A stretch of 64,000 bases of DNA. Origin: a virus. This document shows positions 1-64,000 of the stretch, one piece after another. Under the pieces are notes generated by a model that was given only the letters and a program-made list of their open reading frames with translations, did no database searches and was not told the origin of the DNA. The position numbers and the translations under genes were made by a program. Positions within the stretch are counted from its first letter, which is position 1, and each line of letters starts with the position of its first letter. Location of the stretch: the IMG/VR virus record IMGVR_UViG_3300020469_000002, positions 10,928 through 74,927 of that record; one strand, 5' to 3'.

Positions 1-299
1 CTTTCGACAAGTCGATGCACCATCGCAGCCACATACCCGTCGCGAGCGAGCCGACAACGCTTTGCGACGATCAGCCCCGTTGCTCTCTCGTCTCGAATCT
101 CGTCGATCGCGGCGAGAAGTGCTGGTCGCTTGTCAAGCTCCAAACCCCCTGAAACGCCGTGGTCAACATGCTCTGCGATGATGATTAGGTCGTTCTTTCG
201 ACAGTACGACTGAACCATGTCTCTTTGCGCTTCGAGACCCAGCTTTTGATCGTCTGTAGAGACTCGGAAGTATGCGACGACTGGTGTGCTTTCGGTCAT
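1..299 (-). CDS. Serine recombinase/resolvase, N-terminal part (runs off the window edge; not in the ORF track)
   Basis: Manual translation from ATG at 299: MTESTPVVAYFRVSTDDQKLGLEAQRD...EHVDHGVSGG...RPALLAAID...LIVAKRCRLARD. Contains YxRVST, D.GVSG, RP.L and a (D)RL.R-like motif. Confidence 0.9.
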   Translation of the reverse strand, partial: MTESTPVVAYFRVSTDDQKLGLEAQRDMVQSYCRKNDLIIIAEHVDHGVSGGLELDKRPALLAAIDEIRDERATGLIVAKRCRLARDGYVAAMVHRLVE

Positions 300-316
300 T
301 TCGCGCTCTCTCTTGT

Positions 317-345
317 GATCTTTTCTCTTATACGCGAGTGATAAA
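317..345 (-). promoter_or_regulatory. Sigma70-like promoter for the recombinase
   Basis: TTGCAC-N17-TATAAG on the minus strand just upstream of the ATG at 299. Confidence 0.6.
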
Positions 346-445
346 ACCCGTGCAAGAGTAAAGATTGAAGAGATCGGCTCCGAGCAATAGATAGTCTTCC
401 GAGAATCCTTGTTGCGCGATACCATGCGGCAAACGGAGGGCCGAA

Positions 446-3400
446 ATGGCATCGAAGTTCACACCGGCTCAACCGCAAATCGTCTCGATTGGTCGAAAGT
501 CGATCGCAAACACTGATCGCACCGTTCTCAGTGCTGGTGGTTGGCTCAGTGGTCCCCCCCGTGGCGTACAAGATGCGAGAGAGCGTCTTGGCTACTCACA
601 GGCTGCACAGACTTCGAGTCTGTACGAGTCCCCAGAGTCTCACTACTCATTCTACCGATCCTATCGATCTCTCATGCCCTCTCAATATTGGTCGCTGTAC
701 AAGAGCAGCCCCGATGTCCGAGTGTGTGTTGACTCGATCGTTCGACGAATCGCAACGCGAGATTGGATCATCAAGCCGACCACTGATCCGCGAGAGACTG
801 ACGAGTACAAGCGTCTCTCTGCAAAGTCTGCGGAGGTTGCTCAGTTTCTTCGAGTGCCAAACAAAGACGGTCAGACGTGGCAAGAGTTGATGACCGCGAT
901 GGTCACCGACTTGCTTGTGTATGACAGTGGTATTCTTGAAATGGTTGAGGACGGCGAAGGCAATCTCACAGAGGTTGTCTCGTGGCTCGGCAGTGAGTGG
1001 TTCGAGGTGATTGACACTCACGGCAATCTGGTTCGATACGATCAGACGCCAGAGAACTCCAACGAGCCTCCAGTCGAGGTTTCGCCAGAAAAAATCTGCG
1101 CGTTCAAGCTGTTCACGAACAACCGCTCTACGAACGGTCTCCCGATTTTGGAGTCTGTGATCACTGAGTGTTTGACTGTCCTTCTGTCGAGTGAACACGC
1201 GATGTTGGCGCTCGATGCGAACGAGATTCCGCCCGGTCTTCTTGTTCTCGGTGGTGTTGCGGGAGCAGCAGCAGAGCGAGCCCGCGCAGATCTACAGCAG
1301 ATGAAGGGTCGAGATCACCGAATCCGCGTCGTGACTTCTCCTGAGCCGAACGGAATCGAGGCGAAGTGGGTTGAGCTTCGACACAACATCAAAGATCTGG
1401 AAATGCTGAGGGTGATTGACACCATGCGAAAGACCATTTGGCGGGTCTTCGGGGTGTCACCAACGGAGCTTGGCGAGACGATGAACCTCGCTCGCGCTGC
1501 TGCTGAAGTTCAGATGGATGTGTCCTCGTCTCACTTGATCTCTCCGATTCTGGAGACGATTCAGGCACGGGTCAACGCTCAGATTCTTCCTCGTCTGCTT
1601 GGAGAAGACGCTGGCAAAATCACGTTTGCTTTCGAGCGTGGTGCTGTTGCGTCTGCGAAAGAACGACTGCAAATCGCAGAGCGAAGCGAGATTCTTCTGC
1701 GACGTGGAGTGATGACCGTAAACGAGGTTCGAGACGAGCTTGGTCTTCTCCCGATTGAGGGCGGAGATATTGCGACTGTTGAGACAAATCTCGGTCCCGT
1801 TCCTCTTGAAACACTTGTGGTTGGAATCGCAGATTCAGATGAGGTTCAATCTGCTCCTCAAACAGAAGATCAGGGCAGTGACGCAAGTTTTGAAGAGCTT
1901 TCGAAGCTGGGAGATCTCTCAAAGGCTGTGCAGAAGAACCTTCGAGAGCGGGCCAAGAAGCACAACGAAAAAATGAAGGGTCGAGCAGCATGGCGTCGAA
2001 CGAACGCGGGAACACTCGCGAAAGTGTTTGATCGTGGAGTGGGTGCATACCACAACAACCCGCAGTCGGTCAGGCCGGGCGTCGCAAGTGCAGAGCAGTG
2101 GGGATACGGTCGAGTCGATTCTTTCCTGCATGTGCTCGACAAGGACAAGTTCAGGAAAGGAAAGCACGACACTGACTTGCTCCCGAAGCAGCACCCTCTC
2201 TCCAGCAAGGGAGAAGAGCGTGGTGTTGTGAGTCGTGCTCCTTCGTTTGATCGTGCTGATCTGAATACCGCTTGGGGATGGAACGATCGACAAAGAGACA
2301 GACTGCTTGGCGATCCCTCAGATTGGCGACGATACGCCCGAGCACATCTTTGGAATGACGGAAGTGGCGACGAGCGTTTCGGGGCGTACAAGTTTCCGAT
2401 CGCTCGTGTAGTGAAAGCGAACGATGAAGATCCCAAAATCGTGTTTCGCGGTGTCGCGTCTGTCATTGGCGCACTGAATGAAGACGGAAAGCACGAGTCG
2501 CTTACGGGTGTCACACTCGAAGAGCAGCGACAAGTCTATGCCCGCGTCGCATCGCTGTACGACGACTTCGGACAAGAGGTTCCCGTCGTTGCTCGACTGG
2601 AAGACGACCGCGCTCTGCGAGCGGTCGGGGATGTAGACCCGACAAACTTCCCTGCATCTGGAGACGACAAGGCTGTTTCACTTGCGAACTCTCAGTGGGA
2701 GATCTTCGATCACAAGTACGCAAAGAAGCTGAAAGACGAGTATCCAGAGATTTGGAAGAAGGGTGGAAACATTCGAGGCAACTCGCAGTGGAGAAAGCTG
2801 CTTCCGATCGTCGAGCGTGGCGGCTCAATGAAGCCGAAGAACGACACCGAGGAAGGTGCCATTCGATTGCGTGAAGCATGGAACGCGCGCCACTTCAAAG
2901 ATCATCGAATCGCGGGAGTGATTGCGCAGGTAAAATGGCTCGCTGTGGGCTCTCGCGGTGAAGTCTACATGAAGAAGCTGATCGACGAAGAAAAGAAGAA
3001 GATCGACGACAAGCGGTCAAAGCATCACCATCACGATCATGATTGCGAAGAACATGGCTGTTTCGGGGGTCGCGAGACTTCGATTCCAGATGCTCGTCAA
3101 CGATTGAGAGGCATGCACCCCGCTTCTCGGCTGATCGAAATCGAGAGAGCAGCGGCACAGACTTATCTGCCAAGTGAGTGGCAGCCGTCGTCCAAGTTTG
3201 CGAGCGTCCGAACTCTCGATCTGTCTTCGCTGGCAGACGAGATCGCTGCATACACAAGGACTGCTGCACGATTGTATGCAGACGCCGCTGGAGACATTGA
3301 GTCTTCGATTCGGGCTGCGTATGACGCTTCAGGAAAGCTGAGTGTTCAAAATGCCGCCTCGGTGCAAAGGCAGATTGACGATAGGCTCAATGCTCTGGCG

Positions 3401-4093
3401 GCAAAGTGGGATGCCATCGGTCGAGAGTATTACCGTTCCGCTGCTCAGAACGGGGCACGCTCGGCAGAGAAGATGTCTGGGACTTCGAGCGTCAGCGCGC
3501 TGTCTGTTGATGCGACTGCGGGTGCTTATGCGAACGAAGCGATGTCGTACCTCACAGACCAACAGGGGCTCGTTGGTACGCTCAGAGAGCAGCTTCGCAG
3601 ACTTGTGAACAACGCAAGCGCGCCGAAGCAAGTGCGAAGCGTAGATCGCGACATCGACGACATCGACAACGACTCAGAGCGATCAGAAGTGCTCGCGACA
3701 ACCGGCGCGGTATTCGCTGCAAACGCACATCGAGTATCAAACTGGACGGGTAAGCTGGTTGGCTTGGCGAATCGGATGCTCGCAGAAACGCTTGAAAGTG
3801 TTGTCTCTATTGGAGACGGCAAAGCGACTGTCTGGTACTACGAGTGGGTGAGTGCTGGCGGTAGATCTTGTCCGATCTGTGCAGAAGAAGGAGTGCAGGG
3901 TTTTCGACGGCTCGACAGAATCGGTCGATACCCAGGGGAAGACACATACTGCGGCGCAAACTGCCGATGCGTGCTCGTTCTGTGGACAGAGGACGAGGTT
4001 CGAAGTGGGGCGGCAGAGTCACTCTCAACACCGGCTGGAGAGGTCTCGTCAAACCCGATGGAGACCAACTACTTGCCTCCTGGCATGATCTGA
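446..4093 (+). CDS. Portal protein fused to accessory domains and a C-terminal MuF-like head morphogenesis domain
   Basis: N-terminal ~460 aa resemble HK97-type portal (GLPILES, IWRVFGVSPTELG, GVMTVNEVRDELGLLPIEGGD). C-terminal WVSAGGRSCPIC...CGANCRC is a MuF-type motif. GGAGG precedes the start. Confidence 0.85.
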   Translation: MASKFTPAQPQIVSIGRKSIANTDRTVLSAGGWLSGPPRGVQDARERLGYSQAAQTSSLYESPESHYSFYRSYRSLMPSQYWSLYKSSPDVRVCVDSIVRRIATRDWIIKPTTDPRETDEYKRLSAKSAEVAQFLRVPNKDGQTWQELMTAMVTDLLVYDSGILEMVEDGEGNLTEVVSWLGSEWFEVIDTHGNLVRYDQTPENSNEPPVEVSPEKICAFKLFTNNRSTNGLPILESVITECLTVLLSSEHAMLALDANEIPPGLLVLGGVAGAAAERARADLQQMKGRDHRIRVVTSPEPNGIEAKWVELRHNIKDLEMLRVIDTMRKTIWRVFGVSPTELGETMNLARAAAEVQMDVSSSHLISPILETIQARVNAQILPRLLGEDAGKITFAFERGAVASAKERLQIAERSEILLRRGVMTVNEVRDELGLLPIEGGDIATVETNLGPVPLETLVVGIADSDEVQSAPQTEDQGSDASFEELSKLGDLSKAVQKNLRERAKKHNEKMKGRAAWRRTNAGTLAKVFDRGVGAYHNNPQSVRPGVASAEQWGYGRVDSFLHVLDKDKFRKGKHDTDLLPKQHPLSSKGEERGVVSRAPSFDRADLNTAWGWNDRQRDRLLGDPSDWRRYARAHLWNDGSGDERFGAYKFPIARVVKANDEDPKIVFRGVASVIGALNEDGKHESLTGVTLEEQRQVYARVASLYDDFGQEVPVVARLEDDRALRAVGDVDPTNFPASGDDKAVSLANSQWEIFDHKYAKKLKDEYPEIWKKGGNIRGNSQWRKLLPIVERGGSMKPKNDTEEGAIRLREAWNARHFKDHRIAGVIAQVKWLAVGSRGEVYMKKLIDEEKKKIDDKRSKHHHHDHDCEEHGCFGGRETSIPDARQRLRGMHPASRLIEIERAAAQTYLPSEWQPSSKFASVRTLDLSSLADEIAAYTRTAARLYADAAGDIESSIRAAYDASGKLSVQNAASVQRQIDDRLNALAAKWDAIGREYYRSAAQNGARSAEKMSGTSSVSALSVDATAGAYANEAMSYLTDQQGLVGTLREQLRRLVNNASAPKQVRSVDRDIDDIDNDSERSEVLATTGAVFAANAHRVSNWTGKLVGLANRMLAETLESVVSIGDGKATVWYYEWVSAGGRSCPICAEEGVQGFRRLDRIGRYPGEDTYCGANCRCVLVLWTEDEVRSGAAESLSTPAGEVSSNPMETNYLPPGMI

Positions 4094-4148
4094 ACCGACA
4101 TCGCTCAATCAACCGTATCAGAACCCCATTGGCCTTATCGAGATCTGA

Positions 4149-6641
4149 ATGATACTGTCATCTTCGGACGCCCAGCCAGCAGGCGCAGAACTCGAAATCA
4201 CGGGAGCGCCAAAAATGCACGTCCGCATCGATCTTCCATCTTGTAGTGGCGAGTCTACACAGCTTCATCTTCGTCAGATTGAATCTGTAGAAGAAAACAA
4301 GCGTCGATGGTCCGCCCGTTGTCGAATCCCGATGGCTGGCGTGCTCTCGGTTCGAGATTTGAGCGTTCGAAACGATGCTTCGGTTGTCTCTGCGGACGCA
4401 CAATGCGAAGACCGCGCATACCACGACGACGACGAAGAAAAGAAGAAGCGTTCCGACGAAATGGTCCTCGAAGGGATCGCAAGCTCGTCCTCGACGGACT
4501 GGCACGGAACCTCGATGTCTTTGTCTGCTTTGCAGCGTATGGCAGATCAGTTTCGATCTGGAGTGCCCTACGTCGCGACGCATCATGATGCAGAGTGGAT
4601 GCACATGCTCGGGCGCACGTTCGACGCAGAGGTCGTCTCCAGTCAGGCTGCGCGAGCAGCATACGGAGAGGATGTCGGATACGAGCTGAAGGTTCGAACG
4701 ACTCTGTTCATGGACGACGAGCGTTCGAAGAAGCTTCTGCGACACTTGCAGCGTGGTGTTCCTGTTGGTTGGAGCATCGGTGGCTGGTTCACGGAAATGG
4801 AAATCGTGACCAACGATCAGGACGAAGTGGAAGCGATGATTGTTCGAGAGGTTGAGCTTGATCACCTCGCGACAACTCGCACTCCATCAAACCCAGACTC
4901 TTTCGTTGCGAGCATCGTGGGTGATACCGGGGAAGCACTGCGCGCAGCACTTACTGGGGATGAGGTCAGTCGCAGTGCGTCTCCGGATTCCTCTAAGGTT
5001 TGGCGAGCCACAAGAGCATCAGGTCAAGTGCATGTTTCACTTCTCGATTCGGAGACTGGCAAGATGGATTCAGAAACCGATGATCGTGCGACTGTGGGAA
5101 TCGAAGCGCCAGAAGGTCATCACTGGATGGACTATGAAGACGGTCCAGTCTTGATGCCTGGAGAAGACACCGATCATGAGGGCGCAACCGACGTTTATGA
5201 GTTCGAGGTGGTCGAAAAGCATGATCCTGAACGCATGAATGAAGACACCGAGTATAGGTCGGATGATTGCGCGGAGACTCGTGAAGCGTCTGATTTTCAA
5301 GATCTGCCGGTAGCTGATGCTGGTACTCAGTGGGACTGGAGTACGGATGTCGCAAACGAGATTCTGTACTCGGAAGATCACAGCGAAGAAGATCCAAACT
5401 GGGTGATGTTCAAGAAGGCTCACTTGTGGGTTGACCCCGACAAAGATGAAACGCGCGAAGGCTACAAGCTGCCAATCGCGATGATGATGGACGGTGAGCT
5501 TAAAGTCGTTCCGCGTGCAGTCATCGCAGCGGTCGCGGCACTGAATGGTGCTCGTGGCGGTGTCGATATTCCAGAGTCAGACCGAAAAGAGGTCTACGAC
5601 TTGATCGTCAAATACTACGCATCGTGGGGCGACGACGATCCTCCAGATTTGATGGCATACGACGACATGGAGTCAGAGAAGCGGTCAGTCATGAGCTACC
5701 ACTCTCTCCCTCTCGAAGAGTCAGCGTCGCTGAACTGGGGTCGCGCAGCAGCCGACGAGGTTCTTGGCGCAGAACAAGACTGGCAGCGATTCCAGCTTGC
5801 ACATCTCGTCTACGACGCGTCTCGTCCAAACGAGCGAGAATCATACAAATACCCATTTGCCCGCATGTTCGATGGCGAGCTTCGCGCAGTGTTGGAGACG
5901 ATTCGATCGCTTCTCGACGCACTGAACGCAGGAGAGCTGGAGCTTGGTGAACCAGACCGAGCGAAAGCCCTCGAACATCTATCGCAGTATACAAGCGGCA
6001 TCGACGATGCCGAACTGTATCGTGAGTCCCTTGACAGTCGATCTCGACTGTGTTCCAGTGCCAATGAAGGGATCGACGCTCGACGAAGCGCAACCCCGGC
6101 ACAATCCACAACACCCCATGCCGAGGATGCAGCCATGTCCGACACCCCTGTCGAACTCCCTGTTGCAGCGCCCGAAGCGTCGCAGAGCGATCGTCTCGAC
6201 CGGATCGAGACCTTGCTGCTGCGCACGGTTGAGGCGATTAGCAACCCCACCGCAAGCGTCGAATCGACGCCCGAACCCCAGCCTGCCGTCGAGCAGATCG
6301 ATCCCGAGGTTACCGAGCTTCGCTCTCGCCTCGCTGCCGCTGAGCAGAAAATCGTTCAACTCGCACAGCAGCCGCAGCGTCGCGGTCGTCCCCACGTCGC
6401 TCATGCCGTGCTTGGTGCTCCCAGCACTGCCTTCGACGGCTTTGTTCGTAGTGCTGAAAAGCATCTTCCGAGCAACAGTGCCCTCGTCGCTGTTTGCCGC
6501 GAGCAGGCTCCGCGTCGCTCCGCAGAGCGCGATGCTCTCCCCACTCGCCAGTCTCTCGAAGCTGATCTTCGTGCAGTCCTGCACGCAGCGATGGCAGACG
6601 GTGTGATCACCAACCCCGACGCTCGCGCCGCTTGGCGCTAA
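4149..6641 (+). CDS. Prohead protease with inserted domains and C-terminal scaffold
   Basis: LEGIASSSSTDWHG, ATHH, GWSIGG and ELDHLATTRTPSNPDS match HK97-type protease motifs. Lies between portal and capsid. Start uncertain. Confidence 0.8.
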   Translation: MILSSSDAQPAGAELEITGAPKMHVRIDLPSCSGESTQLHLRQIESVEENKRRWSARCRIPMAGVLSVRDLSVRNDASVVSADAQCEDRAYHDDDEEKKKRSDEMVLEGIASSSSTDWHGTSMSLSALQRMADQFRSGVPYVATHHDAEWMHMLGRTFDAEVVSSQAARAAYGEDVGYELKVRTTLFMDDERSKKLLRHLQRGVPVGWSIGGWFTEMEIVTNDQDEVEAMIVREVELDHLATTRTPSNPDSFVASIVGDTGEALRAALTGDEVSRSASPDSSKVWRATRASGQVHVSLLDSETGKMDSETDDRATVGIEAPEGHHWMDYEDGPVLMPGEDTDHEGATDVYEFEVVEKHDPERMNEDTEYRSDDCAETREASDFQDLPVADAGTQWDWSTDVANEILYSEDHSEEDPNWVMFKKAHLWVDPDKDETREGYKLPIAMMMDGELKVVPRAVIAAVAALNGARGGVDIPESDRKEVYDLIVKYYASWGDDDPPDLMAYDDMESEKRSVMSYHSLPLEESASLNWGRAAADEVLGAEQDWQRFQLAHLVYDASRPNERESYKYPFARMFDGELRAVLETIRSLLDALNAGELELGEPDRAKALEHLSQYTSGIDDAELYRESLDSRSRLCSSANEGIDARRSATPAQSTTPHAEDAAMSDTPVELPVAAPEASQSDRLDRIETLLLRTVEAISNPTASVESTPEPQPAVEQIDPEVTELRSRLAAAEQKIVQLAQQPQRRGRPHVAHAVLGAPSTAFDGFVRSAEKHLPSNSALVAVCREQAPRRSAERDALPTRQSLEADLRAVLHAAMADGVITNPDARAAWR

Positions 6642-6652
6642 GGAGACCTACG

Positions 6653-7648
6653 ATGGCAAACCCAACTTGGGCAGCACTCGACGGACAGCGACGCGAGGCG
6701 TTTCAGCGTGCAGTCAACGTGTCGAACGCTGGTTCGTACCTGATCCAGAACTACACAAACCGCATCATCGAGCAGCTTTCGGTTCGCGAGTTTGGTGCTC
6801 TCGGAACTATGGACCGCCGACCCGGTCAGGGCTCGCAGGCCATGGTCAACCGACGCACCGGCGCGACGATGAACGCAGCGAACGTGTGGGTGTCGGACAC
6901 TGTGGCTCTTACTGAGTCCACTGGTTCCTACGATCAGGCGACCTTCACCTACATGACTCTCGCCACTCGTGGCAAGGTCACTCGGAAGATGCGCGCTCGC
7001 GGTCGTTCGTACCTCGACATTCTCGCGGACGAAATGACCCACAAGCTCGACGACTTCAACAACTCGCTGGAAAGCGCGATCTTCACTGGCGACTCGGGTG
7101 CCATCTCGACTCAGATGGACGGTCTGCTCACGCAGATCAACGCCGTCTCGACTCAGGTGATCGCGAACACCAACGCAACTGTTGGCGACTCGCTCACCTT
7201 GTCGAAGCTCGATGAAGCAATCGACGCTGTTCGTGGAGCAGGCAATCGTTCAGATCTTGCGATCTACGCATCGTTCCTCGGCGCCCGCAAGCTGAACGCT
7301 GCACTTCAGGCTGATCAGCAGTTCTCCAACATGGTTGAAGTGGCTGCTGGCTTCCGCGTGCGGACCTACGATGGCATCCCGATCATCGTTTCGACTGGTC
7401 TCGGTGACGACCTCGGTTGGAGCGGTAGCGCGCTGGACAAGCTCGCTGGCGAGACCACCGAGCCGACCACTTCGCTCGTGATCGTCAACAAGCGCCACGC
7501 ATGGCTGGAGGAGCTTACGCCCACCACCATGATGCCGCTTGCTCGCGACGACAGCCAGTTCGAGCAGTTCGACATCTTCTGGGATGGCGCTTGCGTGCTG
7601 GGCAACACCAGCGGTGCAGCAATCCTTGGCGGAATCTCGATCTCCTGA
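6653..7648 (+). CDS. Major capsid protein
   Basis: Follows the protease/scaffold; AGGAGA RBS; about 330 aa; ESAIFTGD...MDGLL and YDGIPII motifs typical of HK97-fold capsids; followed by a terminator. Confidence 0.85.
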   Translation: MANPTWAALDGQRREAFQRAVNVSNAGSYLIQNYTNRIIEQLSVREFGALGTMDRRPGQGSQAMVNRRTGATMNAANVWVSDTVALTESTGSYDQATFTYMTLATRGKVTRKMRARGRSYLDILADEMTHKLDDFNNSLESAIFTGDSGAISTQMDGLLTQINAVSTQVIANTNATVGDSLTLSKLDEAIDAVRGAGNRSDLAIYASFLGARKLNAALQADQQFSNMVEVAAGFRVRTYDGIPIIVSTGLGDDLGWSGSALDKLAGETTEPTTSLVIVNKRHAWLEELTPTTMMPLARDDSQFEQFDIFWDGACVLGNTSGAAILGGISIS

Positions 7649-7679
7649 TCGTCTCGCGCACACTGCGCGGTCGTTCTTT

Positions 7680-7710
7680 ACGCGCCGACGGCATGTTCGT
7701 CGGCGCGTTT
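7680..7710 (+). terminator. Rho-independent terminator after the capsid gene
   Basis: ACGCGCCGACG-GCATGTT-CGTCGGCGCGT followed by TT. Confidence 0.7.
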
Positions 7711-7762
7711 GTGCGTCTGGACTAAAAAGATTTCCGATGATACAGTTCGCATCGGAGGTCAG

Positions 7763-8236
7763 ATGGGTATCCAGACCGAGGTTCCTGAGCGTGGCACTTA
7801 CGAGCACGTTTTGATTCGCAAGGATCGCGACGCAAGTGTCGAGCGCGGTGTTCCCATGCGGTTCGTTTGCTACGGCGAAAACACCGTATCTCGCAGCGTA
7901 GAGTGGCAAGGGAATCGTGTACACACGATTTTTCTTCGAGACCATGTTTCTGCGAAACGCGCATGGCGAAAAGGGTGGATCGACATCACTGATCCATGGT
8001 TTGCGATGCTCGACGATCAGATCTGTGAGCCGACGAGCATTCCACAGCAGGCAATCTTTGAGGCTCTTGACGACAAAGAGTGGAAGTCGAAAGCTGAGAT
8101 CGTGAAGCAGGCTCAGATCAAGGACAGTGAGTGGCGAACAGCCATTCGCACTCTGATCGAAAAAGATCTTGTGAAGGTCACGGGTGCGACGAATCGAAGC
8201 TACCGATACCGTAGAACGGATGTGATCGATGGCTGA
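7763..8236 (+). CDS. Hypothetical protein with C-terminal winged-helix domain
   Basis: GGAGG RBS; QQAIFEAL...KSKAEIVKQAQIKDSEWRTAIRTLIEKDLVKVTG...YRY fits a wHTH pattern. Confidence 0.6.
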   Translation: MGIQTEVPERGTYEHVLIRKDRDASVERGVPMRFVCYGENTVSRSVEWQGNRVHTIFLRDHVSAKRAWRKGWIDITDPWFAMLDDQICEPTSIPQQAIFEALDDKEWKSKAEIVKQAQIKDSEWRTAIRTLIEKDLVKVTGATNRSYRYRRTDVIDG

Positions 8237-8801
8237 TCTCACGACGCAAGCGAAGTGCAAGCGAGCACTTGGAATCCCATCTGCTCTGACCATGCACGAC
8301 GACTATCTGGACACTCTGATTGAAGTCGCAGACGCACAGGTCGTCGGGTACTGCGGCGTGGCTGGATTCACTTCGAGCACCGTCACTGCGGAAGCATACG
8401 ACATCGAAATGACCTCTCAATCAGAGGTTGTTCTTCGGAACTTCCCCGTTTCTGCTGTTTCTGCTGTAGTTTCCGCGGGGACGACTCTGAACGAAAACGC
8501 ATGGTATTTCGACAGCAATACGGGAACGATTCGTCTGGTCTCGTTGGGTGGCTTCTTTCCGCAGGGAAATCAAACAGTCAAAGTGTCTTACACATACGGC
8601 TTTTCTACAATCCCCAGCGACCTCTCACACGCTGCAACGATTGTGGTGTGTGGACTATTCAACCGCACGAGACATGCTGGTCTCGCGACGGAAGCTGCTG
8701 CTGGATACCGATACAGAGTTGAAGATCAAGGGATTCCAAGAGCAGCAGAGGCGATTCTGTCTCGATACAGACGACTCATTCCACGAGGGAGTCAACCATG
8801 A
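8229..8801 (+). CDS. Head-tail connector (gp6-like)
   Basis: LTT..K.K.ALGI, DDYLDTLIE.A...V.GYC, VKVSYTYGF.TIP.DL and IP.AAEAILSRYRR; position after capsid. Confidence 0.8.
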   Translation: MADLTTQAKCKRALGIPSALTMHDDYLDTLIEVADAQVVGYCGVAGFTSSTVTAEAYDIEMTSQSEVVLRNFPVSAVSAVVSAGTTLNENAWYFDSNTGTIRLVSLGGFFPQGNQTVKVSYTYGFSTIPSDLSHAATIVVCGLFNRTRHAGLATEAAAGYRYRVEDQGIPRAAEAILSRYRRLIPRGSQP

Positions 8802-9163
8802 TGTACGAACGCTTCGTAGCCAGCGGCGATCCTACTGGCACTACAATGAAAGTTCGACTCCCTGAACGATACGCAAAAGCAAATCGTGATGGAGATCGAT
8901 GGATCGTTCAAGCTCTCAATGCCGGCGAAGCAAGTCGATTGAAGCGAGAAGACTGGCGAGTCATGATCGCGGTCGCAGAACCCGCTGAAACCATTCCCTC
9001 CTTCGACGTTCTTCTAAGTACGGTCTCTGCTCTGGAGACAGCACTCGCGTCTGGAATCTTCGACGCGTTTTTGCACGAGCTTCGTGAGGAAGAGACATTC
9101 AACAAGAACCGAAGAACTGCACTCGCAGCGATCGATGAACGAATCGAAACGGTTGATGGTTGA
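8798..9163 (+). CDS. Hypothetical head-module protein
   Basis: Overlap-coupled to both neighbours; C-terminal EE..NKNRRTALAAIDERI. Confidence 0.6.
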   Translation: MMYERFVASGDPTGTTMKVRLPERYAKANRDGDRWIVQALNAGEASRLKREDWRVMIAVAEPAETIPSFDVLLSTVSALETALASGIFDAFLHELREEETFNKNRRTALAAIDERIETVDG

Positions 9164-10158
9164 TGCGCGCTCTGATTACAGGCGGCGCGGGCTTCATCGG
9201 AACGAGACTCGTGACATGGCTGCACGATCGCGCCGACGAGATCTTCGTATACGACTCTCGTGAGAAGCCTGCGACTGGCTGGGGTACGTGCGTGAATCTT
9301 CTCGGTCATGATCGTGTGCTTCTTGGCCATGTTCAAGACATGCAGAGAATGTCTGACTTGGTTCAGCGAATCAGGCCCGACGTGGTTCTTCATCTTGCCG
9401 CTCAGTCGCACGTCGATGCTTCGATTAAGTCACCAACAGAAACGATTGAGGCGAATGTACTTGGAACTCACGTCGTTGCGATGGTTTGTGCAAGATGGAA
9501 AGTGCCTCTCGTGTACTGCTCGACGGACGAGGTGTACGGCGACGCTCTCGGGTGTGAAAGAGCATCGCGCGAATATGACCCGCTCGAACCTTCCAGCCCC
9601 TACAGTGCGTCCAAAGCGTCAGGTGAGTTGTTGGTTCGTGCGATCTCGAGAACTTTTGGACTCGACTTCGCAATCACACGAGGAACGAACGCGTTTGGTC
9701 CCGGTCAGTATCCCGAGAAGCTGATTCCTATCGCTTGCCGAATGCTGCATAGCGGAGAGCGAGTGCAGCTTCATGGCGGCGGTTTTCAGATTCGACAATG
9801 GGTACACGTTGACGAGTTCGCAGAGTGTCTCGCGCTCGTGGCGCAGCGACTCGTCGAGAGAGATGAAGACGTGATCGGGCAGACGTTCAATATCGCAGGA
9901 CCCGAACGAATCAGTGTGATTGGACTTGTAGAAATGCTCGCGAAGCGAATGGGTGTGTCAGTCGATGACGCCCACGAAGCTACTGCCGATCGGCCGGGTG
10001 GAGATGCAGAGTACTATGTTGATGGATCTCGGGCACGAGACGTTCTCGGTTTCCAAGCTAAACGAGTAATCACGCACGATAACGAGCTTGAACTCTTGAT
10101 TTCCGAATACGCATCTGTCGGATGCTTTCACGCGACAGTGTATGGAGGTGCAGCATGA
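9163..10158 (+). CDS. rmlB: dTDP-glucose 4,6-dehydratase-like (extended SDR)
   Basis: LITGGAGFIG, HLAAQSHVD.SI, STDEVYG, PSSPYSASKAS, FGPGQYPEKLIP, RQWVHVDE, DRPG.D..Y. Confidence 0.9.
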   Translation: MRALITGGAGFIGTRLVTWLHDRADEIFVYDSREKPATGWGTCVNLLGHDRVLLGHVQDMQRMSDLVQRIRPDVVLHLAAQSHVDASIKSPTETIEANVLGTHVVAMVCARWKVPLVYCSTDEVYGDALGCERASREYDPLEPSSPYSASKASGELLVRAISRTFGLDFAITRGTNAFGPGQYPEKLIPIACRMLHSGERVQLHGGGFQIRQWVHVDEFAECLALVAQRLVERDEDVIGQTFNIAGPERISVIGLVEMLAKRMGVSVDDAHEATADRPGGDAEYYVDGSRARDVLGFQAKRVITHDNELELLISEYASVGCFHATVYGGAA

Positions 10159-10688
10159 GAAACGGTATCAGCGGTGTCGGGGTGGTGCTCGAAGCCTCAA
10201 ATCTTCAGCCTTCTGATTGGAGCGCGATGCACAGGCTTGATGCTGTGATTTCTGCTCCCTTCCCTGCTCGCTACGATCAGGACATCTTCTGCTTGGTGTT
10301 TCAGTCCGAAGATGATGCAGAGGACGCAGATACCATTCGAACTGCTGATGCATTACGAATCGTCTTCATCGGCAAGCCGGGAAAGAAAACACTCGCTGCG
10401 TTGATCGCGCGACACGAACCATCTGGTCTCGTGAAAGCGTTTGTGGTTGATACGACGGTTTTCTGTTTTCGTGTGTACTGGAAAGATTGGCAGCCGCCTT
10501 TGATTGAGAAGTCTCCTAACTTTGAGACCCGAGCGATGAAGTGCGTGACAGAGACACACGCTCAGAAACGCTCTCAGAAGCGCGCTCAGTCTTCGCGAGC
10601 GAAGAAGACGCGCAACGTGTCAGACAACAGCACGACAAGCAGCACAGACGCAGACAGACGCGCTACCGATGCTGCTGGGGATGAATAG
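10155..10688 (+). CDS. Hypothetical protein with low-complexity C-terminus
   Basis: ATGA overlap with rmlB, GGAGG upstream; ends immediately before the next ATG. Confidence 0.6.
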   Translation: MRNGISGVGVVLEASNLQPSDWSAMHRLDAVISAPFPARYDQDIFCLVFQSEDDAEDADTIRTADALRIVFIGKPGKKTLAALIARHEPSGLVKAFVVDTTVFCFRVYWKDWQPPLIEKSPNFETRAMKCVTETHAQKRSQKRAQSSRAKKTRNVSDNSTTSSTDADRRATDAAGDE

Positions 10689-11198
10689 ATGCACGCTTCG
10701 ATTTGCGCATGGGTCACACAGCTTCGACGAAAGTACCCGAAGCACTTTGATGTCGGCTGTAGAGTGCTCGAATACGGATCACGAGATGTGAACGGAAGCG
10801 TTCGACCATATTTCATGGCTCCGAAAGAGTACGTCGGGATCGACTGCTACGCTGGCCCGTGCGTTGACGTGGTTGGGGTTGCTCACGAGTATGAGCCGAA
10901 AAAGGCGAACTTCGATGTCGTGATCACGACGGAAATGCTGGAGCACGACCCGCACTGGAAGCTCACGCTGGAACATGCTGCGCGTATGCTTCGATCTGGT
11001 GGTCTTCTGATCTTGACCTGCGCGGCACCCAAGCGACCCCCACACAACCACTCAGACAGCCCGACTCCCGGGTACTATGAGAACCGTACACCGGCTGAAG
11101 TAGTTGACGAGCTTTCCAAGCACTGCAAATGGAAAGAACTCGACGCATGGCTGGAGCGAGCAGACTTGGATCTGCACTGCGTAGGAATCAAGAAGTGA
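10689..11198 (+). CDS. Class I SAM-dependent methyltransferase (glycan-associated type)
   Basis: VLEYGSRDVNGS, YVGID..AGP.VD, FDVVITTEMLEHDP.W, LRSGGLLILT. Confidence 0.85.
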   Translation: MHASICAWVTQLRRKYPKHFDVGCRVLEYGSRDVNGSVRPYFMAPKEYVGIDCYAGPCVDVVGVAHEYEPKKANFDVVITTEMLEHDPHWKLTLEHAARMLRSGGLLILTCAAPKRPPHNHSDSPTPGYYENRTPAEVVDELSKHCKWKELDAWLERADLDLHCVGIKK

Positions 11199-11821
11199 GC
11201 ACCGTTACCTCGATGGCGACGAGATACTGGACCTTCTATCGAAGGACCGCGTTCGTCGTAGACAGCACGACTCTCGCCGCCACAATCGCGGTGTCGAGAA
11301 ACCTTGACTCGGCTGCTCACATCGACTTGGTGGTCACACTCGATACTGGTGGAAGCATCAACGCAACGATCACGATCGTCGGGACAGACTCAGCGGGAAG
11401 CTCTACAACAGAGGCGATTGCCTTCACGGGAGCCGGTGCGCGTTCATCTACGAAAAGATGGTCGAGCATCACAGAGTTGCAGGTCTCGGGAAGCTACACT
11501 GGGGCGACGATTAAAGCACGCGCCGCAAGTGCAGACGGAACAGCAAACCTGATTCGATACGTCGCCGCGTCGAGCAGACCAATCGCCTTTGCGTTTGCAG
11601 GAGCAGCGAAGTACCCAGCACTGAATCAGGGGTCCCACGAGCTTGATCAGGGCACAGTTTTGATTGACTATGAAGAAGTCTGGACGCCCAGAGTCGGGGA
11701 CATCGCGATCGACGATCAGAACAACGAAGAGTGGGAGATTCGCGGGGTGAGACAGCAAATCTTGGGCTTCGGGGTTCGACCACACCACTACCGGCTACAT
11801 GCAACGATACTGGACTCGTAA
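11195..11821 (+). CDS. Putative head-closure protein with N-terminal beta-sandwich extension
   Basis: GTGA overlap; C-terminal PRVGD.AID...EEWEIRGV...HHYRL resembles head-closure proteins; position fits. Confidence 0.5.
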   Translation: MSTVTSMATRYWTFYRRTAFVVDSTTLAATIAVSRNLDSAAHIDLVVTLDTGGSINATITIVGTDSAGSSTTEAIAFTGAGARSSTKRWSSITELQVSGSYTGATIKARAASADGTANLIRYVAASSRPIAFAFAGAAKYPALNQGSHELDQGTVLIDYEEVWTPRVGDIAIDDQNNEEWEIRGVRQQILGFGVRPHHYRLHATILDS

Positions 11822-11854
11822 TACACACTACGCCGCAGAAACCTTGGAGGTTCA

Positions 11855-14659
11855 ATGGCTACACAGTGGAAGCGTGACGAAACGAACAGCACGCTGATCA
11901 TCATTCCCACGATGGGCAACCCGTCTCTCATCTTGCCCGCAGTACAGCGGGTGGTGATGCACAGCGGGTCTGAGTCTTTTCATCTTTGCATCGTTGCGAA
12001 CCCACAGTGGGAGCATCGAGACGCAGTTGCCGCTGCCGAGCGTCAATGTCGGGTGATTGTCGAGGCGACAAACGCGCTTCGAGAAAACAAGATTCACCTG
12101 ACTTGGGAGCAGATGCCGGGACCTGCTGGATGGGTTGGCGCTGTTAATCAGGGTGTAGAGGTTGTCTCACAGCGCACAGGTCTTCCAGAGCACATCGTTG
12201 TCATGAACGACGATCTTCTGGTGACTGCTGGCTGGACTGATCGACTTCGTGCTGCGTTCGAGACTGAAAATGTCCATCTTCGAATCGAGCTTGTGACGCA
12301 TGGGCAGCGGTATCTCGAAGGAGACGGGCACAGCGCGAAGGCATACGGCAAGATCGGAATGGTTGGTCCGGTGAGCGCGAATGTCGCTGGTGCTCAGAAT
12401 CTTCAGCCCCCGTCTGCACGCGTTCCATCCGGTGCTCTTTTCGAGATTGACCCAGCGCAAGCTCTCGATGACTTCGCGGTTCAGAACGCTGATCAGAACG
12501 ATGGTGTCGTGCTTTCCGCAGACTTCTTGTCTGGCTTCTGCACCATGTATACGCGGGACTGCTTCATCGCGCTTTGCGAGGACAGCGATGACGGGCTTCT
12601 GCTCGACCCGACATACCGAATCGGTGGTTTTGACGACAACGATGTCAGTGCCCGAGCCAGCATCCTTGGCTATCGGTTGGGAATCGCGGTCGACTGCTAC
12701 GTGCATCATCTTGGACATCGCACCTTGGACAAGGTGTATCCATCGCAAGCGCGAGGATTGGCGAACGCGCCACACTTCCTGAAGAAGTGGATGCCTCGAA
12801 CCAAGCGAGATCAGCGACTCGTCGCCGTCTATCGAGTGGGCTTCTCTACATCGTGGGACATCACTATGTTCCGCACTTCACTCGAACGCACTGCCGAGCT
12901 TGTCGATGGCATCGCGGTTCTCGTGACCAACAATCCTAACGACATTCATCGTCATTCGTCGTTTCGGCTGGGCGAGCTTGGCCCTGATGAAGCAGAGCTT
13001 GTTGCGTCTACTGGACCAGACTACCCCGACAAAAAGAGTCCGATCGAAAAGTGGCTCAAAACGGTCGTGGACACAGAGAAGGTCGATCTCGCAGTAGAGT
13101 TTCGAGACTCTGAAAAGCATGAGTGGAACGAACGAGACGAGCGAAACCAAGCAATCGAGCTTGCCGAGAGTCTGAGTCCAGACTGGATGATCTCGATCGA
13201 TCATGACGAAATCGTGGAAGATCGTGTCACTCGCGAAAGTCTCGCTCGACTGATGCGTCACCCAAACCCACTCGTTCAGTCATACGACATCGGGTTTTTG
13301 ACTCACTGGGACACTCCGCGTCTTCACCGCACAGATCGACCATACGCAAACGGCTACTCGTCGAATATGCGCGGTTTTCGTATGTGGCGATTCAACGCTG
13401 CTTCTCCCGCACGAATCCAGACCGGTACTCGAAAGGGTCTGCACTGCGGGAACGTCCCGCCGTTCAGTGAAACGTCGCAGCGAGTATCGGGCATCCGTAT
13501 GCGTCACTTCGGCTACTTGCGAGGCAGTGATCGTCTGCGGAAGTTCAAACGATACGCGGCTTGGATGGACCCGAATCCAAACGATCGACTGACTGGTGGT
13601 GGATACGGGCATATTCTCTGTGAAGAGGGCATGGAGATCAACGCGTACAGCCCGCGAAACGGAATCGTCTTCTCGATGCTCATGCACTCGGGCGAGCGTT
13701 CGTGGGATCTGTACCGTCACTTGGATACTCTGTACGGTCTCGTAGACAAGATCATTCTCGTGTGGACTGACTCTGCTGAGATCCCTGATGACATTCGCAC
13801 AATCGCAGACGCGTTTGAGTGCAAGTGGGTGCATTCTCCATTCGAGGAGTCTTCGTCTCTCGCGAAGTGTCGAAACGCAGCGATTGATCTTGCTCACGAA
13901 GAGGGTGTTCAGTCTCTACGGTGGATGCTCACTTTCGATCCAGACGAGCATCTGGCTGCACCCGTCAATGATGTGATCGCACTGCGTCGAATGGCCGAAG
14001 TGACAGACTCGCTTGGTTGGATGATGCAGTTTCGCAATCACCGATCAGACGGTCAGTTCAATATGTCTGAGACTGTTCGGATGTTCACGCTCGATGATCA
14101 ACGAGTCATGCGGTATTCGGGCAGAGTTCACGAACGACTTGAAGACGCGATGAAGGAGCTTGGGTCTCGCGGGATTCACCCGAAGATTCGATACTCTCCC
14201 TTCATCATCAACCACTATGGTCTCGCGAAAAGCGACCAGCAGATGCAGGATAAGCTGGAGAGGTACACGACTCTTCTTCATGCTGCGATCAAGGAAAACC
14301 CATACGAGTGCGGTCACTGGACATCACTCGGGCTTCAATACGCAAATGACGGCGAAGCCCAGAAGTTCGAAGAGTGTATGCGGATCGCTCGCGAGTGCAG
14401 CGGAAGTGCGTATCTTCCGTGGAAAGTCAGCGGTCAACATGCGCTCCGTCAAGCACGCAAGTATTTTGAGCACTGCGTTCAATCACTTGTCCCAAGTCAT
14501 CCATACGCACGCGATCTGACTCGCATTGTCGAGTGGCTTCGCGAGAACGCTCCGGACATGCCTGTTTCTGGTCACGCTCGAACCGGTGCTGCCTCTCCAC
14601 CAAAAATCGACCTCGACGAGCTTCTGGATCGATACAACAATGGAAGTGAGCAGGAGTAG
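11855..14659 (+). CDS. Multidomain glycosyltransferase (three GT2/GT-A domains plus TPR-like tail)
   Basis: Three DxD-type motifs (VMNDD, ISIDHDE, LTFDPDE), with LSGFC/GGFDDND/VHHLGH, RHFGY and GRVHE/INHYG respectively; helical C-terminus. Confidence 0.85.
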   Translation: MATQWKRDETNSTLIIIPTMGNPSLILPAVQRVVMHSGSESFHLCIVANPQWEHRDAVAAAERQCRVIVEATNALRENKIHLTWEQMPGPAGWVGAVNQGVEVVSQRTGLPEHIVVMNDDLLVTAGWTDRLRAAFETENVHLRIELVTHGQRYLEGDGHSAKAYGKIGMVGPVSANVAGAQNLQPPSARVPSGALFEIDPAQALDDFAVQNADQNDGVVLSADFLSGFCTMYTRDCFIALCEDSDDGLLLDPTYRIGGFDDNDVSARASILGYRLGIAVDCYVHHLGHRTLDKVYPSQARGLANAPHFLKKWMPRTKRDQRLVAVYRVGFSTSWDITMFRTSLERTAELVDGIAVLVTNNPNDIHRHSSFRLGELGPDEAELVASTGPDYPDKKSPIEKWLKTVVDTEKVDLAVEFRDSEKHEWNERDERNQAIELAESLSPDWMISIDHDEIVEDRVTRESLARLMRHPNPLVQSYDIGFLTHWDTPRLHRTDRPYANGYSSNMRGFRMWRFNAASPARIQTGTRKGLHCGNVPPFSETSQRVSGIRMRHFGYLRGSDRLRKFKRYAAWMDPNPNDRLTGGGYGHILCEEGMEINAYSPRNGIVFSMLMHSGERSWDLYRHLDTLYGLVDKIILVWTDSAEIPDDIRTIADAFECKWVHSPFEESSSLAKCRNAAIDLAHEEGVQSLRWMLTFDPDEHLAAPVNDVIALRRMAEVTDSLGWMMQFRNHRSDGQFNMSETVRMFTLDDQRVMRYSGRVHERLEDAMKELGSRGIHPKIRYSPFIINHYGLAKSDQQMQDKLERYTTLLHAAIKENPYECGHWTSLGLQYANDGEAQKFEECMRIARECSGSAYLPWKVSGQHALRQARKYFEHCVQSLVPSHPYARDLTRIVEWLRENAPDMPVSGHARTGAASPPKIDLDELLDRYNNGSEQE

Positions 14660-14663
14660 TGTC

Positions 14664-15188
14664 ATGGAAGTTGAGATCAGATTCCCAGAAATGGGGACAA
14701 CGCTGAAGGACATCGACAAGTTCGGCAGCAAGAAGGCATCAAAGGCAAAGAAGAAGGCACTCCAGAACGCTGGAGCAGTCTTGAAGATTGCGATCCAACA
14801 ACATCTGAGCTTGACTACCTACACGCTCGCAGATCTCGAACGTATGGACCACCCATATGCGAAGCGACACGGATCAATCAAAGTTCATCCATCTCGACCG
14901 TTTGTGGTTCATCAAAGAAGCACGAAAATGCGCAACTCCGTCACGAGTGAGTCGAAGTGGCGAGCAGGCGGGTACGGCGGTGGAGGTGGGTGGGGGCAGC
15001 TTGTCGGACTTGACTACGGAAAGGAAAAATACTTCAAGTACGTGATCGAAGGAACCAACAAGATGCTTCCTCGAAACACTGTTTTCATGGTGAGTCAGCT
15101 TAAAAGTGTTCGCAAGGGCATGATGATGGCTGTTGTTCAAACGCTCGGTCGTCAGCTTCGCACCAAAGCAACTGTGAGATTCAAATAA
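14664..15188 (+). CDS. Tail completion protein (HK97 gp10-like)
   Basis: Basic protein, KALQNAGAVL, Y.KYVIEGTNKMLPR; position before the tail terminator. Confidence 0.65.
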   Translation: MEVEIRFPEMGTTLKDIDKFGSKKASKAKKKALQNAGAVLKIAIQQHLSLTTYTLADLERMDHPYAKRHGSIKVHPSRPFVVHQRSTKMRNSVTSESKWRAGGYGGGGGWGQLVGLDYGKEKYFKYVIEGTNKMLPRNTVFMVSQLKSVRKGMMMAVVQTLGRQLRTKATVRFK

Positions 15189-15604
15189 TGCCTGCCGCAA
15201 GTCTCGCAGACGCGAAGTTTCTGATTCGTGATGTTCTACTCAATGACAGCGATGTTTCTGCCATTGTTGGTGGTCGCGTATTCGGTGCTCATCTTCAAGA
15301 TCCTGATGCACGAACAGTCGAGTACCCGATCGTGATTTTGGATCTTCGATCTGGAGTCGCCTCTACTTCAAGTGTTTCACGAGCAACGCTCGATCTGTGG
15401 GCATACTCGCGGAAGAGTGGTGGAGACGCGTTGCGACTCTACGATGCTTGTCAAAAGGCGCTTCAGCAGGAGCTTCTTCGTCGAGAAGGGATCGCAGTTG
15501 CCGGTTACGTGGTTGAGCAGAACAGACCCAATGAAGGCTGGAATGACAACGTGCGCGCCTACTACGCGCAGGGTGATTTCACCGTTCGCACTGTCAACAG
15601 GTGA
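15188..15604 (+). CDS. Tail terminator protein
   Basis: IRDVLLND.DVSAIVGGRVF, EYPIVIL, LDLWAYS; position. Confidence 0.7.
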   Translation: MPAASLADAKFLIRDVLLNDSDVSAIVGGRVFGAHLQDPDARTVEYPIVILDLRSGVASTSSVSRATLDLWAYSRKSGGDALRLYDACQKALQQELLRREGIAVAGYVVEQNRPNEGWNDNVRAYYAQGDFTVRTVNR

Positions 15605-15607
15605 AAA

Positions 15608-15838
15608 ATGCGTAGTCAAGACTGGTCGAACAGCGCCTCGAAACCCACATCCAGACCTCGATCTCGTGTTTTGATTCGATGTCGTACTTGTGATGAGCTT
15701 GTCGAGGTGACTCCCAGCATTTCTGCTGAAACATTCGCAGAAGCGCAACGAGAAGGAAAGCGTGTAGCGGATTGCTCACGAGTCGTTTCCGCTCGATGTT
15801 CATGCGGAGAGATTTCGTCAACCAGAGGGGCTCTCTGA
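15608..15838 (+). CDS. Small zinc-ribbon protein
   Basis: CRTC...CSCG. Confidence 0.45.
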   Translation: MRSQDWSNSASKPTSRPRSRVLIRCRTCDELVEVTPSISAETFAEAQREGKRVADCSRVVSARCSCGEISSTRGAL

Positions 15839-15956
15839 TGCACGCTCATTTCGCAAACTGTCATGGTGAATGGATCATCGTCGCAACCATTTTCACTCAT
15901 TGTGCTGTGATGGTCAGTTGGCTGCGTTGCCGATTCGTTTCGTCGGAAGGTGATTC

Positions 15957-16292
15957 GTGAGTGTTGAGGATAAGCCCGAAGATCGGCTCACTCAGATGGA
16001 GCGCGTTGTTGCAGAGCAAGAGCAAGCGATCCATATGATTTTTGCTACAGTTCAAGCGATGCGTCGTGGAGATGCAGAGCAGACGCCTCAGCAGGACCGT
16101 GCCCCAATGCGGGACGAGATCTGGTCTTGCTCAAACTGCTCTGCTCGTCTCGGGCTCTACAACAAAGAACGAGAAGAAATGCGCGTTCGATACAAGGACT
16201 TTCTCGTTTACGTGAAGCCCGGTGTGGGTGGAGTGCTTCGCGTCCCGTGTAGACGTTGCGGAGAAGAGAACATTCTGAATAGTACAGACTGA
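15957..16292 (+). CDS. Coiled coil plus zinc-ribbon protein (Mu Com-like)
   Basis: WSCSNCSARLG...VPCRRCGEEN; GGAAGG upstream. Confidence 0.6.
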   Translation: MSVEDKPEDRLTQMERVVAEQEQAIHMIFATVQAMRRGDAEQTPQQDRAPMRDEIWSCSNCSARLGLYNKEREEMRVRYKDFLVYVKPGVGGVLRVPCRRCGEENILNSTD

Positions 16293-16409
16293 CTCTCTGC
16301 TGATCGACGCGTACTGGCGAATGTTCCTCACTCGTGGTAGAACAGAGTCCAGCACGACGCCATACGAAGGCGCACGCGATCTCCATCTACGAACCTCTCG
16401 GAGCACGCG

Positions 16410-16964
16410 ATGCCGTTCAACGTACCTACCGTCACCACAAGCGACATTTCCTTCGGCCCAGCGGTCGTCTATCTCGGAGCAGCAGGCGCGACTCCGAGTG
16501 TTGATGTCGGGGCAATCACCGAGGATGGGGTCTCTGTCGAGATCACCAGTGAAAAGCGATACATCGCTCAGGGCAACCCTCGGATCAACTACTACAACTT
16601 CACTCAGGCTCAGTCCGTCATGGTCGGCTTCACGTCGATCGAATGGGACTTCGAGAACTTTGTGAAGGCACTCGGAGCAGGTGTCACCACCGGCAGTGGT
16701 GCAAGCCCCGACACTTTCTCGTTTGGCGGTGACCCGCTGGTCGATGAGGTTGCGATTCATGTTCAGCACTACATGGCGAGCAGTGGAAACACTCTCAACG
16801 TGTACGTGTGGAAGGCAACAAGTGAGCAGGGTCTCACGATGCCATTCGGTCAAGATGAGCACCAGTTCGAGTTCAAGTTCACCGCGCTTGCGTCGAACAC
16901 TGAATGGAACGGTGGTGCTACCGCTGCGTCCACACGCCTGATCAAGCTGTCTCGCGAAGCGTGA
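16410..16964 (+). CDS. Major tail tube protein
   Basis: ISFGPAVVYLG...DVGAITEDGV; size and position before chaperone and tape measure. Confidence 0.8.
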   Translation: MPFNVPTVTTSDISFGPAVVYLGAAGATPSVDVGAITEDGVSVEITSEKRYIAQGNPRINYYNFTQAQSVMVGFTSIEWDFENFVKALGAGVTTGSGASPDTFSFGGDPLVDEVAIHVQHYMASSGNTLNVYVWKATSEQGLTMPFGQDEHQFEFKFTALASNTEWNGGATAASTRLIKLSREA

Positions 16965-17151
16965 TCTATAGTGTCGCTCACAGTGCGAGATTCGCGCTGT
17001 GAGCGATTCTGATCGCTGCACTGACGAATGATGCACGCTCGACGCTTGCGCTCACACAGCGAGCGGCGAGCGTCGCTTCTGCGCGTCTGCGGTATGTCGC
17101 TGGACTACATGCTCGGCAAACGCTACACTGCGACAACGCCCTGGAGGTGAA

Positions 17152-17649
17152 ATGTCTGAAGTGTCTCAGCCCGATCAAGAGCCTACTGTTCCAGTCGATT
17201 TTCTCGACAACCTCGAAAAGCTGCTTTCAAAGCTGGTTCCACCGTCAAGCGTGACCGTGACGAAGTGCGATGGCACCGAAATCACGCTCCCTGGTGCAAT
17301 CCCAGCACGACGACAGGTCGAGGTCTTCCGTTTGATGCGAGATCTCTCGGAGCAACCTGTTGTGAAACAAGCTCTCGCTGGTGCGGGCACCGGAGCAGCA
17401 GCGAGCATCGTTGACGCAATCCTTCTGTTGGCGATCGACATCGAAGTGGCAGAGTCGCTCGGAAAGATCTTCGACGTTGCATACCCAGGGGTTTTGATCG
17501 ACGAAGACGGCAACAGTCCAGAATCGATCGACGTAATGCCGATTGAGGAGATTGTGGTTGCCCTCGTCCCTTTTTCGGAGAGGTTCATTCGCAGGGTGGG
17601 GGGCGGGTTGTCCGTCCTCGCAGCGAGCGCGATGGACCTCAACGAGTAG
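17152..17649 (+). CDS. Tail assembly chaperone (G-like)
   Basis: GGAGG RBS; position; slippery site near the 3' end. Confidence 0.8.
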   Translation: MSEVSQPDQEPTVPVDFLDNLEKLLSKLVPPSSVTVTKCDGTEITLPGAIPARRQVEVFRLMRDLSEQPVVKQALAGAGTGAAASIVDAILLLAIDIEVAESLGKIFDVAYPGVLIDEDGNSPESIDVMPIEEIVVALVPFSERFIRRVGGGLSVLAASAMDLNE

Positions 17650-17939
17650 AGATCGAAGACATCGAACGCGCGCTCGGGATGCTTTTTTCGAGCGGTTGGC
17701 GACTCGACGATGTTCTCGATCTTTCGTGGACTCAGATCACCGTCGTGGTCTCGTGCGTGTTGTCGTACAAGGTGGAGCAGGCGAATATCGTCACTGACGC
17801 TGTGACCACTGCTCTCGGCGGCAAAGTCGAGAAGAAAGGCTCGAAGCGAAAGCGCCCGAATCGAGCCAAGCAGCAGGAATCAAAAGACCGAGCCGTTCTC
17901 GCTCACTTTGCGAATCACGGATTCGACGTGGGTGTCTAA
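17568..17939 (+). CDS. -1 frameshift extension of the tail chaperone (GT-like product 17152-17939)
   Basis: C CCT TTT (XXXYYYZ) in the chaperone reading frame at 17568-17574; the -1 frame is open from 17547 to 17939. Confidence 0.8.
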   Translation, partial: PFFGEVHSQGGGRVVRPRSERDGPQRVEIEDIERALGMLFSSGWRLDDVLDLSWTQITVVVSCVLSYKVEQANIVTDAVTTALGGKVEKKGSKRKRPNRAKQQESKDRAVLAHFANHGFDVGV

Positions 17940-18007
17940 TCCGATCCAGTCGAGACTTCACGAGTCTCGTTGGATAGAGTGTGAGAGCACTCGAACGGAG
18001 ACGGACA

Positions 18008-21000
18008 ATGGCCGATTCCACCATAGCCAAGCTGTTCGTCGAGCTTGGATTCAAGGACAAGGACTTCAAGAGGGGTCTGAAGAGCACGAAGTCCGGCTTG
18101 AAGAACATGGAGAAAGTCGGTCAACAGATCTCAGGGATCTTTGGCGGAATCGTCGTTCGCGCGTTCAAGGCTGCGACAGCTTCGATCACTGCTCTGGGCG
18201 CGGCGAGTGCTGTTGTTGGCGCGAAGTTCGAGCAGGAGATCACGACCGTTGCGGCTGTTTCTGGTGCGACCGCTGCCGATCTTGAAAGACTGACGAATAC
18301 AGCGAGAGACTTCGGTTCGACAACCACGTACTCAGCGACACAGGCTGCGACCGCTATGCAGTCACTTGCTCGCGCGGGTATGGAAACGAACGAGATCATC
18401 ACAGCTACTGGACCTGCACTGAACCTCGCTGGTGCATCCGGCGAAAGCATGTCTCTTGCTACTGAATCGCTCGCAGCGACGATGGCCCAGTTTTCACTCG
18501 ACGCATCAGAAGCAGGTCGAGTCAGTGACGTGTTCGCAGAGGCTTTGCGTTCCTCTCTCTTCAATCTCGGTTCTCTCCGAGAGGCGATGAAGTACGCAGG
18601 TACCGTTGGTGCCGGCTTCAACATGACACTGGAAGAAACAGTCGCAGCGGTCGCTCAGTTCCGAGATCTTGGTCTCGAAGGCAGCATGGCTGGTACGCAG
18701 TTGCGAATGGCGATGTCTTCCGCGGCACGAGGAACGGAACGAAGCAAAGAGGCACTGAAGAAGCTCGGGCTGGTACAGGCACAGATCAACCCGACAATGA
18801 ACACATTTTCAGAGATTCTAAAGACCGTCGGTGACGCCGGAATCCAAGCCGACGATGCGATCGCAATCTTCGGATCACGCGCTGGCTCGAACATGGCACT
18901 GCTCGCAAAGCAGTTCGCAGCAGGCGGCGAGAAGTACAACGAGTTGCTTTCTAAGTTGGAGACATCAACGGGCACTGCACAGCAGATGTTCGAGGAAATG
19001 ACGGATACAGTGAGAGGTCAGTTCACGATCGCAAGAAGCGCGATGGAAGAGCTATTGATCTCCCTCTTCGACTCGTACAAAGGCCCACTCAAAGACGCTC
19101 TCAGTGCGGTTGCCGAGGTGATTCAAGACATCGCAACCGAGTTCAAACGATCAAGCGATCAAATCGCAGGTACAGCCGAAAGTGTTTTCGGCAGCTTCGC
19201 GAGAGACATTCGAGCGAACAGCGAAGAAATCGCGAAGCAGTTTGTCTCCATCATTGAGTTTGTGACCACTCTGATCGGAATGTTCGCGAGTCTTCGACCG
19301 ATCGCGAAAGAGCTTTTCCTGATCATGACTGCGGTGTTTGCAGTCGGTCAAATCATCGTGTTCATGGCTGTTCTGGGACAGGCAGTTCTTGGCTTTCATT
19401 TGCTCAAAGCCGCAATAATCTCAACCGCAGCGACACTCACAGCGACAACAGGTGGGCTTTACGCGCTTGTGGTTGCGGTTGGAATTCTAATCACAACCGT
19501 CGGGGTGCTGACTGTCAAATACTCTTCTGCTGGTGCGGCGGCAGAGAGGCTGTCGAAAGCACAGGCGGAAATAGACAAGCAAAGAGCGAAAGAAGACGCT
19601 CTTGCGATGGAGGGTGCACAAAACGCTCAGACCATCACCGCAGAGCTAATGCGGCAGAAAGAGCTGGAGTTGAAGTCTCAGAATACTCTTACTGAGTCGT
19701 ACTCTCGACAGTTGAAAATGCTCCAGAAGCTCAGTGCAGAGCAGCTTCGACAGAAAGAGCTTTCTGGTGAAGTCGTTCGAGTCAATCAAGATGGGCAGGA
19801 GGTCTTCAAGACTACCGCGATGCTCGTCGAAGAGGCTTCGAACGCGTCTCTCGGAAGCGCAGACGCGGCAGAACAGCTTTCCGGAGCGATTCGGAATCTG
19901 CAACAGAGTTTCGCAGACAACTCAGCAGAGCTGGAAGCGGGTCACGCAGAGATTGACAAGTACGAAGAGGTGTTGGAGGCAACAGGCGGATCAGTCAAAC
20001 TTGCCGGCGTAGAGTTGAAGTCATTTGGTGGTTCAGTCGAGAAAGCCACCAAGCAGATGGCGTTTCTCGGTGAGAAAAATCAGGTTCTCACAAAGACCTT
20101 TGAAGGGCTCGAAAAGAACATCAAGGAGACCCAACATTCTTTGGCGAGAGGAGAGGTTTCAAAGGCGTTGTTCGTCGAGGGAGAGAATGCAGAAGAGGCA
20201 GCGAAAAAGCTGAAGGAGTACCAAAAGGCACTGGATGCTGCTCGAAAGGCTCGGAAAGATCTCGTAGATCAGATGTCGGAGGACTTCACTGCTACCTTCG
20301 AAACGGAAACACAAGCTCGTAGACGCGCACTGGACGAGCAGGTTGCTCTAATCGAGGAGACTTTCGCAAAAGAGATCGCTCTGGTCTCGAAAAACAAGGC
20401 TCTTGTTGAGACACTGGAGCGCCTGAAGCAAGACACGATTCTTCAAGCGAGAATCGTTGCCGGGCACGAGCAGCGAGACGAGACGCAATCTCAGGTAGAC
20501 CAGCTTCTCGATATTCGCAGACATGAAGGTCTGTCTGAAAGCATGATGCGGGCAAAGAACCGCCAGTCCCAACTTGAAGAAATGAAAGCCGCGTTCGTGA
20601 TTGAAGCTGGACTTCATCAAGAGGGTTCTGCTGAAAGACAGGCGGTTCTGGTTCGCGAGCAAGAGGCTCTTTCTGTCCTTCGAAACCAGTTTCGCGCAGA
20701 AGATCTACGAATCGCGTCTGCGACAGCGAAAGAGACAGCGGAAGTAGTCGCAGGGATCGAGAAGCAGGTCACGCTCGAAAACGGTCACGAGTTGACCCGA
20801 ATCAACATGGAGCTTGCAGACGCGAAGAAGTCGATTTCGAAAGGGTCAGCGGACGAGCTTGCTCGTGTAGACGAGATTTATGCTGATCGAGCGAAGAAGG
20901 TTGGTCAGCGAATCAAGGAAGATGCGAAGGCGATTACGGACTCGCGATACGCAGAGCAGCTTGCGTTGACGAGAGAGAAGGAAGAAGCACTCGCGAAGAT

Positions 21001-30484: not shown

Positions 30485-31564
30485 GTGCCTCTTCCAACAT
30501 TGACATGGCATCAACGATTTCTCGGAAGCGTCAGCGATGGGAATGACCCAGTGACCGTTTTGACTGCGCTTCGCGACTATCTCGCGACAAGCGTCTCCCC
30601 TTCGTTCAAGTGGACGGTCACTGCTGATGGTGTCTCGAACACTGAGTCGGGAGGCTCAGTTGCTGCTCCGTATCTGGAGCTTACGAGTGCAGCGAACGTC
30701 GGTGCCAACCCGATCAAGATCCTTATTGCAGGATCAGACTCTTCGAGCTTCCCGACGAACGACAGCTTCTACGGCGGAAACTCCGGTATCGGGGACTACA
30801 AGCCGTCTCTGAGTCGTCAGAACTCGATCGTCATCGGGATTGCTCCTGACGGCGGCACACTCAACGGTCCTCACACTCAAGCGAACCCATACGGAAGTGC
30901 TCGTTGGTCAGGGTACGTGAAGCTCCACGAGCCTTTGACGGCAACACAAATCGACAATCTTTGGGTTGTGGATAGCGCAGAGGTGATCGCTATTCTAACC
31001 CAAGGGTCGGACAACTTGATTCGCGGAGTAATCGCTGGTGCTTGCATCGCTCCGCTCAGTGACAATGCAGGTGAAACGCAGCACGGTGGCGTCGGTAGAA
31101 CATACGGAATCGTGACGATTCACGCAGGGCTCGGGTTCAGAAACTACTGGCGAAAGAACCCGCCAACAGCGAACTTCCTTTCTCCGCAAAGCAACAACGG
31201 GAACAACACCGATGGAAAGGGGGGTCAGGGAATCAGCTTGTGCTGGGACCCCGATGGTGGCGGGTTGGCACACTTCGCGTACTACCACGTTGTCCCGACT
31301 CAAACGAATACAGGTACAACCATCTTCCCCGGTGCTCTTCTCGATAGTGTCGGGAACTACGCAACGATCCCCATTCCTCTCGTGAATCGAAGCACTACCA
31401 CGTATCAGCAGACTCGAATGATCGGCGTGATGCGGCAAGTGAAGTATGCGGCAACCAGTCGATGTCGCGCGGTCTTTCAAGATTCTACGGGTAACGATGT
31501 AGGGTTCGTAGTATCTACGACTCTTACCGCTGATGGTGAGGCGTTTGCGTTCACGAACAGCTAA
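30485..31564 (+). CDS. Putative tail/receptor-binding protein
   Basis: AGGAG RBS; S/T/G/N-rich; last gene of the structural operon. Confidence 0.55.
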   Translation: MPLPTLTWHQRFLGSVSDGNDPVTVLTALRDYLATSVSPSFKWTVTADGVSNTESGGSVAAPYLELTSAANVGANPIKILIAGSDSSSFPTNDSFYGGNSGIGDYKPSLSRQNSIVIGIAPDGGTLNGPHTQANPYGSARWSGYVKLHEPLTATQIDNLWVVDSAEVIAILTQGSDNLIRGVIAGACIAPLSDNAGETQHGGVGRTYGIVTIHAGLGFRNYWRKNPPTANFLSPQSNNGNNTDGKGGQGISLCWDPDGGGLAHFAYYHVVPTQTNTGTTIFPGALLDSVGNYATIPIPLVNRSTTTYQQTRMIGVMRQVKYAATSRCRAVFQDSTGNDVGFVVSTTLTADGEAFAFTNS

Positions 31565-32322
31565 TCGCTGGCTCTGCTTCGAGAATCAAACACTGCCGAC
31601 ATCGCACTTCCAAGTATTCCGGTCAACACGAGCAGCACTCTCTCGACCATGGCGATCCCCTCGATGTCGCTTGTCCCGGTGACCCACTGACCGACAACGA
31701 GCGCACCGAGCAGACACACGAGCAACACGGTTCCGCCGTAGATTTGTCTGAGAAGAGTGATCTGACCCGAGAGACGCCTTTGTCTAAGCAGACCGTTCTC
31801 TGCCGCTCTGCGAGCGTTTTCCGCTTCATCGCGAAGCTGCTCTGCCTCCCCTCTGAGTCGATCGGCTTCGCTTAGGGCGTCTTCGCCTTCACGTACTGCG
31901 GAGGCAAGTGCCTCTTCTCGGGCGTAGTATTCGGTTCGATCCATAAAGAGAGCGACGAAGTACCGCTCTCCTGAGTGCTCAACGGGCGCGACGTTCGCAA
32001 GTACAGGCACGAGTGCGCCGTCTCGTCTCTTCGCGTCGAGTCTTCGCCATGTGCCCATCACTGAAGAACGACTGTGCTTTCTTGTGGACTTGATGTGGCG
32101 CTCTACGATCTCCTGATGTTTGCTTGCGATCTCTTCGGACATAAGCTCGCGAACATTCATTTGGTTCATGAGCGTGCCGCTGGAATATCCAAACAATATC
32201 GCGGCGCTGTTGTTCGCGAAAAGAACGAATATCTCGCCGCTCTCGTCATCTGGAAAGGTCCCGACTACGAATCCTATTTGTAGCCGAGACCCAACCTGTT
32301 CGAGTGTTTCGAGGACATTCAT
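31561..32322 (-). CDS. PAS domain - coiled coil - two C-terminal TM helices
   Basis: FANNSAAILFGYS...NVRELM...KRRDG..VPV.ANV...YFVALFMDRTE is a PAS/PAC pattern; acidic coiled coil; two hydrophobic segments. Start uncertain (32322 or upstream). Confidence 0.8.
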   Translation of the reverse strand: MNVLETLEQVGSRLQIGFVVGTFPDDESGEIFVLFANNSAAILFGYSSGTLMNQMNVRELMSEEIASKHQEIVERHIKSTRKHSRSSVMGTWRRLDAKRRDGALVPVLANVAPVEHSGERYFVALFMDRTEYYAREEALASAVREGEDALSEADRLRGEAEQLRDEAENARRAAENGLLRQRRLSGQITLLRQIYGGTVLLVCLLGALVVGQWVTGTSDIEGIAMVERVLLVLTGILGSAMSAVFDSRSRASD

Positions 32323-32345
32323 GCGCGGATCATACCGCGCCACGT

Positions 32346-34334
32346 TCAGTGCCGCGAGCCCATGGGCGTCTGCTCCCATGTGTCTGCGTAAACGCAAGCC
32401 TCTGGATCGTAGAACAGAACGACTCTCGCCCCCTGCAATCCGAACTCACTTCTGCACTTGTCCACGTGAACAGCAGTTGCGGGGTGTTCAACGCCTCTTC
32501 CCGGCAAGAGTCGTTCGAGCACGATTCCGACATGAGCATCCTGTCTGATCGCGCTTGCTCCTTTGAGGTCTGAGATTCGCACTCTGCGCTGTTGAGAGAT
32601 TGAGAGGTTGTTCGGGTGACAAATCAGAATGACCGAGATCTCCAGTTGCACGGCGAGCATCGCGAGCTTTCGAACTGCGTTTTCGATTCCTCTTCTTTCG
32701 TCTTCCGCCCCATCTACGAGAAAGCCCAAGTGATCGATGATCACCCATCGAGCATCGCGTCTGCGAACAGCGTAGGAGATCAAGCGAAGAAGCTCCTCGA
32801 ACTCCAAGTGACCGTAGTGATCGAGCAAATAGATCGGGAGAGATCCAAGTCGAGCAAGTGCGGTTCGTCGCTGATTCTCAGTGAAGGCTGTGAAGTCTCC
32901 ACCCATTTCGGCTCGCAACAGCTTTTGGACCTGCCCGATGGGTCTTTGCTCAAACGATGTCATCATTCCAGGGATGCCTCTTCTTCCTTGTTCGAGACCA
33001 ACCCAGTTTGTGAATGAAGTCTTCCCTGCTGCTGTGTCGCCTGTCACCACGATTAGCCCGGGTCTGAGACCACCGAGTGCAGCATCGAGACCCATGCTTC
33101 CAAACGTGAGCCCTCGAAGACTGCCTGGATTCTGAACAAGATCTTCCAGTTCGTCCGCAAACGCATCGACACGAACCAGCCCAGCTTCGAGCAGCGGTTG
33201 GGCTGCATCGAGAACATCGCGCATCGTCTGTTCGGACACTCCATTTCTCAAACAGTCCGCAGCATCGTTGTGCGGGAGTCGAGCGCGAGAGCATCGATCT
33301 CGACCCAGCTTGTCTGCAACCGACTTTGCTCCCTTGTCTCCAGCAGCATCGTCGTCGTAGGCAAGAATGAAGTGTCTGTATGGTTCGAGCGTGTCGAGCC
33401 ATTCGTCGGCCCATGTTCCCGCCCCCGCTGTTCCCGAGACAAGATGCTCTCTGAATCCAAGCTGCCAAAGTGCCATCGCGTCAAGCTCGCCCTCGGTGAT
33501 AATCACGTCCTTGTCGTGATCTTCAGTGAGAGTTGCGATTCCGAAGAGAGTCGTAGGTCGACCCGGTGCTCGTCGGTATGTCTTCTTCACTTCCCCCTGA
33601 TCACATCTTCTGCAACCAGCTCCATCGCAGTGAAGGCATTTTCCAGGCACGCTGCGAAAGCGCATGTTCACAGGCTTTTCATGCTTGTCGAGAACGGGAA
33701 TCGAAACGTACTGCTCGACTGTCTTCCCATTTCTGTCTCGAACGATGAGTGCCCCAACCTTCCAAGCCTTCAGCGTTCGATCTTCAAACCCACGACTGAG
33801 CAAGTATTCGCGCACGGCTTGCCCATCGTCTGACCACAGATTGTTGATGCACTCGTCCGTCAACGAGTCAGACCACTTGAATGGCCCATTGTAGTTCTTC
33901 GCGTCTTCGACCTTCGGCTTGGTTTGTTCTCGTTTTCTGCGAGTGTTCGAGACAGGCAGAATCTTGGAGGCGATGTCGTCCCGTGTGCAGAGCCCGAGAT
34001 CAGCAGCGCGTTTCCGAACATCATCAAACTGATCTCGATTCAGTGTCCGCAAAGGAGTGCTGTGCACGTCATACGAGATCAGATCAACACCGTCTCCCGC
34101 GCGATCGCACACAAAGCACTTCCATCCCTGTCCGTCAGGTCTCGCACCGATGGGACCTCGCGAGTCTGAGCTTCCACGCTTCTCAGCGTTGCAGCCGGGA
34201 CAAGGTGAGATCGATCGCGATCTCTTCATCGTCATCCCGAGAGCTTGGGCCACCTCTCGAACGTCATGCTCTTTGATTTGCTCAATCCATCTACGAATCA
34301 TTGGAAGAGCCTTCGTCTGTTGAGTGTGGTTCAT
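32346..34334 (-). CDS. Primase-helicase (Zn finger, TOPRIM, SF4 helicase; T7 gp4/Twinkle-like)
   Basis: CPGC..CFVC; IITEGELDAMAL; LAYDDDAAGDKG; GDTAAGKTS; VIIDHL; LKGASAIRQDA; KCRSEFG. Alternative start at 34301. Confidence 0.92.
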   Translation of the reverse strand: MNHTQQTKALPMIRRWIEQIKEHDVREVAQALGMTMKRSRSISPCPGCNAEKRGSSDSRGPIGARPDGQGWKCFVCDRAGDGVDLISYDVHSTPLRTLNRDQFDDVRKRAADLGLCTRDDIASKILPVSNTRRKREQTKPKVEDAKNYNGPFKWSDSLTDECINNLWSDDGQAVREYLLSRGFEDRTLKAWKVGALIVRDRNGKTVEQYVSIPVLDKHEKPVNMRFRSVPGKCLHCDGAGCRRCDQGEVKKTYRRAPGRPTTLFGIATLTEDHDKDVIITEGELDAMALWQLGFREHLVSGTAGAGTWADEWLDTLEPYRHFILAYDDDAAGDKGAKSVADKLGRDRCSRARLPHNDAADCLRNGVSEQTMRDVLDAAQPLLEAGLVRVDAFADELEDLVQNPGSLRGLTFGSMGLDAALGGLRPGLIVVTGDTAAGKTSFTNWVGLEQGRRGIPGMMTSFEQRPIGQVQKLLRAEMGGDFTAFTENQRRTALARLGSLPIYLLDHYGHLEFEELLRLISYAVRRRDARWVIIDHLGFLVDGAEDERRGIENAVRKLAMLAVQLEISVILICHPNNLSISQQRRVRISDLKGASAIRQDAHVGIVLERLLPGRGVEHPATAVHVDKCRSEFGLQGARVVLFYDPEACVYADTWEQTPMGSRH

Positions 34335-35340
34335 TCAGCATGTAGAGGTTGTTTCCGTCAGAGCTTCGCTGAGCCAAGTAGACATCGAACCCAGCTCCGC
34401 GAAGCTCAGACAGTCGAGCCCCGTACCTTCGACCGATTTTCGCAAGCTCGCTCGTGGTCACACCCTTTTCGCCTCTCTCTCGAAAGAGAGCCAGAATCTC
34501 GCAGCACTGAGCAGACAATCGTTCAGCACCATCTGGTGATGTCGAGACTGTGCCAATAGGCCCTCGTCTTCGATACGCAGCAAGCGGACCAAGAGTTGTA
34601 CCAGACTCACTCTTCACGTCGCCCTGTTTTGCTGTGAACGCTCGCATGGCTTCGATCCGACCCGCGATTCGAGTGATTCGAAGAAGATTGTCGAGCCCGA
34701 GATACGTTCTCTGACTCGGGTTCTCGCCTCTCCAGTATCGTGGACCTGCATCGTCGCTTGTGTATGCGTACTCGATGAAATCGCACAGACTGTCCACGTC
34801 TGACTCTCGAAGAGCGGGCTCGATCATTCGCTTCGCGCCTGCACCAAGCCTGCATCGGGATGGTTCACGTTGATGCTTTTTCCAAGAATCGAATACACGC
34901 TCGACATCTCGCGAGACGATTCCTGACGCTTTCGATCGCTTGCTGCCAAACGCGCGAGGCGACGCTCTACGCGCTTCGGCAGTAGTTGCGCGTCTACTGA
35001 GCAGCAGAGACAGCGTAGCACGCACCAAATCGCGCGAGGGGGGCGGCAAAGCGTATGAAGCGCAAGCAAGAGCGCCTCTCGTCGGCTGCTCACCCGATCG
35101 AGTCACCCATGCGTATCTGTTTCCGTCTGGTGCAAGGTAGATCGCGATGTGACCCGCATCGACCAGCTTTTCCATGGCTGCATCTTGAAAGTGAAGAAAC
35201 CGAGAGTCGAGCAGAACGATTCCGTCTCGATCTGTGTGTGAGTAGAGCCGCAGAAGCTCCAGCTTCTCTCTGTGTTCCATCTTCTGAATCGACTGATCGT
35301 GCCAGAACGATGCTCGAAGAACCAAGTCTCTGGTAGTCAT
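34291..35340 (-). CDS. Putative replication initiator-like protein with C-terminal wHTH
   Basis: GAGGACACA-ATG start; VFDSWK...YWRGEN...YLGLDNLLR resembles phage initiator C-terminal domains; RYGARLSELRGAG wHTH. Confidence 0.55.
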   Translation of the reverse strand: MTTRDLVLRASFWHDQSIQKMEHREKLELLRLYSHTDRDGIVLLDSRFLHFQDAAMEKLVDAGHIAIYLAPDGNRYAWVTRSGEQPTRGALACASYALPPPSRDLVRATLSLLLSRRATTAEARRASPRAFGSKRSKASGIVSRDVERVFDSWKKHQREPSRCRLGAGAKRMIEPALRESDVDSLCDFIEYAYTSDDAGPRYWRGENPSQRTYLGLDNLLRITRIAGRIEAMRAFTAKQGDVKSESGTTLGPLAAYRRRGPIGTVSTSPDGAERLSAQCCEILALFRERGEKGVTTSELAKIGRRYGARLSELRGAGFDVYLAQRSSDGNNLYMLNEPHSTDEGSSNDS

Positions 35341-35425
35341 TGTGTCCTCTTGTTGATGTGGTCCGAACGAAAAGCGCGCACGACGAAATCGCCGCACGCG
35401 CTGAAGGTCCTTGCAGGCGTGCAGA

Positions 35426-35968
35426 TTAGAACGGGATGTCAGACCCGCCCACCGCCGAGTAGCTACCGCCACCGCTTGCAGGAGCAGCACTCTTCTTCTT
35501 CGCTCCTTCTGCGTAGTCTTCGAGCGCGACCACCAGTTCTTCCATCTGCTTCGTGATCTCGCCCTTGTAGGGATCGATCTGACCCTTCGCAAGCTGCGGG
35601 CGCTCTGCGTTCTTGTTGTTCACCCACGTCGAGACGCCGCACTGCACGGGACGGGAGGTCAGAATGTCCCGAGTCCGCTCCTGATCGCTTGCGTCCCACG
35701 ACTCGTTGTGACCAACAGCACGAGCGAATCGAGACAGCTTCCATGCAGCGCCAGCAGTCAGGTAGAACCGCTCGTACATGCGAGCCCCAGCCTGTTCGCC
35801 TTGAACACAGCAGAACAGCACTTCGATCACGGTGTCTCCGCGCTTGCTCTGATTGTAGTTCAGATCCGCAGCCCAGCAGACATGATTGCCGGCGGTGAGC
35901 CAAGGCGGTGCGCTCACTCCAGAGCCGTTGGTAGAAGAGTCATCTTGCGGGTTGATGATGAATGACAT
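35426..35968 (-). CDS. Single-stranded DNA-binding protein (DUF669-like)
   Basis: Acidic SDIPF C-terminus; adjacent to a Sak4-like ATPase. Confidence 0.75.
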   Translation of the reverse strand: MSFIINPQDDSSTNGSGVSAPPWLTAGNHVCWAADLNYNQSKRGDTVIEVLFCCVQGEQAGARMYERFYLTAGAAWKLSRFARAVGHNESWDASDQERTRDILTSRPVQCGVSTWVNNKNAERPQLAKGQIDPYKGEITKQMEELVVALEDYAEGAKKKSAAPASGGGSYSAVGGSDIPF

Positions 35969-36027
35969 CGAGTGTCCTCACTTTGCGCATTTGCGCGGTT
36001 GTTGCGGCAAAGCCGCGATTGAATGTT

Positions 36028-36888
36028 TCAAGCCAGGGTTGCGCCGGTTGTACGACGACGAGAGCGACGACGCTTCTTTGCGCCACCCGTCTCTTTCGGA
36101 TCAGCATCGCTGACGCCCGCTTCGACCACAGGCGCGTCGTTGCTCATGATCTTTTTGACCCAGTTGCTCATGTTCGGATCTTCCACAGCATCAAGCTGCG
36201 GGAGAGACTTCGTGAGATAGTTCGAAGCCCCGCGCAACAGAACACGGTGCGACAAAACCTGCGAGCCATCTTCGTTTTCCTCACTGCGACGAAAGACGTA
36301 CCCGACGACGTTGAAGTACCCAGCGACCTCGTTCGGCAGCTTCTTGCCCTGAAACGATGGGACAACGTAGCGAGTCCCACTGTCGTCAGTCTCGGTGTCC
36401 GACAGACAGATCGCGACGACATGAAACGGCAGGTCGCGAATGGTGCGAACCAGCTTTCGCATACGATCGGTCAGGGTAGACCAGTCTTCGAGAGTCCACT
36501 TGACCTCTCCGTTCGGACCAGCACGCTTGCTCGACATGATCTCGTCTCGCAGCATCCGTTGAAGCTCGGTGAGAGAGTCGATCACAACAGTCTTGACTTC
36601 CGCGTTCGCGAGCGTTCCGTCGAGTGCAGCGGTGAAGAACTCTCGAACAATCTGCATCGAAGAGACGTTCCGATTCTGCGAAGTGCTCACGACATCGACA
36701 ACGATGGCATCGGGATTCGACGCTCGAATCGAGAGCAGCCCGTTCGGCTCCGTGAGCAAGAAGCACGGTCGAGGCATCTTCGAAGCAGCGGTTGTCTTAC
36801 CGGCACCACTGTCGCCGTGCAGCAGTGCGCGAAGCAGAATCGTGTCCTCTGCTCGCTCGCGAAGAGGTGAAAGATTCAGAAGGGACAT
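36028..36888 (-). CDS. Sak4/AAA_24-type recombination ATPase
   Basis: LLHGDSGAGKTT, TEPNG, TVVIDSLTELQ, GYFNVVGY. Confidence 0.85.
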   Translation of the reverse strand: MSLLNLSPLRERAEDTILLRALLHGDSGAGKTTAASKMPRPCFLLTEPNGLLSIRASNPDAIVVDVVSTSQNRNVSSMQIVREFFTAALDGTLANAEVKTVVIDSLTELQRMLRDEIMSSKRAGPNGEVKWTLEDWSTLTDRMRKLVRTIRDLPFHVVAICLSDTETDDSGTRYVVPSFQGKKLPNEVAGYFNVVGYVFRRSEENEDGSQVLSHRVLLRGASNYLTKSLPQLDAVEDPNMSNWVKKIMSNDAPVVEAGVSDADPKETGGAKKRRRSRRRTTGATLA

Positions 36889-38285
36889 TTGATCTCCGTG
36901 GTTTGGGGTGCCTCAGACTGAGTGAGGCTGTTTTGTGAAAGCCAGCGCAGTGCGGGGCTTTCGATGAAGTCGCGACGCGCTTCGGTACTGTCGTGTAGGC
37001 AGATAGACTTGAAATCGCACCCGTGACCCTGCACGCGACAAACCGCAGTGCGAGGGAAGTGCGCTGATACTGCATCTTCGTTGACTCGCTCACATCCGCT
37101 GCTCATGCGAATCGAGTTCCGACGCATTTTCGCGAATCTTTGCGCGTCTGCAAAGAGCTCCATTTCGAAGCGACGCATCAAGCGTTCATCGAAGGTTCCG
37201 AACTCTCGCAAGTACAGCTTTTGATCCACAGTGAACTCGCTCTCTCGGGCGAGAGCTTCGATCTTGTCCCACTCGGCATCGGTGTGCTTCGCTTCAATGC
37301 CCGGTGTTTCGACGCACTTTTTCCAAGCCCACGAGGGCACGCTTGCTTGTGTTCTCGCGGCAGTCGAGAGCTTGCCCGATTTGAGAAACTTCGGTCGAGA
37401 CCAACCACGTGAAGAGATCACATCATACTGATACCCGATCACGTTTCCGCTCCCTTCGAACCAGTCTGCGAAGTGTCTCCCGTGGTTCAGCAGCCGCATG
37501 TACCCGGGGATCTGTGTGTCCAGATGAAGATCTCGAACGAAGCTCGTGGGGTTCGCACTGGTCTTGAACTCGTGAACCAGCAGATCTCCCGTCTTTCGAT
37601 TCTGAAGAACCGCGTCCAGCCTGCCGACTTGATAGAATGGCAACAGCACCTCGTCAATCGGTTGCTTGAACTGGTCGCCGGGACGAGCCATTCGCCATCC
37701 CCCTTCTTCTTCGACCACGGGAACTTTCGAGCGATAGATTTTGCCGGTGCGCCACGAGACCACAGGACACGCGAAAGCACGCTCCGTATCAACGACCTTC
37801 CAGTCGCTCAGAGGGTACGCCCCCCAACGCTCGATGTACCCTTGCAGCATTTGGCTGAGTCGGCTCTCTTCTTCGTCCCACTCAATCGAAAGCTCTTGAT
37901 TGGCCCACCAGTCTCTACGCATCGACTCCATGCAGATCTCGACGATTCCGCCACCCGTACCATCACAGACAGGACAATCTGAATCGTATTGATCGCGAAC
38001 TTTGCAGAGCGGGCAGACGCGTGCCCAATCATGAGGGACCGGCAAGTCGGTGTGTTTGTAGAAGGTGAACAACGCGTCCAGTGCATCATGCACCCAGCGA
38101 CCGCGGGACATCGCCTTGTTGCCCGCCCCCTTCATTCGCAACGCATACGCGAAGTGCCAGCGACGGTCGCACCACGCTGACTTTCGCTCGCTGTTTGTGA
38201 ACGCCATGGCTGCTGCCGGCAAGCCGAGAACGTCGTCCTCGTACCTCGGCAAGATCGTCTGTGTTGGCTTGAAAGGTCGTGTCAT
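36876..38285 (-). CDS. PD-(D/E)XK exonuclease (Cas4/RecB-like)
   Basis: CDRRWHF, GRWVHDALD, GRLDAVL...VHEFKTS, QIPGY, C-terminal C...CDFKSIC. Confidence 0.85.
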   Translation of the reverse strand: MTRPFKPTQTILPRYEDDVLGLPAAAMAFTNSERKSAWCDRRWHFAYALRMKGAGNKAMSRGRWVHDALDALFTFYKHTDLPVPHDWARVCPLCKVRDQYDSDCPVCDGTGGGIVEICMESMRRDWWANQELSIEWDEEESRLSQMLQGYIERWGAYPLSDWKVVDTERAFACPVVSWRTGKIYRSKVPVVEEEGGWRMARPGDQFKQPIDEVLLPFYQVGRLDAVLQNRKTGDLLVHEFKTSANPTSFVRDLHLDTQIPGYMRLLNHGRHFADWFEGSGNVIGYQYDVISSRGWSRPKFLKSGKLSTAARTQASVPSWAWKKCVETPGIEAKHTDAEWDKIEALARESEFTVDQKLYLREFGTFDERLMRRFEMELFADAQRFAKMRRNSIRMSSGCERVNEDAVSAHFPRTAVCRVQGHGCDFKSICLHDSTEARRDFIESPALRWLSQNSLTQSEAPQTTEIKCPF

Positions 38286-38448
38286 GTTCTCTCCCTCGCT
38301 GTCTGATGTTAGCCTTCGTGTGTAATCTTCACACACTGATCAGCAGTATGACTGCCAAAAAGTGTCCGACAAAGTGAAGTCACGCAGGGCTATCTCGCAC
38401 AATGAGGCGCGCGGCCGCGAATCGACCACGCGCACTCGAAGCGCGGTA

Positions 38449-39372
38449 TCATGCAGAAGCCGCAGTCTCAGTAGACTCGATTGCGGGCTCGCTGACGGGC
38501 TGAGTCTTCGAGAGCAAGATCGTGAGGAACTTGGTCTCGGAGTCCTTTTTGACTTTGACGTTGAAGCCGCGTTCGATCAGCATCTTGCCAGCCTGACCGC
38601 TGCTGTACCAGATTGCGCGATGCTTGGTCCACGACTTGGGTGCATCGAAGCCCAGAGTCGAGCACTCGATGACGAGCGTTCCATCATCCGTTTCGACTGC
38701 TGCTGCCATGAACTGATCGAATCGCGCGATCGTGTTGGGACGCGGTTGACTCTTCGTCTTCTTCTTGGTCGGCTTGTCCGCGAGCAGGTCTGCCACAACC
38801 GCACTCTTCGCGATCGCTTCTGCTCGCTTCTTCTGCTTCTCGTCGGCTTCCTGAGACTGCTCGCTGTCGGCACTTTCGACAACCATATCGAACTTGACCA
38901 CGGTCACGTCGGAGTCGTCTTCGACCGACACCTCGGGCTCGGCTTCATCCTCGGTGTTCGGTGCTTCCATCGCTTCGAGAACTTCGCGAGTGTTCACAGT
39001 GCGAACATCGACGATCTCTCCACCCTGCACGGTCTCGATGACGAGATCCCCATCGTTGTCGAACGAGGCGTACCCCTCTTCCGTGTGAGCGACTTCTTCG
39101 TCATGCTCGACAGTCGAGTCTCCGATGATTGCGGCTTCGAAAAGCTCCTGATGATTCTTGACGCTGATTGGTCCTTCGAAGCCCGAACTCCGAATCTTCG
39201 CAACCTTCGTCGCGTAGGTATACACGTCTTTCTTGTTCCAGCCATCGCTCTTCCGAGCAGCCTTGACCCCACCCGACGCTTTCGCATCGCGCAGAGCACT
39301 CATAAGGTAGGCGAGAGAGGTTCGAGCGTTGATGCTCTCGATCATGGTCTTCTTGGGCTTGGTAGCAGGCAT
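38449..39372 (-). CDS. Hypothetical early protein, paralog of 62934-63473
   Basis: Own promoter; shares YATK and KHRA..Y..G..G..L.ER motifs with 62934-63473. Confidence 0.75.
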   Translation of the reverse strand: MPATKPKKTMIESINARTSLAYLMSALRDAKASGGVKAARKSDGWNKKDVYTYATKVAKIRSSGFEGPISVKNHQELFEAAIIGDSTVEHDEEVAHTEEGYASFDNDGDLVIETVQGGEIVDVRTVNTREVLEAMEAPNTEDEAEPEVSVEDDSDVTVVKFDMVVESADSEQSQEADEKQKKRAEAIAKSAVVADLLADKPTKKKTKSQPRPNTIARFDQFMAAAVETDDGTLVIECSTLGFDAPKSWTKHRAIWYSSGQAGKMLIERGFNVKVKKDSETKFLTILLSKTQPVSEPAIESTETAASA

Positions 39373-39429
39373 TGTAGTGTTCTCACGTTTGAGTGATCGC
39401 GAGACGACACAGACGCCGCTCGCAGGTCT

Positions 39430-39458
39430 CTTCTACTAAAGAGCTAAGACCCATACAA
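39430..39458 (-). promoter_or_regulatory. Sigma70-like early promoter
   Basis: TTGTAT-N17-TAGAAG. Confidence 0.55.
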
Positions 39459-39549
39459 GCGTTTTCTGCCAAAAGATGCTTCCACCCGTAGTCACAGAGC
39501 GACAAGTGATTTCGTGATCGCGCTGTCAGACAATGTTCCACTCACTGTC

Positions 39550-41019
39550 TTAGGCGACCATCATCGCTTCAATCTTTCGCAGATCTTCGAGATCGCGAAC
39601 ATCCATCGTGTGTTCGATCTCGATGGAAAGCTGCTCTCGATACGCGATTCGTCTCGACTTCCATTGTGAGCGAAACGGTCCCGGGTCAACAATCTCAATG
39701 ACGAGCGGAGGTCTTTTGTCCGCAGCCTTTCGAAGCACGCGTCCTACTCTTTGAATCGCTCGACCTGCGGCACGCCCGGTACTTGCGTTGATCAGAGTGT
39801 CGAGCACCGGGACATCGAGACCTTCATCTGCAAGCTGAGTCGCGACGGCGACCTGTATTCGCCTCTCTCTGAGGGCGCGTAGTGCTCCCTCTCTTTGAGT
39901 CTTCGAGACGGAACTCGAAAGCGCAACAGCGGAGACTCCGCGCTCACAGAGGGTAGTGGCAAGCGAGTGCGCGAGAGCCTTTCTCGGTACGAGCAGAAGA
40001 ACGGTTCTTCCGTTTGATGCAGCAGACTTTGCCAGTCCAGCCAGTAGCTCGTTTCTTCCCTCGTCTTCGCAAAGAGCCGACACCGCACTGCTCATGTTCA
40101 ATCGACCAGAACGATTTGTGTGATCGTCGAAGTTTATCGGGACACGAGTGATGACGGCTATGATAGACGGCTTGACAAGATGTCCGAGATTGAGCAGATC
40201 GGATGTCGTCATTCCGTAAAGCTCAGGCCCGATGACGAGTGGAAGTGCGAACGTCCAGCCGTCTGCTCTTTCTGGTGTCGCTGTCAGACCCCACCTGAAT
40301 CGAGCGGAACAGTTTTCGAAGACCGCTCGAAATGTACTCGCGGGAGCATGATGGCACTCGTCCAGCAAAACGCACCCGGCACTTTGCAGCAGAGCGTGAG
40401 AAGCGCGCCCTGCATTATGAATCGCTTGAACCATGACAACGGCGATCTCACCGGGCTTCAGCGGTCGAAATGACTGATGTGTTCGAACTTTTCGACCGTA
40501 CAGCTTCGAGAACGTGTCTGCCCACTGCATCGCGAGATCAATCGTGTGGACAATAACGATCGTTGATTCTCCGGTCATCAGAACCGCAGCACAGCCCAGC
40601 ACCGTCTTCCCTGCTCCACACGGAAGACGGACATAGCCCTGCACTCGTTGAATCATAGAGTTGACCGCCTCTTTTTGGTACGGTCTGAGATCGATCGACA
40701 GTTCTTCCATCGAGAGCGTTGAGCCACGAGAAGACATGGTTTCGTTGATGAATCGCAGCGAGACCCCGCAGCGGTCTGCAACTCTTCGGAGGATGTCCAA
40801 AGCGCCTCTTGCGATTCGCAAAATCGAACCATCACTTCGAGCGAAAGAAACTCGATGCGGAATGTTGTGTGTCCTGACGTTCATCGCAGATCGCTTCACA
40901 TGATCTGGATTATCGAAAGTGAGTAACTGACGAAGCGTCTGCTCCATGCTGGTTGGGAGATCTTGTCGCGCGATCTCGAACTCGCTTCCGACCCGTACCT
41001 CAACTTCTTTCGTGAACAT
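39550..41019 (-). CDS. Superfamily 2 helicase (XPB/UvsW-like)
   Basis: LRPYQ, LPCGAGKT, DECHH, GLTATPER, EGLDVP, QRVGRVLR. Confidence 0.92.
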   Translation of the reverse strand: MFTKEVEVRVGSEFEIARQDLPTSMEQTLRQLLTFDNPDHVKRSAMNVRTHNIPHRVSFARSDGSILRIARGALDILRRVADRCGVSLRFINETMSSRGSTLSMEELSIDLRPYQKEAVNSMIQRVQGYVRLPCGAGKTVLGCAAVLMTGESTIVIVHTIDLAMQWADTFSKLYGRKVRTHQSFRPLKPGEIAVVMVQAIHNAGRASHALLQSAGCVLLDECHHAPASTFRAVFENCSARFRWGLTATPERADGWTFALPLVIGPELYGMTTSDLLNLGHLVKPSIIAVITRVPINFDDHTNRSGRLNMSSAVSALCEDEGRNELLAGLAKSAASNGRTVLLLVPRKALAHSLATTLCERGVSAVALSSSVSKTQREGALRALRERRIQVAVATQLADEGLDVPVLDTLINASTGRAAGRAIQRVGRVLRKAADKRPPLVIEIVDPGPFRSQWKSRRIAYREQLSIEIEHTMDVRDLEDLRKIEAMMVA

Positions 41020-41147
41020 AGGCGACACCACCTGCAAATGCGAGGACACGTGCCTTGCAGGCGATGTCGCCCAGTGCGATGACTATAGCGTATCGCGACA
41101 TCGATCGCACAGTGCGAAACGCTCACCCACGCGCTATGAAGTAGAAA

Positions 41148-41179
41148 GCGCGTCGAGGGTCAGACACCCCTCGACGCGC
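41148..41179. repeat. Perfect 12-bp inverted repeat between the divergent helicase and primase genes
   Basis: GCGCGTCGAGGG-TCAGACAC-CCCTCGACGCGC. Confidence 0.85.
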
Positions 41180-41207
41180 AAGCCCGAGAACCAAGGAAGC
41201 AGTAGCA

Positions 41208-43466
41208 GTGACTTCAGTGAGAGAGAACACGGTTCCCGAACAGATTGAACCGTATCAAGAGCGCAGCATCGCGTCCAGCCTTGTTGCTATTGCAGACGGT
41301 CGAAACGCAGCAGCGGTCGGGTTGAAGGCGTTTCTGTGGGTATGCGCGATCGCTAAGAGAGCGGACTGGCAGAAGACATCCTGCGGCTTGATGATGGAGC
41401 TTTGCCCGGCGTATCTTCGAACAATCGAGGGCGTGACTCAATGGGCGGGAAGGTGTGGCTGGAACGCCGCTCGTGATCTTCTCAAATGGCAGGAGATTCA
41501 GCCCGATAGAGCCAGAGAGCTTGGAGCAGAGCTTAGATTCGTCGGCAAAGGCAGAAGAAGAGGTCGACTGATCCTGCTTTCGGAAGAGCAGCTTCGAAAC
41601 ATCGAGACTGCCCACACAAAACTGAAGCGTCTCGAATCCTCTCACGAATGTGAGAACGAAACCGACAACTCTTGCAGACTGGAGCACGTAGCGAATCTTC
41701 CTCGAAAAGAGCTTCTCAACAGGAGATCATTCGCTGTCTGCTGCCCCGCTCACAATGACGCTCACCCTTCACTGGTTGTTTGGCCGAACGCAGACAAGCG
41801 AACGGGCGGAGCACGTTGCATGGTGTGTGAGAGAGAAGGGCGGCCAGCTACTTGGGCGGTGAGGTTTGAAGATTCAGAAATCAAAATGTTTCGTCCGCGG
41901 GCAGCAGACTCTTGGTCGAGCATGTCAAGTCAGTCGAGCTTTTCCCTCTCTCGCAACAATAAAGACCCCCAAGCGAGCACAGCGCAGCAGATCACCCGCT
42001 CGCGTGTTGACTCTTTCGTCTCTACCCAAGAGAGCAGCGCGACACAGATCAACGCACTGATCGAGGGCTACACTCATGCAGATGGGTACTCGACTGCTCG
42101 AAGAGTGACCGGTCGGGCTCGCAGAGATCTGATCTCGACTCTGAAGTGGCACGATCAACGAAGTGCAGGTCCAGCGGCAAGCACTCGTGCCGCTATGCTT
42201 TGCTCGTTTATGATGGAAAACGAGAGTCGAGTCGAAATGCTGTGCCCGTCTCGGTTGATCTCTGTCTCGAATATGCGACCGACAGCAAGAGATCAGTTCG
42301 GCAAGCCAATCTCATGGAAAGCTGCTCGTCAACGATGGATCTTGCTCGACATTGACGACATCGATCTTTCCGCGTGCGATCTCGACAAGTGCGCTGAGAG
42401 AATCGCGAAAGTGGTCGAACAGAACGAGCACTGCTCTGGTCGCTCTGCGATTGTGCAGACCAGCCCGACCGGGCTTCAGGTGTGGTGTGAGTTGAGCCGC
42501 GTAAGACATTCACCAGAGAAGTGGCATCGACTTCCAGCCGTCGTTGACTGGTACAGCAGGCTTGGGGAGAAAGTGCTGAAAGCCGCCCGTAGCGAAAACG
42601 CAGACGGGGGCTATTTGGACATGTCAGCGTGTGCAGCGGGCAGATTCGGCAGACGACCCGGCTGGCGGCTCTATTCCGATGGCTCAGTCTTTCGAGCCCG
42701 ACTCCTGCTCACGGTTGATTTCAACCGCGACGTTCAGCCACCCGTCGTCGTCGAAGCATCGGCCGATGTCCCCTGCTTCTCGCATGTTGATGCTCGCGCT
42801 ACCGGCAGGAGCCCGTCGGTTGAGGCATTTGAAGTGCCACCATGCGTGCCATACTCTCGACAGAGTGTTCCACGGAAGTACGAAAGAGACTCGACCTTGG
42901 GAAAAGTGCAGAAGCACAGCCGCGAACCCACCCTCACGATTCCACTGATCGAGTCGAAGAGCTTGATGCTCGTGAAGGTTCGAGAGAGACCATCTTTTAG
43001 AACCGCAGTTCTTCGCTTCGAGCATGAAGGCGATCCCGCTCGAAATGGCGATGTAGTCGGGCGGCCCGGCAGAATCGTAGACAGCGACAAACTGTCCAGG
43101 GGCTTTCGTTTGTCGAATGATCCTCATGGTGGGAGGCGTTCGAACCACACACGCTCGTTTTTCCGCAACGTAGCGGGAGTGATGCCACTCCAAAAGCGAC
43201 TCAAACGCCTTCCCTCGGTTCGCGTGAGACCGCGACTTCACTACGACCGCCTCTTTCGTCGGCGCGCGACTCTCATTCCGTCCCCGTCAACGATGATCTG
43301 GCAGTTGACTGCGTTGCACAACCAAATCAGCTTCGCCCAGGTAGGACTTCGACCACCGCTGCCTGTTTTCCACTGTGAGCATGACTGCGGTGAGATTTCC
43401 AAGATCTGCGCGAGCCCGGCATTTGAGACCTCGAATCGATCGCAGTACAAATCCGCAAGCTCGTAG
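41208..43466 (+). CDS. Zn finger plus AEP/prim-pol-like protein; C-terminus overlaps two antisense genes
   Basis: CCPAHND..PSL...CMVC; LLDIDD; VQTSPTGLQVW; RRPG. Confidence 0.6.
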   Translation: MTSVRENTVPEQIEPYQERSIASSLVAIADGRNAAAVGLKAFLWVCAIAKRADWQKTSCGLMMELCPAYLRTIEGVTQWAGRCGWNAARDLLKWQEIQPDRARELGAELRFVGKGRRRGRLILLSEEQLRNIETAHTKLKRLESSHECENETDNSCRLEHVANLPRKELLNRRSFAVCCPAHNDAHPSLVVWPNADKRTGGARCMVCEREGRPATWAVRFEDSEIKMFRPRAADSWSSMSSQSSFSLSRNNKDPQASTAQQITRSRVDSFVSTQESSATQINALIEGYTHADGYSTARRVTGRARRDLISTLKWHDQRSAGPAASTRAAMLCSFMMENESRVEMLCPSRLISVSNMRPTARDQFGKPISWKAARQRWILLDIDDIDLSACDLDKCAERIAKVVEQNEHCSGRSAIVQTSPTGLQVWCELSRVRHSPEKWHRLPAVVDWYSRLGEKVLKAARSENADGGYLDMSACAAGRFGRRPGWRLYSDGSVFRARLLLTVDFNRDVQPPVVVEASADVPCFSHVDARATGRSPSVEAFEVPPCVPYSRQSVPRKYERDSTLGKVQKHSREPTLTIPLIESKSLMLVKVRERPSFRTAVLRFEHEGDPARNGDVVGRPGRIVDSDKLSRGFRLSNDPHGGRRSNHTRSFFRNVAGVMPLQKRLKRLPSVRVRPRLHYDRLFRRRATLIPSPSTMIWQLTALHNQISFAQVGLRPPLPVFHCEHDCGEISKICASPAFETSNRSQYKSASS
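42684..43241 (-). CDS. recU: RecU-like Holliday junction resolvase
   Basis: ANRGKAFES, RTPPT, PDY, MLEAK, LHEHQ..RL, GGFAAVLL. Confidence 0.8.
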   Translation of the reverse strand: MKSRSHANRGKAFESLLEWHHSRYVAEKRACVVRTPPTMRIIRQTKAPGQFVAVYDSAGPPDYIAISSGIAFMLEAKNCGSKRWSLSNLHEHQALRLDQWNREGGFAAVLLHFSQGRVSFVLPWNTLSRVWHAWWHFKCLNRRAPAGSASINMREAGDIGRCFDDDGWLNVAVEINREQESGSKD

Positions 43467-43576
43467 AAGACGAGATTCGTCGGGCTGGGGTAGTACAGAT
43501 GGGCCTTTTTGATCGGTCGAAGATTGTCTCTCAGTGATTCGAGAACAAAATCGGTAGGTTCTGGTACTTCTTTCAT
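43241..43576 (-). CDS. XRE-family HTH protein
   Basis: SNAGLAQILEISPQSCSQWKTG...PT. Confidence 0.7.
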   Translation of the reverse strand: MKEVPEPTDFVLESLRDNLRPIKKAHLYYPSPTNLVFYELADLYCDRFEVSNAGLAQILEISPQSCSQWKTGSGGRSPTWAKLIWLCNAVNCQIIVDGDGMRVARRRKRRS

Positions 43577-44058
43577 TGTTCCATTCCTTCGGCTCGCTCT
43601 GCGAGTCGAGCCACACGTCGCCGCACAGAAAACGGCGCACAGTTCAAACGGTCGCGAATCTCTCGCTCAGTCCAGCCTTCGACCCGAGCGCGTACTGCAT
43701 CGCGCTCGTCCTTGGTCGCAAGCTCCAAAACTCGTTGTGCTTCCACACCTGCTTCGATCTTCTTCTGAGAAGCGTTGCTGGGGTGCTCGTTGTCCAAATA
43801 CTCGGTCTCCGTCATTCTTCGACGACGTTGACGAAGAAGTGTGGTCGCAACAGCCCTGCACTGCCATGAAGCCCAGGTTGCCGCGTTGCTTCTCGACTCG
43901 TCGAACCTGCTGTGACACTCGACCAGTCGAACCACGAGGGACTGACGAACATCATCAACGTCCAGACGTTTTGATCGAGCCCAGTGAGCGGCGGTCCGCT
44001 CGACGATGTTGATCCTTGCGAGCCAGTAGACCCACGCTTCAGCGTTGCTCTCGCTCAT
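43573..44058 (-). CDS. Small sigma70-family (ECF-like) sigma factor
   Basis: Region 2-like DDVRQ...RFDESRSNAATW; region 4-like ERDAVRARVEGWTEREIRDRLN...VRRRV. Confidence 0.75.
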   Translation of the reverse strand: MSESNAEAWVYWLARINIVERTAAHWARSKRLDVDDVRQSLVVRLVECHSRFDESRSNAATWASWQCRAVATTLLRQRRRRMTETEYLDNEHPSNASQKKIEAGVEAQRVLELATKDERDAVRARVEGWTEREIRDRLNCAPFSVRRRVARLAERAEGMEQ

Positions 44059-44663
44059 CCGTCAATCTCCTTGTTCCAGTCGAACGCGACCTTGTGAACC
44101 AGATCTGGGTTTTCGTGAGGGCTCTTTCTGTACTCGTCGGTTCCGTCGTATTCGTGAGAACAGATGTTCAAGACCCAGGACTCTGTGGACCCCAGTGCTT
44201 TCCAGCCGTGTGCGACTCCAGGCGGCACACAAACAACTCGCGGGTTTCGCTGACTGTCGAGGACGAGTCTCGTAGCTTTGCCCGTTTGCAGATTGCACAG
44301 GCCCAGCAAGATGCGCCCTCGCAGCACGACGAAGCGGTCCGTCTGCTTTGAGTGAAGATGCCAGCCCTTGATCACTCCAGGCGCAGTCGTAGAAATGTAC
44401 GCTTGCCCAAACGTGGCTGCCATCTTGCCCATGAACGGGGTCAGAGCTTCGAGTGTCGTGAAAGATTCCTCAGCCCAGGACGCTCGATACAACTCTACGA
44501 GCGACCCGCGCTCGTCAAGATGCCAGCGAAGGGAGAAGGAGTAGTGCGTCTCGTCCCACGTCTCGTGTGGTTTCGGGATGTTGATTGGCTCCGTGAAGTG
44601 CTGCGAGTATCCATTCGCAAGCGCACGGCGCACAACAGATTCAGGTGGTTCATTCTCACTCAT
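44055..44663 (-). CDS. rmlC: dTDP-4-dehydrorhamnose 3,5-epimerase
   Basis: DERGSLVE, QAYIS..APGVIKGWHLH..QTD, VPPGVAHG. Confidence 0.88.
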   Translation of the reverse strand: MSENEPPESVVRRALANGYSQHFTEPINIPKPHETWDETHYSFSLRWHLDERGSLVELYRASWAEESFTTLEALTPFMGKMAATFGQAYISTTAPGVIKGWHLHSKQTDRFVVLRGRILLGLCNLQTGKATRLVLDSQRNPRVVCVPPGVAHGWKALGSTESWVLNICSHEYDGTDEYRKSPHENPDLVHKVAFDWNKEIDG

Positions 44664-45052
44664 TTTGTGTCCTCCTTTTGGATCGGTACAAGTTCGAGTG
44701 GGGGCGCGTACCCATGCACGCGAATCCACTCCTGACGCAAAGCGCCGTAGACTGCGCCCGAGACTGGTGCCCGAGACGCGTTTAGAACTCGCCACAGCGC
44801 GCCTACTGCGCTGCGACGCGTTGATCGAGTCGAGACAAGCGCAGACGCGTAGAACGCGCGCAGGCGAGCAGATAGCGCGTGCCATCGACGTGCAAAGAGA
44901 CAAGCGCGATCGACATCTTGACAAGTCATTCCATCATTTTCGTGAAGTGCGAGAACGATCGTCTCGATTGTAGATCCCACGAACTCCACGTCTCGGAGAG
45001 AGTGAAGAACCGCAAGCGCGTGCAAGAGTCGCACGCGCGTGTCCGTTTTCAT
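44660..45052 (-). CDS. Hypothetical protein
   Basis: ATGA coupling to rmlC; fills the gap after the VWA gene. Confidence 0.5.
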   Translation of the reverse strand: MKTDTRVRLLHALAVLHSLRDVEFVGSTIETIVLALHENDGMTCQDVDRACLFARRWHALSARLRAFYASALVSTRSTRRSAVGALWRVLNASRAPVSGAVYGALRQEWIRVHGYAPPLELVPIQKEDTK

Positions 45053-45062
45053 TTTCACGAAC

Positions 45063-46481
45063 TCAGGCGAGGGCACTGGCAACCTCTTTGTCGCTCGCAG
45101 TGTCCACATCGACAATCTCGTGAGCGAGCGAGCGAACAGCAGCAGACAGGGACCCGCCGCCAACCGTCAGTGCGTAGAGTCGCATCCCATTCTCGCGTGA
45201 TTCATCGAGTCGAGCAGACACCCCGGTGGGGACGGTCGCGTACCCGTCAGTGATCAGCACGAGGTCGGCCCGCTCTTGCTCGATTCCATGCTCGTGATCG
45301 AGTGCGTGCTTCAGTGCAGGTCCAAAGTCTGTTCCGCCGCCAAGTCGAGAGCGAGCGATCGACAAGATCATCTCCGCGCATCCCCCGGGAAGATCGCTCG
45401 TCCCGTCTGCTTTCAGCGTGTGTGACCATCGAACGCGAGTGTCGAATCCGATGACAGTGCAGGCGCGACCTTCTCGCTGCGCCATTCCAAGCACCGCGAT
45501 AGCGCACGCACTCGCGTATTGTTGACGGGTCATTCCGTCGCGAGCTTCGATCCCCATGCTGCCCGATTCATCGACACACACAACGACTGGCCCGCGACCC
45601 TGCGGCTCAGAGCCGGCCATCCGATACTGACGCATCTGCCCGCTTGCGAATCGAGCCATCGCGATTGCTTGCAGTGCGCGATTCGGAGACTTCAGCAGGG
45701 CAAGCTCGCTGGGAAGGGCGCGAGTGATGTTCCGCCCAACCTCGACGCCGATGATCTTGCTTCTCGCAGAAGTGCTGTCCATCTTGCGGTCTGCACTTGC
45801 GAGACGACGAAGACGACCGGCAAGCTCCAGCACCTTCTTCAGCCCTTCGTTCGAGCCCAGCATCGCAGCCAGCTCCAGTCTCGACGTGTCTTCTGCATCG
45901 TACTGAGCAGACTTGGTGCCCGTAGACGGTGCGAGAGTCTGAAGTGCCTCCGTCAACGATTCGACTTCACGAGCAGCGTCGTCCGACTCGACCCGCATGA
46001 TTGCTCGCGCCATGTCGCCCGCAGTCGCACTCGAATCGTCTCCCTTCTCCGCTGCTTCGAGCTTCATGTCTGCAACCATCGGCGCGATCTTCGAAAGCAT
46101 CCGAGCAGCAGCGACCGCAGCCATGTCTGCATCGTCTCGCGTCGTCGCGAGAAGTCGCGAGTCGTATCCGATAGCGTCGTGAATCATGTCCACGAACTCG
46201 GTGTCGGGAGCAGGGAAGTCAAGCTGCTCCGTCTCGCCCGAAAACATCATCGAGAAAACCTCGCACGCGATTCCGTCCGCGAGCGCTCGAACTCGGGCAG
46301 ACGAACCGCGCTCAGTCTCGTGCTGCTTGACCGCTGCGACTGCGAGCCCCTTCTCGACCGCCTTCACAGCGTCGCGAAGATCTGCGAGTCGAGCAGAGCG
46401 AATGGTGTACATGGCGTCCGACCAAGCACTGACTCTTCGGGTCAGTTGAGGTCGATTTCCGACTGTGAACTGGTAGGTCAT
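45063..46481 (-). CDS. VWA domain protein (ViaA-like)
   Basis: GPVVVCVDESGSM MIDAS, GGGTDF, DLVLITDG, ALPSELALL. Confidence 0.88.
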   Translation of the reverse strand: MTYQFTVGNRPQLTRRVSAWSDAMYTIRSARLADLRDAVKAVEKGLAVAAVKQHETERGSSARVRALADGIACEVFSMMFSGETEQLDFPAPDTEFVDMIHDAIGYDSRLLATTRDDADMAAVAAARMLSKIAPMVADMKLEAAEKGDDSSATAGDMARAIMRVESDDAAREVESLTEALQTLAPSTGTKSAQYDAEDTSRLELAAMLGSNEGLKKVLELAGRLRRLASADRKMDSTSARSKIIGVEVGRNITRALPSELALLKSPNRALQAIAMARFASGQMRQYRMAGSEPQGRGPVVVCVDESGSMGIEARDGMTRQQYASACAIAVLGMAQREGRACTVIGFDTRVRWSHTLKADGTSDLPGGCAEMILSIARSRLGGGTDFGPALKHALDHEHGIEQERADLVLITDGYATVPTGVSARLDESRENGMRLYALTVGGGSLSAAVRSLAHEIVDVDTASDKEVASALA

Positions 46482-46531
46482 AGTGTCCTCACAAGCGGCG
46501 ATAACGAAGCGCGATCGCTTCTCGCCTCTCA

Positions 46532-46560
46532 GTTATACAAGAGCGCGAATCCTAACGCAA
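46532..46560 (-). promoter_or_regulatory. Early promoter with AGAAGCGATCGC leader
   Basis: TTGCGT-N17-TATAAC. Confidence 0.7.
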
Positions 46561-46607
46561 GCGATTTTATACTCCTGCGTTAAGATTCTTCTCGCGCGAT
46601 CGTCCAG

Positions 46608-47804
46608 TCAGATTCGAAGGTCGATGTCGTTCATCGCCTTTCCGACTTCCTTCCTTTGAGCGTTCAGCTTGTCGATGACTTGCTTGACCGAGGGGTCGTC
46701 GAGATCGAGACTCGGGTTGGCTTCAATCTCTCGGATTGCTTGCTTGACCTTGATATTGAAAGCGCGACGAGCCTTCCGCTTGGGGCGACGAACATCATCG
46801 ACCTCATCCTTTCCAAACATGTCGAGCTTGTTTCGCTGAACCAACACTGCGTCGAGCAGCACTCGGGCTTCCAGCAAAGCAGAGTCAACGATAGTCGCGA
46901 TCGTCTTCCAAACCGTTGCTCGCTGCTCGTGGTGATCCCACACGCTGTCTGCGAGAATGAAGAGATCCTTGACAGTGGCGACTGCTCGCCCATCGAGGGC
47001 TGCGACTGCTTGAACCAGACGCATCTGAGCCATGTGACGACGATCACTGTAGACGACACCCTCGTCACCCAGCTTGCTTCGCACGTCAACGAGTGCGGTC
47101 AGAACATTGTCGGGGACATGAACCATCTTGCACGCGTCTTGAATCAGATCGCAGTCTCCGTCCATCAGTCGCTCAGTGAACTTGACCCCACCGTCGCGAG
47201 CGATTCGAAGGAGCGCCATGTTCTCGTTGCGAGTCTCGACATAGGGAGTCCAGTAGCGAAGCAAGAATCGATCGTACAATGCAGCGAGCGCGAGGTCGCC
47301 TTGCGGGTAGACGTTCGCAGCACCCACGACCATCTTCAGCGGGACATTGAGTCGCTGAGTGCCCTGCTTCATGCGACGCTCGTTGAGAATGGTGTTGAGG
47401 GTGACCAACATTTCCGCAGTCGCGTTGAAGATCTCGTCGAGGAATCCAAAGTGAGCAGTCGGCAGGTAGCCATCGACGTTGCGCTCGTAGACTCCAGTGA
47501 GCAGCTTCGCAGGGTTGTACGGCCCGAACACTTCGTCGGGGTTCGAGTAGGAGCCCAGCAGCGTCTCGAAGTATTCGCTCGATTCGACATCGAGACCGAT
47601 TGCCCGAGCGAACTCGGTGGCCATGAGCGACTTGGCAGTGCCGGGAACGCCAAGCAGCAGGGTGTGACAGTCTGCGAGGAGACTGATGCACAGTCCGTTG
47701 ACCTCGCGATCACGACCGACCAAGTTGGTCGCCATGTCATCGCGAACGGCGCGAAGTCGTCTCAGTGCTTCGGCTTGTGAGGGGCTGAAGGTCGGGGTGG
47801 TCAT
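46608..47804 (-). CDS. MoxR-family AAA+ ATPase (RavA-like)
   Basis: LLGVPGTAKS, EVFGP, GYLPTA, FLDEIF, ILNER, ALYDRFLLR, SDRR. Confidence 0.92.
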   Translation of the reverse strand: MTTPTFSPSQAEALRRLRAVRDDMATNLVGRDREVNGLCISLLADCHTLLLGVPGTAKSLMATEFARAIGLDVESSEYFETLLGSYSNPDEVFGPYNPAKLLTGVYERNVDGYLPTAHFGFLDEIFNATAEMLVTLNTILNERRMKQGTQRLNVPLKMVVGAANVYPQGDLALAALYDRFLLRYWTPYVETRNENMALLRIARDGGVKFTERLMDGDCDLIQDACKMVHVPDNVLTALVDVRSKLGDEGVVYSDRRHMAQMRLVQAVAALDGRAVATVKDLFILADSVWDHHEQRATVWKTIATIVDSALLEARVLLDAVLVQRNKLDMFGKDEVDDVRRPKRKARRAFNIKVKQAIREIEANPSLDLDDPSVKQVIDKLNAQRKEVGKAMNDIDLRI

Positions 47805-47868
47805 TGTCGTGTCCTCGATACTCAGGGTCGGTCGTGCGTTGGCGATGCAAGTCATCGATCGCCTTTCT

Positions 47869-47897
47869 GTTATACATTCGAGATAACCAGTAATCAA
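47869..47897 (-). promoter_or_regulatory. Early promoter
   Basis: TTGATT-N17-TATAAC with TG extension. Confidence 0.75.
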
Positions 47898-48021
47898 CGA
47901 GAATCGGCTTCTTTGTTTCCAACATCATCGAAAAGACTCGCCGATTCTGTGTTCTGAGAATCTTATTGCGGATACGATCTCGCGTGCGTCTGCTGAGATA
48001 GTCGCGATCGTCGCACCCAAG

Positions 48022-48056
48022 AAAGCAAACCGCCCACGATAAGCGCTCGTGGGCGG
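48022..48056 (-). terminator. Terminator after 48079-49206
   Basis: CCGCCCACGA/TCGTGGGCGG stem followed by TTTGCTTT on the minus strand. Confidence 0.65.
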
Positions 48057-48078
48057 TGAGATTCGACTCGCTGGCGAA

Positions 48079-49206
48079 TCAGAGCAGAGCTTCGAGCAAG
48101 GGAATCAGGGCTGCTCGCTTCTCTTCCATCGTCGAGTCCACGTGATCACCCGGGGCGAGTGCGTCGATCGCTTCATCGACCCGCTCTTCGCTGAGAGCGG
48201 CGACCTTCTCAGCAGTAGTCAGCGGGGCTGCGGGAGCAGCAGCCGCCTTGCGACGCTCACCCGACCGCTCGACCGCTTCAGCTTCGCATGTGTCCACAGC
48301 TTCTCGTGCCCGAAGTCGCATCGACTCGATCCGCTCGCGCAGATCATCGAGCTTGAACTCCAGAGCAGCCTCGTATGCTTCTGCTCGCTCGTGCAGATCC
48401 TCGAATGTGTCGAAGACGCCCTGCTCTGACTTGTGAGAGACGCGACGCGACATCTGCTCCCAGCCTTCGATCTTTTCGAGCAGCTTGTCGAGGTCGTTGG
48501 TCATCGACTCCTTCGCGTCTTCTTGCAGCGCAGACTCCATGCCCATGCCCGGCGCGATTCCGGCGACAGTGAATCGAAAGTTGTCCAGCCCGTCGAGAAT
48601 CTGCTGCACGCGAGCCAGCTCTTCCTTGCCGCCCTTCGGCACGAAGTACATCGGCGCGCAGATTTCGAACGCCCCCGCGCGCTTCAGTGCGGGCTTGACG
48701 ACCATGGCGCGAACCTCGTTTCCGTCGAAGTACGTTTGCATGTGCAGAATCTTCTTCCGAAGCGTCTCTGCGAACTCGCTGACGCCGGGGTCAGTCCAGC
48801 CCTTGTTGTCGCGGTCCCAGATCAGCGTCTCAGTTTGACCCTTGTTGATCGTCCGAGCACCCAGTCGCTCGTGTCGAAGCACTCCGATGATGATCTCGCT
48901 GTCGGTCGTCGTGACGACTTCAGCCTTCACGCGGGCTCGCTCGACCGTCTTCTGCTTGCCCTTGATGACAGTCTGCACAGTCTCCGTCATGCGAAAGTTC
49001 CGCACAGCAGCCTTCAACGCGCTCTCGGGGTCGATGTCGGGGATGCAGTCTCCGTCGAGACCGGCAGCGACGCATCGAAGACGAAGCGTATCGGGCTCGA
49101 CGGCGCAGTTGTGGAACTTGTGGTAGACCTGATAGCCAAGTGCTTGGGCGAGAGATTCGACGACTGAGTTAGCGCGGGAGTCAGTCTGAACTTCGGGTGC
49201 AGTCAT
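48079..49206 (-). CDS. Hypothetical protein (DUF6744-like, AAA/VWA-associated)
   Basis: MYFVP and AEAYEAALE...L motifs with C-terminal coiled coil; own promoter and GAGGACAC motif. Family name is from recall. Confidence 0.6.
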   Translation of the reverse strand: MTAPEVQTDSRANSVVESLAQALGYQVYHKFHNCAVEPDTLRLRCVAAGLDGDCIPDIDPESALKAAVRNFRMTETVQTVIKGKQKTVERARVKAEVVTTTDSEIIIGVLRHERLGARTINKGQTETLIWDRDNKGWTDPGVSEFAETLRKKILHMQTYFDGNEVRAMVVKPALKRAGAFEICAPMYFVPKGGKEELARVQQILDGLDNFRFTVAGIAPGMGMESALQEDAKESMTNDLDKLLEKIEGWEQMSRRVSHKSEQGVFDTFEDLHERAEAYEAALEFKLDDLRERIESMRLRAREAVDTCEAEAVERSGERRKAAAAPAAPLTTAEKVAALSEERVDEAIDALAPGDHVDSTMEEKRAALIPLLEALL

Positions 49207-49281
49207 TGTAGTGTCCTCACATTCGTGCATTTTCGCGAGTCAATCGGGCGGCGTCTTTCGCTGCTCGCTTCTCGCACTTAG

Positions 49282-49310
49282 ATAATGCTCTGCTGATAAT
49301 CCTAAATCAA
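49282..49310 (-). promoter_or_regulatory. Early promoter
   Basis: TTGATT-TAGGATTATCAGCAGAG-CATTAT; spacer nearly identical to that at 58152. Confidence 0.7.
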
Positions 49311-49359
49311 CACGATTTCGCCAAATACTATGAAATGGAACGTGTCGATTAGCTGAGAA

Positions 49360-50109
49360 TCACTGCCAGCACTTCGTTACCGAATGTTTCACTATCTCGT
49401 GATCGTGTACTCGATTGAAGCATGTTGAGGACGGCGCAGCGACTCCAACGCGCGCCTTCATGTCTTCGGGTGACCAGACTGTGCAATCCAGCGCTTTGTG
49501 ATGTGGGAATCTTGCGCGTAGCAAGTCTTCGAACGTCGTCTCGGGTGGGCACAGTGAAGCGATGGGCGAAAGCTCGTCTCGCAAGATGTAGCCGGAGAGT
49601 GCTTTCGCTGTGTCTTCAACCCATGCGCGATTCGATCTCGTGTACGAGTTGACGAAAGACCAAGCAGAGGATTGCTCTGGAGTAGTGAAGGCGACGCGCA
49701 AGACGTTGCTTCCGTGCTGAAGCGCCAAGTGCTCTGCGACGAGCTTGGATGAAGCGTAGACATTCGCGGATTCGTTGAGAAGCAGCGGCACAACGTAGTC
49801 CGTCGATATGTAGACGGATTCGACGAGATGATCAGTGCAGACCCGGGAGACGACAGACGCGATCTGAGGGTTGATGGACGCGTACTCCAGATCTCTTTCG
49901 CATCGAGCTACGTCCGTCGCTGCTGCGAGACATACGCATCTGTCTATCGAGTGTTCCACGAGGAACATTGAGAGATCTTGCGCGCTCAGAGCATCGAGAT
50001 CAGCGCGAGAAGGGAAGAACGCCGTGGCGTTACCTTTAGGCAGAGAAGTTTTCAGTCTCCTGCCGAGCCTTCCGCTGCCGCCGAGAATCAGCAGCCTGCG
50101 CGCCTTCAC
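49360..50109 (-). CDS. rmlD: dTDP-4-dehydrorhamnose reductase-like
   Basis: ILGGSGRLG, AAATDVARCE, YISTDYV, NVYASSKLVAE. Confidence 0.8.
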   Translation of the reverse strand: MKARRLLILGGSGRLGRRLKTSLPKGNATAFFPSRADLDALSAQDLSMFLVEHSIDRCVCLAAATDVARCERDLEYASINPQIASVVSRVCTDHLVESVYISTDYVVPLLLNESANVYASSKLVAEHLALQHGSNVLRVAFTTPEQSSAWSFVNSYTRSNRAWVEDTAKALSGYILRDELSPIASLCPPETTFEDLLRARFPHHKALDCTVWSPEDMKARVGVAAPSSTCFNRVHDHEIVKHSVTKCWQ

Positions 50110-50501
50110 TGTTCTGGAGCGTCGCTTTCAGTCGTTACGCACGAGGACTGAAGAGCAGCGAGCATCGCGTCTTCCACTTTTCGACACTCGGGACGTTGAG
50201 CACTGGACTGCCCGTACTGCAAGCATGTCGCCCAAGCGCACATTGGCGAGTCCGGACTGCCGCCCGAATCTTTCAAGCACTGAATGGGGATTGCAGCGAG
50301 CGTAGCGCGAAGCTCGGCATCGAGGACGACTGGCTGAGTGGCAGCAGTCAGGATCTCAGTTTGTCCGTCTACGATCAGATCGAGAGTCTGGTTCTGCTGT
50401 GCAAGAACTCTCTCCGTGTCATTCGATTTGAGCCCCCACCCAATGCCGAAACCTGCTCCTGCTGCTGCGAGAAGCCCTACAACCAGTAGTGTTGCCGCCA
50501 T
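50106..50501 (-). CDS. Membrane-anchored Cys-rich protein in the lysis cassette
   Basis: N-terminal TM segment; several Cys; directly downstream of the holin. Confidence 0.6.
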   Translation of the reverse strand: MAATLLVVGLLAAAGAGFGIGWGLKSNDTERVLAQQNQTLDLIVDGQTEILTAATQPVVLDAELRATLAAIPIQCLKDSGGSPDSPMCAWATCLQYGQSSAQRPECRKVEDAMLAALQSSCVTTESDAPEQ

Positions 50502-50505
50502 TCCT

Positions 50506-50709
50506 TCACTCCCCATCAGCTTCGCTCTCCGCGATTGCCTTCTTTCCATCGACATACGATTGACCGAACACGTATGCAACAAGAATGGCAGCGGACAGCG
50601 ACATCGCGTCGTATGCGGAGATCTCTTCTGTCAGAAGTTGACCAACGACGGGAAGCACCGCTCCGATCAGAGCAAGCCAGAACTTTCGAGATTTGAGACG
50701 ATCGGGCAT
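50506..50709 (-). CDS. Holin
   Basis: LKSRKFWLA, two TM segments, AYVFGQSYVD, charged C-terminus; adjacent to the endolysin candidate. Confidence 0.7.
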   Translation of the reverse strand: MPDRLKSRKFWLALIGAVLPVVGQLLTEEISAYDAMSLSAAILVAYVFGQSYVDGKKAIAESEADGE

Positions 50710-50711
50710 CA

Positions 50712-51317
50712 CTACCTCCATTCATCCAAGAGTGTGTAGGTGAACTTTGTCCAAGTGGGATGAGCTTCAAGCTGCTTGTGGGCGAGCGCCATCATCGCGT
50801 CGAATCCGCCCTGAGTCGCGTGTACTTGGCACCCTGCACTCCACTTGCCTACCCGGGTAGATCGAGCATCCCCACGCTTGTTTTGCGCGCTTGCGTGGAT
50901 GTTGATTCCATAGATGCCCTCGACCGGATCGCCTTCGAAGTCCAGCACATTGTCGCGATCGTCGTCTCGCCACACCTTCACAGGAGCGCATTGGACAAGT
51001 GCTTCATACTGTCCTCGATGCTTCCCAATCATGTATGCGCTGCGATACTGCCCGGTTGCGAGAATCGCTGTTCCCGCGCTGTTCATCGGATCTTTGAGAT
51101 AGTCCGCGCCCGGATCGGTGGTAGCGGGCCAATAGTCAATCCGCCACGGACCGTCAGCAGTCTCACGATACGCGCATCCAATCAGATCGTCGAAAGAATC
51201 AGCGGTTCTGTTCGGAGAGCGAATCCCGAACAAGTTGAGATCGTATGGGCCGCTGTCAAAAACAGCGTATCCAAGCGATTCCATACGAAGAAGAACGGGT
51301 GGTAGCTCACTTCCCAT
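50712..51317 (-). CDS. Putative endolysin, YkuD/L,D-peptidase-like
   Basis: GINIH...WSAGCQV His/Cys motif; adjacent to the holin. Confidence 0.6.
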   Translation of the reverse strand: MGSELPPVLLRMESLGYAVFDSGPYDLNLFGIRSPNRTADSFDDLIGCAYRETADGPWRIDYWPATTDPGADYLKDPMNSAGTAILATGQYRSAYMIGKHRGQYEALVQCAPVKVWRDDDRDNVLDFEGDPVEGIYGINIHASAQNKRGDARSTRVGKWSAGCQVHATQGGFDAMMALAHKQLEAHPTWTKFTYTLLDEWR

Positions 51318-51467
51318 CAAACTTACTCACTTTTGAGAATGATTGAGCCAGAACGCTCTGCGCTCGCGCTGAAATACGCACAGGGCGCAATAAATACCGA
51401 GCAGCACGGACATCGACTCTCGACTGCATGAGAAGAACGGCACACTGCTTCCGTCGATTGTCGTCTT

Positions 51468-51779
51468 TCATGATTGACCCGGCTGCTGAAGCATGGCGAT
51501 CACTGTTTCCAGTCGATCGTCTACTGCTTGAAGTCTGTGATCCACACTTACCAGACTCGTTTCGTCTTTCCGTTGTCTGCTCTCGACCATTGAAAGACGC
51601 TTCGTGAGTCCTGCGCCTTGCAGGCGATCTTTCCATGACTGAACCTCGCCCAGCTTTGCCTGCAACGCTTCGATCTTGTCTTCCAGTTGATTGTTTGCTC
51701 GACTCCAGACCGTTTCGATCGCTACTGCCAGCGAAATAATCAGAGGAGCCCAGGTAGCCGCAAAATCCGTCACGTCCAT
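51468..51779 (-). CDS. TM plus coiled-coil protein
   Basis: N-terminal hydrophobic helix, heptad pattern; upstream of the endolysin. Confidence 0.55.
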   Translation of the reverse strand: MDVTDFAATWAPLIISLAVAIETVWSRANNQLEDKIEALQAKLGEVQSWKDRLQGAGLTKRLSMVESRQRKDETSLVSVDHRLQAVDDRLETVIAMLQQPGQS

Positions 51780-51964
51780 CGCACGCCTCGACACTATTCT
51801 CGATCGCGTAGACGGGGGAAGTGTCAAGCTCTGTTCGCTTCATGGACAACTCTCCCGCGGCACTTACATCGTCGCACGTTTTGCCCACTGTGTCGACTTA
51901 GACAGATCGTAGTGGTTGTGTGCGAAAACGCTTCGAAGGACCTACAAACAGTCGGAGGTCGGTA

Positions 51965-52819
51965 ATGCTGAATCTTTCGAGTCTTCCAACAACCGCAGCA
52001 GCACGAATCGCAAAATGCGTCCCTCGTCGCGATGCGGGCGGTTCAATCGTTTGGGATGTTGACGTGGTAGTCGATATTTCGAGCGAAGAAGACGCAAAAA
52101 TGGTCGAGTCATTCGTCCCTGGAACAATCAGACAGTACAAGGCGGGACACGAGCTTTCTTCAAACGGATCTGCGAAAGTCGCGGGTGGATTCGATGTTGT
52201 TCGAGTGTTCTTCGACGAGATCGATGGAAGCGAACAAATCGCAAGCGGACATGCAGATGTTCGACAGTGCGTTGCGAACGTGAAGGGCGACAGTTCCGTA
52301 CTTGTCGTCAAGTTTCGAGTTCACGGATTGCTCCCGCACGCTGCTGCTGATCTTGCGTACTCTCTTGACGACTGTGTGGACGTTCGGGTCGAGTCTCACC
52401 GAGCAGTTTCGTCGTCTTCGAGCGAGTCGAGGAATCAAGACTTGTCGAACCTTGTCGGATCGCTGATTGCGATCGAAGACACGGCTGGAATCGTGATCAA
52501 AGTGGACGAAGAGTCGATTCTTCTGTCATCCCTCGTCGGATCGCGATTCAGAGTCAAACATTCCGGAAAAGCATATCGGTCACTTCAAGTGAAGTTCGTG
52601 GATTCGAAGATTCAAGACTTCGCGGGAGTGTGTCTCGAAGAGACAGGGCACGTTCTTCTCTGGAACGACGTGATCGAAGCAATCGGGCTGCTTTACGCTC
52701 GGAATGAGCTTCTTCCGGCAGCAGATTTTTCATGGGTAATCGAAGATCAAGTGCTGGAGCAAGCTCTCGATGTTCTCCAGCGAAGAGTCAAGCCGGAATC
52801 TGATCAGGAGAAAAGTTGA
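51965..52819 (+). CDS. Hypothetical protein
   Basis: GGAGG RBS, long ORF. Confidence 0.7.
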   Translation: MLNLSSLPTTAAARIAKCVPRRDAGGSIVWDVDVVVDISSEEDAKMVESFVPGTIRQYKAGHELSSNGSAKVAGGFDVVRVFFDEIDGSEQIASGHADVRQCVANVKGDSSVLVVKFRVHGLLPHAAADLAYSLDDCVDVRVESHRAVSSSSSESRNQDLSNLVGSLIAIEDTAGIVIKVDEESILLSSLVGSRFRVKHSGKAYRSLQVKFVDSKIQDFAGVCLEETGHVLLWNDVIEAIGLLYARNELLPAADFSWVIEDQVLEQALDVLQRRVKPESDQEKS

Positions 52820-52822
52820 GCG

Positions 52823-53152
52823 ATGGAATATCGAGCGCGTCGAGAAATGACGTTCTCCCTCAACGGGCGAACGAATCAACAAACGAAGATCAACCCAGGA
52901 ACAACGCTCGAAGCAGTTCAGCTTTCGGAGGTAGATCCGGTAGAGCGAAAAAATCTGGAGAAAATGCAGCAGCGAGAGCAGAAGAGCGATTCTCGGGTTC
53001 GACTTCTCTTCTTTCGCTGGCAAGGAGTCGTGCGATCAGCGCACGCCGGTCGAGATCTCGAAGTGGTCACGAAGAGACGCTCAATCCCAACAGAAAAGTC
53101 GAAAAGTCGCAGACTGAGACGAGATCGAACAAAATGGGGAGATCGAAAATGA
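52823..53152 (+). CDS. Hypothetical basic protein
   Basis: Tiles between neighbours with an ATGA overlap. Confidence 0.55.
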   Translation: MEYRARREMTFSLNGRTNQQTKINPGTTLEAVQLSEVDPVERKNLEKMQQREQKSDSRVRLLFFRWQGVVRSAHAGRDLEVVTKRRSIPTEKSKSRRLRRDRTKWGDRK

Positions 53153-53430
53153 AGGCACCCAAGGTGTATTTCGTCAAGCTCGACGATCCAGAGTTGAACA
53201 GTGGCGGGGATTGCGTTTCGCTTGAATCCATCCCATGGCTCGCATCTTTGCTCAACCAGGGATGGGTAATCGGGGCGCATTTCGTCGGAGAGAGGCAAGG
53301 ATCTCCGTGTCTTGCGCTTCTTCTGACTCCGCCGCTTCACAGAAAGCGAGAGAACGCGCTTATGACGGGTCTCTTCATCTGCTTGGCTGGGTTCGCAGCA
53401 GCAGCGTGGATCTTCATGGGGGCGACGTGA
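53149..53430 (+). CDS. Small membrane protein
   Basis: GGGAG RBS; C-terminal TM; GTGA overlap with the next gene. Confidence 0.55.
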   Translation: MKAPKVYFVKLDDPELNSGGDCVSLESIPWLASLLNQGWVIGAHFVGERQGSPCLALLLTPPLHRKRENALMTGLFICLAGFAAAAWIFMGAT

Positions 53431-55007
53431 ACGTAGAGCAAGTGTTGTTGTCGGATCTGAGGGGCGACCCGAAAAACCCGAGAAAACATGACGATCGAAA
53501 CATGCGAGCAATCGCGGATTCACTTCGTCTTCATGGACAAGTAGAGCCACTTGTGGTTCAGCAGTCTTCGATGATGCTGATCGCAGGAAACGGTCGAGCA
53601 GCAGCGATGAAGTCGCTTGGATGGACTCACGCGACCGTCGCTCTGCTTGACGTTTCAGACAGAGAGGCGAGGGAGCTTTCGATTCGTCTGAATCGAACCG
53701 GAGAGCTTGCCAGTTGGAACGATGACGTTCTCGCCCAGCACTTGAAAGATCTTGATGCTCTCGCATATGGAGAAGACTTCGGATTCAACGAAGAAGATCT
53801 CGAATCGCTCGTTGCCGAGTTGGATCAAGTGTTCGAAGATTCGGAAGACGAGTCAGTAGTCGAGGAAAAGAATCCGAACGACGAAAACCAAGAATATCAA
53901 GTAGACGAGCAATCCGTTGAATCGACGACGAAGAGTGGGGATGTGATTCGAGTCGGGGATCATCAGCTACATTGTGGAGACTGTATTCGAGTAATGGAAA
54001 AGCTCGAAAAGAACAGCGTAGACGCTATTGTGGGCGATCCTCCATACGGAATCGGCTTCATGTCGAAGGGATGGGATCAAAGCGTCCCAGGGCTCGACTT
54101 TGCTCGCGAGTGTTTTCGTGTCTTGAAGCCAGGAGGACATTTGATTTTGTTCGCTGCGACTCGCACGATTCATCGCTTGACGGTTGCAGTCGAGGACGCA
54201 GGATTCGAGATCAGAGATCAGATTTCATGGATCTATTGGACGGGCTTCCCGAAAAGCGTCCGAGTAGATCACGAGCTTTCGAAAAAGCATCCAGGCGAAA
54301 GTCAGTCATGGAAAGGCTTTGGGACCGGGTTGAAACCTGCAACCGAGCCCGCTGTGCTTGCGAGAAAGCCGCTTGACGGAACAATCGCGCAGAGTGTTGC
54401 TCGATGGGGTGTTGGGGGTCTGAATATCGAAGGGTGCAGATACCCGTATGGCCACAAATCATGGCCCGGGCCGGGCGAAAAGCTCAAACCCGCTGTCTAT
54501 TCTCAACCGCTTGCTCCGAAGACTGCGCTTGGAACCGGCAGAGCGGTTGAAGACGAGCGAAGAGAGATTTTCGTTGATGCGCCTTCTGGTCGATTTCCAT
54601 CGAACATATATCACTGCCCGAAGCCATCCAGAGCCGAGCGCGAAGAGGGCTGCGATCATCTTCCGACAAGATCGGGAGCAGAAGCAGTCGATCGCAAGGC
54701 AGGAACGAAGGGGTTGAGCAATCCTCGTGCTGGTGCAGGGAGGACGGCCAGCACTGTTCGGAACTGGCACCCGACCGTGAAACCAGTTGCCTTGATGCGA
54801 TGGTTAGTTCGACTGGTCGGGGGTCAGCCCGGTAGCGTTGTTCTCGATCCGTTTGCTGGAAGTGGAACCACGCTCGTTGCTGCACATGTTGAGGGTTTTC
54901 GATCAGTTGGTGTGGAGCTTGATGCGCGACACTGTGACATCGCGAGAGCGCGTCTGGAACATGCGGTCGAATACGAAGATCTCGAAGTCACCACAAATCA
55001 GGAGTAA
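53427..55007 (+). CDS. ParB/Srx-domain fused N6A/N4C DNA methyltransferase (beta class)
   Basis: DPKNPRKH...GQVEPLVV...IAGNGR; GDPPYG; HPTVKPVALMRWL; VLDPFAGSGTT. Confidence 0.92.
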   Translation: MNVEQVLLSDLRGDPKNPRKHDDRNMRAIADSLRLHGQVEPLVVQQSSMMLIAGNGRAAAMKSLGWTHATVALLDVSDREARELSIRLNRTGELASWNDDVLAQHLKDLDALAYGEDFGFNEEDLESLVAELDQVFEDSEDESVVEEKNPNDENQEYQVDEQSVESTTKSGDVIRVGDHQLHCGDCIRVMEKLEKNSVDAIVGDPPYGIGFMSKGWDQSVPGLDFARECFRVLKPGGHLILFAATRTIHRLTVAVEDAGFEIRDQISWIYWTGFPKSVRVDHELSKKHPGESQSWKGFGTGLKPATEPAVLARKPLDGTIAQSVARWGVGGLNIEGCRYPYGHKSWPGPGEKLKPAVYSQPLAPKTALGTGRAVEDERREIFVDAPSGRFPSNIYHCPKPSRAEREEGCDHLPTRSGAEAVDRKAGTKGLSNPRAGAGRTASTVRNWHPTVKPVALMRWLVRLVGGQPGSVVLDPFAGSGTTLVAAHVEGFRSVGVELDARHCDIARARLEHAVEYEDLEVTTNQE

Positions 55008-55010
55008 ACA

Positions 55011-55709
55011 ATGGATGTTGAAAGTATTGATCTCGCCGCCCTTGTGCATGACCCAAGGAACCCGCGAACCCATGACGAGTCGAACCTTAGCGCGATTCGT
55101 TCGAGTCTCGACGAGCACGGGCAAGTGGAACCAATCGTCGTTCAGAAGTCGTCCAAAATGATCATCGCTGGGAATGGTCGAGTCGAAGCGATGAGAGAGT
55201 TGGGTTGGAGCTTTGCAGAGTGTGTCGTGCTGGATGTCGATGATGCGGAAGCACGAGCACTCTCGATTCGTTTGAACCGGACTGCCGAGCTTGCGGGTTG
55301 GGACGACGACGTTCTCGCCCAGCATTTTTCTGAGCTACACACTCTTTCGCGGTTCGATCTCTCCAGCTTCGGTTTCAGTGACAGCGATCTTTCCGAAATG
55401 ATTGACTCTCTCGCTGAGAGTGTGGATCAGATCGAAGAAGAGCCCAGCGTCGAGCAGCCCAGTGCTGAAGCAGATCAAGACCCGCTTGACGAGCACAAGC
55501 AGCCCACAGACATGCGTGCGTCCGCACAGCGAGAGACGCGGCTCTACTTGTCGCCGGAAGACGACAAAGAGTTCCAGCTTCAGATTCGCGCACTCGCGAA
55601 AGATTACGTCTGTGTCAATGTGACGGATACGGTCGTCGAAGCTGTGTCGCGGGAGTTCTTCGCTCTTGAAGGGCGATCGCTCAAAGCTCAGAAAACAAAA
55701 GACAAATAG
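55011..55709 (+). CDS. ParB/Srx-domain protein, paralog of the methyltransferase N-terminus
   Basis: DPRNPRTH...GQVEPIVVQ...IAGNGR...SIRLNRTAELAGW. Confidence 0.85.
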   Translation: MDVESIDLAALVHDPRNPRTHDESNLSAIRSSLDEHGQVEPIVVQKSSKMIIAGNGRVEAMRELGWSFAECVVLDVDDAEARALSIRLNRTAELAGWDDDVLAQHFSELHTLSRFDLSSFGFSDSDLSEMIDSLAESVDQIEEEPSVEQPSAEADQDPLDEHKQPTDMRASAQRETRLYLSPEDDKEFQLQIRALAKDYVCVNVTDTVVEAVSREFFALEGRSLKAQKTKDK

Positions 55710-55878
55710 GATCAAGAGCTGATCGATGTTCTCGCAGTTTTGCCGATTCAGCACTGTATCTCGGGTAAGCGATCGCGTATAAGAGAGACGCGTTGACACA
55801 GTGCGATCGCGCTGTGTGATCGCTACATACGAACAGCAGCGATCAACCCGTTTGCTGCATTGACACGAGGACACTGCT

Positions 55879-56373
55879 ATGTCTGAAACTGAAATCTTGT
55901 GGGGTCACCGAAGAGCGGGCGACACCGCTCAATCCGTCGATTCCGATCCCCAAGCTGTGATTGTCGGAGAGCCTGACTGGTTCTACATTCCCGACGACCC
56001 GACGATGAAAGAGTTTGCGGGGCGAACCGCTCGACGAGTCGCTTCTGCCCGACTGCCGATCATCCCCAACTTCGTGAGCGAAGGGGAAGACTATCGAATG
56101 GCGGAACCGCCGTTCATCGACAACGACGGAAAAGATGTCAAGTGGCACGCCCTCGCGGTTGACGACTACTTGATCAATCTCGTCATCGTCGAGGGAGTCG
56201 CGGAAGGCTTCGCGATGATCGAAGTGAAAGATCAGATGGTCGCAACGATCGTCGCTCTCGCTTCGCTCGAAGCTGCGGAACGAGAAGTGTTGGTTCACTG
56301 CGGTTCGGAAGAGCAAGCTCAGAATGTGTTGGATCTGCTTCGCGACGCAGAACTGGGGGGCGACGATGTTTGA
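55879..56373 (+). CDS. Hypothetical early protein
   Basis: GAGGACACT motif before the ATG. Confidence 0.7.
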   Translation: MSETEILWGHRRAGDTAQSVDSDPQAVIVGEPDWFYIPDDPTMKEFAGRTARRVASARLPIIPNFVSEGEDYRMAEPPFIDNDGKDVKWHALAVDDYLINLVIVEGVAEGFAMIEVKDQMVATIVALASLEAAEREVLVHCGSEEQAQNVLDLLRDAELGGDDV

Positions 56374-56602
56374 TGGAAATGGAAGTCTCGCGAGTCGAGC
56401 ACTGTACTTCGTCGCTGGATCGTCTCTCGCGATCGCACTCACGATCGTTGTGGACTACACGATTGACGGAAACAAGCGTTTTGCGGAAATCGACGCTTGT
56501 GTCTCGAATCACTGGGAGCAGTTCGAATCGTTGAGGGGCGTCGAGCCCAGCGTCGAGGACGAAATCGACTTCCGCGACGCTTGTTCCCGGGGTGCGATGT
56601 GA
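56366..56602 (+). CDS. Small membrane protein
   Basis: N-terminal TM; overlaps neighbours. Confidence 0.55.
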   Translation: MFDGNGSLASRALYFVAGSSLAIALTIVVDYTIDGNKRFAEIDACVSNHWEQFESLRGVEPSVEDEIDFRDACSRGAM

Positions 56603-56604
56603 AA

Positions 56605-57396
56605 ATGATGGTCGTTTCTCCACAAGACGAGACGACCACTCTAAGACTCATGGAAGAGACGAGAGCAGTTCTTTTGGACAATCTCGTCTCTTCTCATGTT
56701 TCGGGGTGGTTGTCGGGCGACGTTCAATCCGAGTTCGTGACTCTTCTGCCCGAGCCCAGGACTACAGCAGAGAAGATTCGACTTCGTGTCGGATGGCTGA
56801 GATCTGAGTGCGTGACGATCGGACGATTGCTGGAAAAAGCACGCAAGATTCATGAGGATCGTCGTCTCTTCTTGTCGAGCCCATCAACAGATACTTGTGC
56901 TCGGTTGAGAGCCGAGTGGTTGAGGATGATTCGTGATTCCAGCACTCTCCCTCAAACTAACGACAGAGCCCAGGTCAGAGAACTGAGCAAAACATCTACT
57001 TCTCCCGAAAAGTGGATCACTGAACATGATCTGAAGAAGGTCGAAAACCTCGCGATGCAATCGTTGAAGAGGGAGAGCAAAGACAAGGGCGACTACCACT
57101 ACTGGCATCGTCTGGAAGATGTTGTGCAGGACGTTCTGCGAGATCTTCGCTCGCGAGTCGAGGACCAGGAACCTACGATTCACGAGATTGAGCGCTGGAT
57201 GAAATGGTTGAACGATTTTGTCCTCCCGCTCGTTGCAGTACGGGCAAAATCGATCTCGCTGGCCCGACTTCACCCGACGACGCTCGATCTTCTGTCTGCT
57301 CTTCGAAACGCACAAACTGGTTCGGGCTTTGTTCGAACAAGTGATGCTGTCAGAGAGTGGGTGAAAGCTGGAATGCCGGACACGATCGCGAAGTAG
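56605..57396 (+). CDS. Hypothetical protein
   Basis: Long ORF followed by a terminator. Confidence 0.65.
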   Translation: MMVVSPQDETTTLRLMEETRAVLLDNLVSSHVSGWLSGDVQSEFVTLLPEPRTTAEKIRLRVGWLRSECVTIGRLLEKARKIHEDRRLFLSSPSTDTCARLRAEWLRMIRDSSTLPQTNDRAQVRELSKTSTSPEKWITEHDLKKVENLAMQSLKRESKDKGDYHYWHRLEDVVQDVLRDLRSRVEDQEPTIHEIERWMKWLNDFVLPLVAVRAKSISLARLHPTTLDLLSALRNAQTGSGFVRTSDAVREWVKAGMPDTIAK

Positions 57397-57417
57397 AGCG
57401 ATAAGCGATCACACATA

Positions 57418-57452
57418 ACGCGCGGCGAGGATCACTTCTCGCTGCGCGTTTT
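57418..57452 (+). terminator. Terminator
   Basis: AACGCGCGGCGAG/CTCGCTGCGCGTT stem plus T run. Confidence 0.65.
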
Positions 57453-57474
57453 CGCGTATTCTGAGATCAGATTC

Positions 57475-57503
57475 TTTCATTCGGGTAACTCGCGCTGTAT
57501 AAT
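57475..57503 (+). promoter_or_regulatory. Early promoter
   Basis: TTTCAT-N17-TATAAT with TG; CAGAAGCGATCG downstream. Confidence 0.7.
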
Positions 57504-57558
57504 GCGAGAGCAGAAGCGATCGACAAGTGCGACGATCGCAGCAGCGACGAGGACCAAA

Positions 57559-57810
57559 ATGACAATCGACGAAATGAACGGACTACTTCGACGCGTTCAG
57601 GACCAGTTCGACGTGAAGATTGACTTCAACGGAAACATGTCTTGGAGAATCGACACGTCTTTTCAAGATCTGTGCCCAGAGCACGCGACGGGACTTGGAA
57701 AGAAGGTCTTTCTCGCGATCGAGAAGTTGCTTCGAAAGGAGTTGGATGCTGCTCGTGTGTGGGTCTACTCGACGCCCTACTTCACCAACATCCTGATTCA
57801 CGCGAAGTGA
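57559..57810 (+). CDS. Hypothetical early protein
   Basis: GAGGAC RBS. Confidence 0.65.
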   Translation: MTIDEMNGLLRRVQDQFDVKIDFNGNMSWRIDTSFQDLCPEHATGLGKKVFLAIEKLLRKELDAARVWVYSTPYFTNILIHAK

Positions 57811-57822
57811 TTGGAGAGAATC

Positions 57823-58077
57823 ATGTCTTACAAAGATCTGAATGCAAACGGAGAGATCAAGAGAGCGACAGAGGAAGTGAAGTGGTCGGAAGTCCAGCCG
57901 GGCGATGAAGTGGTCGTCTGGAGCGACGAAGGCGGCCACGGATACACGGGGAAAGTCAGTCGAGTCTCTCCGCGAAACGATCAGTCGACGAAGGGCTGGA
58001 GCTGGATCTACTTCGCTGATGGGCAGTTCACGACTGTCTGGCGGAACTGGACCGTGAAGCGCGTTGTCGCTTCGTAG
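57823..58077 (+). CDS. Small SH3/KOW-like protein
   Basis: SEVQPGDEVVV...GKVSRV; GGAGAG RBS. Confidence 0.6.
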   Translation: MSYKDLNANGEIKRATEEVKWSEVQPGDEVVVWSDEGGHGYTGKVSRVSPRNDQSTKGWSWIYFADGQFTTVWRNWTVKRVVAS

Positions 58078-58101
58078 ATCTTCACGATCGTGCGAGATCG
58101 C

Positions 58102-58137
58102 ATCGGGAACGTGCTATAGCAGCGCGTTCCCGATTTT
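58102..58137 (+). terminator. Terminator
   Basis: ATCGGGAACGTGCT/AGCGCGTTCCCGAT stem plus TTT. Confidence 0.65.
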
Positions 58138-58151
58138 GCTTCTGATAGTGC

Positions 58152-58180
58152 TTGATTTAGGATTAGCAGCAGAGTAGAAT
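58152..58180 (+). promoter_or_regulatory. Early promoter
   Basis: TTGATT-N17-TAGAAT. Confidence 0.75.
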
Positions 58181-58231
58181 CACAGAGCGTCAGAAGAGAT
58201 CGCAGCGCGCGACTCGACGCAAGAGGACACG

Positions 58232-58672
58232 ATGATGCTCGCAACGAACAATGGGCGCGTTGAGCGCGATGATGGGTACAACGACGACGACAACTTTGAC
58301 ATGCGGGTGTTGGGCAACTTCATGCTCGACATGGTTCGCAGCAGCAGTCCGATGGACTTGCTGCTCGCCCGAAACATGACGATCAAAGCAAACTGGATGC
58401 TTCGTCAGATCTCGCTGATGGACTTCTCTGCTGCGTGGTGCGACGACGAGCAGAAGCGGGAGGCGGTTTTCGCTCTCGACGTTCTGCAAGCTGTTGTGGT
58501 CGTGGTCGTGGAGTCGATGCTCAATCAGAGCAAGACGGAGTGGCCGGATGAGAACGCGAAGTCGGACGACGAGCTTCGTCAGACTTATCACCGGGCACTC
58601 ACGATGCAGCATGAGATCGTCGTCGCGATGTCTGGACTCGACGAAGTGCTTTGCGGACAGAGCCCACGATGA
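58232..58672 (+). CDS. Hypothetical early protein
   Basis: GAGGACAC motif. Confidence 0.7.
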   Translation: MMLATNNGRVERDDGYNDDDNFDMRVLGNFMLDMVRSSSPMDLLLARNMTIKANWMLRQISLMDFSAAWCDDEQKREAVFALDVLQAVVVVVVESMLNQSKTEWPDENAKSDDELRQTYHRALTMQHEIVVAMSGLDEVLCGQSPR

Positions 58673-58911
58673 GTCGAGTCATTCAAACACGACGCGCTCG
58701 CGAGACTGGAGCAACGATTCGCGTTCTCGACAATCGAGGAAGCGATTGGACCCTGGACCCCGAGAACTGGTACACGGAGTGCTTGACGCATGGAGACATG
58801 TGTGGGCACGACACGAGAGCCCAGGCAACTGGTTGGGCGGTTCAGCCCGCGATGTGGTGCGACGGATGCCGGGAGATCTTCAATCAGAAGAGGGCAGCGA
58901 ACACTCGCTGA
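58669..58911 (+). CDS. Small Cys/His protein
   Basis: ATGA overlap; CLTHG...WCDGC. Confidence 0.6.
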   Translation: MSRVIQTRRARETGATIRVLDNRGSDWTLDPENWYTECLTHGDMCGHDTRAQATGWAVQPAMWCDGCREIFNQKRAANTR

Positions 58912-58992
58912 GCCCAGCCGGGCACTGAGCCCAGCCGGGCGCTGGGGATGGACTCCAGCGCTCACCACCTTGGAACGAGAGAGGACAAGAAC

Positions 58993-59304
58993 ATGAAAAT
59001 GGAAAAGTACGACGAGAGCTATTTTAAGATCTGGAGACACAAGACAGACATTCGCGAGGGAATGGAGCGACTGTCTCGTGTTCACAAGATGATTCGAGAG
59101 CTGGACGAGCAGAGCGAGCAGAAGCACGCGTCTGAAGGGAGCCATATTTCCGATACAGACCCACGATACGTTGCTCTCATTGAGAGCTTGATTCTGGAAT
59201 CTGAAAATGTCACGAAGTCTATGAAGCTCGCGATGGGGGCTCTTGGAAAGGAGGCTGGAAGTCGAGCGATTCTGGGGGAGCTTGCGATCGCATCGATCAT
59301 CTGA
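58993..59304 (+). CDS. Hypothetical protein
   Basis: GAGGACA RBS; followed by a terminator. Confidence 0.6.
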   Translation: MKMEKYDESYFKIWRHKTDIREGMERLSRVHKMIRELDEQSEQKHASEGSHISDTDPRYVALIESLILESENVTKSMKLAMGALGKEAGSRAILGELAIASII

Positions 59305-59325
59305 TCGGAAGTTCGCCCAGCATGA

Positions 59326-59353
59326 GCGCTCAACCGCCTCGGTTGGGCGTTTT
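59326..59353 (+). terminator. Terminator
   Basis: GCGCTCAACCG/CGGTTGGGCGT stem plus T run. Confidence 0.65.
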
Positions 59354-59430
59354 CGTTTCTTTGTAGCGAAAATGCGATCGCGCGGAACAGCGACGACATC
59401 GACAAGAACGCAGTTTCGACAGTCCACGCT

Positions 59431-59459
59431 TTGATCTCGGATTTCACAGACTGTATACT
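59431..59459 (+). promoter_or_regulatory. Early promoter
   Basis: TTGATC-N17-TATACT. Confidence 0.75.
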
Positions 59460-59512
59460 CTGAGAGTCAGAAGCGATCGCGCGCTGCGAAACGCAGACAT
59501 GAGGACACTACA

Positions 59513-59893
59513 ATGACAAGTCTGCCCACAGACTACTTCGACACTCTCAGAGACTTCATCGCGGATCAACTCAGCTTCGTCAATCACGAGGAAATGTGCG
59601 GATCGCTGTATGTCGATGTCTCGGACGAGATCACGATCTTCATGACGCCCGAGTTTGAGGGCACGCCGGGAATGGACTTCAGTGTCGAAGAAGTGGACAA
59701 CAACGCTTGCGAGAGTGGGCTCCCTGACTGGGTGAAGAGTCTCGAAGCGGGCAACATCGACTGTAGCTGGACGGGAGATCTTGAAACGGACTGCAAAAGC
59801 TACAGAGCGGAGTTCGCGAAAGTGGTTCGCAAGTACGTCGATCAAGTGCGGTTCCGTCACTTCGTCTACGATCACAGCTTCATCACGGAGTAG
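59513..59893 (+). CDS. Acidic early protein, paralog of the C-terminus of 60128-60781
   Basis: Shared GSLYV, TP.FE, VEE and WT.D...D...YRA. Confidence 0.75.
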   Translation: MTSLPTDYFDTLRDFIADQLSFVNHEEMCGSLYVDVSDEITIFMTPEFEGTPGMDFSVEEVDNNACESGLPDWVKSLEAGNIDCSWTGDLETDCKSYRAEFAKVVRKYVDQVRFRHFVYDHSFITE

Positions 59894-60043
59894 TCGATCA
59901 GATTCGAAGTCGCTGAGCGCTGGGCGGAAATGGGCCAGCGTTTTGCTCGCTCTCTAATGCGACAAGGGCGAAACGATCGCAAGTTTTCGCCAGAAGTGGA
60001 TCTGCGCTGCTCGCATGTTCTCACGCTTTCGTGTTCTGAGTTG

Positions 60044-60072
60044 TTGATTTCGGATTCTACAGACTGTATACT
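60044..60072 (+). promoter_or_regulatory. Early promoter
   Basis: TTGATT-N17-TATACT. Confidence 0.75.
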
Positions 60073-60127
60073 TCAAGTGTCAGAAGCGATCGCAGTGTGC
60101 GACGCAAGACACAAACGTGAGGACACT

Positions 60128-60781
60128 ATGACTGCACAGATGCCCGCTCACCCTTCGACTTTCGCTTCGCAGCGTTTCATCGTGCGCGATCAGCTTTCGC
60201 CCTTGACGGGGGAGCGAGAGCAGCTTCACGGGCTCGAAGTCGAGATCTGCGAGTGGGGCGGGATGGTCGGGGAATACTGCGTTCGCTTCACTCAGAGCGT
60301 GGAGCACATCGTCAGAATGCTGTCGAAGCGCGACTCGTTTTGGACGCGGGAGAAAGTGTACGACTATCTCGCTGGAGAAGAGGGCTTCACTCGCGAGAAC
60401 GGGCAAGAGTGGATGACGGGCGCGTTCTGCGAGTTCGATCTCGATCAGCTTGAACGGTTCAGGAGTGATGAAGAGCTTGCGGAATACAGCGAGAAGCTGA
60501 TCTCAGCGATTCGAGAACGAATCGAAAAAGTGCGGTTTGACGCGAGTGAAGGATCACTCTACGTCTTCGAGAGGACGGGCAAAGATCGCACGCTTTACTT
60601 GACGCCCCTCTTTGAGGAAGTGAATCTCGACTACTGCGTCGAAGAGTACGGAAAGCACGATGCGATCTTTCTGATTGAAGAGGGCGAAGTCGAAGTTCAG
60701 TGGACGTTCGACATCGATCAGGACGTTCAGATCTATCGCGCGAAGCTGGAGCAGATGATTCGTCTTCACTTGCGAGGATGA
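60128..60781 (+). CDS. Acidic two-domain early protein
   Basis: GAGGACACT-ATG. Confidence 0.75.
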   Translation: MTAQMPAHPSTFASQRFIVRDQLSPLTGEREQLHGLEVEICEWGGMVGEYCVRFTQSVEHIVRMLSKRDSFWTREKVYDYLAGEEGFTRENGQEWMTGAFCEFDLDQLERFRSDEELAEYSEKLISAIRERIEKVRFDASEGSLYVFERTGKDRTLYLTPLFEEVNLDYCVEEYGKHDAIFLIEEGEVEVQWTFDIDQDVQIYRAKLEQMIRLHLRG

Positions 60782-60803
60782 ATCGCAAAGAGTCGAGGGC
60801 CAG

Positions 60804-60833
60804 AACGCTCGCGTGAAAGCGCGGGCGTTTCTC
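60804..60833 (+). terminator. Terminator
   Basis: AACGCTCGCG/CGCGGGCGTT stem plus pyrimidine tail. Confidence 0.6.
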
Positions 60834-60997
60834 GTTCTCGGATTTGGCCATGAAAGTGGACTCTCTGGGCCGATTTCTGCTCATTCAGATCCTTGGCCGC
60901 GAAAAGTGGATCTCGATTTCGAAAAGTCGATGATCCGGATCTGGCCGTCAAAGATCCAAAACTGGCCAAAAAATGCAAATCCGTCAGACAAATCTGC

Positions 60998-61026
60998 TTG
61001 ATTTCGGATTCTACATAATGTAGATC
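60998..61026 (+). promoter_or_regulatory. Early promoter
   Basis: TTGATT-N17-TAGATC; spacer starts TCGGATTCTACA as at 60044. Confidence 0.65.
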
Positions 61027-61085
61027 TGTAGAGTCAGAAGCGATCGCAAGTGCGCGATCGAAATGACGATTACGAGGACACAATC

Positions 61086-61433
61086 ATGCTTACTACTCCT
61101 TCTGAACGACATCTCGTCAAGGCCCTCTACGCTTACTTCTGTCGTCACGTATCGGACGAAATGACGTGGACCATCGCGTCTGAGCTTTTCCCGCTTTGCG
61201 ACCAGTTCATGATGGACGCGTGCTGTGCGGACGCAGACGAAGAAAATGGTTTCGGAGTCAGCTTCACGAAGAGCGTCGCGGATCTCTGCAAGCAAGTCTG
61301 CTGGAAAGCGATGTCTGCTCACTCGATGGGCATGATGGACGACTACAGGATCTCGGACATCCAACGAGTATTCGCAGAAGCGTGTGATCTTTCGTCTGAA
61401 ATGAAGGACGAAATGAAGCGACGCGCAAGCTGA
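61086..61433 (+). CDS. Hypothetical Cys/Met-rich early protein
   Basis: GAGGACAC motif; followed by a strong terminator. Confidence 0.7.
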   Translation: MLTTPSERHLVKALYAYFCRHVSDEMTWTIASELFPLCDQFMMDACCADADEENGFGVSFTKSVADLCKQVCWKAMSAHSMGMMDDYRISDIQRVFAEACDLSSEMKDEMKRRAS

Positions 61434-61452
61434 GGAACCCTCGTCTCGACTC

Positions 61453-61474
61453 GCCCGCGAAAGCGGGCTTTTTT
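61453..61474 (+). terminator. Rho-independent terminator
   Basis: GCCCGC-GAAA-GCGGGC-TTTTTT. Confidence 0.9.
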
Positions 61475-61762
61475 GCTTCTGTAGTCAGTCGACTCTGAGC
61501 CCAGGAGTGGATCTACGTGAGCACAGGAGTGGGCCACGACTCACGCGTCTGAGCGCTGGACCGCGATCGATCAAAAACGATCCACTCTAGATCGCTGAGT
61601 TCAACCGAGAAAATCAGCGACGAGCTCCAGATTGGATTTCCAAAGGCAGGGCGAGCCGATCCACAAAAAAGCGTCCAACCAGGGAGCAAAGTCCATCGAG
61701 CCCAGGAAAAAAATCGTCCACCCGCAGCAGCTTGTCCGACAGCCCACCCTGAGTCCAGGCAT

Positions 61763-61814
61763 GGGGAGTCCAGCGCTGGGGAGTCCAGCGCTGGGAAGCC
61801 CAGGTCCAGCGCTG
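61763..61814. repeat. 15-bp tandem repeat containing a CCAGCGCTGG palindrome
   Basis: GGGGAGTCCAGCGCT x2 plus a degenerate third copy. Confidence 0.8.
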
Positions 61815-62239
61815 ATCCACTTTCTCGATCCGCTTTTCGTGATCCGTTTTCGTCGTGATCGATCCGAGATTCTGCTGTGATCCGATTTTCTGACGAAAAC
61901 GACGAGAATCAGCGATCCATCATTACTTACGTGCATTCGTGTAGTTCTCGATCCGCGATCGATCGCTATCTCGTGAGACGCTGTGAGATGCACTGTGAGT
62001 CCGATTCTTCGAGAACGTGCGTCTGCTCTACACTCTCGACGATTCGAGATGCTGTGAGACGCTGTGAGAGCGCGCGCTGATTCGCTGAGAGCGAGCGTCT
62101 GCTCTGTGTTCTCGTCGATCTCGTCGTGCTGTGTCGCGCTGTGTCGCGCTGTGTCTCAGCTACAGAGAATCTCAGAGCGCGAGATTCGCGCTGTGAGCGA
62201 CGCAAGCACACTTGCGCGACGTTTCACACTAGCGAAGCG

Positions 62240-62570
62240 TCTACAGACGCTCACAGACGCTCACAGACGCTGCAAACGCTATCTATGACGCTGTGTAGAA
62301 CGTCAGATCGCAGCGTCGCAGATCTCACGATCTCGCGAGATCAGCAGAGAAGCGCGTCGCAGTGCACGCTCTCAGCGAATCGCGCGCTCTGTGTCTCAGC
62401 GCGTCTCACAGCGTCTCACAGCGCGACACGCTCACAGCGCGACTCTCAGCGCGTCTCAGCGCGTCTCACAGCGTCTCACAGCGTCTCACAGCGTCTCAGC
62501 GCGTCGCAGTGCGTCGCAGCGTCTCAGCGTCTCAGCGTCTCAGCGAGTCGCAGCGAGTCGCAGCGAGAGA
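62240..62570. repeat. Degenerate 8-10 bp tandem repeats (GCGTCTCACA / GACGCTCACA / GCGTCTCA)
   Basis: Directly visible; reverse-complement copies at 61974-62070. Confidence 0.9.
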
Positions 62571-62578
62571 CGAGATCA

Positions 62579-62836
62579 GAATTGTCTGATTCGACAAGAT
62601 CGAATTGTCTGATTCGACAATCTGAGAATTGTCTGATTCGACAAGATCGAATTGTCTGATTCGACAATCTGAGAATTGTCTGATTCGACAAGATCGAATT
62701 GTCTGATTCGACAATCTCAGAATTGTCTGATTCGACAAGATCGAATTGTCTGATTCGACAATCTCAGAATTGACTGATTCGACAAGATCGAATTGTCTGA
62801 TTCGACAATCTCAGAATTGACTGATTCGACAAGATC
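62579..62836. repeat. Tandem array of 11 alternating 23/24-bp units (47-bp higher-order repeat)
   Basis: GAATTG(T/A)CTGATTCGACAA followed alternately by GATC or TCT(G/C)A. Confidence 0.95.
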
Positions 62837-62892
62837 GAATTGTCTCAGAGAGCAATTCTGATCTTGTCGAATCTCAGATCTCAGAACGCAGA

Positions 62893-62914
62893 AGCGCGCC
62901 CCGGGGGGCGCGCT
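62893..62914 (-). terminator. Hairpin downstream of 62934-63473
   Basis: AGCGCGCCCC-GG-GGGGCGCGCT. Confidence 0.55.
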
Positions 62915-62933
62915 GTGTCTCGACTCGACGCTC

Positions 62934-63473
62934 TCAGCTTGCAGCGCGCTTCAGAGTCAGAGTCACGTTCTTCGTCGTCTTGCAGCGCGCTGCGCTCACA
63001 GTGTACTTACGCTCTGCGAGAATCAGCCCGATACGCCCGTTCTTGTAGAAAACTGCTCTGTGCTTGCGAATCGACCCGGGCAGATCTGCGAGCGACTTCT
63101 GAGACATGTCAATCACGATCGTCTGCGTCTTCTCGCACTCGACGCCCGCTTCAATGATTCGATCAACGCGTGCGTTCAGTGCTGCGAGCGACTTCTCACG
63201 ACGCGCTGCGCTCTTCTCTGCGCTCTGCTGCTTCTTCGTCGTCTCTGCTGCGAGCGTCGCAGCGAACGACTTTTGAGCTTCTGCGACGACTGCATCGATC
63301 GTCTTCATCGTCACGACTGCATCGCTCTTGAGTGCGACTCGCAGCGTTTCGATCTTCGTCGCGTAGTCAACGAGATCGCTCTTCTTCGTCTTCTTGCCCG
63401 GGGTCTTCGCGTTCTCGTCTGCTGCGATAAGTGCGATGATAGCTGCGTTCTTGAGTGCTGCAAAGTTAGTCAT
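62934..63473 (-). CDS. Basic Lys/Ala-rich protein, paralog of 38449-39372
   Basis: Own promoter, GAGAACACT-ATG start and downstream hairpin; visible homology to 38449-39372. Confidence 0.8.
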   Translation of the reverse strand: MTNFAALKNAAIIALIAADENAKTPGKKTKKSDLVDYATKIETLRVALKSDAVVTMKTIDAVVAEAQKSFAATLAAETTKKQQSAEKSAARREKSLAALNARVDRIIEAGVECEKTQTIVIDMSQKSLADLPGSIRKHRAVFYKNGRIGLILAERKYTVSAARCKTTKNVTLTLKRAAS

Positions 63474-63552
63474 AGTGTTCTCTCTGCTCGTTTGAGCGTC
63501 TGTGTCTCTGTCAGTGCGCTGCGACACTGCGTCGCTCGCTTCTGACGCTCTT

Positions 63553-63581
63553 GTTCTACATTCGTGATTACTGAATGTCGA
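63553..63581 (-). promoter_or_regulatory. Early promoter
   Basis: TCGACA-N17-TAGAAC with TG; GTCAGAAGCG leader. Confidence 0.6.
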
Positions 63582-63855
63582 AAAGATTCTCTAAATCGAC
63601 GAACGCTATTTCGCGAGGATCTCGCCCTCATCAGGGTTTAGACGCTCAAAAAAAAACGCGAGATTCTGCGATCGCGTGCGATCTTGTCGCGCTTAGTCAG
63701 TGCGCGACGACTCGCGAGAAGAGACGAGAAATCGAGCGCATATTTCGTCAGATCGGGCTGCTCGTCAATCTTCTCGACAGATCCGTCTCTGAGATCGTCT
63801 GATTCGCTCGATTCTGAGATCCGAGAGAGAGCGCTCTACGATCTGCTCGCTTCTC

Positions 63856-64000
63856 GACTCACAGACTCACAGACTCACAGACGCTCACAGACGCTCACAG
63901 ACTCACAGCGACTCACAGCGACTCACAGCGACGCTCTCAGCGTCTCAGCGTCTCACAGACGCTCACAGCGTCTCAGCGTCGCTCACAGACGCTCACAGCG
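63856..64000. repeat. Degenerate 8-10 bp tandem repeats (CTCACAGA / CTCACAGACG / CTCACAGCGA), running off the window
   Basis: Same family and orientation as 62240-62570. Confidence 0.9.

What the first reader, a model, noticed from the sequence alone, without database searches (positions are those of the whole stretch)
9163..14659. Candidate virion glycosylation system inside the head-tail operon
Seen: rmlB-like, SAM methyltransferase and a 934-aa protein with three GT-A domains plus a TPR-like tail are interleaved with, and partly overlap-coupled to, connector, closure and tail completion genes. Known: RmlB/C/D make dTDP-L-rhamnose; GT2-TPR proteins glycosylate proteins; some mycobacteriophages glycosylate virions using GTs. 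Inference: one polypeptide primes a structural protein and extends a rhamnose-containing glycan that is then O-methylated. A phage supplying its own donor sugar plus a three-domain GT would be unusual. DNA or host-surface glycosylation is an alternative.
Basis: partly seen in the sequence, partly recalled or inferred. Interest (0 to 1): 0.8.

Follow-up and report, generated by a model that had tools for sequence, protein, structure and literature searches.

The report
Phage neck-operon triple glycosyltransferase system
An uncultured 75-kb marine tailed phage, like more than 200 related protein clusters known only from uncultured phage and metagenome DNA, carries among its head-to-tail joining genes a three-domain sugar-adding enzyme and a changeable set of sugar-making genes, so it probably sugar-coats its own particle, though no experiment has shown this.

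Summary
On the + strand of a complete 74.9-kb IMG/VR siphovirus genome, tightly coupled genes run: head-tail adaptor, g121, RmlB-like 4,6-dehydratase, orphan g188, SAM methyltransferase, stopper (head closure), 934-aa glycosyltransferase, neck and tail-completion genes.

The 934-aa protein folds with high confidence (pLDDT 92) into three GT-A domains, each with an invariant DxD-type motif, plus a TPR tail. Domain 1 resembles polypeptide GalNAc-transferases. Domains 2 and 3 are paralogs. Domain 3 plus TPR is homologous to SunS/ThuS (peptide S-glycosyltransferases) and GmaR (flagellin O-GlcNAc transferase).

The enzyme is a core gene of a large uncultured phage clade, fixed between stopper and neck genes. 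The slot upstream is a hot spot of variable nucleotide-sugar genes. I found no full-length homologue in GenBank phages or in 185,579 prokaryote genomes.

Best reading (about 0.55): self-supplied glycosylation of a virion protein. The acceptor, the sugar (rhamnose is unproven: RmlC/D-like genes are weak and there is no RmlA) and the methylation target are all inferred.

This scan has already noted the same theme on other DNA (78 notes, including an 800-aa triple GT). In the literature, only mycobacteriophages and chloroviruses are known parallels. I rate it a new variant of a known kind.

The parts
8229..8801 (+). Head-tail adaptor (gp6-like); ATGA overlap with the next gene
   Evidence: phrog_442 E 6.4e-25; Pfam Phage_connect_1 and HCP, weak; junction read
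8798..9163 (+). g121, small conserved protein of unknown role (cluster c3, found in 11 related loci)
   Evidence: No family hit; clustering
9160..10158 (+). RmlB-like NDP-glucose 4,6-dehydratase (extended SDR)
   Evidence: Pfam Epimerase E 3e-52; TIGR01181 at 234 bits (cut-off 365); top 10 PDB hits are all dTDP-glucose 4,6-dehydratases at E 6e-45 to 5e-36, then a gap; GxxGxxG, TDE and YxxxK present; found at this position in 32 of 61 related loci
10155..10688 (+). g188/g177, orphan ORF filling the variable slot; ATGA overlap with the dehydratase stop codon; S/T-rich basic tail
   Evidence: No family, no homologue in 61 loci, low-confidence Atlas model; junction
10689..11198 (+). Class I SAM-dependent methyltransferase, substrate unknown
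   Evidence: Methyltransf_23 E 8e-10; phrog_32762 E 1.7e-32; present in 15 of 61 related loci
11213..11821 (+). Stopper / head-closure protein with an inserted beta-sandwich domain (about residues 12-108)
   Evidence: AlphaFold pLDDT 91.5. VIA wide search: GTA 6tba_3A Z 11.5, XkdH Z 10.2, and connector, stopper or neck chains of phiXacJX1, Douge, Chi and R4C. One relative hits Phage_H_T_join_3 at E 3e-4. Lies directly upstream of the GT in 48 of 61 loci
11855..14659 (+). 934-aa soluble triple GT-A glycosyltransferase with TPR tail (whole gene)
   Evidence: AlphaFold pLDDT 92.3, pTM 0.90; family of 81 clusters at 90% identity and 220 clusters at 50% identity; no membrane segment
11879..12808 (+). 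GT domain 1 (residues 9-318): classical GT2/GT-A; invariant N118-D119-D120, D261, D263, H285
   Evidence: VIA Z 18.4 to GalNAc-T4 6h0b (230 residues, rmsd 3.4) and other ppGalNAc-Ts; invariant columns; relatives carry PF13641/PF00535
12809..13648 (+). GT domain 2 (residues 319-598): paralog of domain 3; nearly invariant E-R-N motif (R427, N431) and D449-H450-D451-E452 (E452 invariant, D449-H450-D451 conserved in 90% or more)
   Evidence: hhalign against domain 3: 90%, E 1.7e-6, motifs aligned; K4CP two-domain alignment spans residues 9-579; invariants
13649..14230 (+). GT domain 3 (residues 599-792): SunS/ThuS/GmaR-like GT-A; invariant R673-N674, D695, D697-E698, H759-E760
   Evidence: VIA Z 18.6 to ThuS 7msk_A (254 residues, rmsd 2.8) and Z 17.2 to SunS; profile against the PDB: SunS E 9e-8, GmaR E 2e-6
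14231..14656 (+). C-terminal helical TPR-like tail (residues 793-934)
   Evidence: The profile matches consensus TPR proteins over residues 799-858, E 4.6e-18; seven helices in the model; aligned with the helical domain of ThuS/SunS
14664..15188 (+). Probable Neck1 / tail-completion protein; starts 4 nt after the GT stop codon
   Evidence: phrog_5 E 5e-4, weak; conserved downstream of the GT in 47 of 61 loci; junction
15188..15604 (+). Tail completion protein (gp17 type); TAATG overlap with the neck gene
   Evidence: PF11367 at 27.9 bits, above the 24.5 cut-off; found in 49 of 61 loci
44055..44924 (-). Distant RmlC-like cupin (NDP-sugar epimerase or isomerase type); a possible pathway partner encoded elsewhere. 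The true start is probably later
   Evidence: PF00908 E 5e-10; PF14667 E 9e-14; TIGR01221 at only 24 bits; best PDB hit is dTDP sugar isomerase 3ejk, E 2e-6; found in 4 of 17 related large records
49360..50109 (-). Distant, short RmlD-like reductase; a possible pathway partner
   Evidence: RmlD_sub_bind E 2e-13; TIGR01214 at 55 bits (cut-off 224); the only PDB hits are RmlD enzymes, E about 1e-4; found in 2 of 17 large records. In GC-rich relatives a homologue lies inside the structural-module cassette

Best explanation
This is a self-contained system that glycosylates the phage's own virion proteins, expressed with the late neck genes.

Shown:
- A soluble 934-aa enzyme carries three intact GT-A catalytic domains and a TPR tail.
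- Domain 3 plus the TPR tail is homologous to enzymes that put the first sugar directly on a protein or peptide (SunS/ThuS on Cys, GmaR on flagellin Ser/Thr).
- Domain 2 is a paralog of domain 3.
- Domain 1 is a classical GT2 with a ppGalNAc-T-like fold.
- The gene is a fixed core gene between the stopper and neck genes.
- The slot upstream holds lineage-specific nucleotide-sugar enzymes.

Inferred:
- The TPR tail docks a folded virion protein. Capsid, tail tube or the stopper's extra beta-sandwich are candidates.
- One SunS/GmaR-like domain primes it, and the other two domains extend a short glycan.
- The RmlB-like dehydratase turns a host NDP-glucose into an NDP-4-keto-6-deoxyhexose. The distant RmlC-like and RmlD-like genes may finish this to a 6-deoxyhexose such as rhamnose.
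- The small SAM methyltransferase methylates the sugar.
- The variable cassette gives each phage lineage its own glycan.
For: 1. Architecture:
   - AlphaFold pLDDT 92.3.
   - VIA Z 18.4 to ppGalNAc-T for domain 1 and Z 18.6 to ThuS for domain 3 plus tail.
   - Foldseek top hits are multi-GT-A enzymes and glycocin S-GTs.
   - hhalign of domain 2 against domain 3: 90%, E 1.7e-6.
   - Profile against the PDB: SunS 9e-8, GmaR 2e-6, TPR 5e-18.
   - DxD-type motifs conserved across 57 sequences, fully invariant in domains 1 and 3 and at 90% or more in domain 2.
2. Synteny: in 61 IMG/VR loci the gene lies between stopper and neck or tail-completion genes, while capsid identity falls to 37%. At least 30 of 37 capsid-anchored loci hold it, and 4 more have it further downstream. 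In a different lineage (L054) a 788-aa relative sits directly before the head protease and capsid genes.
3. Coupling: ATGA and TAATG overlaps with no promoter or terminator excess.
4. Donor supply: RmlB-like gene. Cassettes in relatives hold a DegT aminotransferase, UDP-glucose dehydrogenase, GDSL/SGNH, methyltransferases, a B12-radical SAM enzyme and further SDRs. An RmlD-like gene lies inside the cassette in GC-rich relatives.
5. The protein is soluble, max KD(19) 1.35. The genome has no thymidylate-synthase-type hydroxymethylase.
6. Precedents: GmaR glycosylates flagellin and its TPR is proposed to bind the substrate (PMC9638930). Mycobacteriophage capsid and tail-tube glycans are reported (Freeman 2023, as cited in PMC12619734 and PMC11256854). 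Chlorovirus A111/114R is a three-GT-domain capsid-glycan enzyme (PMC7826918).
7. Marine RNA libraries hold identical contigs across the operon; this is weak evidence.
Against: - No acceptor is identified. The capsid and tail-tube proteins have no obvious Ser/Thr-rich extension like those described for mycobacteriophages.
- There is no experimental datum for any member, no cultured relative and no known host.
- Gene position is circumstantial evidence.
- The best Foldseek hits also include polysaccharide polymerases (K4CP, heparosan synthase), and wall-teichoic-acid GTs (TarP, RmlT) score Z 16. Fold alone therefore does not fix the acceptor class.
- The rhamnose pathway is incomplete or weak: no RmlA, and RmlC/D-like genes far below the cut-offs.
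- RNA-library contigs may be DNA carry-over.
Confidence: 0.55

Rival explanations
1. The enzyme modifies a host component rather than the virion. The target could be a cell-envelope polymer or lipid-linked precursor (like prophage TarP on wall teichoic acid) or a host surface protein such as flagellin or pilin. The purpose would be to mask receptors, block superinfection or stop progeny from sticking to lysed cells.
For: GT-A enzymes acting on teichoic acid (TarP 6h4m Z 16.0; RmlT 8bz8 Z 16.1) and polysaccharide synthases appear among the structural matches. GmaR's natural acceptor is a host-cell protein, flagellin (PMC9638930). Seroconverting phage GTs are a known class (Markine-Goriaynoff 2004, as cited in PMC12619734).
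Against: - The protein is soluble with no membrane segment.
- I did not notice a flippase, polymerase or lipid-carrier gene in the cassettes examined.
- The gene is overlap-coupled to late neck genes. It is a fixed core gene at one structural position across a deep clade, not a sporadic moron.
- No prophage copy occurs in 185,579 genomes, so a lysogenic-conversion role is unlikely.
Confidence: 0.17
2. The three domains act as a polymerase (priming plus two alternating transferases, as in K4CP or heparosan synthase). They build a long polysaccharide, either free or anchored to the particle, such as a capsule-like coat, rather than a short protein-linked oligosaccharide.
For: The best Foldseek hits are the bifunctional two-GT-A polymerases K4CP (E 6e-12) and PmHS2, and also LARGE1. 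VIA aligns 391 residues of K4CP across domains 1-2. Domains 2 and 3 are paralogs.
Against: - The large rmsd (11-22 A) shows that only the individual domains match, not the arrangement.
- Sequence-level homology is to the single-transfer protein GTs SunS and GmaR, not to the polymerases.
- A TPR tail points to a protein partner.
- This rival overlaps the best explanation if the polymer is attached to a virion protein.
Confidence: 0.12
3. The enzyme glycosylates phage DNA (base hypermodification) to escape restriction.
For: Phage GTs that hypermodify DNA with diverse glycans are known (Pyle 2024, as cited in PMC12619734). The genome has other candidate DNA-modification genes near the terminase; this comes from unchecked scan notes e1-6089393 and e1-6089392.
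Against: - The complete genome has no thymidylate-synthase-like hydroxymethylase to create 5-hm-pyrimidine acceptors.
- The gene sits in the neck module, not the replication module.
- Its homology is to protein or peptide GTs with a TPR tail.
Confidence: 0.05

Closest known systems
SunS / ThuS glycocin S-glycosyltransferases (PDB 7msn, 7msp, 7msk) and Listeria GmaR flagellin O-GlcNAc transferase (PDB 22ao; PMC9638930)
   Same: A GT-A (GT2) catalytic domain followed by a TPR/helical domain. Domain 3 plus tail matches by structure (Z 18.6 and 17.2) and by profile (E 9e-8 and 2e-6), with the RN, DxDE and HE motifs aligned. These enzymes put the first sugar directly on a peptide or protein.
   Different: - They have one catalytic domain, whereas this protein has three in one chain.
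- Their acceptors are a bacteriocin precursor or flagellin, encoded beside them. Here the neighbours are phage neck proteins.
- Sequence identity is below 20%.
Mycobacteriophage virion glycosylation (Che8, Corndog and others; Freeman et al. 2023, Cell Host Microbe 31:1216, as cited in PMC11256854 and PMC12619734)
   Same: Phage-encoded glycosyltransferases proposed or shown to decorate the phage's own capsid and tail-tube subunits. This is the functional model adopted here.
   Different: - No detectable sequence relation: tblastn of the 934-aa protein against 50,697 GenBank phage records finds nothing.
- In cluster F1 phages the GT genes lie near the right genome end (PMC11256854), not inside the neck operon.
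- Those phages use separate GT genes, not a triple fusion.
- The acceptor C-terminal extensions are not evident here.
Chlorovirus PBCV-1 multidomain glycosyltransferases A111/114R and A064R (PMC7826918)
   Same: Virus-encoded single polypeptides with three transferase domains of about 300 aa each, which build capsid-protein glycans independently of host machinery. A064R is described in that paper as a second three-domain protein. From my own knowledge, the virus also encodes sugar-nucleotide enzymes and methylated rhamnose occurs in its glycan.
   Different: This is a eukaryotic giant virus with N-linked glycans. I did not test for homology because no sequence was at hand. There is no TPR tail and no link to a head-tail operon.
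dTDP-L-rhamnose pathway RmlA-D
   Same: The RmlB-like enzyme is a good 4,6-dehydratase. A cupin and a short SDR elsewhere in the genome resemble RmlC and RmlD.
   Different: There is no RmlA. All three genes score below the equivalog cut-offs and are scattered over 40 kb. The RmlC/D-like genes are restricted to the nearest relatives. The product could be another 6-deoxyhexose, and the nucleotide could be UDP rather than dTDP.

Membership tests
GT-A fold glycosyltransferases (GT2-like) | Rossmann-like alpha/beta/alpha GT-A fold | tested here: met
   AlphaFold pLDDT 92.3. Domain 1: Z 18.4 to ppGalNAc-T. Domain 3: Z 18.6 to ThuS. Domains 1-2 align to the two GT-A domains of K4CP. Domain 2 is homologous to domain 3.
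GT-A fold glycosyltransferases (GT2-like) | DxD-type acidic motif directly after a core beta-strand, in each domain | tested here: met
   N118-D119-D120 follows strand 113-117, D449-H450-D451-E452 follows strand 444-448, and D695-P-D697-E698 follows strand 688-694. The motif residues are invariant in domains 1 and 3; in domain 2 E452 is invariant and D449-H450-D451 are conserved in 90% or more of 57 sequences.
GT-A fold glycosyltransferases (GT2-like) | Pfam GT2 model above the gathering score | tested here: not met
   In the window protein, PF00535 scores 19.6 bits (cut-off 23.3) and PF13704 scores 17.6 (cut-off 27.5). Many relatives carry precomputed PF13641/PF00535 hits. It is therefore a divergent member by sequence and a clear one by fold.
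GT2-TPR protein/peptide glycosyltransferases (SunS, ThuS, GmaR type) | GT-A domain fused to a C-terminal TPR/helical domain, with detectable homology | tested here: met
   Profile against the PDB: SunS E 9.2e-8, GmaR E 2.1e-6, consensus TPR E 4.6e-18. ThuS aligns 254 residues at rmsd 2.8 across the GT and helical domains.
GT2-TPR protein/peptide glycosyltransferases (SunS, ThuS, GmaR type) | The acceptor is a protein or peptide side chain | not testable with these tools
   This needs enzyme assays or mass spectrometry. There is only contextual support.
dTDP-glucose 4,6-dehydratase (RmlB) | NAD-binding GxxGxxG, catalytic Thr-Asp-Glu and YxxxK | tested here: met
   The motifs are read and align with E. 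coli 1bxk.
dTDP-glucose 4,6-dehydratase (RmlB) | Score above the TIGR01181 equivalog cut-off | tested here: not met
   234 bits against a cut-off of 365. The ten best PDB hits are nevertheless all RmlB enzymes, followed by a 10-order E-value gap. Nucleotide specificity is left open.
Complete dTDP-L-rhamnose pathway (RmlA-D) | RmlA thymidylyltransferase present | tested here: not met
   PF00483 is absent from the complete 74.9-kb genome, while the control genomes were all positive. The host would have to supply NDP-glucose.
Complete dTDP-L-rhamnose pathway (RmlA-D) | Bona fide RmlC 3,5-epimerase and RmlD reductase | tested here: inconclusive
   TIGR01221 scores 24 bits (cut-off 156) and TIGR01214 scores 55 bits (cut-off 224). 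PDB hits are weak but of the right kinds.
Mycobacteriophage virion glycosylation system | Homologous glycosyltransferases | tested here: not met
   No tblastn match at E <= 1e-3 in 50,697 GenBank phage records, which include mycobacteriophages.
Mycobacteriophage virion glycosylation system | Glycans on capsid or tail-tube subunits | not testable with these tools
   This requires virions. No S/T-rich C-terminal extension is seen in the capsid or tail-tube proteins.
Siphovirus stopper / head-closure protein (for g230) | Stopper beta-barrel fold, and position between adaptor and tail-completion genes | tested here: met
   Z 11.5 to GTA 6tba_3A, Z 10.2 to XkdH and many neck or stopper chains. One relative hits Phage_H_T_join_3.

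The most novel reading that the evidence does not exclude
A very large, wholly uncultured clade of about 75-kb siphoviruses, with genomes ranging from 55% GC (this marine phage) to 72% GC in relatives, coats its virions with a lineage-specific glycan, in effect a phage 'serotype'. A single prime-and-extend triple glycosyltransferase is hard-wired into the neck operon and makes the glycan. It is fed by an O-antigen-like hypervariable cassette of nucleotide-sugar tailoring genes: dehydratase, aminotransferase, dehydrogenase, methyl- and acyl-modifying enzymes and a radical-SAM enzyme. The stopper's inserted beta-sandwich may be the acceptor or a glycan-binding collar.
Probability: 0.35. Interest if true: 0.8.

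Novelty: new variant of a known kind. Interest (0 to 1): 0.62.

Why it matters
Virion glycosylation in phages has been shown only for mycobacteriophages, where it alters antibody recognition. If this reading is right, self-supplied glycan coats are widespread in environmental tailed phages. They would be built by an enzyme family unrelated to the mycobacteriophage one, and they would diversify through a cassette hot spot much as bacterial O-antigens do.

That would bear on several questions:
- phage stability and stickiness in seawater;
- recognition by hosts and grazers;
- the interpretation of 'auxiliary metabolic' sugar genes in viromes, which here would serve the particle rather than host metabolism.

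The enzyme is also a compact three-active-site protein glycosylation machine of possible biotechnological use. It is directly testable by co-expression in E. coli.

Tried and rejected
I used IMG/VR loci instead.
- **Megablast of the region and tblastn of the GT** against GenBank phages found nothing. The capsid protein gave only one marginal hit, to a Bacillus phage. No cultured relative is therefore known.
- **Genome-contig scan** gave only single-domain hits at 26-29% identity, with no structural genes nearby. There is no prophage and no host clue.
- **L066** is a 322-aa bacterial GT2-TPR beside a terminase gene. It says nothing about the acceptor. The T6SS link claimed by scan note e1-6030850 was not reproduced or tested.
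- **PF00535 search of the phage's own genome** returned nothing, not even the GT itself. It cannot be used to say that there is no other GT.
- **Atlas search for orphan g188** gave nothing above noise.
- **Pfam on ten cassette proteins of relatives** was mostly blank.
- **Foldseek 'pdb' for the stopper model** failed because the machine did not answer. The VIA wide search was used instead.
- **A pattern scan with the stopper alignment** was impossible because no stretch is conserved enough.
- **The stopper's insert** resembles carbohydrate-binding beta-sandwiches only at noise level (Z 7-8), and a fucose-lectin profile hit has E 0.077. I make no claim from either.
- **Ser/Thr-rich acceptor tails:** I looked for them in the capsid and tail-tube proteins and found none convincing.
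- **RNA-library contigs** come from one sample, contig depth cannot rank genes, and no silent control stretch was laid. This is only a weak hint of transcription.

Full report
**Context.** The window is bases 10928-74927 of a complete 74,927-bp IMG/VR virus record with direct terminal repeats. The + strand carries a standard siphovirus morphogenesis operon:

- portal, 446-4093
- protease/scaffold, 4149-6641
- major capsid protein, 6632-7648
- g175
- head-tail adaptor, 8229-8801
- g121
- RmlB-like gene, 9160-10158
- g188
- SAM methyltransferase, 10689-11198
- g230, 11213-11821
- the 934-aa ORF, 11855-14659
- a probable Neck1/tail-completion gene, 14664-15188
- a gp17-type tail completion gene, 15188-15604
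- an Ig-domain tail-tube candidate, 16410-16964
- chaperones
- a 1584-aa tape measure

The dehydratase has the NAD-binding glycine motif, the Thr-Asp-Glu triad and YxxxK. Its ten best matches among solved structures are all dTDP-glucose 4,6-dehydratases (E 6e-45 to 5e-36), followed by a gap to epimerases at 1e-25. It nevertheless scores below the TIGR01181 equivalog cut-off (234 against 365 bits).

The methyltransferase is a small class I SAM enzyme with no solved relative by sequence.

It scores Z 11.5 to the GTA stopper, Z 10.2 to PBSX XkdH, and matches neck chains of Chi, Douge, phiXacJX1 and R4C. It also has an extra beta-sandwich of about 95 residues inserted near the N-terminus.

The gene junctions are ATGA overlaps (adaptor/g121, dehydratase/g188), TAG directly followed by ATG (g188/methyltransferase), a 4-nt gap (GT/neck) and TAATG (neck/tail completion). 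There is no excess of promoter-like or terminator-like sites between 8 and 16 kb. The only convincing hairpin follows the capsid gene.

**The 934-aa protein.** Pfam sees only sub-threshold GT2 signals, but the family is large and alignable. I found 81 clusters at 90% identity. An exhaustive HMMER search gave 220 clusters at 50% identity with E <= 1e-30.

With a 57-sequence alignment (A1) AlphaFold gives pLDDT 92.3 and pTM 0.90.

| Part | Residues | Evidence |
|---|---|---|
| Domain 1 | 9-318 | Superposes on the catalytic domain of polypeptide GalNAc-transferases (Z 18.4, 230 residues, rmsd 3.4) |
| Domain 2 | 319-598 | Paralog of domain 3 (hhalign 90%, E 1.7e-6, with the RN and DxDE motifs in register) |
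| Domain 3 plus helical tail | 599-934 | Superposes on the glycocin S-glycosyltransferases ThuS and SunS (Z 18.6 and 17.2, about 255 residues) |

K4CP, a two-GT-A polymerase, aligns across domains 1-2.

A profile of the family finds SunS (E 9e-8), GmaR (E 2e-6) and consensus TPR proteins (E 5e-18 over residues 799-858) among solved structures.

All three domains keep a DxD-type motif directly after a core strand: NDD at 118-120, DHDE at 449-452 and DPDE at 695-698. These residues are invariant across the family in domains 1 and 3. In domain 2, E452 is invariant and D449, H450 and D451 are conserved in at least 90% of sequences. So all three catalytic sites look intact. The protein has no membrane segment. 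'Three GT-A domains plus a TPR-like tail' is therefore correct.

**Conservation and context.**

- *GT-anchored scan.* A scan of IMG/VR with the family alignment returned 61 loci. In these the gene lies directly after the stopper (48 loci). It is followed by the neck gene (47), tail-completion gene (49), tail-tube gene (53) and tape-measure gene (45). Across these loci capsid identity to the window falls from 73% to 37%.
- *Capsid-anchored scan.* I then anchored on the capsid protein, independently of the GT. Of 37 loci with at least 8 kb downstream, 30 hold the GT. Four of the remaining seven are contigs where the GT lies further downstream. It is therefore a core gene of the clade and not a moron.
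- *Shorter relatives.* More distant relatives of about 780 aa share domains 2, 3 and the tail. They also sit in neck modules (L055, L056, L058). In L054 the relative sits immediately upstream of a different head protease and capsid gene pair.
- *Absence elsewhere.* No full-length relative exists in 50,697 GenBank phage records or in 185,579 prokaryote genomes.

**The variable cassette.** The space between the adaptor and the stopper is a hot spot.

- The RmlB-like gene occupies it in 32 of 61 loci and the methyltransferase in 15. g188 has no homologue anywhere.
- Other lineages carry GDSL/SGNH esterases, a UDP-glucose/GDP-mannose dehydrogenase, a DegT-type sugar aminotransferase with two SDRs, and larger methyltransferases.
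- In GC-rich (62-72%) relatives the capsid-to-GT distance grows to about 19.5 kb. That stretch holds more SDR dehydratase/epimerases, four methyltransferases, a B12-binding radical SAM enzyme, phosphodiesterase-family proteins and a GDSL enzyme.
- These are all soluble nucleotide-sugar or glycan-tailoring activities. I did not notice a flippase or polymerase of the lipid-linked pathways.

- The ORF at 44055-44924 (-) has a sugar-epimerase-type cupin (PF00908 E 5e-10, PF14667 E 9e-14). It scores only 24 bits on the RmlC equivalog model. Its best solved match is a 'dTDP sugar isomerase'.
- The ORF at 49360-50109 (-) is a short SDR. Its only solved matches are RmlD enzymes, at E about 1e-4.
- Among 17 large related records, the RmlC-like gene occurs in 4 and the RmlD-like gene in 2.
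- In the GC-rich relatives, however, an RmlD-like gene lies inside the structural cassette. This ties that enzyme type to the system.
- The genome has no RmlA.

A 6-deoxyhexose is a reasonable guess. L-rhamnose specifically, and dTDP rather than UDP as the carrier, are unproven.

**Mechanism.**

*Shown:* a three-site soluble GT with a protein-binding-type tail; homology to enzymes that glycosylate proteins directly; fixed co-location and coupling with neck genes; and adjacent lineage-specific sugar-nucleotide enzymes.

*Inferred:* late in infection the TPR tail docks a virion protein. One of the SunS/GmaR-like domains attaches the first sugar, and the other two domains extend it. The dehydratase, with helpers, supplies an unusual donor, and the methyltransferase caps the sugar.

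The acceptor is unknown. The capsid and tail-tube proteins lack obvious Ser/Thr-rich tails. The stopper's inserted, Gly/Thr/Ser-rich beta-sandwich is a candidate only by proximity.

*Rivals:* host envelope or host protein modification, a polysaccharide polymerase, and DNA glycosylation. DNA glycosylation is disfavoured by the absence of a hydroxymethylase and by the homology pattern.

**Expression hint.** The stretch is held at 100% of sampled words in marine metagenomes of several studies, and at 58-73% in four metatranscriptomic runs of one sample. Contigs from those RNA runs are identical to the window and cover all of 4000-20000. Depth is higher on the capsid and tail-tube genes (about 20-24) than on the sugar and GT genes (about 1-10). 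Contig depth cannot rank genes and DNA carry-over was not excluded, so this is only weakly supportive of late-operon transcription.

**Comparison with what is known.**

- The closest enzymes are SunS/ThuS and GmaR (single GT-A plus TPR). GmaR glycosylates flagellin, and its TPR is proposed to recognise the substrate (PMC9638930).
- The closest biological precedent is mycobacteriophage virion glycosylation (Freeman 2023, as cited in PMC11256854 and PMC12619734). It uses unrelated, separately encoded GTs.
- The closest architectural analogues are the chlorovirus three-domain enzymes A111/114R and A064R, which build capsid glycans (PMC7826918).
- My full-text searches turned up no paper describing this phage family.
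- This scan's own notes already contain 78 entries on GT-TPR enzymes in phage head or neck modules. They include an 800-aa triple-GT case, e1-6030850. The theme has therefore been seen before on other DNA within the scan. Those notes are unchecked and are not independent evidence.

**Verdict.** This is a new variant of a known kind: phage-encoded virion glycosylation, with a new enzyme architecture, a new position and a diversifying donor cassette. Confidence in the virion-glycosylation reading is about 0.55. Interest is 0.62.

Noticed in passing
window 11213-11821 (residues about 12-108 of the stopper): The stopper/head-closure protein is about twice the usual size because a beta-sandwich domain is inserted in it. 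The insert has a conserved Gly/Thr-rich motif and is present in all 24 aligned relatives. Its fold matches to carbohydrate-binding-type sandwiches are at noise level only (Z 7-8).
   Followed up: partly
window 446-4093 and 4149-6641: The portal ORF is 1215 aa, but portal profiles cover only residues about 66-596, so a C-terminal extension of about 600 aa is unexplained. The next ORF (830 aa) matches a head maturation protease only at residues 101-351, which suggests a protease-scaffold fusion.
   Followed up: no
window 43573-50109, minus strand: The RmlC-like and RmlD-like genes sit among a sigma-70 region-2 protein (43573-44058), a VWA protein (45063-46481), a MoxR-type AAA+ ATPase (46608-47897) and a DUF6744 protein (48079-49230).
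   Followed up: no
L102:10001-20960 with L023:1-10000 (one IMG/VR contig, 71-72% GC): In GC-rich relatives the capsid gene and the triple GT are about 19.5 kb apart. The interval holds an HNH endonuclease, several SDRs and methyltransferases, a B12-binding radical SAM enzyme, phosphodiesterase-family proteins and an RmlD-like gene. It looks like a much-expanded glycan island.
   Followed up: partly
L066:8409-10948 (Candidatus Kapaibacterium chromosome): A 322-aa single-domain GT2-TPR relative of domain 3 lies divergently next to a terminase large-subunit gene in a bacterial chromosome. It may mark the edge of a prophage remnant.
   Followed up: partly
window 22745-27400: A 1551-aa ORF directly after the tape measure has no PHROG match at all. 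It is presumably a distal tail or host-recognition protein.
   Followed up: no
window 7654-7670: A GC-rich hairpin followed by a T-run lies just after the capsid gene stop codon. It is the only convincing terminator-like site in 6-18 kb and fits the step down in RNA-library contig depth after the capsid gene.
   Followed up: partly
L054:9791-15641: In a divergent 99-kb phage, a 788-aa relative of the enzyme sits immediately upstream of a head maturation protease and a different capsid family (phrog_138). This is a second, independent association with head genes.
   Followed up: partly

Follow-up and report, generated by a model that had tools for sequence, protein, structure and literature searches.

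A predicted FixL/DosP-type PAS sensor joined to a conserved membrane hairpin in uncultured marine phages

Introduction

What output can a sensory domain have when the protein that carries it stops 8 residues past its second transmembrane helix (TM2)? This question is raised by a gene of an uncultured marine phage, known from one 74,927-bp contig with phage genes such as those for a portal, a primase/helicase, an endolysin-like protein and a ParB-methylase, of which we analysed a stretch of 64,000 nucleotides (the window, hereafter). The original prediction, made from the DNA letters, described the product as a FixL-like PAS sensor, anchored by C-terminal transmembrane helices, that could gate a membrane event such as lysis timing or exclusion, or poison a host kinase by heterodimerising with it. 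Phage lysis timing responds to superinfection, as in the lysis inhibition of T4, and to membrane energisation. To our knowledge, heme-PAS gas sensors occur only in cells, where they regulate enzymes or transcription factors, and we know of no gas sensor described in a phage; our literature search turned up no report of a phage membrane protein with a heme-PAS domain.

The protein and its family

The gene and its features are collected in Table 1. The ATG at 32322 agrees with the N-termini of the homologs (M-N/K/R-V-x-E-T-L), while public gene calls start at the ATG at 32379, giving a 272-aa product and an overlap with the upstream gene. The AlphaFold2 model of the 253-aa protein (mean pLDDT 89.6) consists of a PAS fold (residues 1-128), a single unbroken helix (130-215) and a second helix (220-251), and no kinase, cyclase or other enzyme domain was found with Pfam and NCBIfam profiles. 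Thus, the predicted layout of a PAS domain, a long coiled coil and two TM helices, with neither kinase nor cyclase, was borne out, and both motifs originally quoted are in the protein, ELMSEEIASKHQEIVERH at residues 59-76 and VMG..RRLDAKRRDG at 88-102.

Table 1. Features of the gene and related loci in the window (position 1 is the first letter of the window)
Feature	Position	Strand	Remarks
Complete CDS	31561..32322	(-)	253 aa + stop: PAS, coiled coil, two-TM hairpin
PAS domain, FixL/DosP heme-binding type (predicted)	31933..32322	(-)	Residues 1-130; profile and fold matches
His69 codon (CAT)	32116..32118	(-)	HMMER alignment to FixL proximal heme ligand
Trp92-Arg93 codons	32044..32049	(-)	Arg93 aligns with O2-contacting Arg of FixL and DosP
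Coiled-coil linker	31765..31932	(-)	Residues 131-186; helix 130-215 continuous in model
Conserved membrane module	31573..31764	(-)	Residues 187-250
TM1	31678-31740	(-)	Residues ~195-215, hydrophobic segment
TM2	31588-31659	(-)	Residues ~222-245, near-invariant motif LLVLTGILGSAM..VFD.R
Spacer, 23 nt	32323..32345	(-)	Follows primase/helicase TGA (32346-32348)
Candidate lysis cassette: endolysin-like, holin-like and spanin-like genes	50106-51320		~18 kb from the gene
Endolysin-like gene	50712-51320		PHROG support only: phrog_33083, 6e-18

The family comprises 140 distinct full-length sequences of 233-265 aa with conserved ends, all of them on viral or metagenomic contigs that span 32-71% GC. Two scans of 185,579 prokaryote genomes/species, with profiles of the full protein and of the hairpin, returned no cellular relative, and tblastn of both the long form and the short, PAS-free form described below gave no match among the isolated phages in INPHARED. 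The search for longer relatives yielded only a multi-PAS kinase that is 27% identical (E 1e-3). Additionally, the GC content of the gene tracks that of its flanks from 36 to 72% (r = 0.97).

A PAS domain of the FixL/DosP type

The N-terminal domain is modelled with high confidence (pLDDT ~95 across residues 1-128) and scores above the cut-offs of the Pfam families PAS (PF00989; 32.1 bits vs 22.6) and PAS_9 (PF13426; 29.9 bits vs 27), besides matching TIGR00229 at 1.7e-12. VIA-align relates it to many PAS structures with Z values of 12-17.6, the best being FixL 1d06 (Z 17.6; rmsd 1.7 A over 113 residues; 25% identity), and Foldseek also places FixL first for this domain. The structural comparison with FixL proposed in the original prediction bears out the PAS fold and supports the kinship to FixL. 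Profile searches agree: against the PDB, the best matches are Rm FixL (6.5e-12), Bj FixL (1e-10) and DosP (2e-8), the best 14 sequence matches are FixL, DosP or FG214 heme-PAS domains only, and, whereas the FixL and DosP entries range from 6.5e-12 to 1e-7, LOV domains reach merely 1e-3. Among NCBIfam models, those of FixL (8e-11) and DosP (2e-6) match; the protein is not FixL proper, as it lacks the kinase domains and scores 41 bits against an equivalog cut-off of 850 bits.

The two residues on which heme ligation and ligand sensing depend in FixL and DosP are kept. His69 aligns with the proximal heme ligand of the F-alpha helix (Bj His200, Rm His194, DosP His77) and is conserved in 137 of the 140 homologs. 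Arg93, present in 139/140, aligns with the G-beta arginine that contacts O2 or another ligand (Bj Arg220, DosP Arg97), and it lies nine residues upstream of a conserved D-G, the spacing of FixL and DosP. The preceding Trp92 is peculiar to the phage family and invariant in it (140/140). M61 (137/140) and Y76 (134/140) are also conserved, as are I88 and V111, at FixL pocket positions. Among the residues of the hydrophobic distal pocket of Bj FixL (Ile215, Leu236 and Ile238) and its propionate contacts (Arg206 and His214), the Leu236 position is variable in the phage family and neither propionate contact is conserved. In 135/140 members the FG loop exceeds that of FixL by 2-8 residues (by 4 in the query), three divergent members (P0098, P0100 and P0080) are devoid of the His/WR pair, and the query itself differs from the other members at three PAS positions that are otherwise conserved (P62S, Y76H and D113P).

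Taken as sequence and fold evidence, these data strongly indicate a FixL/DosP-type PAS domain, as originally predicted, that has kept the heme-ligating His and the ligand-contacting Arg family-wide, and the domain probably binds heme.

From the sensor to the membrane hairpin

The linker between the PAS domain and the hairpin measures 57 residues in the query (R129 to Q187). In 136/140 sequences its length is 43, 50, 57, 64 or 71 residues, with the remaining 4 deviating by +4, and the Q187-W213 spacing is 25 in all 140. Such heptad-quantised lengths argue for a rigid coupling of sensor and hairpin. In the AlphaFold2 model, the long helix passes straight into TM1. It is, thus, strongly indicated that both parts are connected by an unbroken coiled coil whose helical phase is fixed.

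The two TM helices are separated by a short acidic outer loop, and TM2 is followed by a short basic tail. Across the 140 sequences, conservation is 0.91 in TM2, 0.82 in the whole membrane module and 0.67 in the PAS domain, and TM2 displays two stripes of small residues (T234/G238/A242 and G235/S239/S243). The basic residues ahead of TM1, the acidic loop and the tail D-S-R-S-R-A-S-D predict an N-in/C-in topology. With two TM domains, this topology and a charged C-terminal tail, the hairpin matches, by prediction, the traits of class II holins. Neither its long nor its short form matched a holin or any other family in Pfam, PHROGs or NCBIfam. In the ESM Atlas, residues 135-253 found no match, and the short form found unnamed viral clusters as well as the named DUF6450 (0.79) and GTA_holin_3TM (0.78), both at chance level.

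The hairpin also exists without the PAS domain, in stand-alone proteins of 100-175 aa encoded by other phages. The data strongly indicate that it is an independent module and that no other part of the protein is as well conserved. Its high conservation, despite the tracking of local GC content and the unrelated neighbours of the gene (see below), supports the hairpin as the effector.

Genomic surroundings and the link to lysis

The genomic contexts described here are those of the related loci only, database homologs P0003-P0116 being left out. In the window, the gene is the last of a replication operon, directly downstream of the primase/helicase gene, and its neighbours, like those of most long-form loci, are genes for replication, nucleases and nucleotide metabolism. 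Elsewhere, long-form neighbours include helicases, methylases, ThyX, QueC, glutaredoxin and nucleases, and cell-wall enzymes account for only 2/149 neighbour representatives. No conserved partner gene emerged, since the 221 neighbours fall into 151 clusters and their Pfam tally is heterogeneous.

The surroundings of the stand-alone module are of another kind. For instance, it adjoins an endolysin gene in 13 of 14 loci, 12 of which share one order: endolysin, an 81-aa two-TM holin-like ORF, a one-TM coiled-coil protein and the stand-alone module. In another locus (L106), the module immediately precedes the endolysin, and in L105 there is no endolysin adjacency. The endolysins beside the short form are 53-67% identical, so that the adjacency derives largely from one phage lineage. 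The search for homologs of the TM segments in lysis modules, suggested along with the original prediction, was thus productive. Among long forms, L013 lies directly downstream of a VanY-type endolysin, and at five loci a convergent downstream gene is homologous to window 50106-50582, itself a neighbour of the endolysin-like and holin-like genes in the window. The cassette in the window remains a candidate, because its endolysin-like gene has PHROG support only; this gene has no Pfam or PDB match, and the crAss-like and Bacteroides phages that have relatives of it list them as hypothetical. In any case, endolysin adjacency is an association, not a mechanism.

The upstream spacer

The original prediction also placed a TATGAT hexamer 6 nt before the ATG and derived from it an independent leaderless transcript. 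The hexamer (32334-32329) does lie exactly 6 nt ahead of the ATG, in the loop of a hairpin whose 6-bp GC stem is formed by GCGCGG (32335-32340) and CCGCGC (32323-32328); the folding z-score of this hairpin, -1.4, is not significant. The leaderless transcript, by contrast, appears a weak proposal. There is no -35/-10 pair of a sigma-70-like promoter in 31000-36500, the window holds 8 copies of TATGAT vs 9.8 expected, i.e. no excess over chance, and the arrangement is not a family trait: among 57 distinct upstream regions of homologs, an SD-like motif occurs in 36 and a -10-like hexamer in one. The 23-nt spacer of the query has no Shine-Dalgarno motif. Contigs that match 31863-32322 at 100% identity come from RNA libraries (four runs of one marine sample in one study); one of them ends exactly at 32322 and another at 32317. 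As DNA carry-over is possible, the end at 32322 hints, at best faintly, at a 5′ end; the cover is patchy throughout, and the gaps at 32340-32607 and 31670-31803 are not interpretable.

Proposed mechanism and alternatives

Three observations support a sensor that would gate a membrane event, as originally proposed: the heptad-quantised linker, the top conservation of the hairpin and the presence of the hairpin in lysis cassettes. We propose an O2- or redox-gated membrane effector that modulates lysis, a reading that falls just short of an even chance. The protein would be a homodimeric, cytoplasm-facing sensor whose sole output is its own membrane hairpin. Its heme would bind or release O2 (or NO/CO), or change redox state, and the signal would travel down the coiled coil, as in PAS-histidine kinases, altering how the hairpin packs or oligomerises within the inner membrane. 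The most likely consequence would be a modulation of the membrane step of lysis, either with the hairpin as a small channel that permeabilises the membrane or dissipates the pmf and triggers whichever holin the phage carries, or with the hairpin as a holin-modulating, antiholin-like factor, so that lysis timing would track the respiratory state of the host. In the phage studied here, the protein would not be the primary holin but would act as an accessory regulator, expressed together with the replication genes. In fact, lysis regulators may sit away from the lysis cassette, and energy poisons provoke premature lysis (PMC13056207; bioRxiv 10.64898/2026.08.27.747656). The more specific reading of the hairpin as a self-assembling, ligand-gated viral channel, which the heme-PAS domain would open or shut with O2, NO, CO or redox state, so that the ensuing shift in membrane energisation triggers or vetoes the holin, is on the unlikely side.

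Several alternatives have to be weighed against a role in lysis. The same O2/redox sensing could serve a membrane effector unrelated to lysis that acts in early or mid infection and fits host takeover to the oxygen supply, for instance by binding a conserved host inner-membrane machine (the respiratory chain, ATP synthase, Sec/YidC or FtsH) or by superinfection exclusion. The position of the gene at the end of the replication operon and the DNA-metabolism and auxiliary genes around it in most other phages would suit such a function, as would a hairpin that is near-invariant across phages of 32-71% GC (a conserved host target would be expected to impose this) and the holin-like gene that the window already holds elsewhere. 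However, the stand-alone module belongs to lysis cassettes in 13/14 loci, no host target can be named, and the family has no relative in cellular genomes and, with it, nothing to suggest that a host protein is being mimicked; we consider this explanation still less probable than the channel. A different doubt concerns the sensor: the PAS domain might hold no heme, responding to another small ligand or serving as a dimerisation or regulatory cap, with its likeness to FixL reflecting shared ancestry. PAS domains swap cofactors readily, and the longer FG loop, the lack of conservation at Arg206 and His214, the three members without His/WR and the H and S of the query at Y76 and P62 would all fit. 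Yet the residues of heme ligation and ligand sensing are near-invariant, and the best sequence and fold matches are all heme-PAS domains, far above flavin or other PAS domains, which leaves this option quite doubtful.

The two remaining explanations dispense with the membrane effector. Poisoning of host FixL-type sensor kinases by a heterodimerising decoy, the other function originally envisaged, would make use of the very elements by which kinases dimerise, namely the coiled coil and the PAS domain with its N-cap helix, but we reject it as highly improbable, because the identity to the FixL PAS domain is only ~25%, no host genome has a close relative, the family spans phages whose widely differing GC content implies differing hosts, and it is the membrane hairpin, rather than the PAS domain, that is under the strongest selection. 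A remnant of a recently truncated host sensor gene, or a non-functional ORF, would account for the missing output domain and for nothing else. Truncation of a host kinase gene is refuted by the 140 full-length homologs with conserved ends and by the lack of cellular or close longer relatives; the composition of the gene, ameliorated to each phage, and its presence on RNA-library contigs also speak against such an origin, whose probability is practically negligible.

If the proposed O2/redox-gated effector is correct, the family would be a virus-confined sensor with a membrane hairpin as its output, distributed across marine phages of very different hosts. Should the link to lysis hold, oxygen or redox state would directly set the latent period and burst of environmental phages, which would bear on hypoxic and oxygen-minimum waters; under the channel reading, unrelated marine phages would share a portable, host-independent "oxygen clock" for lysis, and the protein would be the first PAS sensor to act through a hairpin in the membrane instead of through an enzyme or by binding DNA. 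For synthetic biology, the protein might also serve as a small membrane actuator that is switched by gas. With a linker quantised in heptads, the signalling hypothesis lends itself to a direct test by linker mutagenesis.

Comparison with known systems

The best match in sequence and fold is FixL of Sinorhizobium meliloti (1D06) and Bradyrhizobium japonicum (1DP6/1XJ4/8JS5), which has in common with the phage protein the LMP...H...Y helix, both the proximal His and the distal Arg, and, at the C-terminal end, an exit helix that forms a coiled coil. Unlike FixL, the phage protein has neither a histidine kinase nor a FixJ partner, its output being the C-terminal two-TM hairpin, and the family differs in its longer FG loop, the absence of Arg206/His214, the invariant Trp before the Arg and its restriction to phages. 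DosP of E. coli (EcDOS) is the second-best heme-PAS match (2e-8; Z 14-15), with Arg97 aligned and equally spaced from the D-G; in contrast to DosP, the phage family has no GGDEF/EAL domains and carries Ser or Thr at the position of the distal Met95. The heme-PAS domain of FG214, a one-component regulator (PDB 10jx), has the same fold (Z 15.6; E 2e-6) and is a weaker match than FixL; it acts through a DNA-binding domain instead of a membrane hairpin.

Regarding function, we compared the T4 antiholins RI and RIII with lysis inhibition, lambda S107, P1 LydB, mycobacteriophage LysF1a/LysF1b and D29 LysA2a/b. These are small phage membrane proteins that time lysis by a cue, and lysis is triggered by the loss of membrane energisation (PMC13056207; bioRxiv 10.64898/2026.08.27.747656; PMC7182436). 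Their cassettes resemble the surroundings of the stand-alone module in combining two-TM N-in/C-in proteins with one-TM partners, but the phage protein has no sequence similarity to any of them, and none of them is known to have a domain that senses gas or redox state. VqmA-Phage, the PAS-HTH receptor of vibriophage VP882 (Silpe and Bassler 2019, cited in PMC10468136), is likewise a PAS sensor encoded by a phage, and it links a life-cycle decision to a chemical cue; it differs in being soluble, binding the DPO autoinducer and acting by DNA binding, and is not known to have a heme-type pocket or a membrane module.

In architecture, the protein resembles, by description, an aerotaxis receptor. 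Aer is an FAD-binding protein composed of a PAS domain, an F1 linker, a membrane hairpin, HAMP and an MCP domain. It shares with the phage protein a cytoplasmic PAS domain at the N-terminus, then a helical linker and a hairpin of two TM helices whose outer loop is very short. The phage protein is, nonetheless, not of the Aer type, as nothing follows TM2 and its PAS domain is of the heme rather than the flavin type. Whereas Aer continues into HAMP and kinase-control domains, the phage protein ends after TM2, and the hairpin is, for this reason, best regarded as the output rather than as an anchor.

Genomic context of the PAS-hairpin gene

The gene lies on a single contig of 74,927 bp (55% GC), which we consider a tailed phage because it carries a portal gene, replication genes (primase/helicase and helicases), a PD-(D/E)XK nuclease, a ParB-methylase and an endolysin-like gene. 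The PAS-hairpin gene is the last of a minus-strand replication block, starting 23 nt beyond the TGA of the primase/helicase gene (32346-34334), and overlaps by 4 nt the last ORF of the convergent plus-strand block upstream of it, which ends at 31564 and has no family match. DNA near-identical to the locus is present in public runs labelled as marine metagenomes from at least three studies, and the PAS-coding part was found on RNA-library contigs of one marine sample. Elsewhere in the window, the 1584-aa protein encoded within the plus-strand block that contains the portal gene may be an ejection or tape-measure-like protein.

Features of the window discussed in the text
Feature	Position	Strand	Remarks
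1584-aa protein	17981-22735	+	~11 hydrophobic segments in two clusters (residues 420-503 and 1160-1405)
PAS-hairpin gene	31561-32322	-	ORF encoding 253 aa
dTDP-4-dehydrorhamnose epimerase-like	44055-44924	-	auxiliary-type
MoxR/CobS-like ATPase (phrog_19600) and partner (phrog_24053)	45063-47897	-	auxiliary-type
RmlD/epimerase-like	49360-50109	-	auxiliary-type
One-TM periplasmic Cys-rich protein	50106 to about 50500 (gene 50106-50582)	-	looks spanin-like; after endolysin-like gene
67-aa one-TM ORF	50506-50709	-	uncalled; GGAGG SD; sub-threshold Phage_holin_1 match (E 0.026)
Endolysin-like gene	50712-51320	-	202 aa; phrog_3000/phrog_33083 (phrog_33083 6e-18)
ParB_N domain fused to N6/N4 DNA methylase	53235-55007	+	590 aa
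Second ParB-like protein	55011-55709	+	after the ParB_N-methylase

The original prediction read a TATGAT placed 6 nt before the ATG as the sign of a leaderless transcript. The motif is indeed at that position, but its role as a promoter has neither statistical nor comparative support. One RNA-library contig has its end precisely on the first base of the ATG, at most a faint sign of a 5' end. Three high-GC related loci (L014, L055 and L088) have in common an element directly before the ATG of the PAS gene (CCGCGA.ACGCC..GGTGATAGGTT.AGC.CGGGG), and no SD motif is present upstream of the gene in these loci.

A heme-type PAS domain

The window protein scores above the cut-offs of both Pfam PAS and PAS_9, and the NCBIfam FixL model matches it as a single sequence (8e-11) over the heme-PAS segment. 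When a profile made from 28 full-length homologs was compared with all PDB sequences, the top matches were exclusively heme-PAS domains (RmFixL, 6.5e-12; BjFixL, ~1e-10; EcDOS/DosP, 2e-8 to 1e-7; FG214, 2e-6), with flavin (LOV) PAS domains trailing at 1e-3. For the AlphaFold2 model (pLDDT 89.6), the closest superposition is with RmFixL 1D06 (Z 17.6, rmsd 1.7 A over 113 residues); BjFixL, FG214 and EcDOS follow, and then other PAS domains. In the HMMER alignment, H69 corresponds to the proximal His of FixL and R93 to its ligand-contacting Arg, with an identical nine-residue spacing to the conserved D-G. Among 140 distinct full-length homologs, W92 is invariant and H69 (137), R93 (139), Y76 (134), M61 (137), V73 (137) and V111 (139) are nearly so; the window protein retains H69, W92 and R93 and departs from the family consensus at P62S, Y76H and D113P.

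The FixL-like nature of the domain, as originally predicted, is thus borne out by profiles, PDB ranking, superposition and H69/R93 conservation. Given the heme-PAS best matches and the conservation of both residues, the PAS domain of the window protein probably binds heme. Three divergent long forms (P0098, P0100 and P0080) have the hairpin and lack the His/Trp-Arg heme signature, indicating that the sensor domain can lose or change its cofactor.

The hairpin and its coupling to the sensor

Mean conservation is 0.67 in the PAS domain, 0.56 in the coiled coil, 0.82 in residues 183-250 and 0.91 in TM2. When 1.84 billion representatives were searched exhaustively by HMMER with a 68-residue hairpin profile, 38 proteins were recovered. 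They are of two kinds, long forms with a PAS domain (~200-254 aa) and shorter proteins (100-175 aa) in which the hairpin follows an N-terminal coiled coil, and no other known domain occurs in them. The core that the family conserves is the membrane module, which is also an independent unit. Its charge pattern (basic residues ahead of TM1, an acidic loop and a basic tail) predicts an N-in/C-in topology, which would make both the PAS domain and the coiled coil cytoplasmic. Stand-alone hairpins of one distant clade (P0102, P0103, P0105, P0106, P0109 and P0110) have a common N-terminal motif, G-K/R-S-D-H-E-V/I-I/V-x-L-L-E, ahead of the coiled coil.

The linker, counted family-wide as the residues between R129 (end of the PAS domain) and Q187 (start of the module), is 50 residues long in 88 sequences, 43 in 25, 57 in 18, 64 in four and 71 in one; in the four remaining sequences the length (54, 68 or 75) is a heptad class plus 4. 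The distance from Q187 to W213 is 25 in all 140 sequences, and residues 130 to 215 form one unbroken helix in the AlphaFold2 model. In sensor kinases, heptad-quantised linkers are a known signature of PAS-to-effector coiled-coil signalling (Moglich and co-workers). This quantisation implies that sensor and hairpin are mechanically coupled, and of the internal evidence it speaks most strongly for the hairpin as a regulated output rather than a passive anchor.

A virus-only family

Relatives were found in 79 database clusters, 27 viral loci and 80 metagenome loci, full-length members having 233-265 aa and 39-59% identity to the query. GC content across these loci ranges from 32 to 71%, and that of the gene follows its flanks (r = 0.97, slope 0.98), which implies long residence in phages of very different hosts. 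Neighbour genes are not conserved (221 neighbours form 151 clusters). ParB_N-methylase or ParB-like homologs occur near the hairpin gene in loci L018 and L020. In L019, a ~470-bp non-coding stretch (10286-10753) immediately beyond the stand-alone hairpin gene contains ~9-10 copies of a ~31-nt unit (CGATCAAAGTTGCGTGAC/GCA..) grouped into super-repeats of 73 and 115 nt, and a ParB-like gene (11665-12666) follows ~0.9 kb further downstream. The repeats are a candidate parS, iteron or origin array.

Neither the full profile nor the hairpin profile detected a relative in the genomes of 185,579 prokaryotic species, none was found in 50,697 deposited phage genomes, and the single longer match is only 27% identical. 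The family is real, strongly conserved and virus-only, and we must reject the possibility that the gene is a truncated host kinase. Poisoning of a host kinase, an alternative in the original prediction, is similarly discarded on this distribution and because conservation centres on the membrane module.

Relationship to lysis

Several loci connect the module with lysis genes. One GC-rich phage lineage has, in 12 loci, a conserved series of an endolysin (PG_binding, a sub-threshold CHAP match, phrog_9589), an 81-aa glycine-rich two-TM holin-like ORF and a one-TM coiled-coil protein, with the stand-alone module as its last gene. In L106 an endolysin immediately follows the stand-alone module, and the long form of L013 is located after a VanY-type endolysin. 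Five long-form loci of high GC have, downstream and convergent, a homolog of the spanin-like gene of the window (50106-50582). This last gene, the endolysin-like gene (labelled "hypothetical" in its relatives from crAss-like and Bacteroides phages) and the 67-aa ORF between them make 50106-51320 (-) a candidate lysis cassette. Two-TM and one-TM lysis regulators are found together in cassettes and are sometimes encoded elsewhere in the genome, and early lysis is provoked by energy poisons (PMC13056207; bioRxiv 10.64898/2026.08.27.747656).

Other observations speak against the link. The PAS-hairpin gene is ~18 kb from the candidate cassette, no holin family described so far matches the hairpin, and no endolysin is near the module in L105. 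Moreover, 149 neighbour representatives are, according to Pfam, mostly helicases, methylases, ThyX, QueC, nucleases and similar proteins, with SLT and VanY as the only wall enzymes.

Proposed mechanism

The sensor assignment is well supported; beyond the FixL resemblance and the phase-locked linker, we infer the steps that follow, including the output function of the hairpin. A parallel dimer would use its heme to sense O2, NO, CO or redox state, and the coiled coil would pass the change to the TM1/TM2 hairpins, altering their packing or oligomerisation. The hairpins might then self-assemble as a small unit that permeabilises the membrane or dissipates the pmf, or act on a universal membrane property; either action would feed holin triggering. 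We favour these actions because the hairpin is near-invariant across unrelated genomes and, hence, unrelated holins, and a specific antiholin-holin contact seems less likely. Early/middle expression speaks for the window protein being a regulator and not the main holin, as does the presence of a separate holin-like gene. The architecture, in which a phase-locked coiled coil connects a PAS domain of the heme type with a two-TM effector hairpin, is new, and the known kinds to which the family is related are heme-PAS sensors and phage membrane regulators.

What the first reader, a model, noticed from the sequence alone, without database searches (positions are those of the whole stretch)
62003..64000. 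A GG/CC-forbidden zone: 896 bp with none, and a gene carrying them only where Gly/Pro force it
Seen: 62003-62898 has no GG or CC on manual reading, although GC-rich DNA would give roughly 100 or more under base independence (part of this stretch is tandem repeat, which inflates the effect). The non-repetitive gene 62934-63473 has GG/CC in only five clusters (63027, 63036, 63075, 63145, 63397). All are at Gly/Pro codons and all in CCCG/CGGG context, and the protein has no Trp. Its start motif is GAGAACACT instead of the usual GAGGACAC. Inference: something reads or marks CC/GG and this region must be invisible to it. Candidates are a host nuclease or PAM-dependent system acting on first-injected DNA, or a phage CC-directed base modification that must be absent from DNA handled by host or packaging proteins.
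Basis: partly seen in the sequence, partly recalled or inferred. Interest (0 to 1): 0.9.

Follow-up and report, generated by a model that had tools for sequence, protein, structure and literature searches.

The report
GG/CC-free control region in marine phage
A 75-kb uncultured marine phage keeps about 3 kb of repeat-rich control DNA and one small gene almost free of the DNA steps GG and CC, even changing that gene's amino acids, so something unidentified probably reads this two-letter word and must be kept off this stretch.

Summary
The contig is a circular assembly, and the depleted zone crosses its junction. It runs from window 61813 to 64000 and on through genome 1-1030, about 3.1 kb. GG/CC-rich non-coding DNA borders it sharply on both sides.

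In the 1.6-kb core there are no isolated GG/CC doublets, against 87 expected. All nine runs that remain read CGGG/CCCG. In the outer parts, 23 of the remaining runs sit in GGATC/GATCC, a motif array.

Repeats inflate the effect but do not explain it. The single gene has 15 GG/CC, against 29.6 +/- 4.4 under a calibrated dicodon-aware control (0 of 5000 trials reached 15). It has few Gly and Pro codons and no Trp. It has replaced two Trp that its internal paralog and the one outside relative keep.

The gene uses more GG/CC than Gly and Pro force. The GAGAACACT leader is also found at the paralog.

The phage has no DpdA, QueC or C5-methylase gene. AATT, purged from the rest of the genome, is concentrated in the zone. 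The factor that reads GG/CC is unidentified, the physical ends could not be mapped, and the close relatives could not be fetched.

This scan noted similar zones before in other phages.

The parts
61434..61812 (.). Left border: GG/CC-rich non-coding tract (15.6 per 100 bp). It holds a terminator hairpin at 61453-61468 (+), GATCCAC words at 61579 and 61658 (a third at 61814 lies just outside this part), and a 15-bp repeat x3.5 at 61751-61803 with the palindrome CCAGCGCTGG at 61770 and 61785.
61813..62002 (+). Transition: the only GG/CC are seven same-strand GATCC words (61814-61950) plus one GAGTCCG.
62003..62898 (.). 896 bp with no GG/CC at all, GC 53%.
62046..62200 (-). Short-word arrays in reverse orientation (CTGTGAG type). 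They form an imperfect large inverted repeat with 62364-62465. The stretch includes a 22-bp element at 62179-62200 that is identical to 16985-17006.
62243..62565 (+). Array A: about 20 units of 8-12 bp ending in CAG (CGTCTCAG, CGTCTCACAG, CGAGTCGCAG and similar).
62576..62873 (.). 47-bp tandem repeat x5.7 (98% matches), equal to 11 half-units with TTGWC-N6-GACAA arms, GC about 38%. The last unit is inverted (62853-62873). It carries 13 of the genome's 17 AATT sites.
62893..62912 (-). GC hairpin GCGCGCCCC/GGGGCGCGC just after the gene's stop; candidate terminator (-27.6 kcal/mol with flanks). It contains one CCCGGG.
62934..63473 (-). The only confident gene of the zone: 179 aa, Lys-rich, 5 Gly, 2 Pro, 0 Trp. 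It is a paralog of 38449-39372(-). It has 15 GG/CC, all in CGGG/CCCG context.
63474..63857 (.). Leader and upstream region of the gene. It is GG/CC-poor (2-3 per 100 bp), and the residual words include GGATC and GATCC.
63858..64000 (+). Array B: the same CTCACAG/CTCAG word family. It continues over the assembly junction to genome position 147 (window 63924-64000 repeats genome 1-77).
38449..39372 (-). Internal paralog (307 aa) in the replication/recombination module, with normal GG/CC (87; dicodon z = +2.0). It serves as a natural control.

Best explanation
The zone is a cis-acting control module of the phage. It holds two arrays of short CAG-ending words flanking one small gene, a 47-bp inverted-repeat array, about 20 CGGATC sites and DnaA-box-like words at the border. 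It is under purifying selection against isolated GG/CC doublets on both strands.

Most likely mechanism (inferred, not shown): a double-strand-DNA-acting factor recognises the doublet everywhere in the genome, where GG/CC is already at 0.62 of expectation. This module must work before, or independently of, whatever protects the rest of the genome, so it is written without the word. This is the logic of the first-step-transfer DNA of phage T5.

Where GG is unavoidable or functional, it appears only as CGGG/CCCG or inside GGATC. These contexts may be exempt, for example because they overlap methylation sites. That last point is speculation.
For: Shown:
- The ban is real after repeat collapse, and variant repeat units never create GG/CC although 29% of substitutions would.
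- GG/CC is the best-fitting word among all degenerate 4-mers.
- The core has 0 doublets against 87 expected, while runs of 3 or more are only about 3-fold down and are 9 of 9 C-GGG.
- 23 of 44 residual runs are GGATC/GATCC, against 2.8% genome-wide. CGGATC is 14-fold enriched, and TCGACGGATC occurs 6 times, only in the zone.
- The gene has 15 GG/CC against 29.6 +/- 4.4, with 0 of 5000 trials reaching 15, under a calibrated dicodon model. Its paralog scores z = +2.0.
- G+P+W make up 3.9% of the protein, against 9.4% in the paralog and 12.5% genome-wide.
- Two Trp kept in the paralog and in P0123 are Ile and Phe in the zone copy.
- The borders are sharp, with GG/CC-rich tracts on both sides.
- GG/CC is depleted genome-wide, as are many palindromes, which shows a lineage that evolves by word avoidance.
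- Genes between the zone and TerL are also depleted (z = -2.1 to -4.2).

Parallel: T5/BF23 resist restriction and CRISPR unless sites lie in the first-step-transfer DNA. They also have a long repeat-rich non-coding region at its border (PMC10644984).
Against: - No reader is identified, and no known nuclease or PAM has a specificity that spares CGGG.
- AATT is almost absent from the genome (3 sites in 71.7 kb) but has 14 sites in the zone. That is the opposite of what a restriction-naive leading end predicts, if the AATT purge is due to restriction.
- GG/CC-rich non-coding DNA lies directly beside the zone.
- The physical ends are unknown. The depth of the zone contig is 157 against 147, so it is not a collapsed long terminal repeat like that of T5.
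- Conservation could not be tested. Relatives with TerL identity of 73% or less show no such zone in the 4-10 kb upstream of TerL that is held. However, the orthologous region was not identified in them.
Confidence: 0.4

Rival explanations
1. The phage modifies its own DNA in a short GG/CC-containing context. The candidates are the Mom-like enzyme, the ATPase-GNAT fusion next to the terminase, and the ParB-fused N6/N4 methylase. The control module must stay unmodified so that host polymerase, initiators or the phage's own site-specific proteins can read it.
For: A Mom family domain is present (E = 1e-25), and one N6/N4 methylase. Mu Mom has a comparably degenerate 5-base target (own knowledge). 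Earlier notes of this scan tie similar zones in other phages to DNA modification (unchecked). GG/CC-rich tracts directly at both borders would fit heavily marked boundaries.
Against: No TGT/DpdA, QueC, C5-methylase or ThyA-like gene is found in any frame. The known Mom target is adenine, not G or C. Genome-wide depletion of the supposed target word (0.62) is not expected for a protective mark.
Confidence: 0.25
2. The ban is a requirement of the DNA-protein architecture itself. The module is an origin, packaging or partition-like site, and the GG/CC step is reserved as a signal in CGGATC and CCCG words. Alternatively, the step is mechanically disfavoured for wrapping or bending. Either way the background is kept free of it.
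For: Arrays of the same words flank the gene on both sides, as iterons flank a rep gene. There are inverted arrays, GATCCAC words and a 38%-GC repeat block. The residual GG/CC sits almost only in repeated motifs. AATT shows the mirror pattern, being allowed only here. The best structural neighbours of the gene's C-terminal domain include RepE and Pi winged-helix domains, but weakly (Z = 5.2 and 4.8).
Against: Reducing search noise for a 6-10-bp site does not require purging every GG/CC doublet over 3 kb, or changing amino acids of a protein. The structural matches are in the noise range (Z below 8). Similar zones noted elsewhere in the scan are coding cassettes without such arrays (unchecked).
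Confidence: 0.2
3. There is no selection on GG/CC. The stretch is a by-product of amplifying a few GG/CC-free words, in a genome whose general signature already disfavours GG/CC, or of a local mutational bias.
For: Only 157-236 of the 896 free bases are unique at k = 7-8. The genome-wide GG/CC ratio is 0.62. The enriched steps in the zone are GA/TC, AG/CT and CG.
Against: The unique part alone gives P of about 1e-8. Repeat variants avoid GG/CC. The non-repetitive gene is depleted against a calibrated control and has lost conserved Trp. The residual runs are 9 of 9 CGGG in the core. Other true intergenic regions keep 3.6-8 GG/CC per 100 bp. About 330 kb of unrelated viral contigs have no GC-rich gap of 150 bp or more.
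Confidence: 0.07

Closest known systems
First-step-transfer (pre-early) DNA of phage T5/BF23 with its repeat-rich injection-stop region
   Same: A delimited few percent of the genome lacks the words that host nucleases read, while the rest of the genome carries them. A long non-coding region rich in direct and inverted repeats lies at its border (PMC10644984).
   Different: T5's region is a 10-kb terminal repeat with many genes, and it lacks specific 4-8-bp sites. Here the banned word is a dinucleotide doublet and there is only one gene. There is no sign of a collapsed long terminal repeat. The position relative to the physical ends is unknown.
Restriction-site and PAM avoidance in phage genomes (e.g. 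PMC4246573, PMC4687349)
   Same: A short word is under-represented beyond codon bias, and this is attributed to selection by host DNA-targeting immunity. The same genome purges CTAG, AATT and many 6-mer palindromes.
   Different: Known cases are genome-wide and moderate. Here the depletion is local, almost absolute, specific to doublets (CGGG is tolerated) and reaches amino-acid composition.
Iteron-type plasmid origins (F RepE, R6K Pi, P1 RepA: iterons - rep gene - iterons, DnaA boxes, GATC clusters)
   Same: The gene is flanked on both sides by arrays of the same short words. GATC is dense (21.7 per kb). DnaA-box-like GATCCAC words are present. The neighbours are replication genes of the paralog.
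   Different: The units are 8-12 bp rather than 17-22 bp. The protein has 179 aa, with only weak fold resemblance to winged-helix initiators. No known origin is free of a dinucleotide.
Motif-specific DNA hypermodification in phages (Mu Mom; DpdA 7-deazaguanine)
   Same: These enzymes have short degenerate targets, and a Mom family gene lies 1.3 kb from the zone.
   Different: No DpdA or preQ0 genes are present. No modification with GG/CC specificity is known for Mom. No modification data exist for this phage.

Membership tests
T5-type first-step-transfer DNA | Lies at a physical end of virion DNA, inside a long direct terminal repeat | tested here: inconclusive
   Only assembled contigs could be laid, so no read ends are visible. 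The zone contig has depth 157 against 147 for the main contig, so there is no 2x signal of a collapsed long repeat. The 77-bp terminal overlap of the record is an assembly overlap.
T5-type first-step-transfer DNA | Lacks nuclease target words that the rest of the genome carries | tested here: inconclusive
   Met for GG/CC doublets (0 against 87 expected in the core). The opposite holds for AATT (14 sites in the zone, 3 in the remaining 71.7 kb).
T5-type first-step-transfer DNA | Bordered by a long non-coding region rich in direct and inverted repeats | tested here: met
   Window 61434-62933 is 1.5 kb without a coding signal and is full of arrays and inverted repeats. The T5/BF23 description is in PMC10644984.
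T5-type first-step-transfer DNA | Enters the cell first and is expressed before the rest | not testable with these tools
   There is no culture and there are no RNA or time-course data.
PAM or restriction-site avoidance | Word under-represented against a codon- and dicodon-aware expectation | tested here: met
   15 observed against 29.6 +/- 4.4, with 0 of 5000 trials reaching 15.
PAM or restriction-site avoidance | Every occurrence of the recognised word is counter-selected | tested here: not met
   For a plain GG/CC or NGG word, all five Gly codons are written so as to give CGGG, which holds two GG. The terminator uses C4/G6 runs.
PAM or restriction-site avoidance | Word matches a system of the host | not testable with these tools
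   The host is unknown. The phage is known only from marine metagenomes.
Iteron origin with initiator gene | Arrays of direct repeats on both sides of the gene | tested here: met
   Array A lies at 62243-62565 and array B at 63858 to genome 147, and both use the same word family.
Iteron origin with initiator gene | Initiator with winged-helix DNA-binding domains | tested here: inconclusive
   The C-terminal 84 aa were modelled at pLDDT 89.7. The best matches have Z = 5.7 (AFV1-102), 5.2 (RepE 158-247) and 4.8 (Pi), all in the noise range. Foldseek gave no hit with E of 0.001 or better.
DpdA / 7-deazaguanine phages with a modification-free island | TGT-family DpdA gene | tested here: not met
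   PF01702 finds nothing at E up to 1 in six frames of the complete genome, while the controls hit in 14 of 14 genomes.
DpdA / 7-deazaguanine phages with a modification-free island | preQ0 pathway gene (QueC) | tested here: not met
   PF06508 finds nothing at E up to 1.

The most novel reading that the evidence does not exclude
Cells, or many phages themselves, possess a still undescribed activity that reads isolated GG/CC doublets on double-stranded DNA. Unrelated phages, including this one, which has no deazaguanine genes, each keep a small 'boot' module written without that word. This module is the clearest non-coding example.
Probability: 0.35. Interest if true: 0.9.

Novelty: new variant of a known kind. 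Interest (0 to 1): 0.75.

Why it matters
Word avoidance in phage genomes is normally explained by known restriction sites or PAMs of 3-8 bases. A sharply bounded ban on a two-base step is different. Here it is strong enough to change a protein's amino acids, it has defined exempt contexts, and no known enzyme accounts for it. That points to an unrecognised DNA-reading activity or DNA mark in phage infection.

This genome adds three useful things to the question:
- The phage lacks the 7-deazaguanine genes that earlier notes of this scan linked to such zones.
- It has an internal paralog that serves as a natural unrecoded control.
- It shows a precise rule: no isolated doublets, only CGGG and GGATC. 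That rule can be turned directly into recoding and binding experiments.

Tried and rejected
The contigs of the two closest relatives (TerL P0003 at 87% and P0004 at 80%) could therefore not be fetched, and conservation of the zone remains untested.
- IMG/VR and JGI relatives with TerL identity of 73% or less show no GG/CC-poor window in what is held. Their orthologous region was not identified, and several contigs end about 7 kb upstream of TerL, so I do not count this as evidence.
- The genome-contig scan found no relative. The genome search could not open the metagenome records.
- Exact-word scans of IMG/VR for the 16-bp and 18-bp repeat cores gave only single chance hits. I used those loci as a background control.
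- Searches for the zone protein found only itself, its paralog and one 222-aa relative. Pfam and PHROGs found nothing. The Atlas gave no usable hit. Fold searches gave nothing significant.
- Sequencing runs exist only as contigs. They are identical in sequence, show no variants and no read ends.
- The promoter scan did not exceed the shuffled controls.
- Simple codon resampling was rejected as a control because it places every gene below expectation. It was replaced by a model conditioned on the neighbouring residues.
- The dispersed 'islands' of 128-137 bp elsewhere in the window are about what the Markov model allows once per genome. I do not count them, except for the one that shares the 22-bp element.
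- Density of Mu-type Mom sites is unremarkable in the zone.
Full report
**Check of the observation**

The window has no GG or CC between 62001 and 62899. The next longest gaps in the window outside the zone are 137 and 128 bp. Windows of 500 bp elsewhere hold 32-66 GG/CC. A first-order Markov chain trained on the rest of the genome gives P = 3e-36 for 896 bp.

Only 157-236 bases are unique at k = 7-8. Even 200 unique bases give about 1e-8. In the free stretch, 29% of all single substitutions (33% of transitions) would create GG/CC. Yet the two arrays contain about ten different unit variants each, and none creates GG/CC. About 330 kb of unrelated viral contigs fetched for other reasons hold no GC-rich GG/CC gap of 150 bp or more. 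A scan of all degenerate 4-mers ranks NGGN as the most depleted word class in the zone (65 against 294 expected). It ranks HGGH/DCCD first in the core (0 against 87). GG/CC is therefore the right description.

**True extent**

The record is 74,927 bp with a 77-bp identical overlap at its ends, which means a circular assembly of 74,850 bp. The window is genome 10928-74927. The depleted zone runs from window 61813 across the junction to genome position about 1030, roughly 3.1 kb. Its GG+CC frequency is 0.010, against 0.047 in the rest.

Both borders are sharp, and GG/CC-rich non-coding DNA lies beyond them. GG/CC per 100 bp (genome mean in genes 9.45):

| Segment | GG/CC per 100 bp |
|---|---|
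| Window 61434-61812 | 15.6 |
| Window 61813-62002 | 4.2 |
| Window 62003-62898 | 0 |
| Genome 78-1030 | 2.6 |
| Genome 1031-1480 | 12.2 |

Apart from one gene, no frame between genome 72361 and 2277 scores as coding with a codon model trained on the phage's long genes.

**Anatomy, left to right**

- A terminator hairpin at 61453-61468 ends the upstream operon.
- GATCCAC words and a 15-bp repeat with CCAGCGCTGG palindromes follow.
- Seven same-strand GATCC words come next.
- Arrays of CTGTGAG-type words in reverse orientation (62046-62200) face forward arrays (62243-62565). Together they form a large imperfect inverted repeat.
- A 47-bp tandem repeat x5.7, with TTGWC-N6-GACAA arms and a final inverted unit, lies at 62576-62873.
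- A GC hairpin lies at 62893-62912.
- The gene 62934-63473 is on the minus strand.
- Its leader region follows.
- Array B, of the same word family, runs from 63858 to genome 147.
- About 0.9 kb follows with CGGATC/GATCCG sites in both orientations.

The 22-bp element at 62179-62200 is identical to 16985-17006. There it forms a 9-bp inverted repeat between tail genes.

**The residual words**

In the 1,614-bp core (62003-63616) there are nine G or C runs. All have length 3 or more, and all have C before the G-run (CGGG/CCCG). Genome-wide, 75% of runs are doublets, and only 11% of runs fall in that context. Doublets are therefore abolished (87 expected), while longer runs are only about 3-fold down.

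All five Gly codons are written to give CGGG (three GGG, two G|GGC). The genome-wide figure for Gly codons is 16.5%.

In the whole zone, 23 of 44 runs are GGATC/GATCC, against 2.8% genome-wide. CGGATC is 14-fold enriched. TCGACGGATC occurs six times, and only here. No doublet followed by T occurs in 3.1 kb, against 55 expected.

The gene is therefore not written with the minimum of GG/CC. It has 15, while 7 would suffice. What is avoided is the isolated doublet.

**The gene**

Its product (179 aa) is a true paralog of the 307-aa product of 38449-39372(-) (BLASTP 2e-13; alignable end to end with an acidic insert in the longer copy). A profile search of 1.8 billion representatives found only these two and one 222-aa protein, P0123.

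G+P+W make up 3.9% of the zone protein, against 9.4% in the paralog and 12.5% in the genome. Two Trp conserved in the paralog and in P0123 (SW.KH, A[VI]WY) are Ile and Phe in the zone copy.

Plain codon resampling puts all genes below expectation, because the genome avoids GG/CC at codon junctions. I therefore used a model conditioned on the neighbouring residues, which is calibrated (median z = 0). It gives 29.6 +/- 4.4 against 15 observed, with 0 of 5000 trials reaching 15. The paralog scores z = +2.0.

The leader GAGAACACT is shared with the paralog, so it is not evidence of recoding.

The C-terminal 84 residues fold confidently (pLDDT 89.7). Their best neighbours are weak: AFV1-102 with Z = 5.7, RepE winged helix 5.2, Pi 4.8, and LAGLIDADG-type domains. 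A DNA-binding role is plausible but not shown.

**Genome context**

This is a tailed phage. It has a portal, a tape measure, a GpA-type large terminase, a primase-helicase, a Sak4-like ATPase, a PD-(D/E)XK nuclease, a helicase, a MoxR-VWA pair and rml-like genes. It also has a ParB-fused N6/N4 methylase and a Mom family domain 1.3 kb from the zone. TGT/DpdA, QueC, C5-methylase and ThyA-like genes are absent in all six frames.

The whole genome avoids words. CTAG has 1 site. AATT has 3 sites in 71.7 kb, against about 105 expected. Many 6-mer palindromes are absent. Every GG-containing trinucleotide stands at 0.47-0.81 of expectation. AATT is the mirror case, because 14 of its 17 sites lie in the zone.

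Genes between the zone and the terminase (genome 3884-7822) are also GG/CC-depleted, with z between -2.1 and -4.2.

**Occurrence and relatives**

Near-identical sequence is present in marine metagenomes and viromes of several studies. Only contigs are held, so there are no variants and no read ends. The zone contig has depth 157 against 147 for the main contig, so it is not a collapsed long terminal repeat.

The nearest cultured terminases are SPO1-like, at about 32% identity. Metagenomic relatives with 80-87% TerL identity exist. More distant relatives show no zone in what is held, but the orthologous region was not identified.

**Interpretation**

Selection against isolated GG/CC doublets in this module is well supported. 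What exerts it is not.

- A host nuclease or surveillance activity acting on DNA that must function first (T5 logic, PMC10644984) fits three things: the genome-wide depletion, the lineage's general habit of word avoidance, and the repeat-rich non-coding border. It is weakened by the AATT pattern, by the tolerated CGGG and by the unknown ends.
- Self-modification fits the Mom-like and GNAT genes and the GG/CC-rich borders. It has no enzyme of matching specificity here, and it does not predict genome-wide depletion.
- An architectural reading, with GG/CC reserved as a signal in CGGATC and CCCG words within an iteron-like origin, fits the anatomy and the AATT mirror. It does not explain the recoding of the protein.
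- A neutral by-product of repeat amplification is essentially excluded.

Earlier notes of this scan report GG/CC-free cassettes in at least a dozen other phage genomes, often linked to deazaguanine genes (unchecked). This phage lacks those genes, which argues against that link being general.

Noticed in passing
whole genome; AATT sites at window 62580-62854: AATT has 3 sites in 71.7 kb outside the zone (about 105 expected) and CTAG has 1. CTGCAG, AAGCTT, CTCGAG, GACGTC, CAGCTG and AACGTT have 0-1 sites against 14-66 expected. 14 of the 17 AATT sites lie in the zone, 13 of them in the 47-bp repeat block. Several TerL relatives of different GC content also have AATT and CTAG near zero.
   Followed up: partly
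L001:3884-7822 (genome coordinates, outside the window): The genes between the zone and the large terminase are also GG/CC-depleted under the calibrated dicodon model: 4817-5764 z = -4.2, 3884-4123 z = -2.7, 6635-7822 z = -2.6, 6087-6656 z = -2.1. The depleted domain may therefore be wider and graded.
   Followed up: partly
window 16985-17006 and 62179-62200: An exact 22-bp copy is shared by the two places. At 16.98 kb it lies inside a perfect 9-bp inverted repeat (CGCTCACAG N13 CTGTGAGCG) between tail genes. This is a candidate operator using the same half-site word as the zone arrays.
   Followed up: partly
window 35426-35990, 46482-46500, 55860-55880, 58215-58235, 59495-59515: A leader motif, GAGGACAC(T/G) 3-7 nt before the ATG, recurs at five or more genes of the replication and early arms. 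The paralog pair uses GAGAACACT instead.
   Followed up: partly
window 62501 to 63912: One run has a contig that joins array A directly to array B, skipping 1,410 bp (the 47-bp repeats and the gene). This is either an assembly-graph path through shared words or a natural deletion variant produced by recombination between the arrays.
   Followed up: no
L001:1080-1180: The GG/CC-rich right border holds G7 and C6 runs that can pair. It also holds the palindromes GGATCAGCGATCC and GAGGATCCTC, apparently the site of the one GGATCC counted outside the zone. A TTTTCCACA word (8 of 9 matches to a DnaA box) and T-runs are present. It is a candidate boundary, terminus or terminator element.
   Followed up: no
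window 41208-43466 and 22745-27400: Large open reading frames of 752 aa and 1,551 aa have no Pfam or PHROGs match. No DNA polymerase was recognised among the proteins scanned.
   Followed up: no
L002 and L004 (IMG/VR relatives): Two relatives' contigs both end about 7 kb upstream of their TerL. In this genome the repeat-rich zone starts at that distance, so similar repeats may have broken those assemblies.
   Followed up: no
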